Shown one piece after another: positions 1-64,000 of a DNA stretch of 64,000 nt. The DNA lies in contig OZ037766.1 of assembly GCA_964035545.1 (NCBI GenBank), positions 12,514,722-12,578,721 of the forward strand, written 5' to 3'. Under the pieces are notes generated by a model, which saw only the letters and a list, made by a program, of their open reading frames with translations, had not been told where the DNA came from and searched no databases. The DNA is from Bugula neritina. Its lineage: Eukaryota > Animalia > Bryozoa. The first letter of the stretch is position 1. Every line of letters begins with the position of its first letter. A program made the position numbers and the translations under genes.

Positions 1-3000
1 AGTAATATTAATAGCAAATGTAATATTATTAAGTTGATAGTTATACTTGCAAGTTATAGTATAAAGCAAACGAAACAAGTATTAATTTGAACTGCTGGTC
101 TTAAAATAAAAAATAAAATAAATATAAATAATAAATTATAATAATTTAATTATACTAATACTAATAGTAATAGCAATACTTTTACAGTAATATAATTATA
201 ATAAATTTATAGAACCCAAACAACTTTAAATTTAATGAACAACTTTAAATACAAACATAAAGATAATATTAAATAATTATAATCATAATGGTCATAACAA
301 TAAATATGATTCCAATAATTACCAATATATTATATAATATTTAAATTATTTTAATTTATAATTATAATCATAATTTTTATAGTTATAGTAAATAAATCAA
401 ATATGACATAATTACTATAATATAAAGCAGTCAGTCTATCTCTAATGCTGATTGATATTCAGATTGTTATGACTGTATCATTATTCACTAACTCTAAGAG
501 TAAGTGACTACAATTATTAGTATCAATGTTGTGTTAGAGTACTATACCCATTGGAATTTTGATAAATCCATTATATTTACAACTCTGCCTGTTACAGCTA
601 TTAATAAATTGAACCAAAATACCAACAGTGCCTAATCTACGCCTTATTTGTAAAATAATCACTATCATAATGCTCAAGTTAATAGATTGGAAATTATTGA
701 AAATTATATTGATGCCAATATAACTATGACATTGCATGCATCCAAGTAGTGATGTTGTAATATATCTTGGAAGATAATTACATTATAATAAGAGTTAAAT
801 TCCTCTAAGTAACTTTTTTACAATTATTCCTTAGAATAACTATAACTTATACTCCTAATATTTAGTAGCGCATTAGTTTTAGATTGAGCTACTAATTGTA
901 TTTATTGCATGTGAAGGTTAGTTATTCTCCATCAGCTGCATGAATGTGACTGGTAAATTTTGTAACCTTTGGCAGTAATAACTCTATAGCATAAATTAGA
1001 CACATTTTTATAAAAATACATAATTGCTATAGCTGCTAGTAATTCTAATGGGTGAAATAATATTACTTTCACCAGCATTAATTTTTACTTTGTTCATGCT
1101 TCATGAAGCATTTTCTAAATTCTTTTTTAAATAAATTTCTACAATACATATAATGTGCTGAATAGATTACATATGCTGGGGTTCTTCCTTTACTGCAGCT
1201 CAGCCTACACTCCCGCCACAAATATTCCTAAACTACTAGCTCCATCAGCACACAGGTTGATGGAGCTGTATTGATAGAAACTGGAATCATGGAAAATGGC
1301 AAGTATTTTACTCAATAAGAATGCAGTTTTTTACTTCTACAAATTTGATAGCCTACACTATTCTATTTAAATGGAGACTGGTCTGACATAATGTGTCTGC
1401 AATTTATTAGTTATAATATAGTAAATACTATGCGGGCCTATAGATAAAAAGGCTCAAAAAATAATTAAAAAAAAAACATTACGCAATGCTGTACTTATTA
1501 GCAATGTGATACTTAGCAACTAATTTCACATTATTATTGTTTGCAAAGTTTTATATATCTACATATGTTTGTTCAATTCAGTGTTCTGGAATAGAAGGTT
1601 CCAACAGCAGGGAAAAGCCTTGAACAAGATATTATGTTCTACATCTCCAACTCATTTTAACTTTGCTGGTCAGTTCATTGTGTATCTGGAGCATAGTTTT
1701 GTATTTTCAAGTAGTCCATCAGATACCTTTGTAGATAGTTAAGATTACAATGTTTGTGCAATGATGTCCATAATGTTGAACTGATTTATTGAAACTAAAA
1801 CTGTTCTTAATTATAACAAAACTTGACAATCTTTACAAAAGACTAATGTCCTATAATCTATCTTCATTGTAAACAAAATTAGAAACTTCCACATCAGCAA
1901 ATTGTTTATCATCATCTGTAGGTGGAAGACGCTTGCACTCAGTTATAAAGGCAAGCTGAAAGTGGTTTTCTTTGCCTTCTATGAAGATTTGAAAAGAGCC
2001 AGAAAATTAATACTCTATAACTGCAAAACCATGTTGTAGTGTCTTGTGTTATTGATTGAATCATCTAAAAGAAAAATTGTTGTATCATTATAATTTTGCT
2101 GTTAATGAATTAGCAAATCTACTTATCTTGGTAAATATGTTCAAGAACAAATACTATAGTGTAATTCAGTTTTGGTTATGTGTATGCTCCTTAAGTGAAT
2201 TTACAGCAGATGTTAAACTATATATTAGAGACTGATATGGGAATTAAATTTAAGCTAACCATGATGATGTAAATAGCTGTTGTATGTGACTTGGAGAACT
2301 CTGCTGGCCATGTCAGTTCAAATACACCATTATTGAAATTCAGCCTTTTCACAACTATGGCAGCATTCTGACTGCTCCTTAGCTTTCTGCGCCTGAAATT
2401 TCTTCTACTTGTACCATTCTTCTATTGGTGGAATGTTAGTCTATAACAAACAGGTGTACCAAAGCTAAAGAAAAATCTAATTCACTGCACTAGGATATTA
2501 TTCAACTCATTTAAATTTAATATATAGCAGTAAAACAATCACATAATTGTATTTATTTTATCAGCTTTACTTTACAAAGCTGAACCATATGATTTAGTAA
2601 CTTGTCACCATAATAAACATTGTACAACATACAAATTGAAAACCTGATGTGATTGCTTTTTAATAGAATATACATCACAAACATGTTACTTTAATAAGCA
2701 TGTTCATAATAAAAGTATTAAACCAGTTTGAAAAATTTTTTGTTATGTAAGGGATCACAAAACTACATCATTTTAGATTTGTAGCTTAATGTTCCTTAAG
2801 CAACGGGCTGCTATGACTAATTAACTTTCTATCATTGCATTTGATTGTTCTACTCATAGTGTATTGGCGAGTTAAAATTATTGGTAATTTAATGTATATT
2901 TTAGCTACCTCTGTACAATCAATGTCATAGTAATATCTATTGGATTTTAAATTTCACTGAGTTTATAGTAATTCATTGCATAACATTTGGCTAGTTCTCT

Positions 3001-3139
3001 AGTTCATTAAATAACCATACGAACTTTAATTTACAACATGGCAAAACACACAAAGCAAAATTAAAATAAGCATATTATGAACCAATGTAATTGATAAGTG
3101 ATAATGCTGTTGTAAAACATAAATTATCAAATTGAAATA

Positions 3140-6100
3140 GTTATTATTACTATTAGTATTACTATCATTATAACAACTATAATTATTATTAGTATTACTA
3201 TTAGTATTAGCATTAGTAGTAAAAAATGAGTAGAGTTCAACATATACAATCTAGCTTACTATAAAAGTAGAAGTAGAACTTCTAAAACTATCATCTGCAT
3301 CATTATCAGAACTATGAGTAATACTAGTAGTTGTACTGATAGTAATACTATTAATGTTATTTAATTATTGATTATTAATTATTTATTGATACTAATAGTA
3401 ATAGACAATAGTAATAGTATAACTATGAGTATGAGACTTGGGCTGGCAGTGATTATCACTATCAGTATCAGCATCGTCATAGTCAAAAGTTACAAGAATT
3501 AGAAGCCATATTGATATTCATATTGATATTCTCATTGAGTTATGCATAGCCATATTCGTAGTAATAGACATAGTCAATCACTGATTGAGTTAATGTCATA
3601 GTGATACTCATACTCATAATTAATTTATACGATACTCATACTCATAGTCATAGAGTATCATAGTCATAGTGACACTTCACCGTGAATTTCAATTTAATAA
3701 TAATTTTAATTCAATGTTATCATTGTAATTGTTGCTAATAGTAATAGTAATATTATGTCTTACTCTTAGTCTAACAGCAGCTTTATGAAGAAGTTGAACA
3801 TAACTGATAACAAAGCAAATTTAAAAAATAATACTGTAACAATCAATATAATAATAATGTATATCAATATGCTAGCAACCTAATTTTCAGCTCACTTCAT
3901 TAACTTTCCGTGCAGTATTGTGATAGAATAAATTTATTAATGGTGACCTTGACATCTTCGTCCAAACGCCTTTCACGTCAAGCCCCGAACCAATTTGTAA
4001 AAATTTTGGATTTTTTACTTTTGATTATTTTTTACGAAAAGAGCTTCAAAATAAATTTAAAAAAAAGTGAGCTGTTGTCCACATGAAAAGAAATATATGA
4101 GCCAATTTTCTAAATTCAAAAAGTTACCAGAGGGTCACAATATTTTTTTTAAAAAATCTGTATTTTCACGGCAAGCTCTATATGTTAATATAGAAAAATA
4201 GAAGACAACTCTTCTTTCAGATTTTTCATGTGCCATGGTCACGTCAATATCAGTTCTATTAACACATATATTTTAATTCATTTTTTCTGGTATATTGAGT
4301 TGAGATTTTTTTTATATATTTTGTGAATGCAACTAAAAAAGTATGAACTTTTATTTAACAGTAATTGATTTTATCAAAATAACCTGGATGCCTACGATGT
4401 TTAAGGAACATTTTTTTATAACTCTATTCACCAAGAATCATTATTATATTCATAATCTTTTTTGTTTACAGGCACTGTAAGCAGCAACATTTAGTTTTAC
4501 TACAACTCTAAGCCTAAGAGTAAGAGTAAAAGTGAGTTCACGTTGCTGTTGGCGGTACCAAATACAACTTCAACTTCAAGTAGACTTAAAATTTATCATC
4601 GTGATTATTAACATAAACAAATTCAACTAAAAAGTTAAATAAAAAAGATTGAATGAGCATGGCAATCATTGCAAATGCACCAGCTAATGCTAAGCATACA
4701 GTCACACATCAACTTCAAGTGATCATCACCATGATCATGTTCATCAACTCACACTCACGCTGACAGTGCCATACAATCACATTAGACTAATAGTAATACT
4801 AATACTAATAGTAATAGCAATACTAATAGTAATACTGTAATAGTAATACTGTAATAGTAATACTGCAGTAGTCTAATACTAAGTCTAATGCAGTAGAGTA
4901 ATACTACTTGACGATTATCATGATGATCATGACATCATCATGATCACTCGGCACTCAATCATCACTGCCTAACTAGTTTGCACTGAAACCAAATCTTGAC
5001 ATTAACCAAACCAAAATTTAAAAGCCTGCGGCATTTAAATACACCATGGTCATGTTGATTATACCATATCAATTACTATTATTATTATACTTACAATTAA
5101 TGAATTATAGGCTTGTACTTGTAGTTGTAGCAGAGCAATTTGCAACACTATTGTTGCTGTGACCTTGACTGAGAGAAATGTAATATAGATTTGAGCAAAA
5201 GATGAACTTCAACTATATATTTATTTCGGTTATTACCTCTAAAGTTTATGAAGAGCTCATTGTATAAATATAAAGATTGTAAGGCTATTTCTTTTTCCGG
5301 ATATTATCTTAACCACGCCGATATTACTACTTGCATCGCGGCCTAAAAGTAAAACTAATTGTAAACTACTACTACTACTACTACTACTACTTAGTACTAT
5401 TACTAGTAGTACTAGTATCAATCCAATATAATATTAATCTTGTAGTTGAAATTTTAATTTAAACTTTGATTATAATTTATATTATTATTGTGGTTAATAT
5501 TTATATTCATATTGATATTCATATTGATACATTAACTTAAAGTTAAAGTTAATCTTATGACAATGACATTGACTATGAGTATCAGTATGAAATAATTGAA
5601 GACAGGGAACTTGTAAGTGTAACTGTAACCAGTCGAGCGGCTGCCAGAGGAGAGCTTATCTCTATATTATCTAAGAAAAACTTATTCCACACTAGTTTTC
5701 TACCACGAACAATTCGTGAAATGCACGGAGATTATAATAATTAATTACAAAACGGCAAATGCTGTAACTAGTGCTAACCCTGGTCTAATGTAAGTTGTCA
5801 CTAGAGGCTTCCCTATAAACTTTTCAGTTGCTGCGACAGTCCTACCTCAACTAAGGTAATAATATTAATGACAATCACAATAAGCATCAGTATGACTTGA
5901 AGTTATCAGTTAATCACTTAAAGTTATAGTTAATCTTATCCATGTGATTAATCCTTGAAATTGATAGCGATACTTAAAATAGTGATATTTATCATAATCT
6001 TCAATAAGTATAATATTATGTTCATAATTATAATCCTAATGTCAATGATATATTATAATCTATATTATTTATATTATTGCTCACATTGGTTGTCATTATC

Positions 6101-6300
6101 ATTATGAATATGGTATTCAATTTCATATTGATATTGATATTTTAAGAAATTTTATTCATGTTCACTTCAACTTATAGGTATTTATATAAATAATACTGTT
6201 ACTATTAAATAATTATTCTAAAGTAAACAGTAACACTTGAAAATTAAAATAGTTATATTGATAGTATCAATATCACTTTCAATATCAATATGAATATAAA
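3140..6300. repeat. Cryptic-simplicity tracts of degenerate, drifting tri/hexanucleotide periodicity (interrupted); similar tracts at 1-540, 6770-6960, 11560-11920, 36290-36507, 45163-45510, 48210-48300
   Basis: Runs such as gtcata-gtgata-ctcata-ctcata (~3595) and ttaaag-ttaaag-ttaatc-ttatga-caatga-cattga-ctatga-gtatca-gtatga (~5537); no long ORF; boundaries approximate. Confidence 0.7.
5597..5860 (+). mobile_element. Heavily 5'-truncated LINE fragment (ORF2 C-terminus plus 3' UTR)
   Basis: Translates to VTVTSRAAARGELISILSKKNLFHTSFLPRTIREMHGDYNN* (stop 5742-5744), which aligns with the C-terminus of the LINE ORF at 45657-48035 (TMTTRAASRGQLTSIFAKTSVYHNSFLPRTIRDL). Confidence 0.8.
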
Positions 6301-7510
6301 TGTTTTAATTTTCAAGTCAGACTTAGTAAAACTCATTACCAGACCAATTTTTCTTCACACTAATTTTTAACAACCCTGACCTTGTGTTTTACATTTTTAA
6401 TAATAAGTTACGTATATGCATCAGTAGTCCGCAAGTATATTTAAAAGAGAGTTTGCAGTAGATATAAAGCAAGCCAGTTTAGTCTCTCTGTGGTAAAAAT
6501 GCAGTATGGGGCCGCACTGTGATTGCTGTATTTAACCAAATCTGCAAGTCTGTAATTGTCTGTGGTAGAAAACTATTGTAATATTTATTTGTAGTGATTG
6601 GTAGTGAAATTTAATGAGACCTAGTCTGAACTATTGATGCTGTTTGTTTAGCCGTGTTCTCATATGATTTATTGAGTGCTGGGTGGTAGTCCTCCTGTGA
6701 TAAATTCTGGAGTAGCAGGCAAATATGTTTATTTTTGTTCTGGATGATAGTGGCTTTAGTTTAATCTTTAGTCTAATACTTGTAGTGAAAGTTCAGTCAT
6801 TGACTTACTCTTGTTCTATTTCTAATTCTTATTCTACGTATTAGTATGATATTATAATATATAAATATCAACTAAATGTCAACTTGAGCTGCAACATTGA
6901 TACTGCCACTTGCAGACTACAAATGCTATTTACATTTTTACCTTTACTATTAGTTTTGACAATTTGGGGTTAGTAAAATTGGTTGAAAAATCTCTGAAAA
7001 GTACTTTAATGCTATGATAAAGTTTAAGCAAGATAAAATCAATGTCATACAACCTACTACTATGATATTGTTTTATGGTTGAAACACAATATTTTGATAA
7101 CGATGTATCAAAATTTAGATTACCCTTATTAGAGATAATAATAAATTGGTATATCAATAGCCATCACTGCAAAAGTGTGTCAACATTTTAATCTCTAGTC
7201 CCCCAAAATTAAAACTGCAAGTGCCATGCAGCCTGCAGCAGCCTTTTCTCGCCAGAAAGTTTTGTTTTCATCCAATCTTTTGACCTGTAATTATGTAGAA
7301 TTTATCTTTAAAAGACTATAGATTATGTCATAATTTCTTGAAATTTTAGTGTTGAATTTTTAGATTATGTTGCAAAAATTGGCTGAAGTTTTAGGACATC
7401 TATACTCTTTAATATTTCATCTGTGGAGACTGAATTGCATGATTGTAACTATTGGTATAATTATGACTGTGATGTGTTTGATTATGATTTTATGCAGATA
7501 CATATTAATA

Positions 7511-9103
7511 ATGGTAAAGCCTAAAGCAAAGCGTGTAACTGCTAGACAGAAAGTGGAGCGGAATGCCGAGAAACCTGTTGTTCATACTAAAAATGATGAT
7601 GTTGCTACTATAGTATCTACAGCAAAATCAGTAAGTTATAGTTTTGGAAAAAAAAATACACTGTAACAGTTCTTTTCTGTGACCTAAACTGATACTTCAT
7701 GTATTGCAGACTCCGTGGGATGTTCGAAGTAGTGTTTTCAAAAATTTAGAAGTTGGCAGTGCAATCATAAAAGATCGGCTGGAAGACTTTGATGATATAG
7801 ATGCTAAAACAGTCATCACCAGTAAATCCTTTAGAGGTTTAAATATTAGAAAAAAAGACAAAAGAAGAATAAAGCAACATTTGTTCAAACAAAGTAAGTG
7901 TATTTTATTTTATGCTGGAATAATGGTATGATGTGTGTATAATAGGCTTTATATTATATTGTATAATTGTTGAAAGTATCACTTTTCTACAACTTTTAAT
8001 TGGCATTTATATATAAATATTATATCAGCTTGAACTTTTTCCATAAACTTATATGCCATTTTTGAGTTTTTGCTAGTAACTGCTTTTAAAATTGTCTCGA
8101 TATCATTTAACCAATTTAATTGCTTTTGTTTAAAATTTCATAGAAATCAATATGCTAAAAGAAGCTAAGGAGATGTTGAAAGCGAAAAAGAAGCGGGAGA
8201 AAACCGTAGTTACGGGAGATATGAAACCAATGGCGGATAGTTTACCTACAGTTTTACCCAGTGTTGAGCAATATATCATCGATAATTCTACACATAAACA
8301 CAGCAAATTGTAAGTAGGCTATACATTGAAAAGTATATTTTGCATAATGGTAAAACTAATAATTTTAATCTTGACGAAAGCAGGTCCCAATTGTAAGTAG
8401 TATGCTGAGCTTTACATATACCAGAATCACTGGAGGATTTCTTAATCTCTTTTTATCAAAGTTTTCTGTATGCATCTTACTTAGTTTTCATCATGAGGTG
8501 ACTGGCACGCTTTCATGTGAAAATTTGTTGTTTTTTCAACTTTTAAAATAATATGCGAAGGTGTTTGCCTTCTATTATATCCATGTTTTGTTGATGTGTT
8601 ACTATGCAACTACACAATTCAACTGCGTCAAAGACTTGACTTCTTGGTTCAGGGAACCATTCCTTGGTTCAGCTTGTTAAATAAATGTCAATTATGCAGT
8701 TTGAAGGTGAAAATCACTTTTTGACATCTTTCATTGTCAACAGTATTTATACTGTATATATTCATTGTAATATTAAGCATTTTAAATTGATATATGTATT
8801 TTCTATATATAGACAGTCCGATAAAAGAAATACAGCCACTCAGAGATTACGACGGAAACAACAGTAAGTACACAATTCTAATAAAGTAACCTACAGACCT
8901 ACTAGTTTTAGATTTATCAAGAAGAGTGAGCAATTGGGTTTTATAAATAACCATTTAAACTCATTTCTGCTCGTTGTAGGATGAATGACGTCAACATATT
9001 TCATCAAGTATTGCAACATCCTGAATATGTAAAGAGTCCTTCCACAACTATCCAAGAACATCTTCACAATAGATTAATTCTAGAGGCCCAGACAAATGAA
9101 TAA
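7511..9103 (+). CDS. SLX9: Ribosome biogenesis protein SLX9 homolog (FAM207A); exons 7511-7630, 7710-7893, 8144-8309, 8813-8863, 8980-9103
   Basis: Five GT-AG exons join in frame. Motifs KKDKRRIKQHLFKQKI, KREKTVVTGDMKPMADSLP and FHQVLQHPEYVKSPSTTIQEHL match the SLX9/FAM207A family as I recall it. Confidence 0.85.
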
Positions 9104-9363
9104 TGTATATAGCCATTGAAATTTGTGCTTGAACGAAATCAAATGTACAGTTCTCTATTTACTGCCATAGACGCTGATAAGTATTATGAGTTCTTAATGG
9201 CACTGCTAATGGAAATTACTGTTATAAAGTCAGCTGGAAAAAGTACTATTACATGTTAAGAATAATATCCACTTTTTATTTTTTACTACTGAACGCTATT
9301 TACAATAAAGTCAAAAAATTCTTTACATAGACAGTATTAAACATGTATTATGTACATAAGTTA

Positions 9364-11966
9364 CTAAAATCTGCCTGGACCACCAGGTGGTGGTCCACGC
9401 ATACCAGGTGGTGGGCCTCTCATTCCTGGAGGTGGCCCTCTCATTCCAGCTGGCGAACCCATCATTCCACCGCGCATGCCTGGAGGTGGGCCTCTCATTC
9501 CAGGTGGTGGACCTGGCATTCTGGGTCTTGGAGCAGCCTGTGCAGCCAATCCTGCTCGTGCCTATAAAACAACTATTTGTGTCCAAGGCCAGAAATATTA
9601 AGATATTGTTGTGTTGATGACAAGAGAATGGATAATGATGGATTGATGCAAGTATTTGGTCCATCTATTCAATAAAATCACCAGTAACATTGTTTTATAC
9701 TCAACAAAACCAGATAATATATTGCAGGAATTAAGTTCAACTGATCTCAAATAGTTGCAATGTGGCTGTTCCACCATGTAGTAAAGAGGGTACAGGTTAA
9801 GCCAATCCTCTAAAAAATATTGAAACTGCCTTTTGATGGGACTAGTCTATCGAGAACATCCAATATATGTTGACTGCATTTGTCTGTTCCACAACAAATA
9901 CGTCACTAGTTATAGTTTGTCCCAAGAAGCAGTTAGCAAATTCATATTTGACCATAAAAAGTTAATAGTTAACTCTCCAATGATTCTTAGACTATCTTTT
10001 ACAAGCAAATGCAATATACCTGTAATCTTGAAAAGCAAATTTCAAAACTAGTTGCCATACCTGAGGAGCCATACTTTGCTGAGATGGTCCACCAACACCT
10101 CGAACCGGACCTTGCAGTCCAGGAGCAGCGCCACTAGGTCCACCAGGACCTACACCTCGCCCAGCAGCTCTTCCCATACCACCACCTGGTGCACCAGGTA
10201 TAGGAACTCTTGATTGACCTTCTTCAACTGGAGGTGGACCTTCCACAGTCATAGATACAAGGTGTTCACCTAACGGAGCATACCAGAGCCACACAATTAT
10301 GTACCTTGTGATATAGAGCTCAAACAAATGTAGCAGATCAACAGAATTTTTTGAGTCATTTTACACTACCTCTTAGCAACACCAATCCAAGAACTCTTTT
10401 TTCTTCACGTTCTCCCGACTTTTTAGGCTTTATTCTTCGAAACTCATCACAGTCACCCAAAATCAAGTTCATATGTTTATCAAAAGCTTTAAACGTGCCT
10501 ATAAATGTTCTTCCATCTTGCAGCGTACAACGCATCCGATAATTTATATAATTAAGCATTTTTCCTCCCTTAGAAATCTAAAGAATAAATAAAGCGATGA
10601 AAAATAAATTCATGTGAATTAGATTGAGATTCAATTTTACATTGGTTTACTGAATACCAATATTAGTTTACAGAATATAAATTGCTTAGTGGCCAGGACT
10701 ATGAAAAAGTTAAGAACCAATACTGGCGTGAAACACCATTTAAATAGCTGGAAAGTTAAAAGTTAAGTCATCACTACACGAGGGATATTTCCACTATTAT
10801 TTAAGTTCTTATTGATATTCACAATGACTCAAAAAGTTAAGCGATGTTCAAAATTTTTAGGTTTGAGCACCACAGTAGCAGTGCTCAAGAAGTCTTGAGT
10901 TATATTTCCTAGCATATATTTTTAAGAGCTACCAGTTTTTTTAAAAAAACCTTGGACAGAAATACGTGATCGGGTTTACAACCAAAAACTTGCACTCAAA
11001 AGCCTACCTAACACAACACTCAGTTTATTCATATTGACACTGCTTGATACTTTTATGCTTGTAGACCGCTATTTTAAAGCTTCTGATTGAGTCAGCGTTA
11101 TATTAGCTTACAACGTTTTTTGTGCTACTTTGTTGTCATTTAATTTCTTATGTTGAGTTAAGTTTACACAACCTCTTAGATCAAAAATTGAAGAATTTAT
11201 TTATTGAGCTTGTTTAAAGCAGATCTAGTCTGCAAGATTTAACTAACTCATCTATTACAAAGAAGAAAAAATTAGTGAACATTGCCAATGAATGATTAGA
11301 ATGTTCAGGCTTATCTGGGTGACGGACAAGCATCAGCTGCAATATTTTTGAAACTTGATCCAGTATAATAAAAACTTTATATGAAGCATGTATTATTTTC
11401 AACAGCTGACCAGGTGTTAAACTGAATGCATTAATACTAATAGTAATATAATTCCATTTGAGACAAAGTTTTAATATTTCAATGAACATGAATTTTAAAT
11501 GCATCATCAAACAAATTTTGATCATTGATATCCTACAATCAAAGCTACTACAAAAAAAAATACTTCAACCATATTACTATTACTGTATTAGTCATAATTA
11601 AAGAAATACTAAAACGTTTGTAACAATTTTTAGGAATATTCAAGTGGTTGGCTGAGTTTTAAAAATTTGTTTCCATCACAATGATTATTCATTAAATTTA
11701 ATGTTAGTTATACTTATTGTTTGTAACTCTTTACATTTATATTACTATGATTATCAATGTCATTATGATTATTCATTATTGAAATAATAAATATTTATTT
11801 AGTTCTAATTTTATTGCAGACTCAGACTGAGTTACTGTTTCAATTTGGTGCACTATGAACTTGAAGTATCAGTATAAGTATGATCATAATCATGATTTAG
11901 TATCATATCACTATGTAAAATTAGATCAGAGTTTTTTTTAAACCACAACTTCATCCCACTTACCAT
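9364..11966 (-). CDS. SNRPB: Small nuclear ribonucleoprotein SmB/B'; exons 11966-11964 (ATG only), 10577-10370, 10269-10061, 9561-9364
   Basis: Sm fold [41 protein letters not shown]...[27 protein letters not shown]; GRAAGRG motif; C-terminal PPPGMR repeats; ATG|gtaagt first coding exon as in human SNRPB. Confidence 0.97.
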
Positions 11967-13949
11967 TTTGGTTGAGTACAGCAAATTGGCTGTCAGCAGA
12001 TAATAAATTTAAAACAGTTCAACACCACTGTTCTGTTAGTTAAGAGTACCCTCTATCCTCGGCTAAGGAAGATTGAAATCTGTCATGCGCTTTAAAACGA
12101 AAGAAAGTATGGCGGCTAGCGCAATTTAATATTTTTATGAAGTGCAGGTTTCGGTTGTTAATGAATTTCCATTGAAAACCAATGCAGCAATTATTGCCAG
12201 CTCAGACTATTAGAAATTTAGAGAGTTATCATCTTTTTATACTTGAGTCACGAAAGTTACAATTAAAGAAAATAACTCCAAATTTTTGTCGATTTAGATT
12301 TTAGAAGATGTTATTAATGACAAGTGATAACTGATAGGACATAGGAGGATCTCTTGCTCAAATCTAGTCTGAATAGATGGATACTTTATATTAAAACCAT
12401 GTCTGTTTTTTTGTTCATTTTTCTGCAGACGTGCACATGCGCATACATATTATGTACATTATGTGCTGTATAATATACATAAACGATACATATATAATAC
12501 ACATGTATATTGTACATATATAATACACATATATAATTGTGTGTGTGTGTGTAACTTTTAAAAAATGTTGGTAATTGATAAGGAGAAAAAATATTATTAT
12601 CATAGTATTTACAGATTCTAAGCATTTCCTTACGCAATCTTAATTTTAATTTGTTTCAATATGCTTGTGCTCAATATGAAATAAAAGTATGTTTTATAGT
12701 GGTGTACCATTATTTGGTCTTAAAAATATTTGCATATATAGTAAATTTCGTGAATTGCATTAATTAATTGGCTTATTTTACTTCAAATTTTAGTGTTATG
12801 TTTTCAATTGCAAATATAAAAAAATTATTAGCGATAATTTTATGTTACATGCATAATTGTAAGGGCACCAAATCAGTTAAAAACTTTAATTTGATCTCTC
12901 CCTTGAATATCTAAAGCAAGAAATGATAATTCGATACCTTTTATTTGGATATTGTACATACTACATAGTTACTCTCTTTTTATAATATCACAACATTGGC
13001 TCTGTGGCTTGAGTTCACATCTGGGCAGGTTTTGCTGCTTAAAGTACTGAATTGAATCATGATAGGCTTTAATGTTAGTTAGTATATATGTGAGGAATGA
13101 ACCAACATTCAGATAGGCCTGCCTCTGCTTCAAATATTCTCCTACCCCAAATATATGTTATAAGTTATACTCATCTAATATATTAGCTTGCATGTGCATA
13201 ACGTTATACACTTTTCATTTCTTCTTATTAGACTTTAGACTTTAGAGTAACCTACTATTACATGTGCAATAATTTTGTTACAACCTCAGTCATCTTTCAT
13301 TATTCTATAACATAAATTTAATGCCAGTTCCACATGATGTGCAATTTAGAATCCAACAGAACCTTCTAGAATCTAGATTATTGCATCAAGTTTGTATAAA
13401 ATAAGATGCTTTATGCAACTCAGCTCAATAAGAAGTCTTTATACCACAAATCTCTATAATAAAAGACCATGCAGACAACACATATTTTCAGATTAAAGTT
13501 AAATTTCTAAAAGAGATGTTATAACTACTCCAATTTTGTGACAAACGTCTCTATTAAAACTCTAAATATAAAACTATGCAATTATAAATAGACAAAGTAA
13601 ATAAAAATTTGCCTGCCAGGAATTGTTTCCTTTAAAGAGAATCAGATATTGACATAGATTTTCAGCCTAACCATCAACTTATAAAAATATGACGACTGCA
13701 TGATGTTGTAGAATAATTTTTTGTTTGAGCAAATTTAAAAAAATAAAATACTTATGCATAAACCGATTTTAAATAAATTTGGCACCAATTTGATGTTCAA
13801 GTTTTAAATTCAGCAAGTATACGAATTTTGTAGCTATACTATTTTTAATATAAAAGTTGCTTGCTATAAAATAAAAATTGTACTTTTAGCTCTTACTAGC
13901 AGCTAAAATAACACACGCAAGTTTATATTCACTATCCTTGTGAGAAACA

Positions 13950-14130
13950 TGTGAGGAAAAGGGTTTTTAAGGGGGCTAAGGACTTATTCATATGGGGCAC
14001 AGGAGCAATTTTGACTGAATGCTCTTCCTAACATCAACAATGGCCTTTACTGAGGCTCAAAAACATGACTTCATGTTTACTAAGCGATACAAATGCTCTA
14101 ACGGTCTAACCTCTAGACCGCGGCTACTCC
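13950..14130 (-). mobile_element. Degenerate tRNA-derived SINE-like repeat (copy 1)
   Basis: Shares gctaaggacttatt...ggcaca...aatgctcttcct..cac/t..caatggcctttactg with 63050-63195; the minus strand has A-box-like (ggtctagaggttag) and degenerate B-box sequences. Confidence 0.55.
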
Positions 14131-14883
14131 CCTTAATAACTGCTAAAGATATATCTAAATGTTCATTGCCATCGGTAAGTTGTCCTTTTAATTTTCTATA
14201 TCTGAAAAATTGAAAGGATATTTTAGTGTAAGCTGTTGTTAGTTGTCATCATAAAAGAGTAGTTGGTTGATGGATGGCAATTTACGGCTCTACACTACAT
14301 TTTAAAACTTCTAGCTATAGAATTTTATCATCTCCATGATTGCTTTTGATTTATTATAAGTTTTTTACTTATAGTACGAACTCAAATTTGTATATCTCTA
14401 ATTATTAAATCTGCCATAATAAACTGCTTGCCAATTTTTTTTCAATTTTTCCAAATGAGTTCCAATGCAATTTTATTATTGTGTATCTATAATATGTGTG
14501 TAAGGAGAGAGTGGTACTTGGCTTTTTATAAACTTCTGCTACCAACACATAATTATTATAATAATATGATTATTAGTTCAATAACATCTAAGCATAGTTT
14601 CTTTTATTTTTACTGTAGGTATAGCTGTATGATGATACTTTTAATGCAAAGGTATCCAGAGCAATGCATGAATTATACAGATAACATTTCAAACTGTTAC
14701 TTACAAGTTTATTTTTTAGTGCCACATAAAGTGTTACAACAAAATAAATTAATATAACAATACCAAGTTTATTTTGCTAGAATACATTTAGGTGAATTCA
14801 ATACATAAGCAAAAGTGAGCAAAAAGCCCGTGAAGACTTCAGCAACATGGTCAAGTAAGCGTCAACAGACATCTCAGTTTGAT

Positions 14884-16537
14884 TTAGATGTTCTCCATAC
14901 ATTTGTTGATGGCATTGACATTCTTGAGAGTAGATGAAGAACCGCAACCACCTGGTCCGCCTGTGTGCAGTCTCATGTAATCACCACAGGTCAGATCTTC
15001 TAGCAGGGACTTGTTCAGATCATCTGCACACTTTTGAGCGTTGGTTGCAAAAAATCTTTTGATAACTTTCTCGGCACAAGCAAAGTCCTTAGCACACTCT
15101 CTCCACCCTTAAAATATATCATTATTGTTATTATTATCATTGTTATATAAATTACCAAGTCATACTCAGGATATTGCGTAACAAAGTTACTAGTAAAGAA
15201 TTTTTTTTCTCCAACTAACCAGCTTTCAAAGTTGCTTTCATATGTATTTTTAAAAACATGTTTTAGTGAATAGCTAAAAGGAATATATTTATTCTTTTTG
15301 ACCGCATTTTGGACAAATTGCTTTTACAATACAAAACAGCTCAGGGAAATGATACATTTGGCTAAATTGGGTTTTTGATGTGAAATTCTGAAGGTGTAAA
15401 CACACTGTGTAAACACTGCAGAACTCAAGCTAATCATGAGTGACAAGTAATATATGTTCATCAAACAAAACATGTTGATGCCATTAAAAGGCTGGTGCAC
15501 CTTTACAAAAGGAAATAATGCCATTAATATAAATGTTTATTAATTAAAGTATGCTAGTTGTTAAAAGAATTGAAAGCCCTATCTATATGTCACATTCTAA
15601 AACTTCTGTTGATATAAAATTTTAATATGTTTAAGAAACTTAGTGGTGAATAATTTTTAAGTGAATTAAAAACTGCACCACCAGTTTTTGCAAAAGGCAT
15701 CAATTGGCTAAAGATGAAATATTAAATCAACTGAACAAGAGAAATAAATAGAGTTATGCTTACCCAAGCCCTTTTTGCCATTGCTCATCCACAGATGTGC
15801 GTTGATGTGGTACAAGCCACAAGCATCATAATTGTATTCTCTATGACAGCTATCTGAAGCACCCTCATGCTGTAAGATATATCATACTCCCAAATTATTA
15901 AATTATGAAAGAAATTGTAGCAATACTGCTCTGACTTGCCTTGCCAAATTTTCTTATATAGGTAAAGCACATTAATAAGTCAATTCACAAACGTTTAGGT
16001 GAAACAGTTATATGTGAACTTTATTTAGAAATTTTGTTATGTTATCACAATTATATGAAATGAGGTTTGTAAGGTTTGTTAAAACAGTGATTGTAGGATT
16101 ATGGCTTAGTGTGTTGAATTTTATGAAATAATTTATAAAAATACATATATTACATAACAATGTTCAGAGCCTTTTGAGAAAGAAGTGGCAAAACTCTTTT
16201 TTACAAAGTTTAGACTTTGAAGAAATAATTGTTGCATGGGGCATTACAGATAATAGCTTTTCTGCATAATATTACATAGAATTTCTAAAATTTAGTTTAA
16301 AATGTATCAAATACTTTGACAGCCAAATTATGCAGTTGCTAAACTGCTTTATTTCTTATTATAATATGAATTATTATTTAATGATATGACGAATGAATTG
16401 AGTAGTATAGCTTTATCATATCCCACCTGAAGCACTTGTCTAATACAGCTTAGACAGTTGTCAGAGGGCCCAGCACTCTCCACTCGAACCACAGCAAGAG
16501 CCAAGCAGAGCGCTAGAACTGAAAGCATCATCTTCAT
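14884..16537 (-). CDS. Secreted invertebrate-type (i-type, destabilase family) lysozyme, divergent; exons 16537-16436 (or 16427), 15869-15764, 15107-14884
   Basis: Signal peptide MKMMLSVLALCLALAVVRVESA followed by CLSCIRQHEG...CHREYNYDACGLYHI...W...WRECAKDFACA...TCGDYMRLHTGGPGGC, matching the i-type pattern CLxCxCxxES...CG.FQI...W..CA.D..CA...C.DYARIHNGGP.GC. Confidence 0.88.
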
Positions 16538-18314
16538 GGTATTTTCTTCAAACTCCCCGTTCACTCTAAAATAAAATAAATTAAATCTAACTATTTCAAA
16601 TTTATGTTTTTGAGCAACATAGTATAAATGAATTCAACATTAAAATTTATTCAAGTTCCTAAATTATAATTTATTTTGAGATAACTATAGTTTGTTTAGT
16701 TTGTTATAATTACTGTAGTTTGCATTTATTAAACAATTACCTAAAACATTTAATAATGCTCCTTGAACAAGTTATAGCCTATAGCATAACTATAACAAAC
16801 TCAAAAAATTTGCTGTTTAGATATTATAGTTAACTATCAAGGTTGGAAAATTGATAAATTGATGAAATATAATAAAATCAATCGAAACAAAAAAATAATT
16901 GACATATAAAAAATCTTTCTACATGAATACTAGTGACATTAAATTAGAATAAACATACATTACTACTTACAATATGTCAACACAAGTTTCTAGTTGTTAA
17001 CTAGTTTTTATGAGGGTCTAGTTAAAAGTCAGACTGGTGGCATGGTGACCGGCCTTTAATACTAAAATGCATCAGCAGTTCTTAGCCAATGATATAACGG
17101 CTCATTTACAACTATGTTCTTTTCTGAATATCTGTTTTGCTAATTTTGACTGATGAAAGACAAATTCTTTATGTCAAACCATAGGCTGAAAAGTTGAGTG
17201 GTTGTTTGGCTTCAATGCTTCTTAAAATGCTTATAAGACAATTGCATGTTTAGAGATTAAGAGTGGAGATAAGTCTTTGGCACAATGACCTATAGAAATT
17301 AATCACTATTAAAGTTGTATCTTGAGCGTTATTATGGATACTAATACCTAAATCTCTTACATAAGTAGACTAAAAGGAATCCATTTATTTAAGAAATGTG
17401 GCTACTTATAGTTTACTCAATACCTCTGTAGCTTGTAAATGCTTCTTATTTACGAATTTTATAGCTTTGTGTATTTACCCAAGCTTCTAATAATTTTAAT
17501 GCTACTTTTGTGAAAATGCTTCTCAATTAAGCAGCTTTAATTTCTTTAAGTATTTTGATTAAACTCTATACTTTCATTATTTATAGCCATACTTGGGTTA
17601 TTAACAAATTGCTGTGCATCGTTAAAACTTTTCAGTGAATTTTAAAAGTATGTCAGTTAACTCTACACAAGAAAAATAATGGCAGAAGTATGCTTATTTT
17701 AGATGTCTGAAATAGTTTTAATATATTTGATTTTATCTAAAACAGTGTATAGTTTTTAAATTTATATATGTGGACTAAAATACTCTTTTGAATAAGCTAA
17801 TGCTCTATGTTGGCTTCATTAAAAAATGATCTGGGTAAAGCTGGAGTTGATATTTCTGTATAAAATTATTATAAAGGAATCACTAACAGCTGTCTACAGC
17901 TATATAAAGCTATTATTTGCCCACATTTCATAAGCGAAATTGCGGTGCATTAAAATGCAATTAAAAAGTCAAAAGCTAAGAGCTATTGAGTCAATTGGTA
18001 ATTCTAAAAAATGTGTTTTATTTGTATAAGCTAAATCAGATTGTTGTCCAGAGTTTTTTGCAAAGAAGCAGCCTATTATATTGATAGTCAATTTTGAAAA
18101 TAATTTTAGAATAATTCCTACATTAATCCCACAAATCAATCAGACATAAAGAACACATATAAATCTGTAAAAATTAAACAGGTGAGTCAAAGAAGCTGTC
18201 CATTTTTGAAGCTATTCAAGTAAATTATGACCATAGCTAAAACTGTTTATACTGTTTTGGTTTTTTGAGTCTATTTCCTAAATATAACAATTAACAGTTG
18301 TCATAAAATAAAGA

Positions 18315-18680
18315 GTGTCATCCCAGAGAGACACTTCCCAGAGAGACGCTAGGCTACATCTCCCACTTGGAAGCTTCCCAGTTAGACACTATTTATTTAT
18401 TTTGGTACAATATATATTTTATGTGCAATTTGCTTGAATATTATTCAAATATATGTATATTTAAATAATTGTTTGCTATTTAGCACATAAATAAATTCCT
18501 TTGATTTGCAATAACTTATTAGTTTTGCATTTTCTATACTTCTCATTGCTTGAAAAAAATATTTCGTTAATAAGTATTCATAAAATAATGTCTATTATTA
18601 ATGTATTACTGTTTTTTGCCCCACACAAATCCCTGAAAGGTAAGCTACCATTCCAAATAATTTATATTAGCTTCCCACAA
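18315..18680. mobile_element. Partial upstream copy of the adjacent MITE (left TIR plus internal part)
   Basis: 18374-18672 is similar to 18811-19120; begins with gtcatcccagagagacacttccca. Confidence 0.7.
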
Positions 18681-18791
18681 ATAAAGAAAGCTAGACTCTT
18701 TGCGATTTGGGATAGTGTTAGAGAAAAATTAGTCGAGTAAATGAAAAGAGGTTCACGATTGATTTGTTGGCTGCACTAATATGCATAGCCT

Positions 18792-19238
18792 GCGTCATCC
18801 CACATAGACGCTTCCCAGGTAGACACTATTATTTATTTTGGTACAATACATATTTTATGTGCAATTTATTTGAATATTATTGAAATATATGTATATTTAA
18901 ATAAACTTGGATCAATTGTTTGCTATTTAGCACATAAATAAATTCCTTTGATCTGCATTAACTTATTAATTTTGCATATTCTATACTTCTTGACGTTGTG
19001 TGAAAAAATATTTTGGTAATAAGTATTTATTAAAAGTAATGTATATTATTAATGTATTACTGTTTTTTGCCCCATAAAATTTATAAAAAGTGGGCTATTA
19101 TTCCAGATACTTTATAGTAGCTATTATAGCTATAATTGGCATAATTTATATTAGCTATTTATAGTTATATATATACATTATTATGGTACCAAAATAAAAA
19201 ATAGCGTCTAACTGGGAAGTGTCTATCTGGGATGAAAC
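18792..19238. mobile_element. MITE with ~50-bp imperfect terminal inverted repeats
   Basis: 18795-18844 tcatcccacatagacgcttcccaggtagacactatt...ttttggtac is the near reverse complement of 19186-19235 gtaccaaaa...atagcgtctaactgggaagtgtctatctgggatga. Confidence 0.8.
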
Positions 19239-20354
19239 CACACAAAACCCTGGTTTTCAGTCAAATCAGTTGAAGTATAAGAAGTATTTGAAAATGCCTA
19301 ACTCTTTTACTTTGAGACAACTACCCACACCCTAACTCCAATAGCATGTGTTCTCTAATTGTTTTTATAAATTCTGGTTTTGGGTGTAGATGAGAATTCT
19401 ACAACGAATGTAACTTTTTCGTTATACTTATAATGTAGGCTTTTCAAACTTCTCCACAATTGCACGAGCTATAAGTGCAGTAATGGAAAGGTTGTAGATT
19501 GAAAATTTAGCAAAGGAAGTGATATTCTCTTGAAAATTTTAACCTCGCCATCATAAATGTATTAAGAAAATTAAAGAACTTACCTTTCACAATAATATAA
19601 TATTACCAGCATGCATAATGGTGAGCAGGTTTATAAAAATAAGAAAAACCAAACAGAGGTATTTTATCACATTTCTTTTAACCTAATCAGTAGGCAAATA
19701 AATGTTGCAGCCTATACAGGTTTTTGCATGGTACAGTAGGAATAGAGTCAGTGGATTGTCTGCACTTTCTTCATCTACTCTGGCTGAACAACATGTAGCG
19801 TTGACATTGAGACTATAGCTGCTGAAACTTGCATACAGCATAGAGTTTTAATGGAACTATAGAAAGTACACAGGTGTAAACCTATAATGGCTTATTAGTA
19901 ATTACAATAAATATACTTGTTACAAGGTAAGTTGTAAAAGCAAAATGAAACCCAGATATACAATGTTGTGGCAGCAATATAGCAGTAGCATCAACTGCAG
20001 TAAAAGTAGTAGTAACATAAGCAGTGGTAATAGTAGTAGCAGTAGCACCAGCACATGGTAAACATCTTGAAATACTTGAAATAGCTTTTTGAAGTGAGTG
20101 ATTGTTTTCAAATGGGTATTTTGTTGAAATGAATTGTTTTACAAATAAAAATTTTCAAGTCCTCTCAACTGCATATTAAGCATTTCTTGGTTCTCTGCTT
20201 TGGTTGAGAAATGAGCAGCTGATAATAATAATGCTATTTGGCTTTAATCGTAACTGCCATTTTTCCCATCTACGTGAGTTAATTGTTCACCACAGCACTA
20301 GCTAAGGGTAAAATTGCAGTGGAGCTCAGCTTACAAACATTTAGGATCTATTGT

Positions 20355-20545
20355 AATGGCCAGCGGAAGTATAACCCTCTGTGTCCCCTGCTAAACATGA
20401 TGCGATAGTTTATGGCCAGGAACGTTTCAGCATGCGGCAGCGCAGTCAGCTAAGGCGGTCAGGATGGCGTGATATTAATGCCAACCAATCAGGGGCGAGC
20501 TCTAATGTATAAACTGCACCTTCCGGCGTCCACTGACGCACTCGG
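20355..20545 (+). promoter_or_regulatory. CpG-enriched core promoter, probably of the bZIP gene
   Basis: ETS-like CGGAAGT (~20364), YY1-like ATGGCG (~20464), CCAATCAG 20485-20492, TATAAA 20508-20513, CTTCCGG ~20520, half-CRE TGACGCA 20534-20540. Confidence 0.6.
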
Positions 20546-21293
20546 ACTGTACTAGCAACTAGCAGGATAACTCATGTAATTACTTGGACTCTTGTATACT
20601 CTTTTTTTGACTGATGTACATTATTTTTACTCGCATGTTGTTTACTTACATATAATTCTCATGTTACTGATCAACTTGTTCGGTTCCCTATATAGCACAC
20701 AACAAGACCCACTAACTAGTAGTGCAAAAAACTACAACACTATTGCAATTTCTATCTTTTATAGTTACATTTTTGCGTGTCTTTATTCTGTTTTTGTTAA
20801 TATTCAATTGCTGCGGGAAATGCACACCACATAGAAGTTTAAATAACGTGTTTTTCTATAAGCTAACCTATACTATCATTCTCAAAATTATCTCCGTTCG
20901 CTCACTACATTTAGACAAAGAGTTATCGTCTCTCTACGACGCTATTGGCGAAAACTTTACGCCCTCGCGCGTTTACCGAGATATTACCACGCAGCAATGG
21001 AAAGTTCCAGTTCAATTTACTTATTGGAATTTCCATTTTCCTATATAGTATGATAATATAATAGGCGTATATAATTATATCTCCGCGCGCAAAGGCTAGT
21101 ACTAGTAGCAATGAGTAATAGTTTTTACTGGGATTTTTACAAGTCATCAGCACAAATCATTTACGCAAGTTCTACTAAATGTAATAGTTAAGTCAAAGAT
21201 TAACCAATTTCATTTTTCAAGTGTGTGGTTTCTCTCAAAGTCAAACTTACAGCGTTTGTCTTTGAGTTTCGAAAAGACGTAAATTAAAAATAA

Positions 21294-22502
21294 ATGGCTA
21301 GTACTAGCACAACCACTAGGCCAGCGACAATTGCTAGTACTAGTAGTACTAGTAGTAGCCGTTCGATCAATCGTCGTGGAACAGCAACAAGCACAAAAAG
21401 CAAGCTGAGTAAGAATACTAACAGTAACAGTGACAACAACATTAAACGTCTAAGAGTAAGTTATAAGCTCGTAGAACCAGACCTAGATTTAGAAACTGAA
21501 GTCGTGGATCATAATCGTACTCGTAGCGGTAGTGATACTCATACTGATATCAAGTTTCGTAATCTTCCTCCTACTCCTAATCAAAGTGAATGTGATGATC
21601 ACAATCATAGTGATACGTCTCTTTGTAAAAAGTATAGAAGTGAATCTATGGATTCAGAGCTTGACTCTCAGCAGTTACAAATAGTATTACCAGACGAAGA
21701 TCAAAATGAAAATGTATATCAAGATGATCGTCGAACACAGCTTGAAGTACAATCAGAATCTGGGCATGGTGATGGTTCTGAAATAGATCACCCTTATGAT
21801 TCTGGGTATGATCCAAAACCGTTGACATTTGATAGCTCATCATCTGAAGACATGATGCCCAATGAATATGAGGAGGATGATGAAGGAAGTACTAGTAGCG
21901 CCAAAGCTAAAAAAAGATTGAAAAGAAGCAGTGGCAAAGGTTTTAAAGGTGGAAATAGTGATGAACAGGGCGAAGAACAAGATGAAAGGGCCGAAAAAAA
22001 TAGACTCAGTGCCAAAGAGTGCCGTATTCGTAAAAAACTTAGATACCAGTATTTAACAGAGTTGATAGCTCACAGTGAAGATGCAGTTTTCAAATTACGG
22101 AATGAATTGCAAGAGGTTTGTTCAATTTCTGTACATAAACGTGTTTTCTAATTTTATTCTTTAGTAGGGACATGCTAAGACATCTTTGAGTAATCTAGAG
22201 TGATATTTGCTATGGCTATAATTCACTGCTGTTGGTGTAGCTTTTGTATACTTTGCATTGCACATAGTTAGTATCACTTAAGTGTAGATACCCGTTTTTT
22301 AATTTCTTTCTTTGCATATAGGCACTGGTTAAATTGCTTTTACTCTTTGCCGTGTTGTTTTATCTTCGCACACTATATGTTTACTTAATAACTGAGGAAA
22401 TGTAATTGCATGTGTGTTTATCCTTTTCACTCAATCCTGTTGCAGCTTGAGAAACAGTGTACAGAAATAGATAGACGGAATATGGAATCTGTAGATGATT
22501 AA
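21294..22502 (+). CDS. bZIP transcription factor, CREBL2/REPTOR-BP-like, with a long Ser/Thr-rich and acidic N-terminus; exons 21294-22115, 22446-22502 (292 aa)
   Basis: KNRLSAKECRIRKKLRYQYLTELIAHSEDAVFKLRNELQE|LEKQC resembles the CREBL2 bZIP SARECRARKKLRYQYLEELV..RERAI..LREELE; GT-AG intron in phase 0. Confidence 0.82.
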
Positions 22503-25500
22503 CACCAACTAATATTATCACACAAGGTTCAATCATATAGTAACACAAGACTTTATTAGCTTGTTGAAGAGTACAAAAATTTGATATTTCAACTAGTGGG
22601 AACTATGGCAAATCAAAAACTGGACTAGGGATTATGAAAAAATAATATTGAAACTATGTTATATTTGTAAACCTGACTGCAGTGTAGGCTTTTTTGGAAA
22701 ACTCCTAGTAATTAAATGCCCGTAATTTTTATTGTTCTACTAACTAGCCATATTTCTTAACAACTGAAATATAAGTTAGAATGTGGGGAGTCACGCCAAC
22801 TTTAAATACTTGTTTTGTTATTTCAAGGTTTTTTAATTGCATTTCTATAAATGAGCCTAAGTCATTGGTTATCATTTTTTGGAAAGCAAAATATATATGG
22901 GGCATGCAGTTTAACTCTTTTGCTATACAGAATGCTATTGTCATTTTATGAAGTACCACTCTTCTTATCATGGAGCAGTATATTTCAGTCTGTAGTTTGT
23001 AGTTTGAAATACTATTTTAACTTCCATTTTGTAGCTATTTTCAATAAATAGTATCAGTTTATGATTACGAAGGCCAGTTTCTCTTCAAGTCCATTATTAG
23101 GCTAATCATTAGCTATTTGTGTTCATTGCATTTATATAATATTTTGGGTTAGTTTATACCTTATTGGTGAAAGCTCTTTTTATGTTATTGAGATAATAAA
23201 CACGTTCATCTTTCTTAAAGTTAAATTTTTATTTTCATTCTCTTTTGGTACCAGCAGTAGTAGTTCACAGATTGCTATTAGTAATAACTCAATGCCAATC
23301 GAAAAAAAATTGCTATAATTTTTACATTCAATGTTGTTATGATCTATTTCCATTCTTCCCATCCTTTGCAATAGCAAAAAGTAAACTATAATTTATAGCA
23401 TTGTCATAATTACTTGTAAAAGTTCACACGTTATATATTGAAATGATAATATTTCATCAAAATCCTCCAATAATTTCAATAGGTTTTGACTTATGCAGTC
23501 ATGCCTGTGATGTAGCATCTAAAACATACTGGCTTGCACATTATCTTTTTACAACTGACCACATTGAGTTTTGTATCAAGGAGGTAACATACTTTGATTT
23601 CTTTTTTTTTATATTGATAAGACCAACTCATTCAGAAATGAGCTTTAACTTCAATAATTTTAATGAAATTTAAGGAGTTTTCAGCCATTAAACTGTATAT
23701 TCTCTTAATTTCTCTAAAACTTAAATTTCTGCCCTATTAGTCCCATTTTTATTGCTGTCTTTTTGCATTACATCAAAATTACTTTGATGCTTCTTCAACC
23801 TCACTGAAACTAAAAGGTAACTTCTAATGCTTAGGATGTGACTTAGAAAATGCAATTGCCATTTATATTAAGTATTGAATACAGTACTCACGAAAGTAAA
23901 AAATGTAGCTAGTAGCATTTGAAGTTGTCTAATCATTTGATATATAGATATTGAATTCTATGCACCCATGCAAATGAAAATCCCAAAAACTGCAACTCAA
24001 TGGTGACCAAAAGGTTTACATGTTGACATTAACAACTGTTGCCTTACAGTACGTATCTAACATAGATTATAAACAAAAAGTTTCCTTTTTAGATACAACA
24101 CGTATTTGAATAGCACAAGCCATACCAACCATGGGAAATTTTTGCTAGTTCCTTATTTACAATGAGATATTTGCAATATTTACAATAAGATTGATCTTAA
24201 CGTGTAACTGCTTTATTATGCTGTGAAGCATTGCACTATATGTATTTGCGCAGTATTAGTATTATTTGAGATGTTGGAGATTGTATGAAATCATTTTTGT
24301 GGTCAAAATTCTTAAGAGAAAGTCAGCCACTACTTGAAGTTATAAAAAAGTTGACTTGATTGACAAAAAACTGCTGTAAATTAAAGTCATTTTTATTTAG
24401 AAGGCTATGAGCAATAAATGTTGCATAATATGTCAAGTGCAACAAATAGATATAATTTTGAAATGCATAAATAAATGGGGATATTATCAATTCCAATATA
24501 GGCACAAGTTGTCAATAGTAACTAAAGTGTTGGAAAAATTGTATGCAGGCAGTTTATTTGAATTAGCTTGCCTAATTTCACTCTTCTGTTTGCACCACTA
24601 TTCAAATAAAGCTTTGAGATATAGTTAGTTGAAGCTAGCTGATGGCAGGTAATGTTTTCATAGCACATTATGGAGTTATCTACCCTTAACTTGTGTAAAT
24701 AACTCTGGATTTTGTCCTTTCTACAAGGTTTGGCCTTTGTCAAAATTGAGATTATAAATATTACAAGGAATTTAAGTGGTGCAAGGACAACGAGTTCATT
24801 ACACTTATCGCCAATTAGAGATCATGGCAAACAAGGACTCAATCAAAAGTTCTGGAACTTGCTTGAGAGAAAATTTGAAGCTCTTGGTCTAAATTACCAT
24901 TGTAAAGGCTTGAACAGTTCAGTTTTTTTTTACTAATTTAGCAATTTAAGTTTTCTTTACCACCAAAGCATACATATACTTTCAGCATATTGTATATTGT
25001 TTGAAAACAACTTCTAAAATTTTTAAACAGCATTATGTAGTTTAGAATGCTAATGGTGCTGCATACTTCAATACAAATTAGATTATGATTGCTTCAATTA
25101 TTTAGTAATGAACTTTGACTGTATTTGAATAATTTTGATATATTTATGAAATCGAGCTGGCAAAGTAAAAAATAAAACATGACAACGGTGGTTGGAGATC
25201 TGATTAATATCTGAAAATAATTTATATACAAACTAAGTTTTCTATTAATAATGGATGAAGTATTCTGTGCAAGCAATGACTAGAAGAAATAAAAGATAAT
25301 GGTTTTAATTATTCAAAAATTTATTGGCCAATACAGATACTATAGAATTCTTATTTATTTTGAGAAAAAATTTTCTCTTCAATTAGCATTAATTTTCAAT
25401 CATTATTTATATAAGTTTTTATTTGTATTTAATATTTTCTTTAGAAATAGTCATGAAAGCTTTATTACTAGAACAAATAGCAAATATAAATGTTGTGTAT

Positions 25501-25609
25501 AACAGTATAATATGTTGTATTATACACACATTTCTTTCTCGTGCAATGCTTTGTAGTAAATGTTATTTTCACTGATATTCTGTGATACTATGTGAACAGA
25601 GTTCACGTT

Positions 25610-26604
25610 GGTCCTTGTAGAAAGGAATGCCGTTTCTTCATATAAGTGTGAAACATGCAATCAGCACGAAGTAACTAGGATGTTACTTCAAAGAGGTGCG
25701 AAGACTGATATGCAGGATAAAAATAGATTAAAATGTAAAGATTTATTTATATGATTACTTGTGTTTGCAGAATGATTACACACCATTGCATGGACATAGA
25801 ATGGATATCACCACAGCCTTGATCGAGTATGAGGTGCGAGCAAGAAATGGATTCACACCCTTACATGTTGCGGCTAGAGAGGGACACAACGACATGGTGT
25901 CACTATTGTTGAGAAATGGAGCAAATATTGCAACAAATCTGTCATAGTAATACTATTGCTTGATAAGTATAATGCCTCGAGCCTCTCACTACAAAGCTAA
26001 AGAATTGGAGTTACTCTGCTAAAATTGTGATAGCCAAGCAACATCACATATTATATAAATTCAGGTCAGCTCACTGTGTTGTACCTTCTTTAATTCATTT
26101 TTGATGACAGATCTACCAAAGTGAGTGAGGACTTGGTTTACTATTTTAGAAATGGGTTGCAGACTTGCAGTGTACTTTAACTTTTGGTTTCATCATCATT
26201 GCTAAGAGAATCTGTTACAGCATATGGTGCTGATATTCAGGCTGCAAATAAGAGCAGCTGTACTCTGTTACACACTGCAGCTAAAGAAGGAAACGAACAA
26301 GTGATAAGTTTACTTCTCGATCATTCAGGACCACTTGATTATGTCACCAAGGCAGCAGTTTAGTGCATTCAGTGTCTAAATTTACTGTCTATTATGTTCA
26401 ACATGCATGCTTGATGATGAAGTATCTTGCAAAATAGTTTCTTGAACTCCTGCATTATGTATTACAGTGTGGAAACAGTTCATGCTGGTGGTTGCCGAAG
26501 GGACAACTCTCCTTCATACAAGTGCTAAATATGGTCAGCACGGAGTGACGAGGCTGTTGTTACAAAATAGCGCCATGCATGATATCCAGGATGCAGATAG
26601 ATGA
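25610..26604 (+). pseudogene. Decayed multi-exon ankyrin-repeat gene fragment
   Basis: ANK fragments QHEVTRMLLQRGAKTDMQDK, NGFTPLHVAAREGHNDMVSLLLRNGANI, YGADIQAANKSSCTLLHTAAKEGNEQVISLLLDH and GTTLLHTSAKYGQHGVTRLLLQN, with frameshifts, deletions within repeats and stops. Confidence 0.75.
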
Positions 26605-27832
26605 AGAACGTGGAGCTGGTATTTCTAGAGTTATCACTCTGAACTTGCATTAGTGTCACTGTTTTCTTGAGAAGATGAGACAGTCGTATTTAAAAAAGGT
26701 GAGACAAGTGAAATTAACGGTATTAAACTTTGCTAAGAAACAGTCTATCATTTATAGTGAGTAGAATGCAGTATATATAGTCTGAGCTCCCATTTTATGT
26801 TGCATTTTTATCTTTCATTGTTCTGGGTAAGTAGGCTAGAATAACTCCAAACAGACCTGAGAATAAAGGCAAACTATTTTAAAATTACAACATGTACATA
26901 ATATGTACATTTAAAAAATTTGAACTTAAAAGTAAATAAGAATGCTTAATAAATCACCTTACAAGGAATAAATTTTTTAATTTGTATTTCTTTTTTGAGA
27001 ACTTTTGACCAACGTTGTAAATAAACTTATGTAGCCATAAAAAAGCTGTATTAGAATATTTTTCTACTTCAAGGAATAATAAAGATACATAATTTGTATT
27101 CAACGCTTCTTCAATAACGCAATATAATTGAATGGCCATTTGAGCTGAAAGTATTTTAGAAAAACATATTATTTCTGCACAAATTTTGCCAAGCAATAGT
27201 TATTATACTAATTTACTAAAAGCAATAGAAACAAATTTAAAGTCAAAACTATAATCTGTTTGAAAACTTTAAGATTTATTATAATAATATAGTTTTTCTT
27301 AACTTCAATCTACTACAAAGATGGTATATAATTATTATAATTTATATGTATATAAATAATAGACTGATGAAATTTAGGAAATGTAGACTACCTATAAAGA
27401 ATTTAACTTATTGTGTCAGGAAAATAATACTTTTGAATGACACATCAGTTTCAGTTTTAGAACCTTACCTTTAGAGTTTATGAAAATATTTGAGCCAACT
27501 GTTGTAAATTTGCTTCAGTGGAAGCTTCAAAATTTTGAATTGTAATGGACTTAAGCATTACTTAATGTAATTAGTTACTCATGGCAGAACGTAAATATTT
27601 CCTGTTTCAGTTTAATATGATAATAAGAGAAGAGCAAACCTAAAGTTTTGCAAACTTCAAAGCTGTTTTCATTTTACAATAGGTTGTTTCCAGAACAATA
27701 AAGTTTAAAATACTTACGAAGATCAGCCAAAATACTAAGAAAACTGTTTACAAGAACACATAATATGTATAGCTTGCTGAACGGAAACTTCAATTTTCTT
27801 AAAGCTTATGCAGAACTAACAAAGCAAGACAG

Positions 27833-27834
<2 letters not shown>

Positions 27835-27870
<36 letters not shown>
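27835..27870. repeat. (TA)n microsatellite
   Basis: Perfect AT dinucleotide run. Confidence 0.95.
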
Positions 27871-27873
<3 letters not shown>

Positions 27874-27962
27874 TGCACACAAGAACTTGAGTAAGGCTAG
27901 GGCCACACGGTGCGTAATTTCGCATGCGAAAATTGAAATCACAAGTAGCAAAGGTGTCCACT

Positions 27963-28262
<300 letters not shown>

Positions 28263-28735
28263 TTCTATGACTAAAATCAAAGCTGAAGATGTCAGCAAGA
28301 GCTGCAATCAAGGTAATCTTATATATCTACAGACTACATATAGAAAGTCAGCTAATTTACTAATGGCAGTGAATTGGTTGACACTATAGGCCTACAACTC
28401 TACAACTGTCATTATTTGTGCTGTTTTGCTTTTAGTAACATTGTCAAAGTAATTGAATGATAAAAATTAAATTCGAAGTTTGAAAGGCTTAGTAAGCTTT
28501 AGGAACACCACACCAGCACTTTTATTGTGATAAATCATAATATTATAATACTAACGATAGCTATGGGCAAATTTGGTTTAGTATTACCAAACTATACAAG
28601 TACAAACTCGCTTAAAACATTCAAACAGCATTAGCTATTATAGACATTAAATGTATATATGGGTATAGATTATAATTTATAAGACAAATTGTTTTACAAA
28701 TAGACAGCAAAAGTTTAAATAGATTAATTGTTGAA

Positions 28736-29725
28736 CTAATTAGTGTCTACCGGTCGAACTACTCTGTGAGCGCAAGTAGGTCTTCTTAAAATACGTTTTA
28801 CATGGTTAACATAATTTGGATGAAAATAAATAAACATAAAAATGTTCTCAACACCATACATTGAAAGCAAAATTTGAACTGCTGTTTCTACAGCAATGAT
28901 AATTGATGTGGATAAAAATTTAACGCTATGACAAATCAGAATTATAATAACAAACAAGAGGTTTACTTGGTAAACTATGAAACACCAAATAATATATTTA
29001 CTGGCCGATATAATAAGTTTATCTTCAGACAAATTTCTTTGGGTCATTATTTTCAATTCTTTCCATACTTTGACAAGCATTGCTGATATTATTTGCGAGA
29101 GAATGATATTTTGAATTCCAAATGAAATATACACTACATTGTATTCTAGAGTTTTATGCACCATTTGAGTTGCCAGGGGTGTCCAGCAAAACTTTATTTC
29201 TGGTATCATGATATGTGCAAGTGAGCTCAGCAATCCTAAGAAATATATCAGTACTGATACAGACTTTATATTCCTTATAAAGAAGTGTGTGCTATACTCG
29301 TATGGCTTACACACTCCAATATACTTCTCAAAGCTTGAAACGAAAAATGCCAAGAATCTGAGGCAAGCCGCACATCCTATTGCTGCTAGTGCAAGCTTTG
29401 ACATCCAATAACTTGTTGGTCTAGGAAGCTGTAAAATAGCTTCTCTGGTCTCACAATTGTAAAATGCAATACTTGAAATGCTGTATAAAACATCAGAGAC
29501 ACCCAAGTTCATCAGAATCCAAAAGTAGTTGGCTTTAATCTCTTTTATCTGAGATAGTACAAGGAGATGCAGAATGTTGATAATTATGGATAGGCAGTTT
29601 ACCCCATCCGCAATCTTTGCAAATGGGTCGTAGCATTGACTAGTGTCATTGTAACAGGGTAATATTTCTGTATACGACAATCTGTAGTTTTCCATAGTCA
29701 TAAATATAACTGATTTGACATGCAT
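28736..29725 (-). CDS. Intronless rhodopsin-like 7TM receptor (divergent orphan or chemoreceptor-like GPCR); true start may be a downstream Met (MTMEN)
   Basis: 329-aa ORF with seven hydrophobic segments; TM1 N, TM2 NLGVSD, TM3 SFEKYIGVCKP (DRY equivalent), degenerate TM7 ENIFMFIYFHPNY. Confidence 0.8.
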   Translation of the reverse strand: MHVKSVIFMTMENYRLSYTEILPCYNDTSQCYDPFAKIADGVNCLSIIINILHLLVLSQIKEIKANYFWILMNLGVSDVLYSISSIAFYNCETREAILQLPRPTSYWMSKLALAAIGCAACLRFLAFFVSSFEKYIGVCKPYEYSTHFFIRNIKSVSVLIYFLGLLSSLAHIMIPEIKFCWTPLATQMVHKTLEYNVVYISFGIQNIILSQIISAMLVKVWKELKIMTQRNLSEDKLIISASKYIIWCFIVYQVNLLFVIIILICHSVKFLSTSIIIAVETAVQILLSMYGVENIFMFIYFHPNYVNHVKRILRRPTCAHRVVRPVDTN

Positions 29726-29758
29726 AAGTGTCTACTATACCACCCATGGACAGAGTAG

Positions 29759-30234
29759 AGCAGAGATTATAGGGGGGGGAGGGGGTGAGGAGTATTATAT
29801 TGGATTTACATGGTTAGGAATGTCTTTGTCTTCAGATGTAAATATATCACTTGTTTTGTCTTTTGCCTTTTCTTGTTTCTGTAAGTAAAATACGAAAGTT
29901 TACCACTTAAGGAAAAACTGTATGACACGTTCAGATGTAAAATGTGTTTAGTGATGTACCTGCATGCATCAATGTATTACTGAGATTTTCACTTCAAGCA
30001 GAGATTATAGGGGGGGGAGGGGGTGAGGAGTATTATATTGGATTTACATGGTTAGGAATGTCTTTGTCTTCAGATGTAAATATATCACTTGTTTTGTCTT
30101 TTGCCTTTTCTTGTTTCTGTAAGTAAAATACGAAAGTTTACCACTTAAGGAAAAACTGTATGACACGTTCAGATGTAAAATGTGTTTAGTGATGTACCTG
30201 CATGCATCAATGTATTACTGAGATTTTCACTTCA
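29759..30234. repeat. Near-perfect 238-bp tandem duplication, followed by a 28-bp duplication (30234-30290)
   Basis: agcagagattataggggggggagggggtgagg... starts at 29759 and again at 29997. Confidence 0.95.
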
Positions 30235-30303
30235 TGCAGTTTCAGTCAGCTGCATATGGCTATGCAGTTTCAGTCAGCTGCATATGGCTATAGTTTATAT
30301 ATG

Positions 30304-31546
<1,243 letters not shown>

Positions 31547-31615
31547 GTACACACACATATGTACACATATGTACAGGCAGATACATCTAGATATATATTC
31601 ATATTATAAAATGAC

Positions 31616-32079
31616 AACACTAATGTTGCCTTTACTTTTACATATAGTATGTTAAGAAAACCATTTTTTTTAATTACTTATATAGGCAGGGTGCATGGCC
31701 TCATTTATATAATGTGTTTCCATTTCTATGAAAACACTATAAAGCATAAGACAGCACATGTTTATATCACACTAATGTTGCCTTTACTTTTACATATAGT
31801 ATGCTAAGAAAACCAATTTTTTTTAATTACTTATATAGGCAGGGTGCATGGCCTCATTTATATAATGTGTTTCCATTTCTATGAAAACACTATAAAGCAT
31901 AAGACAGCACATGTTTATATCACACTAATGTTGCCTTTACTTTTACATATTATAGTATGCTAAGAAAACCAATTTTTTTTAATTACTTATATAGGCAGGG
32001 TGCATAGCCTCATTTATATAATGTGTTTCCATTTCTATGAAAACACTATAAAGCATAAGACAGCACATGGTTATATCAC
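31616..32079. repeat. Three-copy tandem repeat, unit ~152-156 bp
   Basis: taatgttgcctttacttttacatat recurs at 31621, 31773 and 31926. Confidence 0.95.
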
Positions 32080-32303
32080 GTTTGTCTTGTTAGTAACCAG
32101 TGGCAAACATACAGTTCATTCACTGAAAGTCATAATGATGATATAAAAGGTTTTGTCAATAAATTGTAACTGCAGTGTTTAATGATGTATATTTTTGGGC
32201 AGCTTACAAAGTTTAACCATACTAATACATTATTTATATAATAGATGCTAACCAACAATTTAAAATTATTAATTGATTAAAGCCGCAGCCACTAAAAGAT
32301 AAT

Positions 32304-34158
32304 TGGGGTAGTGGGTCATTTTACTTAACTTAGTACACACTCGAAATCTCCAGTTTTAGCTATTTTTCCCAATTTAGCTGCTAATAATATAAAGATGGGT
32401 TTTTGCCTAAAACTAAATAGTCAAGGTTAGTTTTGATTCTGCTTAATTTCCAATGCATTTTTCTAATTATATATAATATACATGGTATATTTAGGTGCTG
32501 ATTCTCATTATGCTTAACAGAAAAGGCTAGCAGGGGATTCCCTAACATTAAAGCGCACGTCATTGTCATATGCACTTGATAATATAAATTTGCAACCATT
32601 ACGAAAAAACCTAGCAGTCTGAAAATCCAAATTAGCTAAATAATTAGAAAAATGCATTGGAAATTAAGCAGAATCAAAACTAACCTTGACTATTTAGTTG
32701 TATTTATTGATATGCTATTAGTTTTAGGCAAAAACCCATATAGTGAAATTCAATGGATTTTGAGCAAACTTTAATGTTAGGTCATAATTTGCGTAGATGT
32801 AAGGGGGGGGGGGGGCACAACGGCTGAATTTTGCATTTGTTGCTCACAATTGTCTGTTTTTCAAGTTACTAGTTCAATAATCTCTAGTCCCAATGCTGAA
32901 TCTGTTGTCTATTACAGCTACCAGTTTGTTGTTTCTATCTCTCTCACAACTTTCAGAATAATGAAATTTTCATGACGAAAAAAATTGGCTCATTGTGCCC
33001 CGGTACCGGGGTAGAATGAGCCACTGGGTGGGACACAACAAATATATTGAAATTTTGCGTATTTTGTTACATTTGATCTTTATTTATTTAATATTACAAA
33101 TAAATAGAGATACTCTTTCAGATCTACAGCAAAATCCATGTTTTAGCTGTACAGTTTGTGCCACCACGGATAGCAGAGGAAGGCAAAATCAAACGCACGT
33201 CACTCGTTTCTGCAGTGCCATTATCATTACTGTTTAGAACTAAATATGTTCTGTTATTTTCACCTCAGAGGAACGTTTATTAAAAAAAACTTTAGTAACA
33301 TGTACTACAAAATTCCAAGTGGACTTTTTTTTCTGAACTGTAGCTAAGGTGCATGGCTGAGGTTTGTGACTGGAGTACGGAAGAGAGAGGGGGAGCAAAT
33401 GAGCAAATCACAATTTATTTCAGTCAAATACATGTATATCCCCTCAATGGTGTAATATATAATGATTATCATGACTATCTACTAGTAGCAACAGCAGAGT
33501 GTTTTGTATTATGTATAAAATGGCATAAAGCTTTAACCTCACCAGATATATATATTAGGGGAGCTTCAACTTGTAGTTTTGTAGTCTTACCATGATGTCT
33601 TTGATATTTTACAAAAAGGTCAGAAATGGCTATATCTATAGATTTTAGTAACATTTCAACCAAATTTCTGGGCAAACAAACTAATAACAGTGATCAGAGT
33701 GCAATAATCAGGTGGCCCATTGTGCCCCGGTCAGCGTGGCCCATTGTGCCCCGTGTGGCCGAATTGCAAATAAACGTGCCTCAAGGAAAATTTATTCCAG
33801 TGTTTGCTGTTATACTAGTTAAGCATTGTAGAGACAAGCAAAGGCAACAATATTAGTAAAATCTAGGCTTCTTGCTTTTGAGTGTAAAAAGTTATAAGGC
33901 TTTATCAACGACATCCTAAACAATTTACAAAAGTAGGTAAAAACAGTTTTTTACTCGCCTTTTCAATACGTATGTTCTGCAAGTGTTGAAACTACAAAGG
34001 CTGAATAATTATGTCAATATCTTTTAATGAAAAAAAATCAATGATTAAGTTCTCTCATAATTTGGCCGGCTTTTTGTACCCCTATGACCGTTGTGCCCCC
34101 TCCCCCCGTAACCCCTATGGTGTGTACTAAATGAAGTAAACTGACTCGTCTACAACCA
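32304..34158. mobile_element. Non-autonomous DNA transposon (outer, ~37-bp degenerate TIRs) containing a foldback and a nested element
   Basis: tggggtagtgggtcattttacttaacttagtacacac (32304-32340) vs gtgtgtactaaatgaagtaaactgactcgtctacaacca (34120-34158). Confidence 0.6.
32794..34117. mobile_element. Nested non-autonomous DNA transposon with G-rich TIRs and internal cattgtgccccg repeats
   Basis: Left end ...gggggggcacaacggc (to 32824), right end accgttgtgccccctcccccc...cccta (34087-34117); subterminal motif repeated at ~32991, ~33718 and ~33742. Confidence 0.65.
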
Positions 34159-35437
34159 GATGATATGGTGAATTTATAAATTAGGCTTGGGCGAGAATAA
34201 AGTTGTTGCTGTGACTATTTATGCATATACAACATACATGTTTAATTCAATTTTAAAAAACATTATAGTCCACATGTAAGATGTATGTATAGTTATTGGC
34301 CAATCTAATTCCTAAATTATTATGGTTAAAAATGGCTTTTTATTGTATGTCTCTCTTTTTCTTTTTATATATTACCATTAAGCTTCAAAACATGACAGTT
34401 CTCAAAATACTTTGGAATTTGCTTTTTCGAGCCTAAAAGGTATTAAGCTCATTTTACCTTCTTTAGTGGACACTCAAAAGTTTCTAGTTCCTATATAGCC
34501 ATTTTTCACATGTTTTATAGCCGTGAATGTATGTAGTTTGTGCTCTAAAAATGTTAACTATTAACAAAAACAAATAAATAATCAATTTTAGTCTTTTAAA
34601 TTTGACTTGACTCACTATATGTTTTATATTTCAGTGAATTGGGATATATTGAAAGTGACAAATTTTTTTTATTATAACTGTCTGTAGACACACCCACACA
34701 CACACCCACACACCCACACACACACTTACACACACAAACACCCACATGCCTATGCTGTGCATGGTTAGAATTATATAAGAAGATAAAACAGTTCTGTATA
34801 AGATTATAACAACTCACCAGATTGTCTTCATAGTGAGGGGCTCTTTAACAGTTGTACCTCAGGCTCTAGGATATTTGGCTAAAAAACACGGTTGAAACAA
34901 AAAATTTGCTCTGAATAGTAAATAGATGTGAAGGATATATTATAATATAACGACCTACTCCGTTATGGAATGCTGTAAGGTATAAAAACCTGACTGAAAT
35001 AGCACATAGTTCCATTCCAGCGAACAGTTAGATATAACCTGTATAAGTTCAAGTTCAAGGTCATTTAATCAAATAAAATTAGCACAGTGCTCATGCAGTA
35101 TGTGAACCACATACTTTTTCTTGATACTAATAAGATAATTGTATCTTCATGCTTATAGCCTATAATATTACACAGCGGCAATAAAACATGATAGTTTTTT
35201 AAATTATATATATTTTTAAATTCCATCAAGTAGGTTAACATAAAAAACAAAGAAACCAAAACAAATCATTAGAAAATAAAAATAAAATACCTCTGTGACT
35301 GAGCCATGCTATATAGATAAGCTAGACTGCTATAAAAGATATTGCAAACTGATAGCAGGGACTGTTGGCCAATGGAGAACAATGTTAAGCTGATGGGAGG
35401 AGCTTAAAGCTAACTGACCAATTTATAATTCAAGCAG

Positions 35438-35440
<3 letters not shown>

Positions 35441-35501
<61 letters not shown>

Positions 35502-35523
35502 TTATATTTATATATATAAATAT

Positions 35524-35575
<52 letters not shown>

Positions 35576-35584
35576 GTATATTAT
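35441..35584. repeat. Imperfect (TA)n microsatellite
   Basis: Direct reading. Confidence 0.9.
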
Positions 35585-36507
35585 ACATGCCAAATATTTA
35601 CTACAAATTTCAAAAATAGCATAACTTAAATTGTATTACCGTGCCTATTTGCATCCAATTTACTAGTCTTACATTTATAGCAACTGTAACGTATTTTGTG
35701 TAAAATGGTTATTGCAAGCATTATTCAATTCATATTCACATTTAATCACAGCGAAGCTTAAACTTTATAGCTTTGTATTTATGTCCATGATTGAGTTTTA
35801 ATTTTTTTTAAAATTTTATATGCATTGAAAATATGTTTCCTTTATAACTTATATAAACTCGCAGTACCAATAGCGGCATAATAATTTTTAATGGTTTAAA
35901 GTCAACACTCCTAAATATACCACACTGGTATTTATATTATTACTTCAATAAAACTGGGTGCATGCAAGTGGGAGTTAAAGCATTTGGAAATTCCTAGATT
36001 CTAGGTGTCATTGAGATCAGTGTTGGTATAGTGATTTGTGTTCGAATTTCTAATCTTCAACTTTAACCTCCTCACTCCACCAATGAACTGGCAAACTCTA
36101 GTGACTCCCACCATCGCCCTTTAAACGACTTTTTTTATGACCACAACTTTGTGCTTCAAGCGATTTATAGATTATTTCATTTTTGTGTTTGAGTCGCCGA
36201 CTTTCACGTTAGCTACGCTTGTCAGTTAACTGCGCCCATTATTATTTACACTGCCGCTTGTGCAAACCGTTCTTAAAGTTTAGTGTCACTTTGCATAGTC
36301 ATAGTCATACTCCGTCACTTATCACTCATCATCTTTATGATTACCAGATCATAATTGAAATTTCCGTATAGCTGTATATTAAAATCCTTGTAAGAAGCTA
36401 TCTTACCATTGCTTAAATGTTGCTGATTTTTAAAGTTTAAGTTAAATTAATTCAGACTGATACCTGAATTGAAACTAACTAGAGTCTAGTACTACTACTA
36501 GTGCTAT

Positions 36508-37223
36508 TGTGGTAAAATTGTGTATAGTATAACTAAGGCTGTATTTCCCTTATTCTTATTAACTTCATTCCCATGGAATGCGTGTTTTCCTAGATATACA
36601 TCATTACATAGCTATAGTATTGTAACAGCTAAGTGTTAGTTGGCAATGATAGGATTAGCTATTATTCCCAGCTACTTATTACTACTGACGTGACTGGATT
36701 AGCTATTGTTTCTGACGGCTCACAGGAACACTTATATAATCAAGATAACCGGGATTTCCCTGCGAAGTTCGCTCGATTCGAGCGATTCCTTTATTCTAGC
36801 CCTGCGAATCCCTGCGATTCGAGCGAATTCCCTCGAATTCGCTCGGAACATTCTAGTGGAAATGTTTCCCAACGTATAAAAGGAGGCCCTCAACACAGTA
36901 GAGTCAGTCTTCAGCCAGCAGCACAACAGGACACATCTCGGAGCTACCAAGCCAGGACAATAACACACTTAGTTAATTATCTTATACTTTGTTTACCAGT
37001 TTACTAGTAAGTTCTCCATACATGTAAGGAGTTGTCCTCCCTAACTGCTATTTTTGGATATATATATATTATGGAGTAAATAAAGGGGATTGTGAGTATT
37101 ACATTTCTTATTTATTGTGCATAAATACCCTCCTACAAAGAGTCACTGTGTTCAATCAGCTAACAACCCACACCAATAATTGCATGCAGCGAATCATAAC
37201 ATTCTACGCATAAAATTATTACA
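36508..37223 (+). repeat. 5' LTR (716 bp)
   Basis: TGTGGTAAAA...ATTATTACA; TATAAAA 36875-36881; Inr-like TCAGT 36904-36908; AATAAA 37079-37084; no differences seen from the 3' LTR. Confidence 0.97.
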
Positions 37224-37224
37224 C

Positions 37225-37242
37225 TGGTGGCAGCGGTGGGAT
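37225..37242 (+). promoter_or_regulatory. Primer-binding site complementary to the 3' end of tRNA-Leu(AAG/TAG)
   Basis: TGGTGGCAGCGGTGGGAT, separated from the LTR by 1 nt, is the complement of ATCCCACCGCTGCCA-CCA, the eukaryotic tRNA-Leu 3' end. Confidence 0.88.
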
Positions 37243-37292
37243 AATCGTCTGGTACAGACTAAGCTGATGCTCCCCTACGGGGAGAGACAACA

Positions 37293-38393
37293 ATGGATCC
37301 ATTGAGGCCAGCGCCAGAGCTCGGGCCTGATGATGAACCAGCAGGAGGACGCTTCACCCTAGAGACATTGATTCGGACTCTCTGGGAAGACAGGGCAGCT
37401 GTACAGGCTCCACCTGGTGACAGGTTCCGCCTTAAAGCGCCAGTCTTCGACGGTGAAGGAAATGTAGAACAATTTCTACAGGAATTCCGCGAGGTGGCCG
37501 TGGCCTCCCAGTGGCCGGCCCAGGTGGAATTACTGCAACTACGGTCCTGCCTGACAGGTCGAGCCAAACCCTATGCGGTAGGCCCGAATAGGGACTACAT
37601 CATTGAGGCTCTGCGCGGCCGCTTCGGACTTACCGTCCGGGACGCGAGAGCCCGCCTACAAGGACTCCGACGAGACCCTAAGGTCTCACTACAGGATCAC
37701 GCCAACAAAGTGGAGCAGCTAGTCCAGGTAGCCTACGGTAACGTAGACCTGGAGTCACGCCAGGCCATCACCTTTGATATCTTCCTGCAATCGCTCAATA
37801 ACCTGAGCCTGCAACGGTATCTCTTGGCAGCTGGGGTCGACACCATTGAGGCTGCTCTGACCAGAGGAAAGGCGTACTACCAGATCGGCGGGAGTCAGGA
37901 CTGTGACAGCAGTGCCCGACGAGTCGAGTCAGACTGGGGAGAGGCTGCCGAAGACATTCGGCTGAGGCCTCAAGTAGCGGCCTCCGCCACTACACCCCCA
38001 ACCCCACCCGAACTCTCCATGGTATTGGAGGTGGTGGACAAACTGCAAGAAGAGATCGCAACATTGCGACGGGCCCAAACTACTGACAGACCGGATCGGT
38101 CATACGGTAGTCAGCCCAACAAGGACGCTCAGTTAGAGCCTAGGGTAGCAGCTACTGCACCTACCCCATCGACCTCAGCCGAAGTCTCCATGGTACTGGA
38201 GGTGGTGCGAGATCTACAGGCCGAAGTTAAGGCCCTGAGACGGGCCCAAACTACTAACCGGCCGAATCAGCCACGTAGTAGTCGCCCCGAAGGGTCTTCT
38301 CTCACGTGTTGGAAGTGTGGGACAACAGGTCATGTGCAACGAGACTGTCCCCGAGGACGCAGCGGTCCGTTAAACACCCAAGGCCTGCGGTAA
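37293..38393 (+). CDS. gag: Gag (capsid region, duplicated 57-aa helical unit, CCHC zinc knuckle)
   Basis: APVFDGEGNVEQFLQEF...L.G.A capsid N-terminal motif; CWKCGTTGHVQRDC knuckle. Confidence 0.93.
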   Translation: MDPLRPAPELGPDDEPAGGRFTLETLIRTLWEDRAAVQAPPGDRFRLKAPVFDGEGNVEQFLQEFREVAVASQWPAQVELLQLRSCLTGRAKPYAVGPNRDYIIEALRGRFGLTVRDARARLQGLRRDPKVSLQDHANKVEQLVQVAYGNVDLESRQAITFDIFLQSLNNLSLQRYLLAAGVDTIEAALTRGKAYYQIGGSQDCDSSARRVESDWGEAAEDIRLRPQVAASATTPPTPPELSMVLEVVDKLQEEIATLRRAQTTDRPDRSYGSQPNKDAQLEPRVAATAPTPSTSAEVSMVLEVVRDLQAEVKALRRAQTTNRPNQPRSSRPEGSSLTCWKCGTTGHVQRDCPRGRSGPLNTQGLR

Positions 38394-41300
38394 TCTCCGC
38401 CACCCGCAGGCCGAGTCTCCAGACTCACCCGAGGAGGGTTTACTCTGCACCCAGGGAGGCGCAGACGAAACCCCCCTCATCCGAATGGCAAGCTCCCCGG
38501 AGAACTTGGAGGCCGAAAGGCCTGCCCGAACCTCCAGCTTGGCCACTCAACAACCGGTTCGCGGGGTTACCCGAGGAGGTTGTGGAGGAGGATACTGATT
38601 CCGACCGGGATTTCCCCCGACTGCCCCCCAAACCTCAGAAAACCCCCGTGGTCCCTAGGACGTGTAAGAGGCCTACCGTCCAGACCCAGGAAGTGTCTCC
38701 CCCAGAGACAGACTACTCGAAGCACACCCAACCATACGGAAGCAGCTATTTCCTGCCCGGCAAGATTGCGGGCAAAGCTGCCACCTTCCTGTTGGACACT
38801 GGGTGCACCACAAACCTTCTGAGTAGGCGTCTCTTCGACACTCTTGGCGCTCGGGAGCGGGAAAGCCTCAAGCCGTATAATGGTGAGCACGGTACGTTGG
38901 CGGACGGATCGAGCATACCATTTTACGGCCTCATCTCACTACCCGGAAGAGTTCGGGATCTCGTAATCCACGAGACCTTCATAGTGAGTCACCTGAAGGA
39001 GGATGCTATTCTTGGCATGCCCTTCCTTGAGGAGCACCAATGCCACATGGACTTCAACAAGTCAGCAATAGTGGTGGATGGCAAGGAACTTACCTGCGTG
39101 GATAAGTTCGGCAGGCCTCTGGTAGGAGGCGTACAGGTGGTCCGGGACAGCCTAATTCCCGGGCGCTCTCAGGCTACACTCCTGTGCAGGGTCAACTGCA
39201 AGGAGATCTCTGAGCTAGGGGTTGTGGAGGGCATGCACGGAAAGGTACAATTGGCAAACAGCCTGAATCGGCTAGACTGCCGTGGAGAGTTCCTGGTGCA
39301 GTGCATCAACCCCTACGCGGAGCCGGTGAAGTTATCGGCTGGTTCACTGGTGGGCAGGTATCACTCGGTTCAGGAGACTGATGTTGGGCCCACACTCGAT
39401 GCGACGTCGGAGACACCGAGTCGCCCCCTGGAGTCTGGCATGGGACCAGTCCCAGAGCATGTGGCGGAATTATACAAGGGAGCCTGTGGTGGTTGTGGAA
39501 GTAACGTGGAGCGCCAACGGATGGCCCAGTTACTTCGAGAGTACCAAGATGTATTCAGCCAAGGAGACGAGGACATGGGGTTGACTAACGTAGTGCGGCA
39601 CGAGATACCCCTAGTAACCGGGACTGCCCCCATACGACAACCCACTCGACGGCTGGGCCCGGAAAAGGAGAGGGAGGTTAGCCGGCAAGTCCAGGACTTG
39701 CTTGATCGGGACCTGATTGAGCCAGCCCACGGTGCGTGGAGCTCACCAGTCGTTCTGGTCAAAAAGAAGGATGGGAGCTGGAGATTCTGCGTTGATTACC
39801 GCAAGTTGAACAGCGTCACCATCCAGGATGCCTACCCCCTCCCCCGGATAGACGAGTCGCTAGATGCCCTCGCGGGAAGTAGATACTTCAGCACGCTGGA
39901 CCTACTGAGTGGATACTGGCAAGTACCCCTCAGTCCTGATGCACAGGACAAGGCCGCGTTCATCACCCGCGATGGCCTCTGGAGATGGAAGGTGTTGCCA
40001 TTCGGGCTGACATCCGCCCCGGCCACCTTTCAGCGGCTCATGGAGCAGGTCCTCAGTGGGTTACACTGGAAGACGCTGCTAGTCTATCTGGACGACGTCA
40101 TTGTTATCTCGCCAGACTTTTCGACTCATGTCAGTCGTCTGCGCGAGGTCTTTGACCGTCTCCGGGCCGCCGGGCTAAAGCTTAAACCCTCGAAATGTGC
40201 TCTCCTGCAGCAGGAAGTCAAATATCTCGGACATGTGGTCAGCCGGGACGGCGTTGCCACCGACCCCGAGAAAGTACGGGCCGTACAAGACTGGACTGTT
40301 CCCCAAGATATCCATGAACTGAGAGCGTTCCTAGGACTGGTGGGATATTACCGGCAGTATATCCCTGAATTCGCAGGTATGGCACAGCCATTAAATCGGC
40401 TAACCGCCAAAGGAGTCCGGTGGCGTTGGACTCAGGAAGAACAACAGGCTTTTGATCATCTCAAGGCCCGGCTAGTGGAGGCACCCATCCTGGCTTACCC
40501 CGACCCGACCAAACAGTATATCTTGGATACAGACGCTAGCGACCACAGTATGGGGGCTGTGTTGTCCCAGGTACAAGGAGGTACCGAGGTAGTGGTGGCG
40601 TACTACAGCAAGGCCCTCTCCTCCGCCGAAAGAAACTACTGCACGACCAGGAAGGAACTCCTAGCAGTAGTTAAGGCGGTGAAGCATTTCCGGCCATATC
40701 TATATGGTAGAACGTTCAGATTACGAACTGACCATGCATCACTGATATGGCTGTGCAAACGGGCCGAACCCTCCAGCCAGGTCGCCAGGTGGCTCGAAAT
40801 ACTTGCAGAATTCTCATATCGGATTGAACATCGCGCCGGCCGGAAGCATGGAAATGCTGATGGTCTGAGCCGTCGTCCAGAGAGAGACTGCAAGCAATGC
40901 CTCCATATAGAGAAGCGGGACGGGGGACCCGCCCGCTCGGAAGTCGAGACACAACTGAAGGAAACAGAAGCCTACAGGTGGGAACAAGGCCGACTGCAAT
41001 CCGATGTCCATTCAGATGCTGTCCAGGCCCTTCGGGTCAACCCCACCTTAGCCAGAAATGTCCAGGACTTGTGCCGATTACAGGAAACCCTGCCGGGGGT
41101 AGTGGGAGAGATATTCAGGGCCAAGAAGGAGGGGCGCCGGCCAGGTGAGGAGGAGCAGCGGCAGAAGGGCGTTGAATTCCAACAGTTCTGCCACCGCTGG
41201 GACTCCCTCAAATTCAACTCAGACGGATTGCTAACCATCTCCTTGGCAGCAGACAGGCAACACCAGGAACGGGAGCGGGTTGTGTGCCCACACCCCCTCC

Positions 41301-44227
41301 GGAGAGAGCTCATCTGGGAGACTCACAAGCAAGCCCATGCGGGGACCAGTAGAGTGATTCGGTGCCTACAGATGCGGTGGTACTGGCCTGGGATGACAAG
41401 GGATGTGAGGCTACAGATCCGGCAATGTGAAATCTGCCAGGCGAGTAAGCATGGCCGTTCTACCGAGACCACGGGACGGCGCAGGCTGTACGCCGGTCGC
41501 CCGTGGCAGACAGTGGCAGTCGACTTGGTGGGTCCCATGCCGACGTCCGCTCGTGGAAACAACTGGATTCTGGTACTAACGGATCATTTTACTAGGTGGG
41601 CAGATGCCTTGGCAATCCCGGACGCCTCCGCCCCGACGGTAGCCCGAGCTTTAGATCAGCACGTTTTCTGCTATTTCGGGCTACCGGAGCAGATCCACAC
41701 AGATCAAGGGGCACAGTTCCAATCACAGCTGATGAGGGACCTCTGTCGGGTATGGGGGGTCAACCAAAGTAGGACCACCCCCTACCACCCCCAAGGAAAT
41801 GGCGTAGTGGAACGCAACAACAGGATGTTGGGGGACGCCCTGAGAAGTCTACTACTAGGGAAAAGCCAAGAAGAATGGGACGCCGTGCTACCCCAGATCA
41901 TGCGTGCATATCGCAGTACTCCCCACTCTAGCACCCAGGAGACACCCAATTTCCTAATGCTAGGCCGGGAAACGCGGGTCCCGGATCATCTCACGTACCA
42001 CGTCCCCCTCCCAGAGGGACCTGTCCATGAATACGTGAGAGAGCTGGTTGATAGGATGCGGACGGCCCATGAGGTCTTAAGGGAAAAACAATGGCAAGTG
42101 CGAGGGGAAGACTCGGACGAGCCCCCACTCTACCAGGCTGGCGATTGGGTATGGATGATTAGTTACAGGAGGAAGCGCGGACAGTCGGCTAAATTACAGC
42201 CCAAGTTCGTGGGACCATACTGCATCATCGAAGTACTACCCAATCACACGTACCGCGTAGAACGCTCCGGACAGATTTCCGTCCAAAGCGAGAAACGCTT
42301 AAAACCGTACTGGGCCAGCCCTGGGGCAGTAGGACAAGCACCACCACTCCTGGAGCCAGCACGACGACCCACCGGGGGAGGAAGGGCGCCCCCCACCCGA
42401 GAGTGGGAACTCCCCTATAACATACCAGAGAGAAACCCCGAAGCACAAGAACCACCCCCCACTGTGCAAGAGCCCCCCGAGCAACCGGCACCTCAGGCGC
42501 CCCCACCAGTAAGACCACCCCCCGCCATACCAGAGAGGTTAGACCCACCTACCCTGGAAGTAGGAGAGAGTAGAGCCACCAACCCTGGGGGACAGGCCAC
42601 TTTGCCAGACACAGAAGGCCTAAGGCGTAGCCAGAGGACTCGAAGACCTCCTGGGTACTTAGGGGAATATTACTGTGGCCAGATAGGGAAAGGATACCTT
42701 AGCTCGGAGGACGAAGGGCCCCCCTTGTATTACAACTATTCACCACCTAACCACACCACCGGGGAGGCTCGATATCGGCAGGGGATCACTTCGAGGTTCC
42801 TCACCCAGATCGGACAAAAACCCGATCCCGAAGTTGGAAAAACCCAGGCGAGGGACTCTCGCGATAAACCACGAACGCATACTTCGTTCATTCCAATCGC
42901 AGCAAGCACACACGCCACACGGAATTTAATCTCTCGCCATCTAACAAATATGGATATTACACCCACTCACCTGAATGTTGAAGAAGAGTCCGGCGCACAC
43001 CCTGGTAAGTCCACTAGACTAGAATTACCTCCTATACCGGAGAATTGTCTAGGTGGTGATGACCGTAGGAACTCGAACTCTGATTCCCAGAGTAAGTTCG
43101 AGATGTGGAGAACTCACACTTGGAACTCTGGAGGGTCAGAGTCACCCAACAGAGATTACCTACTTGACCAGGACATCCAGAGTGTCACTCTACCCCCACC
43201 TCGGCAGCTCGCAGTATCGCGACGAGTGCCATATAAGGATATCACTAATAATAGAGTGAGTCAGCCATCACGAGTTGGAGATATCGGTCAGACTCGACCA
43301 GCTCAACTCTCTATTTCTGTTGTAGACACCGACAAAGTCGTAGAGCCTGCCTCTACGACTCTCACCTCATTCGGAAGATCCTCCGAAATCGCGACACCCC
43401 AGGAGCAAGTAATGGAGGGAGATACGGAGACCCCTGCCACTGTCGTCGATATTGGACTAGATGAAGGGGAGGAACAGTCTATCCTGTCCTCATCTGAGAC
43501 CACAGACCCTCCTCAAGGACTAGGAGGAGCTGGAGAGCTAGGATTACCACGCGTTTTCAGCACCCGGTCTCACTGGACCAGCACCAAGACGCGGATCCTG
43601 ATAGCTGAGGCCTGCGGGGAGCCTAGCAACACCAAGTGCCCCACCTGTGGGCGGAGCTTTACCTCACACAGGCGACTACGGATACACGTCCAACAACATT
43701 ACGTCAACTCATTCTGTCCGTGTGGGGAGTTTAGCTTCCAGCGTGACTACGTGCTCAAGCACCAACGTATCGGCCGCTGCCACACGGGCAGAATTTTTGA
43801 TGTAGATGCGGACAATTACCTAGAATTCAGGGACCTGATTCTCCCCCACATCAGCGATCCCAAGAAGAGGGAGCTGTTGTCCCAAGGGTTCCCGGCCTGT
43901 CGACCCACTAGTCAGACGCAACCGCCAGAAGACCCCCCAAGTTGTGAGTTGCCACCCACCCAGCCTCTCCGGGTAGTGGTAACTCGAGCCGAAGCTACTG
44001 CAGAAGGAGACCGCTGGACGCCACGAGAAACGGCCCGAACTAGAAGAGAACGGCGTAGACAGGGCGCACCGAGGCCGCGTAGTACCACTCCCTATGCTAC
44101 TAGGCACACACACCGTGGGCCCCCGGAGAGTCTAGAGGATGTATATCGTGGCCTGGACAGGATCTCTGAGGAACTAGGACGCATACGACGCAGACTGCAG
44201 GACCTGGAGCAGCCCGCTCGACCCTAA
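38306..44227 (+). CDS. pol: Pol polyprotein (PR, RT, RNase H, IN) with a long C-terminal extension carrying tandem C2H2 zinc fingers and a coiled coil; probably translated as a Gag-Pol fusion
   Basis: LLDTGC (D at 38795), YLDD 40085-40096, LDTDAS RNase H, H...H...CEIC, integrase DDE (VDLVGP/TDQG/VERNNR), GPY 42212-42220, CPTC...H...H from 43637. Confidence 0.95.
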   Translation: MLEVWDNRSCATRLSPRTQRSVKHPRPAVISATRRPSLQTHPRRVYSAPREAQTKPPSSEWQAPRRTWRPKGLPEPPAWPLNNRFAGLPEEVVEEDTDSDRDFPRLPPKPQKTPVVPRTCKRPTVQTQEVSPPETDYSKHTQPYGSSYFLPGKIAGKAATFLLDTGCTTNLLSRRLFDTLGARERESLKPYNGEHGTLADGSSIPFYGLISLPGRVRDLVIHETFIVSHLKEDAILGMPFLEEHQCHMDFNKSAIVVDGKELTCVDKFGRPLVGGVQVVRDSLIPGRSQATLLCRVNCKEISELGVVEGMHGKVQLANSLNRLDCRGEFLVQCINPYAEPVKLSAGSLVGRYHSVQETDVGPTLDATSETPSRPLESGMGPVPEHVAELYKGACGGCGSNVERQRMAQLLREYQDVFSQGDEDMGLTNVVRHEIPLVTGTAPIRQPTRRLGPEKEREVSRQVQDLLDRDLIEPAHGAWSSPVVLVKKKDGSWRFCVDYRKLNSVTIQDAYPLPRIDESLDALAGSRYFSTLDLLSGYWQVPLSPDAQDKAAFITRDGLWRWKVLPFGLTSAPATFQRLMEQVLSGLHWKTLLVYLDDVIVISPDFSTHVSRLREVFDRLRAAGLKLKPSKCALLQQEVKYLGHVVSRDGVATDPEKVRAVQDWTVPQDIHELRAFLGLVGYYRQYIPEFAGMAQPLNRLTAKGVRWRWTQEEQQAFDHLKARLVEAPILAYPDPTKQYILDTDASDHSMGAVLSQVQGGTEVVVAYYSKALSSAERNYCTTRKELLAVVKAVKHFRPYLYGRTFRLRTDHASLIWLCKRAEPSSQVARWLEILAEFSYRIEHRAGRKHGNADGLSRRPERDCKQCLHIEKRDGGPARSEVETQLKETEAYRWEQGRLQSDVHSDAVQALRVNPTLARNVQDLCRLQETLPGVVGEIFRAKKEGRRPGEEEQRQKGVEFQQFCHRWDSLKFNSDGLLTISLAADRQHQERERVVCPHPLRRELIWETHKQAHAGTSRVIRCLQMRWYWPGMTRDVRLQIRQCEICQASKHGRSTETTGRRRLYAGRPWQTVAVDLVGPMPTSARGNNWILVLTDHFTRWADALAIPDASAPTVARALDQHVFCYFGLPEQIHTDQGAQFQSQLMRDLCRVWGVNQSRTTPYHPQGNGVVERNNRMLGDALRSLLLGKSQEEWDAVLPQIMRAYRSTPHSSTQETPNFLMLGRETRVPDHLTYHVPLPEGPVHEYVRELVDRMRTAHEVLREKQWQVRGEDSDEPPLYQAGDWVWMISYRRKRGQSAKLQPKFVGPYCIIEVLPNHTYRVERSGQISVQSEKRLKPYWASPGAVGQAPPLLEPARRPTGGGRAPPTREWELPYNIPERNPEAQEPPPTVQEPPEQPAPQAPPPVRPPPAIPERLDPPTLEVGESRATNPGGQATLPDTEGLRRSQRTRRPPGYLGEYYCGQIGKGYLSSEDEGPPLYYNYSPPNHTTGEARYRQGITSRFLTQIGQKPDPEVGKTQARDSRDKPRTHTSFIPIAASTHATRNLISRHLTNMDITPTHLNVEEESGAHPGKSTRLELPPIPENCLGGDDRRNSNSDSQSKFEMWRTHTWNSGGSESPNRDYLLDQDIQSVTLPPPRQLAVSRRVPYKDITNNRVSQPSRVGDIGQTRPAQLSISVVDTDKVVEPASTTLTSFGRSSEIATPQEQVMEGDTETPATVVDIGLDEGEEQSILSSSETTDPPQGLGGAGELGLPRVFSTRSHWTSTKTRILIAEACGEPSNTKCPTCGRSFTSHRRLRIHVQQHYVNSFCPCGEFSFQRDYVLKHQRIGRCHTGRIFDVDADNYLEFRDLILPHISDPKKRELLSQGFPACRPTSQTQPPEDPPSCELPPTQPLRVVVTRAEATAEGDRWTPRETARTRRERRRQGAPRPRSTTPYATRHTHRGPPESLEDVYRGLDRISEELGRIRRRLQDLEQPARP
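38369..38437 (+). promoter_or_regulatory. -1 programmed ribosomal frameshift signal (G_UUA_AAC plus downstream stem-loop or pseudoknot)
   Basis: pol is in the -1 frame relative to gag. The heptamer at 38369-38375 is in gag frame (CCG TTA AAC), followed by a 6-nt spacer and a perfect 9-bp stem GGCCTGCGG/CCGCAGGCC. Confidence 0.8.
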
Positions 44228-44432
44228 TGGTGACACTTCTCTTTATGTAAATATATATTCTTGTGTGTATTAATTCATTATCCCTTAACATTTTCTATCT
44301 TATATATTTTTGTTTGTGTGACTAAATTAGCCATTCCAGAACTCCCTTACATGTATTTTCTTTTATTTTCTTCCTTTTTTTTATTATTATATTATTTTTT
44401 TTTGATTATATCAGAAAGGGGTTGTACTTTCT

Positions 44433-44446
44433 GATGGAGGGGAGTG
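44433..44446 (+). promoter_or_regulatory. Polypurine tract
   Basis: GATGGAGGGGAGTG immediately before the 3' LTR. Confidence 0.85.
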
Positions 44447-45162
44447 TGTGGTAAAATTGTGTATAGTATAACTAAGGCTGTATTTCCCTTATTCTTATTA
44501 ACTTCATTCCCATGGAATGCGTGTTTTCCTAGATATACATCATTACATAGCTATAGTATTGTAACAGCTAAGTGTTAGTTGGCAATGATAGGATTAGCTA
44601 TTATTCCCAGCTACTTATTACTACTGACGTGACTGGATTAGCTATTGTTTCTGACGGCTCACAGGAACACTTATATAATCAAGATAACCGGGATTTCCCT
44701 GCGAAGTTCGCTCGATTCGAGCGATTCCTTTATTCTAGCCCTGCGAATCCCTGCGATTCGAGCGAATTCCCTCGAATTCGCTCGGAACATTCTAGTGGAA
44801 ATGTTTCCCAACGTATAAAAGGAGGCCCTCAACACAGTAGAGTCAGTCTTCAGCCAGCAGCACAACAGGACACATCTCGGAGCTACCAAGCCAGGACAAT
44901 AACACACTTAGTTAATTATCTTATACTTTGTTTACCAGTTTACTAGTAAGTTCTCCATACATGTAAGGAGTTGTCCTCCCTAACTGCTATTTTTGGATAT
45001 ATATATATTATGGAGTAAATAAAGGGGATTGTGAGTATTACATTTCTTATTTATTGTGCATAAATACCCTCCTACAAAGAGTCACTGTGTTCAATCAGCT
45101 AACAACCCACACCAATAATTGCATGCAGCGAATCATAACATTCTACGCATAAAATTATTACA
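44447..45162 (+). repeat. 3' LTR (716 bp)
   Basis: Copy of 36508-37223 at offset 7939; the ORF track gives identical translations in both LTRs. Confidence 0.97.
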
Positions 45163-45509
45163 CTATTAGCCTATTACTATTAGTAGCAGCAGTAGCACTA
45201 CTAGTACTAGTACTACGTAGTGATACTGATAGTGATAGTCATACTGAAAGTGAATCTAATTCTCATGTTGCTGATTTAAAGTTAAACTTAAATTTATAGC
45301 TACGAGTATTACTATTAGTATTAGCGCTAGTACTAGTAGTCGTACTATGAGTCAACCATCACCATGCGACACTCACACTGAGGCATCTATTACTTTATTA
45401 CTATTACATTTACTGGATTTAGATTTACTATAACATCAAATAAGTGTTAGTAGCACGGACTATTAGTATTAGCATTACTAAACTATGATACTCTATCAGT
45501 ATCACTATG

Positions 45510-48200
45510 TGCATCTCAATCTGTAGTACCCACTCTGTATTCACTCTGTGTCGATAGAACATTAGATATCACAAAAATGTGTAAGTTAAATGCCTCGTTT
45601 ATAACAGTGTGTTACAGTGGGTAGGCGGTGAATCAGCATATCACTGATTTTTTTAATTATTCATGAATATTTATTTTCAAATCCCGTATTGTTCGGGGAA
45701 GGAAGCTGTTGTGGTAGACACTAGTCTTTGCAAATATTGATGTTAACTGTCCTCTGCTCGCAGCTCTAGTGGTCATAGTTGTATTTAATCGGTTGTTGAC
45801 GATCTCATCATAATTAGAAGATAAAGTATTATTGCTGGTTTCATTTTCTAGAATTTTGTGTAGTAATGTCATTCGATGGTTTCGTCTTCTGGATTCTAGT
45901 GGTACCAGTTCAAGAAGATTTCTGGCTTCAGTGACACTTTCCCGTCCTTTAACAGTACTTATGAAGCGGACAGCTTTCCGTTGGACACTTTCTATGAATT
46001 CAATGGTCTGTTTACTGGTGGGATCCCATAGAGTGTCCCCATACTCCAGTATCGGTCGACACAGGCTAGTGTATACCAATAATCGGCTTTTGGTAGGTGC
46101 AGAATGTAGTGTGTATTTAATAGCCCCAAGAATTTTGGTTGCTTTGCTGGTTTTTTGAGCGATGTGTTGGTCAAACTTTAGATCTTGCTGGAGCGTGATA
46201 CCAAGATAGCGAGTCTTGTCTGTCCAAGGTATGTCAGCATCACCTAGTTTATACGCGGGTGTTTGGCTTCTTTTGTTGAATGCTATTGCATGGCATTTGG
46301 ATGCGTTAAATGGCGTTTTCCATTTCTGCGACCATGCTTGTACAGCATCAATGTTTTTTTGAAATTCTACCGATTCCTCGTAGCAGTTGACTTCCTGGTA
46401 TAAGAGGGTATCATCTGCATAAAGGCTAACGTTACAAGTTACTACATCTGGTAGATCGTTGATATATACAAGGAAGAGTGTAGGCCCTAGAACTGAACCT
46501 TGAGGTACTCCGGATGTCACATCCCACACACTCGACATTTGATTCTTTAGAACTACTCTCTGTTTTCGCCCTGTCAGAAAGTCTTGAATCCAGTTTAAAA
46601 GGGAGTGGTCTAAATCAGGAATAGCTCTCAGTTTCTGCAGTAGCAAGCTATGTGGTACTTTGTCAAAAGCCTTTTTAAAGTCTAAGATAAGGGCATGTGT
46701 AATTTTGTTCTGTTCCATTGATTTAGCCAGATCATGGTAAGTGGCACATAGTTGGGTCTCGCAGGACATACCTCTCCGGAACCCATGTTGCCGATGGTGA
46801 AGGAAGACATCCAGTTTTTTGTTGAGGTGATGAAGGACAATATGTTCAAGAATCTTACATGGTATTGATGTTAGGGAAATAGGCCTGTAATTGAACACTT
46901 GGTTAGCCTCTCCTCCTTTGTGAATTGGGGTCACATTTGCCAGTTTCCATTGGTCAGGCAATCGGCCATATTTTATGGAGGCTCGATATATGTGACTGAG
47001 ACACTCAGCGGTGGTATGTATATCTATCATGAGGTCTGGTTTCCGGATCCCATCCGGTTCCGGAGACTTACCATTTTCTAGTGAGATAATCAGCTTAGCA
47101 ACACCATCTTCCGATATCTCTATTTTTTCATCGGGAGACTCCAATGGCGGGATACCATCAATACAGTGATCTTGGCAAAATTGCTGCTGAAAGAAATTAT
47201 TCAACATGTTTGCACACTCACTGGGGTCATCCGAGGATTGGCCGTTTGTTTGGAGGCTCATTGGTGGAGGACACTGCATTCTTGTGTTTCTCACGTGACG
47301 GTAGAAGGGCTTCGAGTTTCCTCGTGCGAGTGGGCCACATATTTTATCCACAAGGAAATTAGTTTTCATCCGTCGAACCTCTTTTTTAGTCGTCCTCCGC
47401 TCTTGCTTAAATTTTTTTAGGAAAAAGGAATCCCCAGTTTGTTTATATTTCTTATATGTTCTTCTTTGTTTAGAGACAAGTTTTTCAGCTGCTTTACCAA
47501 ACCACTCAGGTTGACTGGTCTTCTTGCGATTAAGCTCTTTTGTAGGAACACAATCCTCTATGTTTGCCTGTAGTTGACTGGTGAATAACAACCACATTTT
47601 GTTTAGATCCTCCATCCCTGCCAAGTTTTCACTGAGTTCCTGCATACGCTCACAAAAGGTCTCTTCATCAGCCTCTTTGTATCGTTTCACAATGAGTTTA
47701 GTGCTAGCTTTGTGCCGCTGGACCACAGGCTTTAATGTAGCACTTACAATGTAGTGATCACTCAAGCCAGGTTGAATGATGTCAGTATCCAAGACGTAGC
47801 CAGGTGTATTAATGCAGATGAGGTCTAATGTGTTTCCCTTGACATGAGTTGGCTCCAAAACCATCTGGCTCAGCATAAATTCATCCAGGATATTGATAAA
47901 CTCCCTGTGAATGTGCTTGTGTTGGCATTCAGTTATTTTAGCAGTTTTGCCTTTGGCTGATCTAGTATTTGCGAGAAAAAGTTTTAGCATGTTGTCTCCT
48001 TTGTTTGATTGAGAGCAGGGTTCAGCGGGCGCCATTCCCCCGATTAGAGTCGCTCTTCTATTCCAACTTTCGTTTCCCGGGTTCTGATGCGGTACTGTCT
48101 GTTTGCATTTGCGTCATCTTCTTTAAGTCTGCGAATTTGATCACGGAGTTGAAATTCTTTATCACGCATTTCTTTACTGGTATCAAGCTTGCAGAAAAAT
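45510..48200 (-). mobile_element. 5'-truncated non-LTR retrotransposon (LINE, APE-RT type): ORF1 C-terminal remnant, ORF2 and 3' UTR; ends approximate
   Basis: ORF1-like tail DTSKEMRDKEFQLRDQIRRLKEDD...YRIR (~48185-48050) followed by the ORF2 below; no TSD found. Confidence 0.85.
45657..48035 (-). CDS. LINE ORF2: internally deleted AP endonuclease plus apparently intact reverse transcriptase
   Basis: LANTRS, PTH..NTLDL and SDHY endonuclease motifs; NYRPISLTS, QHGFR, LDFKKAFD, GVPQGSVLGP, YADD and YLG RT motifs. Confidence 0.9.
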   Translation of the reverse strand: MAPAEPCSQSNKGDNMLKLFLANTRSAKGKTAKITECQHKHIHREFINILDEFMLSQMVLEPTHVKGNTLDLICINTPGYVLDTDIIQPGLSDHYIVSATLKPVVQRHKASTKLIVKRYKEADEETFCERMQELSENLAGMEDLNKMWLLFTSQLQANIEDCVPTKELNRKKTSQPEWFGKAAEKLVSKQRRTYKKYKQTGDSFFLKKFKQERRTTKKEVRRMKTNFLVDKICGPLARGNSKPFYRHVRNTRMQCPPPMSLQTNGQSSDDPSECANMLNNFFQQQFCQDHCIDGIPPLESPDEKIEISEDGVAKLIISLENGKSPEPDGIRKPDLMIDIHTTAECLSHIYRASIKYGRLPDQWKLANVTPIHKGGEANQVFNYRPISLTSIPCKILEHIVLHHLNKKLDVFLHHRQHGFRRGMSCETQLCATYHDLAKSMEQNKITHALILDFKKAFDKVPHSLLLQKLRAIPDLDHSLLNWIQDFLTGRKQRVVLKNQMSSVWDVTSGVPQGSVLGPTLFLVYINDLPDVVTCNVSLYADDTLLYQEVNCYEESVEFQKNIDAVQAWSQKWKTPFNASKCHAIAFNKRSQTPAYKLGDADIPWTDKTRYLGITLQQDLKFDQHIAQKTSKATKILGAIKYTLHSAPTKSRLLVYTSLCRPILEYGDTLWDPTSKQTIEFIESVQRKAVRFISTVKGRESVTEARNLLELVPLESRRRNHRMTLLHKILENETSNNTLSSNYDEIVNNRLNTTMTTRAASRGQLTSIFAKTSVYHNSFLPRTIRDLKINIHE

Positions 48201-49295
48201 TATTGACAACAATATCATCACCATTATGATTATGATTATGATAATAATCATGGTGTTATTGACTTATTCTAACTCAATTATGAATTCATATTGCCATTGG
48301 TATTAGCAATATAAGCAGTCACAAATTTCTAAAAATCTGAAAATAAAACAAAAATTGTTCGCGACACCCATTTTAGTCATAAGGGGGGGGGTTTTGACTA
48401 AATTGGGTGTCACGGACCGCGACACCGGGTGGCCACCCATTTTAGTCACACCCACCCATGAGACATAATGAAGATCAATATACATGCTTTATTCATATTA
48501 TTGTTTAGGTTTTATAAGCCTAAAAATCAATGCTCATTGTGACAGACTCAGTAACTAATTCGAATTGATTTTAACAGTGAGTTACTGTATAAGCTTTCAT
48601 ATATCTGTCTCTATCTTAAGGGTCAAGTTGTAAAACTGAGTTCTTAAATGGCTATCACTATAAATCTGGGTAGCTTTGTAATTTTTTCCTTTATGTTTTA
48701 TACCTAGTTGAAAACTATAAAAAATATTTTTAAAGAAATTTTGAAATACTAATATTATCACTACCAAAATATCTATCTCCCAACAAAGCAATTATATAGC
48801 ACAGTTTCGATTTTATGCCACAGTCAAAATTGAAATTTTTAATAAGACTGCTTCATATAACAAGTGTGTACCTGCTAAGGGGCACAATTCTTAATTTTAA
48901 ATTGAGTATCAGAGATATTGAAAAATAGGTCTGTTTTAGTAGCTCTTTAATTGAATAGAATTTTGATAGCTGCTAGTAGTTAATGTTCAATGGAATTTAG
49001 AACTCAGTAATAATCAAAACTGCTGATACTCAGTCCAATCATTAGAACTCTCTCTTGTTATGTAGCTTTTATTAAAATTGATACTATTGAAATTACTGGC
49101 ACTTGAGTTTGCCCTTTTTTATTTTTGTTGCCAAAGTTATTTTTTATATGTTTAATTTTAAGTAAAAAATATTATGAAGTTTGCTATTTGGCCTTTAAAA
49201 TTAAATACATTTTGCAGTGTATCTGTTAGAATGGCTATGCTACATTTAACAGAAATCTCACCAGGTAATTTTTTTTATATTTTATAGCATTTAAT

Positions 49296-51809
<2,514 letters not shown>

Positions 51810-52963
51810 TAATTGCTTCTTTAAATATTTAATATCATTTTGTAATTGTTGTTCTTCAAATATGTTCTATAAATTGTCTGTGATATGTAATTGGTTATTA
51901 TTCGCTAGAATGGCAGCAGTGTTACTAGTGTTAGTACTGGCAGTATTATATTTTAGGAAGCTTTTATTTAATGCGCTAGCCTGATTTGAAATCACTTATC
52001 TAATTATATTGATGGCAAAAAAGTTTCATGTCGATAAGTTTTTTTTAATAAATTGGTTACATTTTGTTATTGCAGGTAGTTGTTTTGTATCAAACTTGCT
52101 TTTGTGAATATTAATAGCATGAAGCTTTAAGGTTGAGCAAAAATGAAATAACATTCATATTAACATTCCATATAACAGACTACAGTGTGATAGAATTATT
52201 TCACATTTAACATAAAATATTTTCTAAACTGAAGCCAGATAAGCCGTTAGCCAGTACATTATGAGTTGACCCTAATAAAATTATCTGATTAATTGTCATA
52301 CAGCATAAAATCATGTCTGGAAATCAAATTATAAAGATATTATTTATGCTTAGGTAGAATGAATCAATACTGGGTTAAATGTATGTCTCTTGGCATGCAT
52401 ATTGCAATGATTGCTCTTTTTCACAATCATTTTTGTTTGCTAAAGGTTAAAGTTAATTATATTTATATTATTTTGTTTACATTAATTTATTTTATGATTT
52501 TAGTAGTTATTGCTAGGTTTTGATCTTAAATTAATTCAGGTCTAAAATTATGATTTTTGATTTAGCATAACTAATATGGAGGAAGTCCTCATGAAATATC
52601 AATTTTTATTGTTTTTTATTGATTTTGTTATCACTCAACTGCAATAAATCAAAATTAAATATATCACTAAACATTATTTTTTGCCTGGAATATTGATTAT
52701 AAATGTTTAGGGTTGTGCAGAAAATTTAATATTCTGTAATAAAGTACCACTGCAATTCTATTAAGATATCAGTTAATTTACTTGTTTCTTTGGTGTGAAA
52801 CAAAACCTTTACATACACTGCATGAAACAGCATTTTCACCTGCTGCTTTATGCTGAAGTTAATGGCTCTACAACTTTGGCCAGTTTTACTTGTTTGGCAG
52901 AGTATACACAATGCGCAGGACATATTGTAGATATGACTTGAAAGAAAATTCTAAATGATGGCT

Positions 52964-55900
52964 TCAGCTAGCTGAATTCCACATGGAGTAGGATAGGAAT
53001 TTATCTTGTTTTTGGTTGTAGTTGGTAATCTCTTGACTGAGTGAGTCTGGCACTTCTTCATATTGGCGCAAAGGTCCTATACCCGGTCCATATTCGAGAT
53101 TTCTAACGTAAAAGTTTATAGTAGGGCTATGACCTGTTTTATGTTTTACTTTTTCTTCCTTTAAAACGGCTTGCAGTGTTGGTGATAGCTTTATAGCTGG
53201 TCCGTACTTGCTAGGGCCCACAATCCTAGAAAGAGAATACACTGTCTTGTATTAAGTTAGTATGTAGAGTTAGTTTTGAAACGATCAGCTATATGGTGCT
53301 GATGTAAGCATCTAACTGAATGAAGACATAATATTGCTGGAATCTATAACTCATATTATAGTCAAACATGAATGTGTTACAACAAATTTACTGCTTCATA
53401 TCTACCAAAAAGGTATCCTACCTTTAGAAACACCTTGTCCTACAAAGAACCATGCTTCTAGAAGTCACTGATGTTATTATATCTACAATAACAAACAAGA
53501 CAAAGACTAGGAGGTAGCAAAGCATAATCTGACATGACATACTAACATTAAAAGTTTTGCAAGCATACTTAGTCAAACTTGTTAATTATCTGCTGTAATT
53601 TTTAAAAACCATTTGACACAATATATTGCTTTTCAAGTTTAATATTTAAAAACAATAATTTAAAAGAAATCTAGAATACTAATAAATCTTTATTATTAAA
53701 GCCATACATTTTTATAGCCCACTCATTCTCAATAGTCTTACCACCAGAATTTTGGCTGAATGTCTATCCCTGCAAACTTGCACAGGTTTTAGCAGAATGT
53801 TGGGTAATTTTTACTTGAATTTTAAATCAAGTTATAGCTTATGAACAGTGAAAGCTGAAAACTTGCAGGAAGCTCATCCCTAAAGAAGCAGCTAAAAGAT
53901 GCTGACAGGAAGGACAGTGCGTAAAACAAAAGGGGGTTCGTAGCTAACAAGCATGTCTGCTTACTGAAGAAGTTCAGAAGCTTCCTTATCTTTTTCTAGT
54001 GCTTCCTGGGCATTTTGTGAAGAATAGAGAGCCATAGGGGAGTTGAACTGTGTATGTGTCCCAGTTTTTCTTAATGAATTTTACAAAGAAATTAGAACCT
54101 AACTTATCATACAAAACCCAACTATCACAATATAAAATAAATTGGTAAACAAATGAAAATAATGTGCAAACTTTTATATGCAACAATATCTATATAGCTA
54201 TTTGTAATGTTTCAGCAAATAAGTGAGTCAAGGTAGGCCGATGGCTATTTTTGTTTATTTTGCTCATGTTGCAAAAATTAAAGGCCAAATAACATATTTA
54301 AAAGCATGAGTAATGAGGACATGAGAGCAAATTATAGATATGTTGAAGCTTTTCATGAGCATATGAGAAAAAATTGCATGACAAGACAATATATTGTTGT
54401 GAGCATATGAGATAAAATAACAAATTAGTTTTTTACCATTTGGCCTTCTATTCACACATAAAGCTCCTACTTCTACCAATTAAACACAATGTAAAACTTA
54501 TATAAAATTTAAGTTAGACTTACCCTGGATGAGTATTGCTAGGAGTATGTACAACCTGTGGACCACAAGCAACAGCTGGCTGTCTCCACGCACCACCCCC
54601 ATGTCTCTGTCTAACTGTTGTTGAAAAATATAATAGTGCTTATATATTTCTTACATTTATGAACTGAATAAATTTATATTGCAGCCTATTAAAAATATAC
54701 ACAAGCATTGGCACATTATATGTGAAAAGTAAAAATCGAATTTATCTATTATAATGTATATTAATCAGTTATTACAAATACATTACACATTTTACATATT
54801 AACATTCTGAATACTGCTCTATTTCAGGTACTTTTTGCGTGATTAATCAGGTGAATTGAAATTGGATTAATCTTTACATGCTAAAGTTGCAGGAAATTTT
54901 AAAATGGCACGTAACTGGTTAAAGTGTGGAGCACATGATGCTGCTATTATCACACTTGTGGTTATGCTACTACACACAGTACAATTTGTATTTTAAAATA
55001 ATTATGCCTACATTCAAGTTTTATCTGATAAAAAATATTACAAAAACCCTTCTAATTTACGTAAATTGATTTTATCAAAATAGCTTTTAACCAAAAGTTG
55101 TGAGCTTCATGTATAAAAGCAACAACTGACATAACATTGTAGCAGTTGGTGCTATAATATAACACCTATTTAGTGGATCATCTGGTATTACATGCTCTGG
55201 TACATTAAAGGACATAGGCCAACATGTAGTTAGACGTATTCACAGGACACCAGTCAGATACTCAAAGCATGGGCAGCAGAGAAAAACAAATTTATAACTA
55301 ACATAATATTCAGCACATTATTCATCAGCAATTAATACATACTTTGATGCATCAGATTTTTTCTGCAATGGAACAGCTATATAGCTTCAAAGTAATAGTA
55401 TTCTGTTTAGGCAGCATGTTCTTTGATTGAGGGTTAGTTTACTTTAAATGCCACATGTGTTATTTATATAGATAAATAAATACATAAATATGTAAACATA
55501 CAGAAGTATAAATATATAATTATATAAATATATAAATATATGAATATATAAATATATATATATATATATAATCACACATCGGCCAACTTATGTGGCAGAT
55601 ATTTAAGCCCAACTTGTGTGGCGCTTTCACTATCATTATATATACCAACTCAAGTGGCGATATATATAAATATGTAATGCCACTCAGTGGTGATGAAATA
55701 TAGATAACGATATACAACAAAATATGAAAAGACAACTCCAAGAAAATCACTTGCATTCATAAATCACATTTTTCATCAGATTTTTTCTGCAATGGAACAG
55801 CTATATAGCTTCAAAGTAATAGTATTCTGTTTAGGCAGCATGTTCTTTGATTGAGGGTTAGTTTACTTTAAATGCCACATGTGTTATTTATATAGATAAA

Positions 55901-57703
55901 TAAATACATAAATATGTAAACATACAGAAGTATAAATATATAATTATATAAATATATAAATATATGAATATATAAATATATATATATATATAAGTATACA
56001 TTGGGTATATGCATAAACGAATGTATAATATATACATGTATACTTGAGCTCAGCAACTTGAAGTTTTATGCTTCCAAGTAAAAACTAAATCAAATCAAAC
56101 AAGACTTACAGTGTGCATTCTGTGTGGTAGATGGATATAACATCTGATCGATAGTTGGATTTCGAATTTTTATTCCTGAGTATCTGTGATCTACGTCAGA
56201 AGAGCTAGACCACGTCGACTGGGTACTGCGATATGAGGATGTGGTATTGTGATGCTGTTTAAAAGATTCTTCGCGTTTCTTATAGTTACCAAGAGTGCTA
56301 TATTTTCTTTCATCAGAATAATACTTGACATCCTCCCTTGGCGATGTTTCACTGTGGGAGACTTGTGAAACAGCCCGTCTTATAGAGCCGCCTGGAGCCA
56401 GTGAAACACTTCTAGGTGGTGAGTTGCAAGTTATCAAGATTTCGCCATAACTTGCTCTTCTTCTCGGCTTGCTGTAACTGCTACTCCTTGTGGGGAGAGT
56501 GTTGGCACTGTATGCTGTGGGAGTTGTTCTCTCAAACCAACTATTTGACTGATCACTATCCGGTCTATAAATAGCCTTTTGGGGAGACAGTGGAGAGTTG
56601 CTTGTTATCACGACTCTTGGTGTTGGAGTATCGTAGTTATTATTGCTGTTGATTTCCAGCAAAGACAGTGGCCGTTGTCTAATCCCAGTTCTGTTTAGCT
56701 TGATATGATGCCAGGTAGGCTTCTTGTCATCCATGTGGTGAACAGGTATTTCCATCGTGCCACCATTGTGTGTAGTGTTGTTAATTAATGTCTTCCCTTT
56801 TACACTCTGGTCATTTCCAACACCGAATTCTCTCTTGTTAGGAGATTGTGAATTAGTAGGAGTAAAATCAGCAGCTGGTTTTAAAGCTTTTGGTTCCGAA
56901 AGGTTGAATTGCAAAAACGAATGTTGAGCTTTTTGGGGGAAACTATGGTGTGGCAACGTAGCTGGAGGCACAGTGGTGTGTTTTCTTACAGATTGCAGAG
57001 GCTTTTGTGGGACTAATGGCGGCTTATTTACCACTTTGGGTTTTTGAAAATTAGCAATTCTTTGTTCCGCTTCAGCTTTTCGTTGCTTTCTTAGAAATAC
57101 ATTTCTCAAGTCAGCATAACTTGGGAAGTTCTCATCAATGTCAGGATCTTCTCGAGTATTCTTAATAACTCGGTTGCCAGACTCAAAGTTACCAGGCACA
57201 ATAGACTCTGGTTGCTGCTGCTGATATTGTTGCTGTTGCTGCTGACAATAGTTTTCGTATTGTTGTGTTATTGGTTGTAATGGTTGTTGATATTGAATTG
57301 GTTGGTGATCATAATTTTCAAATTGCTGTATAAACGGAGATGTCTGTTGTTGTATCTCTGGTTTGTGTGTTTGTCCTACTTGCCAGTGCTCTTGGGAATT
57401 CTGGCTGTGTTCTTGAACTTGCTCAGGTGTAATAAATTGGCTTTCTCCATGCGAGGTCTGTTGCAGATCTAAAGGCTGTTTCTTGTAGAAGCTATTAACT
57501 TTGAATCTTGGAGGTGGATTAGATTGAGAATTTAAAGGTTCGGGATTTGTGGAATAAAAGGGTGCAGGGGAACGATTATATGATGGATAGGAAGACTGGA
57601 GACTGGGTTGATAGCACATGTGACTAGACAAGGGAGTAAAAGCATTTGTATTACTACCTATATCGGTGTAGTCAGTAGCAAATTGCTTCCATGGATGCTC
57701 CAT
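52964..57703 (-). CDS. Uncharacterised Gln/Pro/Ser-rich, largely disordered protein (~648 aa); exons 57703-56110, 54614-54524, 53225-52964; may have upstream exons
   Basis: A 1.6-kb open exon preceded by an acceptor at 57709-57710; two further GT-AG exons join in frame (phases 1 and 2); total 1,947 nt. Confidence 0.72.
55350..55991. repeat. ~220-bp direct duplication (55350-55570 and 55774-55991) with a unique spacer, intronic
   Basis: catcagattttttctgcaatggaacagc...aatatatatata occurs twice at offset ~424. Confidence 0.9.
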
Positions 57704-60700
57704 CACAGCTGAAAAATAAATATTTTCATTCATTCTTGTTATTTTAGACAAATTTTTATGCAACTACATCATTACATACAGATTAATATTAATCACCAAA
57801 ATTCTCTTGAATTATTATTAATGCAAATTGTTTGCAGTATAAATCATATAATAATATTGTCTCAAGCCAATTGCTTCATGTTCTATTTAAAAATATTATG
57901 TGGGTGCATGAAATGATAGAAATGAAATAATGATATATTTTAATAAAACTTCATTAAAGTAGGTGATGGTGCAAAGGCTCGTAATATATAATATATTATT
58001 CATAAAATGTTTGATAACATAATATAATTAATAACATCAAAATTATTAAAATCTCTTATTTTGGAAAAGTTATGTTAGTACAAAAAAGAATTTTACTAAA
58101 AATCGTCGCTTCGCCATATTTCAGCAAAACCTTGCACCATCATCAAAACAAATAAATTGTTATGCAGCAACAGATTATTAATAACATTATGTTACTTTTC
58201 AAGAGTTATCCTATCTTAATGTGTTATTGCAGTAGAATATATTATTCTTAGATTATATTATATTCTGCAGTATATTTTATAATTATTATTACAATTTTAT
58301 ATTTTTGCTGCTGCTATTTCTTATTTCTATTCCCAAGCTAATGCTCTGTAGTGGACACTGGACCTAGACCATGCCTTTCAACAATTTGTAATCTTCAGAA
58401 TATAAATATGTTGAATAAAGAATAGAAAGTATAATACAATGTTTTTATGACTTAAAATTGATTTTTATAAAGTTCAACTGAATAATATAGACTATAAAAA
58501 TAAAATTATTTTTGTGAAAGCAGCAAAACAACAATAAGCGACCTAGGTATTATGAATGTCTATTTAGTGTTAATTCTTGGCTCAGGTAGCTCAACATATA
58601 AGATTTCGAGAAAAATTTGTTATATGCCTGCATCTAAAAAAAACTTCTATACATGTCACAACACTTACAGAAGTAAGGCCACACTTAAGTAATCAGAGCA
58701 GAAAATTTGGAATACCAAAATACTAAAATTGCAGTTAACTTCACTACATTTTTGGTATTCTCAGCATTTTCGCAGAGCTAGTATTAGATTCAATACTTCA
58801 TGCGTATCTATCTAGTATACATATCTAATTTAATATGGTAATATAGTTTGAAAATTACAATATTCGAAGTTTACTATATTAATTCACTAGACTAAAGTTG
58901 TTGTGATAAATATATGTTAGATGTTAATATTTCATTTAGTTTAAATCAAATAGGAATAATTTACTGGCAGTTAGTCAGTACACAGTAATGAGGGTTGTAA
59001 AGGTTTTAAGTCGTGAAGTGGTTAAAGCAATGGCTGTTGAATATTATGTATATACTTCACCAGAAGTGTGCTATCCTCCTTCAGATGGCGAGAGTGCCTG
59101 TAGCACGGTGCTATTCAACTCTCCAGTATCCTATCTACTAGGACTCTGCAGTTAGAAAGTTCTGTTTGATATTCAACAGTTTAAGTGAGCGTCTATTAAG
59201 AGGATAAATTAAGTTCTGTTTCTTTTACATGTATATAGCGGGTGGTTACTGATCAACCCTATCCTTCTATTTTCTGTTGACTTATAGAGCAAAGCAACAG
59301 AAGCAGTCTGCTAAACAATTTTCTCATTATCAATATTTAAATATCAATGAAGCTGCAATAACATGATCTTTTATGGCTTAACTTACTTAGGATAATTTGC
59401 AATGTATACAGTATATATATTTTGCAACATACCTGAATAGAATTACCCACGCTCCATGCGGCTAGTTACTAATTACTAAAATTTTGCTTCTAATTCAAAC
59501 ATACCTTGCATTCTTTTACGTAATAGCAGCATATTTTTTTTTCTTTAGGTATGCTTCTATATATGGGTAGCTATACCAGTTTTAGTATTATGTTCGTGAA
59601 GACCATGCAAAAAATCTTGATCGTAAATTTTAGGTTTTTTCAAAGTAAGTGAATACTGCAAAATATTTTTGAAAATATTTAGGTGAATTTAAACATTTAT
59701 TTTACAAAAACTGTGGCCCTGCTTTCACAAAGTTCAAATACGTCTGACTGGGAACAAAAAGTTATAGAATACTTTTAAAAGGGAGTTTACATAATTACAC
59801 AGAATTCTTAATGATTTGCTTGCTTTCCTGTAATGAACTTGTAATTTTAACTAATCTTTGTATGAAAAGATGAGCACAAAAACTGCAGTAACTACAGCAA
59901 GCAGACTGTTTAAATACCACAATGCATTTAACTTGTCTGTCCTTTAATGAAAAAAGTAATTTAAATGCATATGTTATGGTTTATCAACCCAAAAAAACAT
60001 ATTCCTGCAATATCCATAGTGTCTCAATGCAGTCGCTTTAGTCCTTGCCAGGAATAGGAAAAAGTATAAACGTTAAAGTTAGCTAAGTGCGGTGCAACAG
60101 CTAAGAATAGTATGCAATGAAAGATATCAATAATTAGTATTAGTTCAATAGCACCACGAAAAGGAATCTCATCTGCAAGCGTCAGAAATCTCAGATTAAT
60201 TCTGGACATGTGGGGAAAAAGTTTATTATCAAACAAAATGGTTTAGCAATACAACCTTCCCCAACAGTCTTTCGTGATATAAACACTTTAATACTGCATA
60301 AATGTAACTGTCGGGTTTCAGTTTCAAAGTCCCTTGCAGTGTAGTATGAGTCTAGAAGTAAAGGAGTCTGTGATCTGTCACTGTGTTGATAAGGATAGTA
60401 GGTCACTAGTGCTGATGGCTTTTTCTGATATCTGGCAACAGCATTTGAGTACATACTCTTTTTTACTCAGACTTCAAATATTCTGTCGCCAGGAGAATTG
60501 CATCCCACGTAACAAGTTTTATCTGCTGTAGTGCAGTGTGACTCAATGCTTTTTAATCTGTGTCTCTCTTCAGTTTCAGTGCACAAATCTGAAGTCTTAT
60601 TCACCGGCACAATCTTGCCCTGATACTCATACACGTGGAATGAGTACTACACCACAGAGCGAAACTACAGTATATTATGATTCAACACAAAGGAATTCAC

Positions 60701-62001
60701 ATACCAACTTCTGACACACCCACCCACATGCAGGCTGCCGGGTTTTCTCCATAGCAATGGTAGGTGGGGTGAATATACAGCTGCCAAAGAAGTTGAAGAT
60801 AAATAACTATTTTGCTGACAACATAAAACATGAATTAACTAGCTGTCTGGTTTCTGCTTTCAATATTATTGGATCAACAAAGACCTCAGATGCTCAATTT
60901 TATGTACATTTGATAAGTCTGCATGCAAGTGCTGTTAATTCTTTATAACATGACTTACTACCTTGCTAGGTTTTCATGAGCTGTGTTATCTTTGGGCAAT
61001 TATATCAGGTCTGCAATATCTAAATTAGTTTTTGATTTCAAAGATCTTTGACTCATGATTTAAGCCAAAAACCATACATCCATTATGATTAACTATTACT
61101 TTCAGAGAGCACAATTTGATATGCTGAAAAACCATAACTTTTTGAAACCTTCTTTACAAAGAAAACACGTGTAGAGTTTGTACCTTAGGCAGGTGTATTC
61201 GTATAACACATGTACTATTTTATATTCAAACAGCTAGCTATTATGATGTAAGGATATTTTCATGTAGACATGTAGACTCTGTCCTTGGTAGGTGATATGA
61301 CCTGTAGCTGTATGAAGCAGTAGCTTTATTGTAAGATTATCCCAGAAAAGTCATAAACAAGTATTGAATATCATATCACCAGCTACTATAGATCTATTTT
61401 ATATTAATTGTCATTTCAATGTGTGAAATATATAGTGCCATTATAATGAGTATATAACAGTTTGCTATATAACAGTTTTATAGTTTGTAATCAAATTAAA
61501 GAAGTTAAGTACATTAAACTCAGAAAAATCTTGCTTATACAAGTAAGCAATCTCCTTATTAAAACTCTATTATTATTAGAAATAATGTAGATGTGAATGT
61601 AGGTTTATTGGTTTGAATGGGTGGAGTTCTTCAACCCGTTGCTACTAGGTCACTAATTTGGATGAACTCCAAACATCATCTTGAGGTATGTAACTACTAA
61701 CCCTGTCAAGGCATATTATGATATTACTCGATGGCTAATGTAAACACGACAGCAATGTGCGTGTGTAACCTCTATACGCATGAGTTACTTACAAGACTAG
61801 TGCACATGGGACTGACAAATACTGTCAACACTAGCTGCTGATCGTGACTGCTCTACTCCTATACAATGAGCTTCTCTTTCTATTTATAAAGCCTTCAACT
61901 GCCAAGTACCAGTATTTAATGTCAGTAAAAAGTGGCAGGGTTGGTGTGATTTGTGTTGACATTTAATACTGGTAGATTGACTAATTTCACAGAACCAGGG
62001 G

Positions 62002-62136
62002 TATAAAAACCTGTACATCCTATTTCATCAGTTTTGAAGCTTTCGAACACTGTAAAGCTAATTCCAGCTACATAGCACAGCTAGAAGCTATTGTTTTACT
62101 CCTTTAGAAGAGGTACTTGGAAACTATGAGGTACGT
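62002..62136 (+). promoter_or_regulatory. Putative TATA-Inr promoter and first exon of a gene continuing rightwards
   Basis: TATAAAA 62002-62008; TCAGTT 62028-62033 at canonical spacing; ATG AG|gtacgt at 62126-62136; downstream exons not resolved. Confidence 0.4.
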
Positions 62137-63049
62137 ACACGTATAACAATTTTTAATTTGTCTAACCTTTACTGTAAGTGTAAGTGCACTGAAGTCTGAA
62201 ATTGTCACTATGTTTCATAATCAAACTTATACTGAATTTCTTGTTGTTAATTAAATATTCTCTGATCAACGGTTTTTACTCTGAGCATTGTATAAGTGTA
62301 GTGCTGAGAGTGGACTGCTCAGGAATGTAGATTTTTTAGCGAAAATCTAGCTTTGGCTACCAATTAGTTTTTGTTTTACTTATTTTGGGGAGGGGGTTTG
62401 GGGAGGGGGTTTGAGCAATGACTGCTTTATTTCAAGCAGATTATTCAACTTATGTTACGTAGTTCAGCCAAATTTTGGCGTAAGGTGCAAATTAAATGGT
62501 ATGATTTAAAAAAGAGGAATGAATGCTCTTGATATGCCAAATAATACTAATAGCATTAACTTTATTTCAGAATTTATGTGGTAACTTATTGCAACAAAAC
62601 CAAGTGTTCAAATTTTAAAAACTTCAATCACATTTAATGTTATAGAATTAGCCTCACCTAAACAACATCATAATTAGGTGTGGAATAGTATAGTAAGCTT
62701 AATTTCTCTGCTAGAGAATTCTAGAGAATTTCATCTAATAATTATACTGAAAATTATTAATTGTTCCTTCAATTTCACCAAGCATTGTTTGGAAAAAAGC
62801 TAATTTGCTCTCAAAATTTGCATCCCAGAAGTAAATGGGCATAAAGTGTTAGGAGTTCTACAATGCACGTCTCATCTTGTAAAATACAACCTCCATCCTA
62901 CAAGGATGCTATTACCTGTGAGTATTATAATATTTAGTTAAAACAATGCAATGGAACTGCCTCAGTTTAGGTAGCCATCTTTTAATTTTAAAGTCACATG
63001 TTCAAACTTGCGCGAAATTTTATGGTCACTATCTCTCTGAGAACCCCTA

Positions 63050-63195
63050 ATAGAAAGGATTTTTTTATTAAAACGAGCTAAGGACTTATTTATTTGTGGC
63101 ACAAGGCAATGCTCTTCCTGACACTACCAATGGCCTTTTACTGGGGTTCAAACCATTACTTCTGTTTACAAAACCAGCGCTTTAACCTGCATTCT
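63050..63195 (-). mobile_element. Degenerate tRNA-derived SINE-like repeat (copy 2)
   Basis: Minus strand has gcaggttaaagcgctgg (A-box-like) and ggtttgaacccc (B-box-like); body shared with 13950-14130. Confidence 0.55.
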
Positions 63196-63364
63196 TAAAT
63201 ACCATAAAAATATTAAATCAATGTCAAAGTTACTTGCATACATGTAGTTCATAACAATATGATAAATTATAAAACTGCTTCAATTCTCATATATAGATTC
63301 ATGTTTTGCTATCTAGAATACAGGTTGAAAACTATTAGCTGAATATAATTATTATGCGCCTTCT

Positions 63365-63702
63365 TGAATCTTCAAACAAGGGCCCAGGGCCGGATGTGGC
63401 CCCCAGCCTACATTTATGTGGCCTTCAAAGGCATAAAGCTAAAATTGGTTTTCACACATATACATGAATTAAAGTAAAAAACCGCCTTTTAAATGTTTTA
63501 TTTCTACACATGCTACAAAACATGCAGCCTTCAGTAACTATTGAGACTTGATTGTGTAATTATTCATAAGAATTTTGAATAAAATAATTTGAAAATGCTA
63601 AATTGCTGTGGTCCCCCAGAGTGAGCTGAAGCTTTCAATGTGGCTTTCGCCAAAAATATTTTCTTTCAGTGGCCTTTAGTCTGAAAAGGTTGGACACCCC
63701 GG
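63365..63702. mobile_element. hAT-type MITE remnant
   Basis: ggcccagggccggatgtggccccc subterminal motif and aaaaggttggacacccc right end, typical of hAT/Charlie-like MITEs; left TIR decayed. Confidence 0.55.
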
Positions 63703-64000
63703 CTTTAAAGAGTTCACATACCTCGTGCATTTTGTAAAGTTGATACATTACATATGGCAATATCCACACAAAACTAGGTCACCACTGCAAGCAAGTCCTG
63801 TTGAATTGTTTGCAGGTTTTCATCAGTTATTGGTCATGCAGTCTAGCTTCGAAGTCTCAGCTAGTCAGTGTTTAATTGCAATCTTTTAAACTCTAAAGTC
63901 TAAATTGAGTTCATAACCACAGTTTGACAGATAAATCTCAATATAGCAACAACCAGTCTGTAAAAGTAATACCCTTGGATCTTCACATATATAGAGTCTA

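What the first reader, a model, noticed from the sequence alone, without database searches (positions are those of the whole stretch)
42310..44227. Gypsy pol continues ~640 aa past integrase into tandem C2H2 zinc fingers and a coiled coil: an accessory module that is neither env nor a chromodomain
Seen: after the integrase GPY module the ORF stays open through a Pro-rich linker, LRRSQRTRRPPGYLGEY (~42620-42670), a Ser/Thr/acidic region, CPTCGRSFTSHRRLRIHVQQH and FCPCGEFSFQRDYVLKHQRIGRCH (43637-43783), an Arg-rich patch and a heptad segment LEDVYRGLDRISEELGRIRRRLQDLE. Established: the LRRSxRxRRPP motif usually marks the end of Gypsy pol, and known additions after integrase are chromodomains or env. 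Inference: this is a transcription-factor-like module (zinc finger DNA binding, NLS, dimerisation) that could direct integration, transactivate the LTR or counter silencing. The element looks very young, so the module may be functional.
Basis: partly seen in the sequence, partly recalled or inferred. Interest (0 to 1): 0.85.

Follow-up and report, generated by a model that had tools for sequence, protein, structure and literature searches.

The report
Zinc-finger regulator fused to Gypsy integrase
A young, intact animal retrotransposon carries, fused in frame behind its integrase, a conserved two-zinc-finger domain that matches no catalogued family and also turns up in annotated bryozoan genes; it likely binds DNA and may switch on the element's own promoter, which is untested.

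Summary
Observation confirmed, with corrections. An intact Ty3/Gypsy element (36508-45162, identical 716-bp LTRs) has a pol frame that stays open 638 codons past integrase. The conserved part is one ~120-residue domain: a C2H2 finger, an atypical CxC-H-C finger and flanking helices. AlphaFold models it confidently (pLDDT 92, pTM 0.83). No Pfam family covers it. A profile search finds 326 relatives at E<=0.001. The fusion is a lineage trait, not an accident of this copy: a family with only 52% RNase H-integrase identity has the same in-frame layout, three more keep the end-of-pol motif in frame, and one keeps the protease plus the module without RT or integrase. Relatives usually share an acidic leader, a basic patch and a terminal heptad helix. 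Bryozoan gene models carry the domain without pol. The LTR has two inverted CGAGCGA pairs just upstream of the TATA box, a candidate target. Best reading: an element-encoded DNA-binding regulator of its own LTR (0.45); rivals are integration targeting and RNA export. Binding and expression are untested. The scan noted a similar fusion in another genome (e1-7276517, unchecked).

The parts
36504..36507 (+). target-site duplication CTAT (second copy 45163-45166)
36508..37223 (+). 5' LTR, 716 bp, TG...CA, identical to the 3' LTR
36751..36845 (.). U3 motif cluster: two inverted pairs of CGAGCGA (36769-36785, 36820-36845), three CCTGCGA and one GGGATTTCCC, just upstream of the TATA-like TATAAAA at 36875; candidate binding sites (inferred)
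   Evidence: CGAGCGA occurs 4 times per LTR and nowhere else in the window
37225..37242 (+). primer-binding site TGGTGGCAGCGGTGGGAT (tRNA-Leu type; assignment recalled, not tested)
   Evidence: sequence
37263..38393 (+). gag frame (first ATG 37293), one CCHC knuckle
   Evidence: PF00098
38369..38375 (+). G TTA AAC, likely -1 frameshift site between gag and pol
   Evidence: sequence; pol is in the -1 frame relative to gag; function inferred
38282..42310 (+). pol: protease, RT, RNase H, integrase with H2C2, core and GPY/SH3 parts
   Evidence: RT closest to Ty3 RT among solved structures
42310..42670 (+). Pro-rich linker and end-of-pol motif LRRSQRTRRPPGYLGEY
   Evidence: motif also in P0006, P0008, P0172, P0175
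42950..43537 (+). net-acidic low-complexity leader starting at Met1557 (possible internal start); activation-domain-like (inferred)
   Evidence: (31 D/E against 16 K/R; 22 of 25 relatives net acidic)
43538..43906 (+). conserved ~120-residue zinc domain: helix, C2H2 finger (43637-43699), CxC-H-C finger (43715-43780), strand and two helices
43961..44062 (+). QPLRVV motif and Arg-rich patch (NLS-like, inferred)
44126..44209 (+). terminal amphipathic heptad helix
   Evidence: helix 203-230, pLDDT 94-96 in its core
44430..44446 (+). polypurine tract before the 3' LTR
   Evidence: sequence
44447..45162 (+). 3' LTR

Best explanation
The tail is an old accessory module of a lineage of animal Ty3/Gypsy elements, encoded in frame at the end of pol, and it likely acts as a DNA-binding regulator that keeps the element's own LTR promoter active. 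Shown: the open frame, the conserved zinc domain, its in-frame link to pol in distant families, and the recurring layout of acidic leader, zinc domain, basic patch and terminal helix. Inferred: it is made as part of Gag-Pol after a -1 frameshift and is freed by the element's protease, or made separately from the internal Met1557. It would then enter the nucleus through the basic patch, pair through the terminal helix, bind the inverted CGAGCGA half-sites in U3 with the zinc domain, and recruit transcription machinery or hold off silencing with the acidic leader. If it travels with integrase, it would reach each new insertion first.
For: The domain is 47-64% identical in eight distant relatives while the flanking linkers are mostly 12-27% identical. 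All seven first zinc ligands are invariant in 58 of 58 rows. P0172 has RNase H, integrase, linker and the domain in one frame, with 52% pol identity and 37% domain identity to the window. P0146/P0161 keep protease plus module with no RT, RNase H or integrase hit, so the module is kept where there is no integrase to steer. Bryozoan gene models keep the domain without pol. The finger-1 helix is basic: R/K at +2 in at least 48, +3 in at least 41 and +5 in at least 44 of 58 rows; finger-2 positions -1 and +3 vary between subfamilies. The best structural matches are DNA-bound finger pairs over both fingers (Kaiso Z 3.5, rmsd 2.7 over 57 residues). The leader is net acidic in 22 of 25 relatives, and a heptad helix follows in 56 of 88. 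U3 holds CGAGCGA four times as two inverted pairs just upstream of the TATA-like box; 4 of 300 shuffles reach that count for any GC-rich 7-mer.
Against: No binding or expression data exist. The structural matches are weak (Z at most 3.5, no Foldseek hit at E<=0.001). The finger linker is 5 residues and finger-1 position +6 is mostly hydrophobic (V/I/L in 41 of 58), unlike canonical base-reading arrays. The U3 repeats could serve host factors: a kappaB-like GGGATTTCCC lies beside them (name recalled), and I could not check whether they co-vary with the fingers in relatives. The in-frame fusion at the integrase end is the slot that chromodomains occupy, which fits targeting. The acidic bias, the basic patch count (60 of 88, no control) and the heptad score are home-made measures. 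P0146/P0161 are known as proteins only. A 99%-identical copy (P0003) was called without pol upstream, and P0004 is out of frame with the window in the linker.
Confidence: 0.45

Rival explanations
1. Integration-targeting module: the zinc domain stays attached to integrase and tethers it to a DNA motif or chromatin feature, as chromodomains do in chromoviruses.
For: In frame behind integrase in the window and P0172, and behind the end-of-pol motif in P0006, P0008 and P0175. Same slot as the chromodomain (PMC2774666, passages). The finger-1 basic face is similar across families, as expected for a shared host target.
Against: Kept with protease but without integrase in P0146/P0161. It sits 340-420 residues behind the end-of-pol motif in three families, on a poorly conserved linker (112 in P0175). 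The acidic leader and terminal helix are not needed for simple tethering. Only one insertion site is available.
Confidence: 0.27
2. Rev/CERV-like RNA-binding factor that exports or protects the unspliced genomic RNA.
For: Arg-rich patch, oligomer-type helix and zinc domain; precedent in Cer1 CERV, which has a leucine zipper, an NLS and a Cys-rich loop and is needed for genomic RNA export (PMC10309623, abstract and section 9).
Against: The Arg-rich stretch is conserved only as charge (5-9 identities in 26-43 aligned residues in distant relatives). CERV comes from a spliced mRNA that overlaps gag, not from the end of pol. A factor made only from exported genomic RNA could not start its own export unless an internal or spliced mRNA exists.
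Confidence: 0.15
3. Passenger: a captured host zinc-finger gene or a read-through of a lost stop codon, with no role for the element.
For: Host-annotated bryozoan proteins carry the domain. Many database relatives are short or broken. P0004 is out of frame in the linker.
Against: The same in-frame layout occurs in families with 52% pol identity. Zinc ligands are invariant. 9 of 13 coding differences to the main form in run X2 are silent (p 0.001-0.006, dN/dS about 0.15-0.21), there is no stop, and the only listed indel is an in-frame 6 bases.
Confidence: 0.04

Closest known systems
Ty3/Gypsy chromoviruses (chromodomain at the integrase C-terminus)
   Same: Extra domain in frame behind the GPY/F module of integrase (PMC2774666, passages).
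   Different: No chromodomain hit; here a ~640-residue extension with a zinc domain, acidic leader, basic patch and heptad helix.
Cer1 CERV protein (C. elegans Gypsy element)
   Same: Gypsy-encoded nuclear regulator with leucine zipper, basic NLS and a Cys-rich loop (PMC10309623, abstract and section 9).
   Different: CERV is a separate protein from a spliced mRNA sharing exons with gag, has a C4-type loop and a G-protein-like domain, and has no homologue outside nematodes by that paper; this module is pol-fused with C2H2 + C2HC fingers. No direct sequence comparison was run.
Non-env ORF3s of bdelloid rotifer LTR elements (GDSL, DEDDy, coiled-coil, TM)
   Same: Accessory coding capacity after pol in an invertebrate LTR element (PMC5408684, passages).
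   Different: Those are separate ORFs; the paper's main text has 0 hits for 'zinc' or 'finger'.
Foamy-virus Tas and HTLV Tax (recalled, from no call)
   Same: Retroelement-encoded activator of its own LTR, encoded 3' of pol: the proposed working analogy.
   Different: Separate spliced or internally promoted genes of complex retroviruses; no homology claimed or tested.
Classical tandem C2H2 arrays (Kaiso, SALL4, CTCF)
   Same: Finger 1 fits the C2H2 pattern; the two fingers superpose weakly on DNA-bound pairs (Z 3.0-3.5).
   Different: Second finger is CxC-x12-H-x5-C, the linker is 5 residues in 57 of 58 rows, and extra helices and a strand make one compact predicted domain.

Membership tests
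Ty3/Gypsy (Metaviridae) LTR retrotransposon | LTRs with TG...CA ends, target-site duplication, PBS and PPT | tested here: met
   identical 716-bp LTRs, CTAT duplication; PBS and PPT read from the sequence
Ty3/Gypsy (Metaviridae) LTR retrotransposon | pol order PR-RT-RH-IN with Ty3-like RT | tested here: met
   domain order; best hits Ty3 RT (E 2e-92)
Ty3/Gypsy named clade (Mag, Osvaldo, CsRn1, Gmr1 and others) | RT phylogeny with reference elements | not testable with these tools
   no GyDB, RepBase or Dfam references on hand; Gmr1 order (IN before RT, PMC2774666 passage) is not met
Chromovirus | chromodomain behind integrase | tested here: not met
   no chromodomain family at E<=1 in the 1981-residue protein; the tail's only conserved globular part is the zinc domain
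Errantivirus / env-bearing Gypsy | env with signal peptide and transmembrane anchor after pol | tested here: not met
   no further ORF before the 3' LTR, highest hydropathy window 0.54, no env family
Classical C2H2 (Kruppel-type) tandem zinc-finger protein | C-x2-C-x12-H-x3-H repeats | tested here: inconclusive
   finger 1 fits the pattern but stays under Pfam cut-offs; finger 2 is CxC-H-C
Classical C2H2 (Kruppel-type) tandem zinc-finger protein | TGEKP-type 7-residue linker between fingers | tested here: not met
   5 residues in 57 of 58 rows
Classical C2H2 (Kruppel-type) tandem zinc-finger protein | sequence-specific DNA binding | not testable with these tools
   needs EMSA, SELEX or ChIP
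CERV/Rev-like export factor | made from a spliced subgenomic mRNA and binds genomic RNA | not testable with these tools
   no raw RNA reads were available

The most novel reading that the evidence does not exclude
A widespread lineage of marine-invertebrate Gypsy elements are 'complex' retrotransposons that encode their own sequence-specific transcription activator with an uncatalogued two-zinc domain. It is delivered with integrase to each new insertion, binds paired sites in the LTR, and has been taken over more than once as host transcription-factor genes in bryozoans.
Probability: 0.25. Interest if true: 0.85.

Novelty: new variant of a known kind. Interest (0 to 1): 0.62.

Why it matters
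Gypsy elements are usually treated as simple gag-pol(-env) units that rely on host factors for transcription and, outside chromoviruses, have few known targeting modules. A conserved, pol-fused zinc domain of no catalogued family defines an unrecognised group of elements with added regulation. It offers a small, well-folded domain and a candidate 7-base site for a direct binding test. Its presence in bryozoan gene models also points to a possible route from retrotransposon to host regulator, or the reverse.

Tried and rejected
No host genome is held, so copy number, insertion sites and family-wide dN/dS could not be had. The ESM Atlas gave no answer. Scans for DNA loci of relatives failed: metagenome contigs none or two matches to finger 1 alone, dropped (L001, L002); viral contigs none with the module, integrase or RT; prokaryote genomes one weak hit, dropped (L003). 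Searches for longer proteins found only P0003, P0004, P0006, P0008 or nothing, which is weak evidence; P0172 and P0161 came from cluster look-ups instead (30 of 150 listed representatives were looked up). No RNA holder listed; the two runs laid are contigs and cannot show splicing or expression. The two-copy complex job gave no answer (score 0.02). Foldseek found no match at E<=0.001 in PDB or BFVD, and VIA-align none at Z>=5; this does not show that the fold is new. No Pfam family covers the whole domain in 58 members. The domain tree is a quick tree of 115 rows and 126 columns with 57 of 112 branches open; five proteins (P0138, P0003, P0142, P0115, P0094) and short hits were left out, and it cannot give the direction of transfer. 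The internal-start idea rests on a Met 211-231 residues before finger 1 in five near relatives, a post hoc and weak sign. Eight literature searches (listings read) showed no description of this module; subscription papers, RepBase, Dfam, GyDB and all supplements were not seen and may hold such elements.
Full report
The element. The window is AT-rich animal-type DNA with one GC-rich island at 37-44 kb. The island is a complete LTR retrotransposon: two identical 716-bp LTRs (36508-37223, 44447-45162) with TG...CA ends and a CTAT target duplication, a primer-binding site (tRNA-Leu type, recalled), a gag frame with one CCHC knuckle, and a pol frame in the -1 register with protease, RT, RNase H and integrase in Ty3/Gypsy order. 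The RT is closest to Ty3 among solved structures. Identical LTRs mean a very recent insertion. No host genome is held, and the clade could not be named.

The observation. The pol frame runs from 38282 to 44227 without a stop. The 638 codons after the integrase GPY/SH3 part are open, whereas the other five frames hold 18-33 stops and none of 2000 matched simulations is open. There is no chromodomain or env hit and no membrane segment.

What is conserved. A search with the last 425 residues gave 11 relatives. Their alignment shows one strongly conserved block of about 120 residues (43538-43906), 47-64% identical in eight distant relatives against mostly 12-27% in the linkers. A profile search of 1.84 billion representatives gave 326 proteins at E<=0.001 and 142 at E<=1e-10; of 163 stored hits examined, 156 match a profile of the core, one of them a generic poly-finger protein (P0138) that I dropped. 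In a 58-row alignment the seven ligands C, C, H, H, C, C, H are invariant, and the eighth is usually Cys (45 of 58). The pattern is C-x2-C-x12-H-x3-H, a 5-residue linker, then C-x-C-x12-H-x5-C (spacing 5/1/12 in 55 of 58). So the second finger is C2HC. No Pfam family covers the whole block; members give only sub-threshold C2H2 hits. AlphaFold models it as one compact unit (pLDDT 92.4, pTM 0.83). A longer model adds a low-confidence stretch and a confident terminal helix. Fold searches give only weak matches, led by DNA-bound finger pairs (Kaiso Z 3.5, rmsd 2.7 over 57 residues).

The fusion is a lineage trait. P0172 (1460 residues) carries RNase H, integrase, a Pro-rich linker, the end-of-pol motif, an acidic leader, the domain and a terminal helix in one frame; it is 52% identical to the window over RNase H-integrase and 37% over the domain. 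P0006, P0008 and P0175 keep the end-of-pol motif in frame with the domain. P0146 and P0161 carry a related protease (39% identical) and the module but no RT, RNase H or integrase hit, which reads as a deletion derivative that kept the module; only the proteins are known. Pol-linked rows fall in both halves of a poorly resolved tree. Most other hits are short gene calls whose upstream context I could not see. Against a strict fusion: P0003, a 99% copy, was called without pol upstream, and P0004 is out of frame in the linker and near its end. In run X2, which may be the window's own sample, high-depth contigs cover the whole tail; the main form differs at 13 coding sites, 9 silent and none a stop, plus one in-frame 6-base insertion, giving dN/dS about 0.15-0.21 (p 0.001-0.006). 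No single contig spans the tail. Run X1 holds a relative that is about 85-90% alike over gag-pol and also covers the tail.

Layout across the family. The 130-200 residues before the domain are net acidic in 22 of 25 relatives long enough to test. Of 88 proteins with at least 70 residues after the domain, 56 have a heptad helix above shuffles at p<=0.05 and 60 have a patch of five or more K/R in ten residues (home-made scores, the second without control). The finger-1 helix is uniformly basic, while finger-2 positions -1 and +3 vary between subfamilies. This is the layout of a transcription regulator: activation-like leader, DNA-binding domain, NLS-like patch, pairing helix. Each label is inferred.

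A candidate target. Just upstream of the TATA-like box (36875) the LTR holds CGAGCGA four times as two inverted pairs, with three CCTGCGA between them. The 7-mer occurs nowhere else in the window; it was picked after seeing the sequence, but only 4 of 300 shuffles reach four copies of any GC-rich 7-mer. Inverted half-sites suit a paired protein. Host factors could equally be the readers.

Host genes. Among 30 clusters looked up, named members were bryozoan: Watersipora subatra XP_067940964.1/XP_067940963.1 (two domain copies) and XP_067944745.1, and Bugula neritina KAF6040922.1, KAF6040923.1 and KAF6037488.1. Those scanned show no pol domain. XP_067944745.1 shares a distinct N-terminal segment with KAF6040922.1 and KAF6040923.1, which suggests a host family kept across two genera. 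Bryozoan rows lie at several places in the tree (the KAF6037488.1 link came later). Repeated domestication, capture from a host, and annotated element fragments are all still open.

Mechanism. I rank LTR regulation first (0.45) because the module is kept without integrase in P0146/P0161 and in host genes, has a regulator's layout, and faces a matching set of paired sites in U3. Integration targeting (0.27) is favoured by the conserved fusion in the chromodomain slot. RNA export in the manner of CERV (0.15) has precedent but little specific support. A passenger reading (0.04) is all but excluded.

Comparison with print. Known additions after Gypsy integrase include chromodomains (PMC2774666, passages), env (PMC13524379, passages; 0 hits for 'zinc finger' or 'C2H2') and enzymatic or coiled-coil ORF3s in rotifers (PMC5408684, passages). 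CERV is a zipper and Cys-loop regulator from a spliced mRNA (PMC10309623, abstract and section 9). A survey of annelid LTR clades has 0 hits for 'zinc' (PMC8556966, passages); PMC13228809 (passages) was not relevant. Eight searches showed no description of this module; repeat libraries and supplements were not seen.

Verdict. A real, conserved accessory module with an uncatalogued zinc domain in a lineage of animal Gypsy elements: a new variant of a known kind. Interest 0.62.

Noticed in passing
P0146 / P0161 (ENA contigs, no DNA held): 1145-1208-residue ORFs with a Gypsy protease and the zinc module but no RT, RNase H or integrase hit: a likely non-autonomous derivative present in at least two copies.
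   Followed up: partly
P0016, P0167, P0098, P0168, P0169, P0176: Bryozoan gene models (Watersipora subatra, Bugula neritina) with one or two copies of the domain; two Bugula genes have adjacent locus tags and share an unnamed N-terminal segment with a Watersipora gene.
   Followed up: partly
window 36751-36760 and 36846-36870: A kappaB-like GGGATTTCCC and a GAAnnTTC unit flank the U3 repeat cluster (names recalled); they may tie the LTR to immune or stress signals.
   Followed up: no
window 37960-38290: The C-terminal part of gag holds a duplicated ~57-residue segment (repeat family D18, spacing 171 bases).
   Followed up: no
window 45657-48113 (-): 818-codon frame with a non-LTR-type reverse transcriptase (RVT_1, E 1e-37), 500 bases from the 3' LTR.
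   Followed up: no
window 21294-22151 (+): Frame with a bZIP domain above the Pfam cut-off, a probable host gene exon.
   Followed up: no
window 28736-29731 (-): 331-codon frame with a weak rhodopsin-family GPCR match (E 3e-4).
   Followed up: no
window 9323-9664 (-): Pro/Gly/Met/Arg repeat frame (21-base unit), resembling the tail of snRNP protein B (recalled); no Pfam hit.
   Followed up: no
window 29759-32106: Tandem repeats (238-base pair of copies, 153-base units) and a strongly skewed stretch open in all six frames for 430-465 codons.
   Followed up: no
window 56090-57763 (-): 557-codon frame with no significant Pfam match.
   Followed up: no
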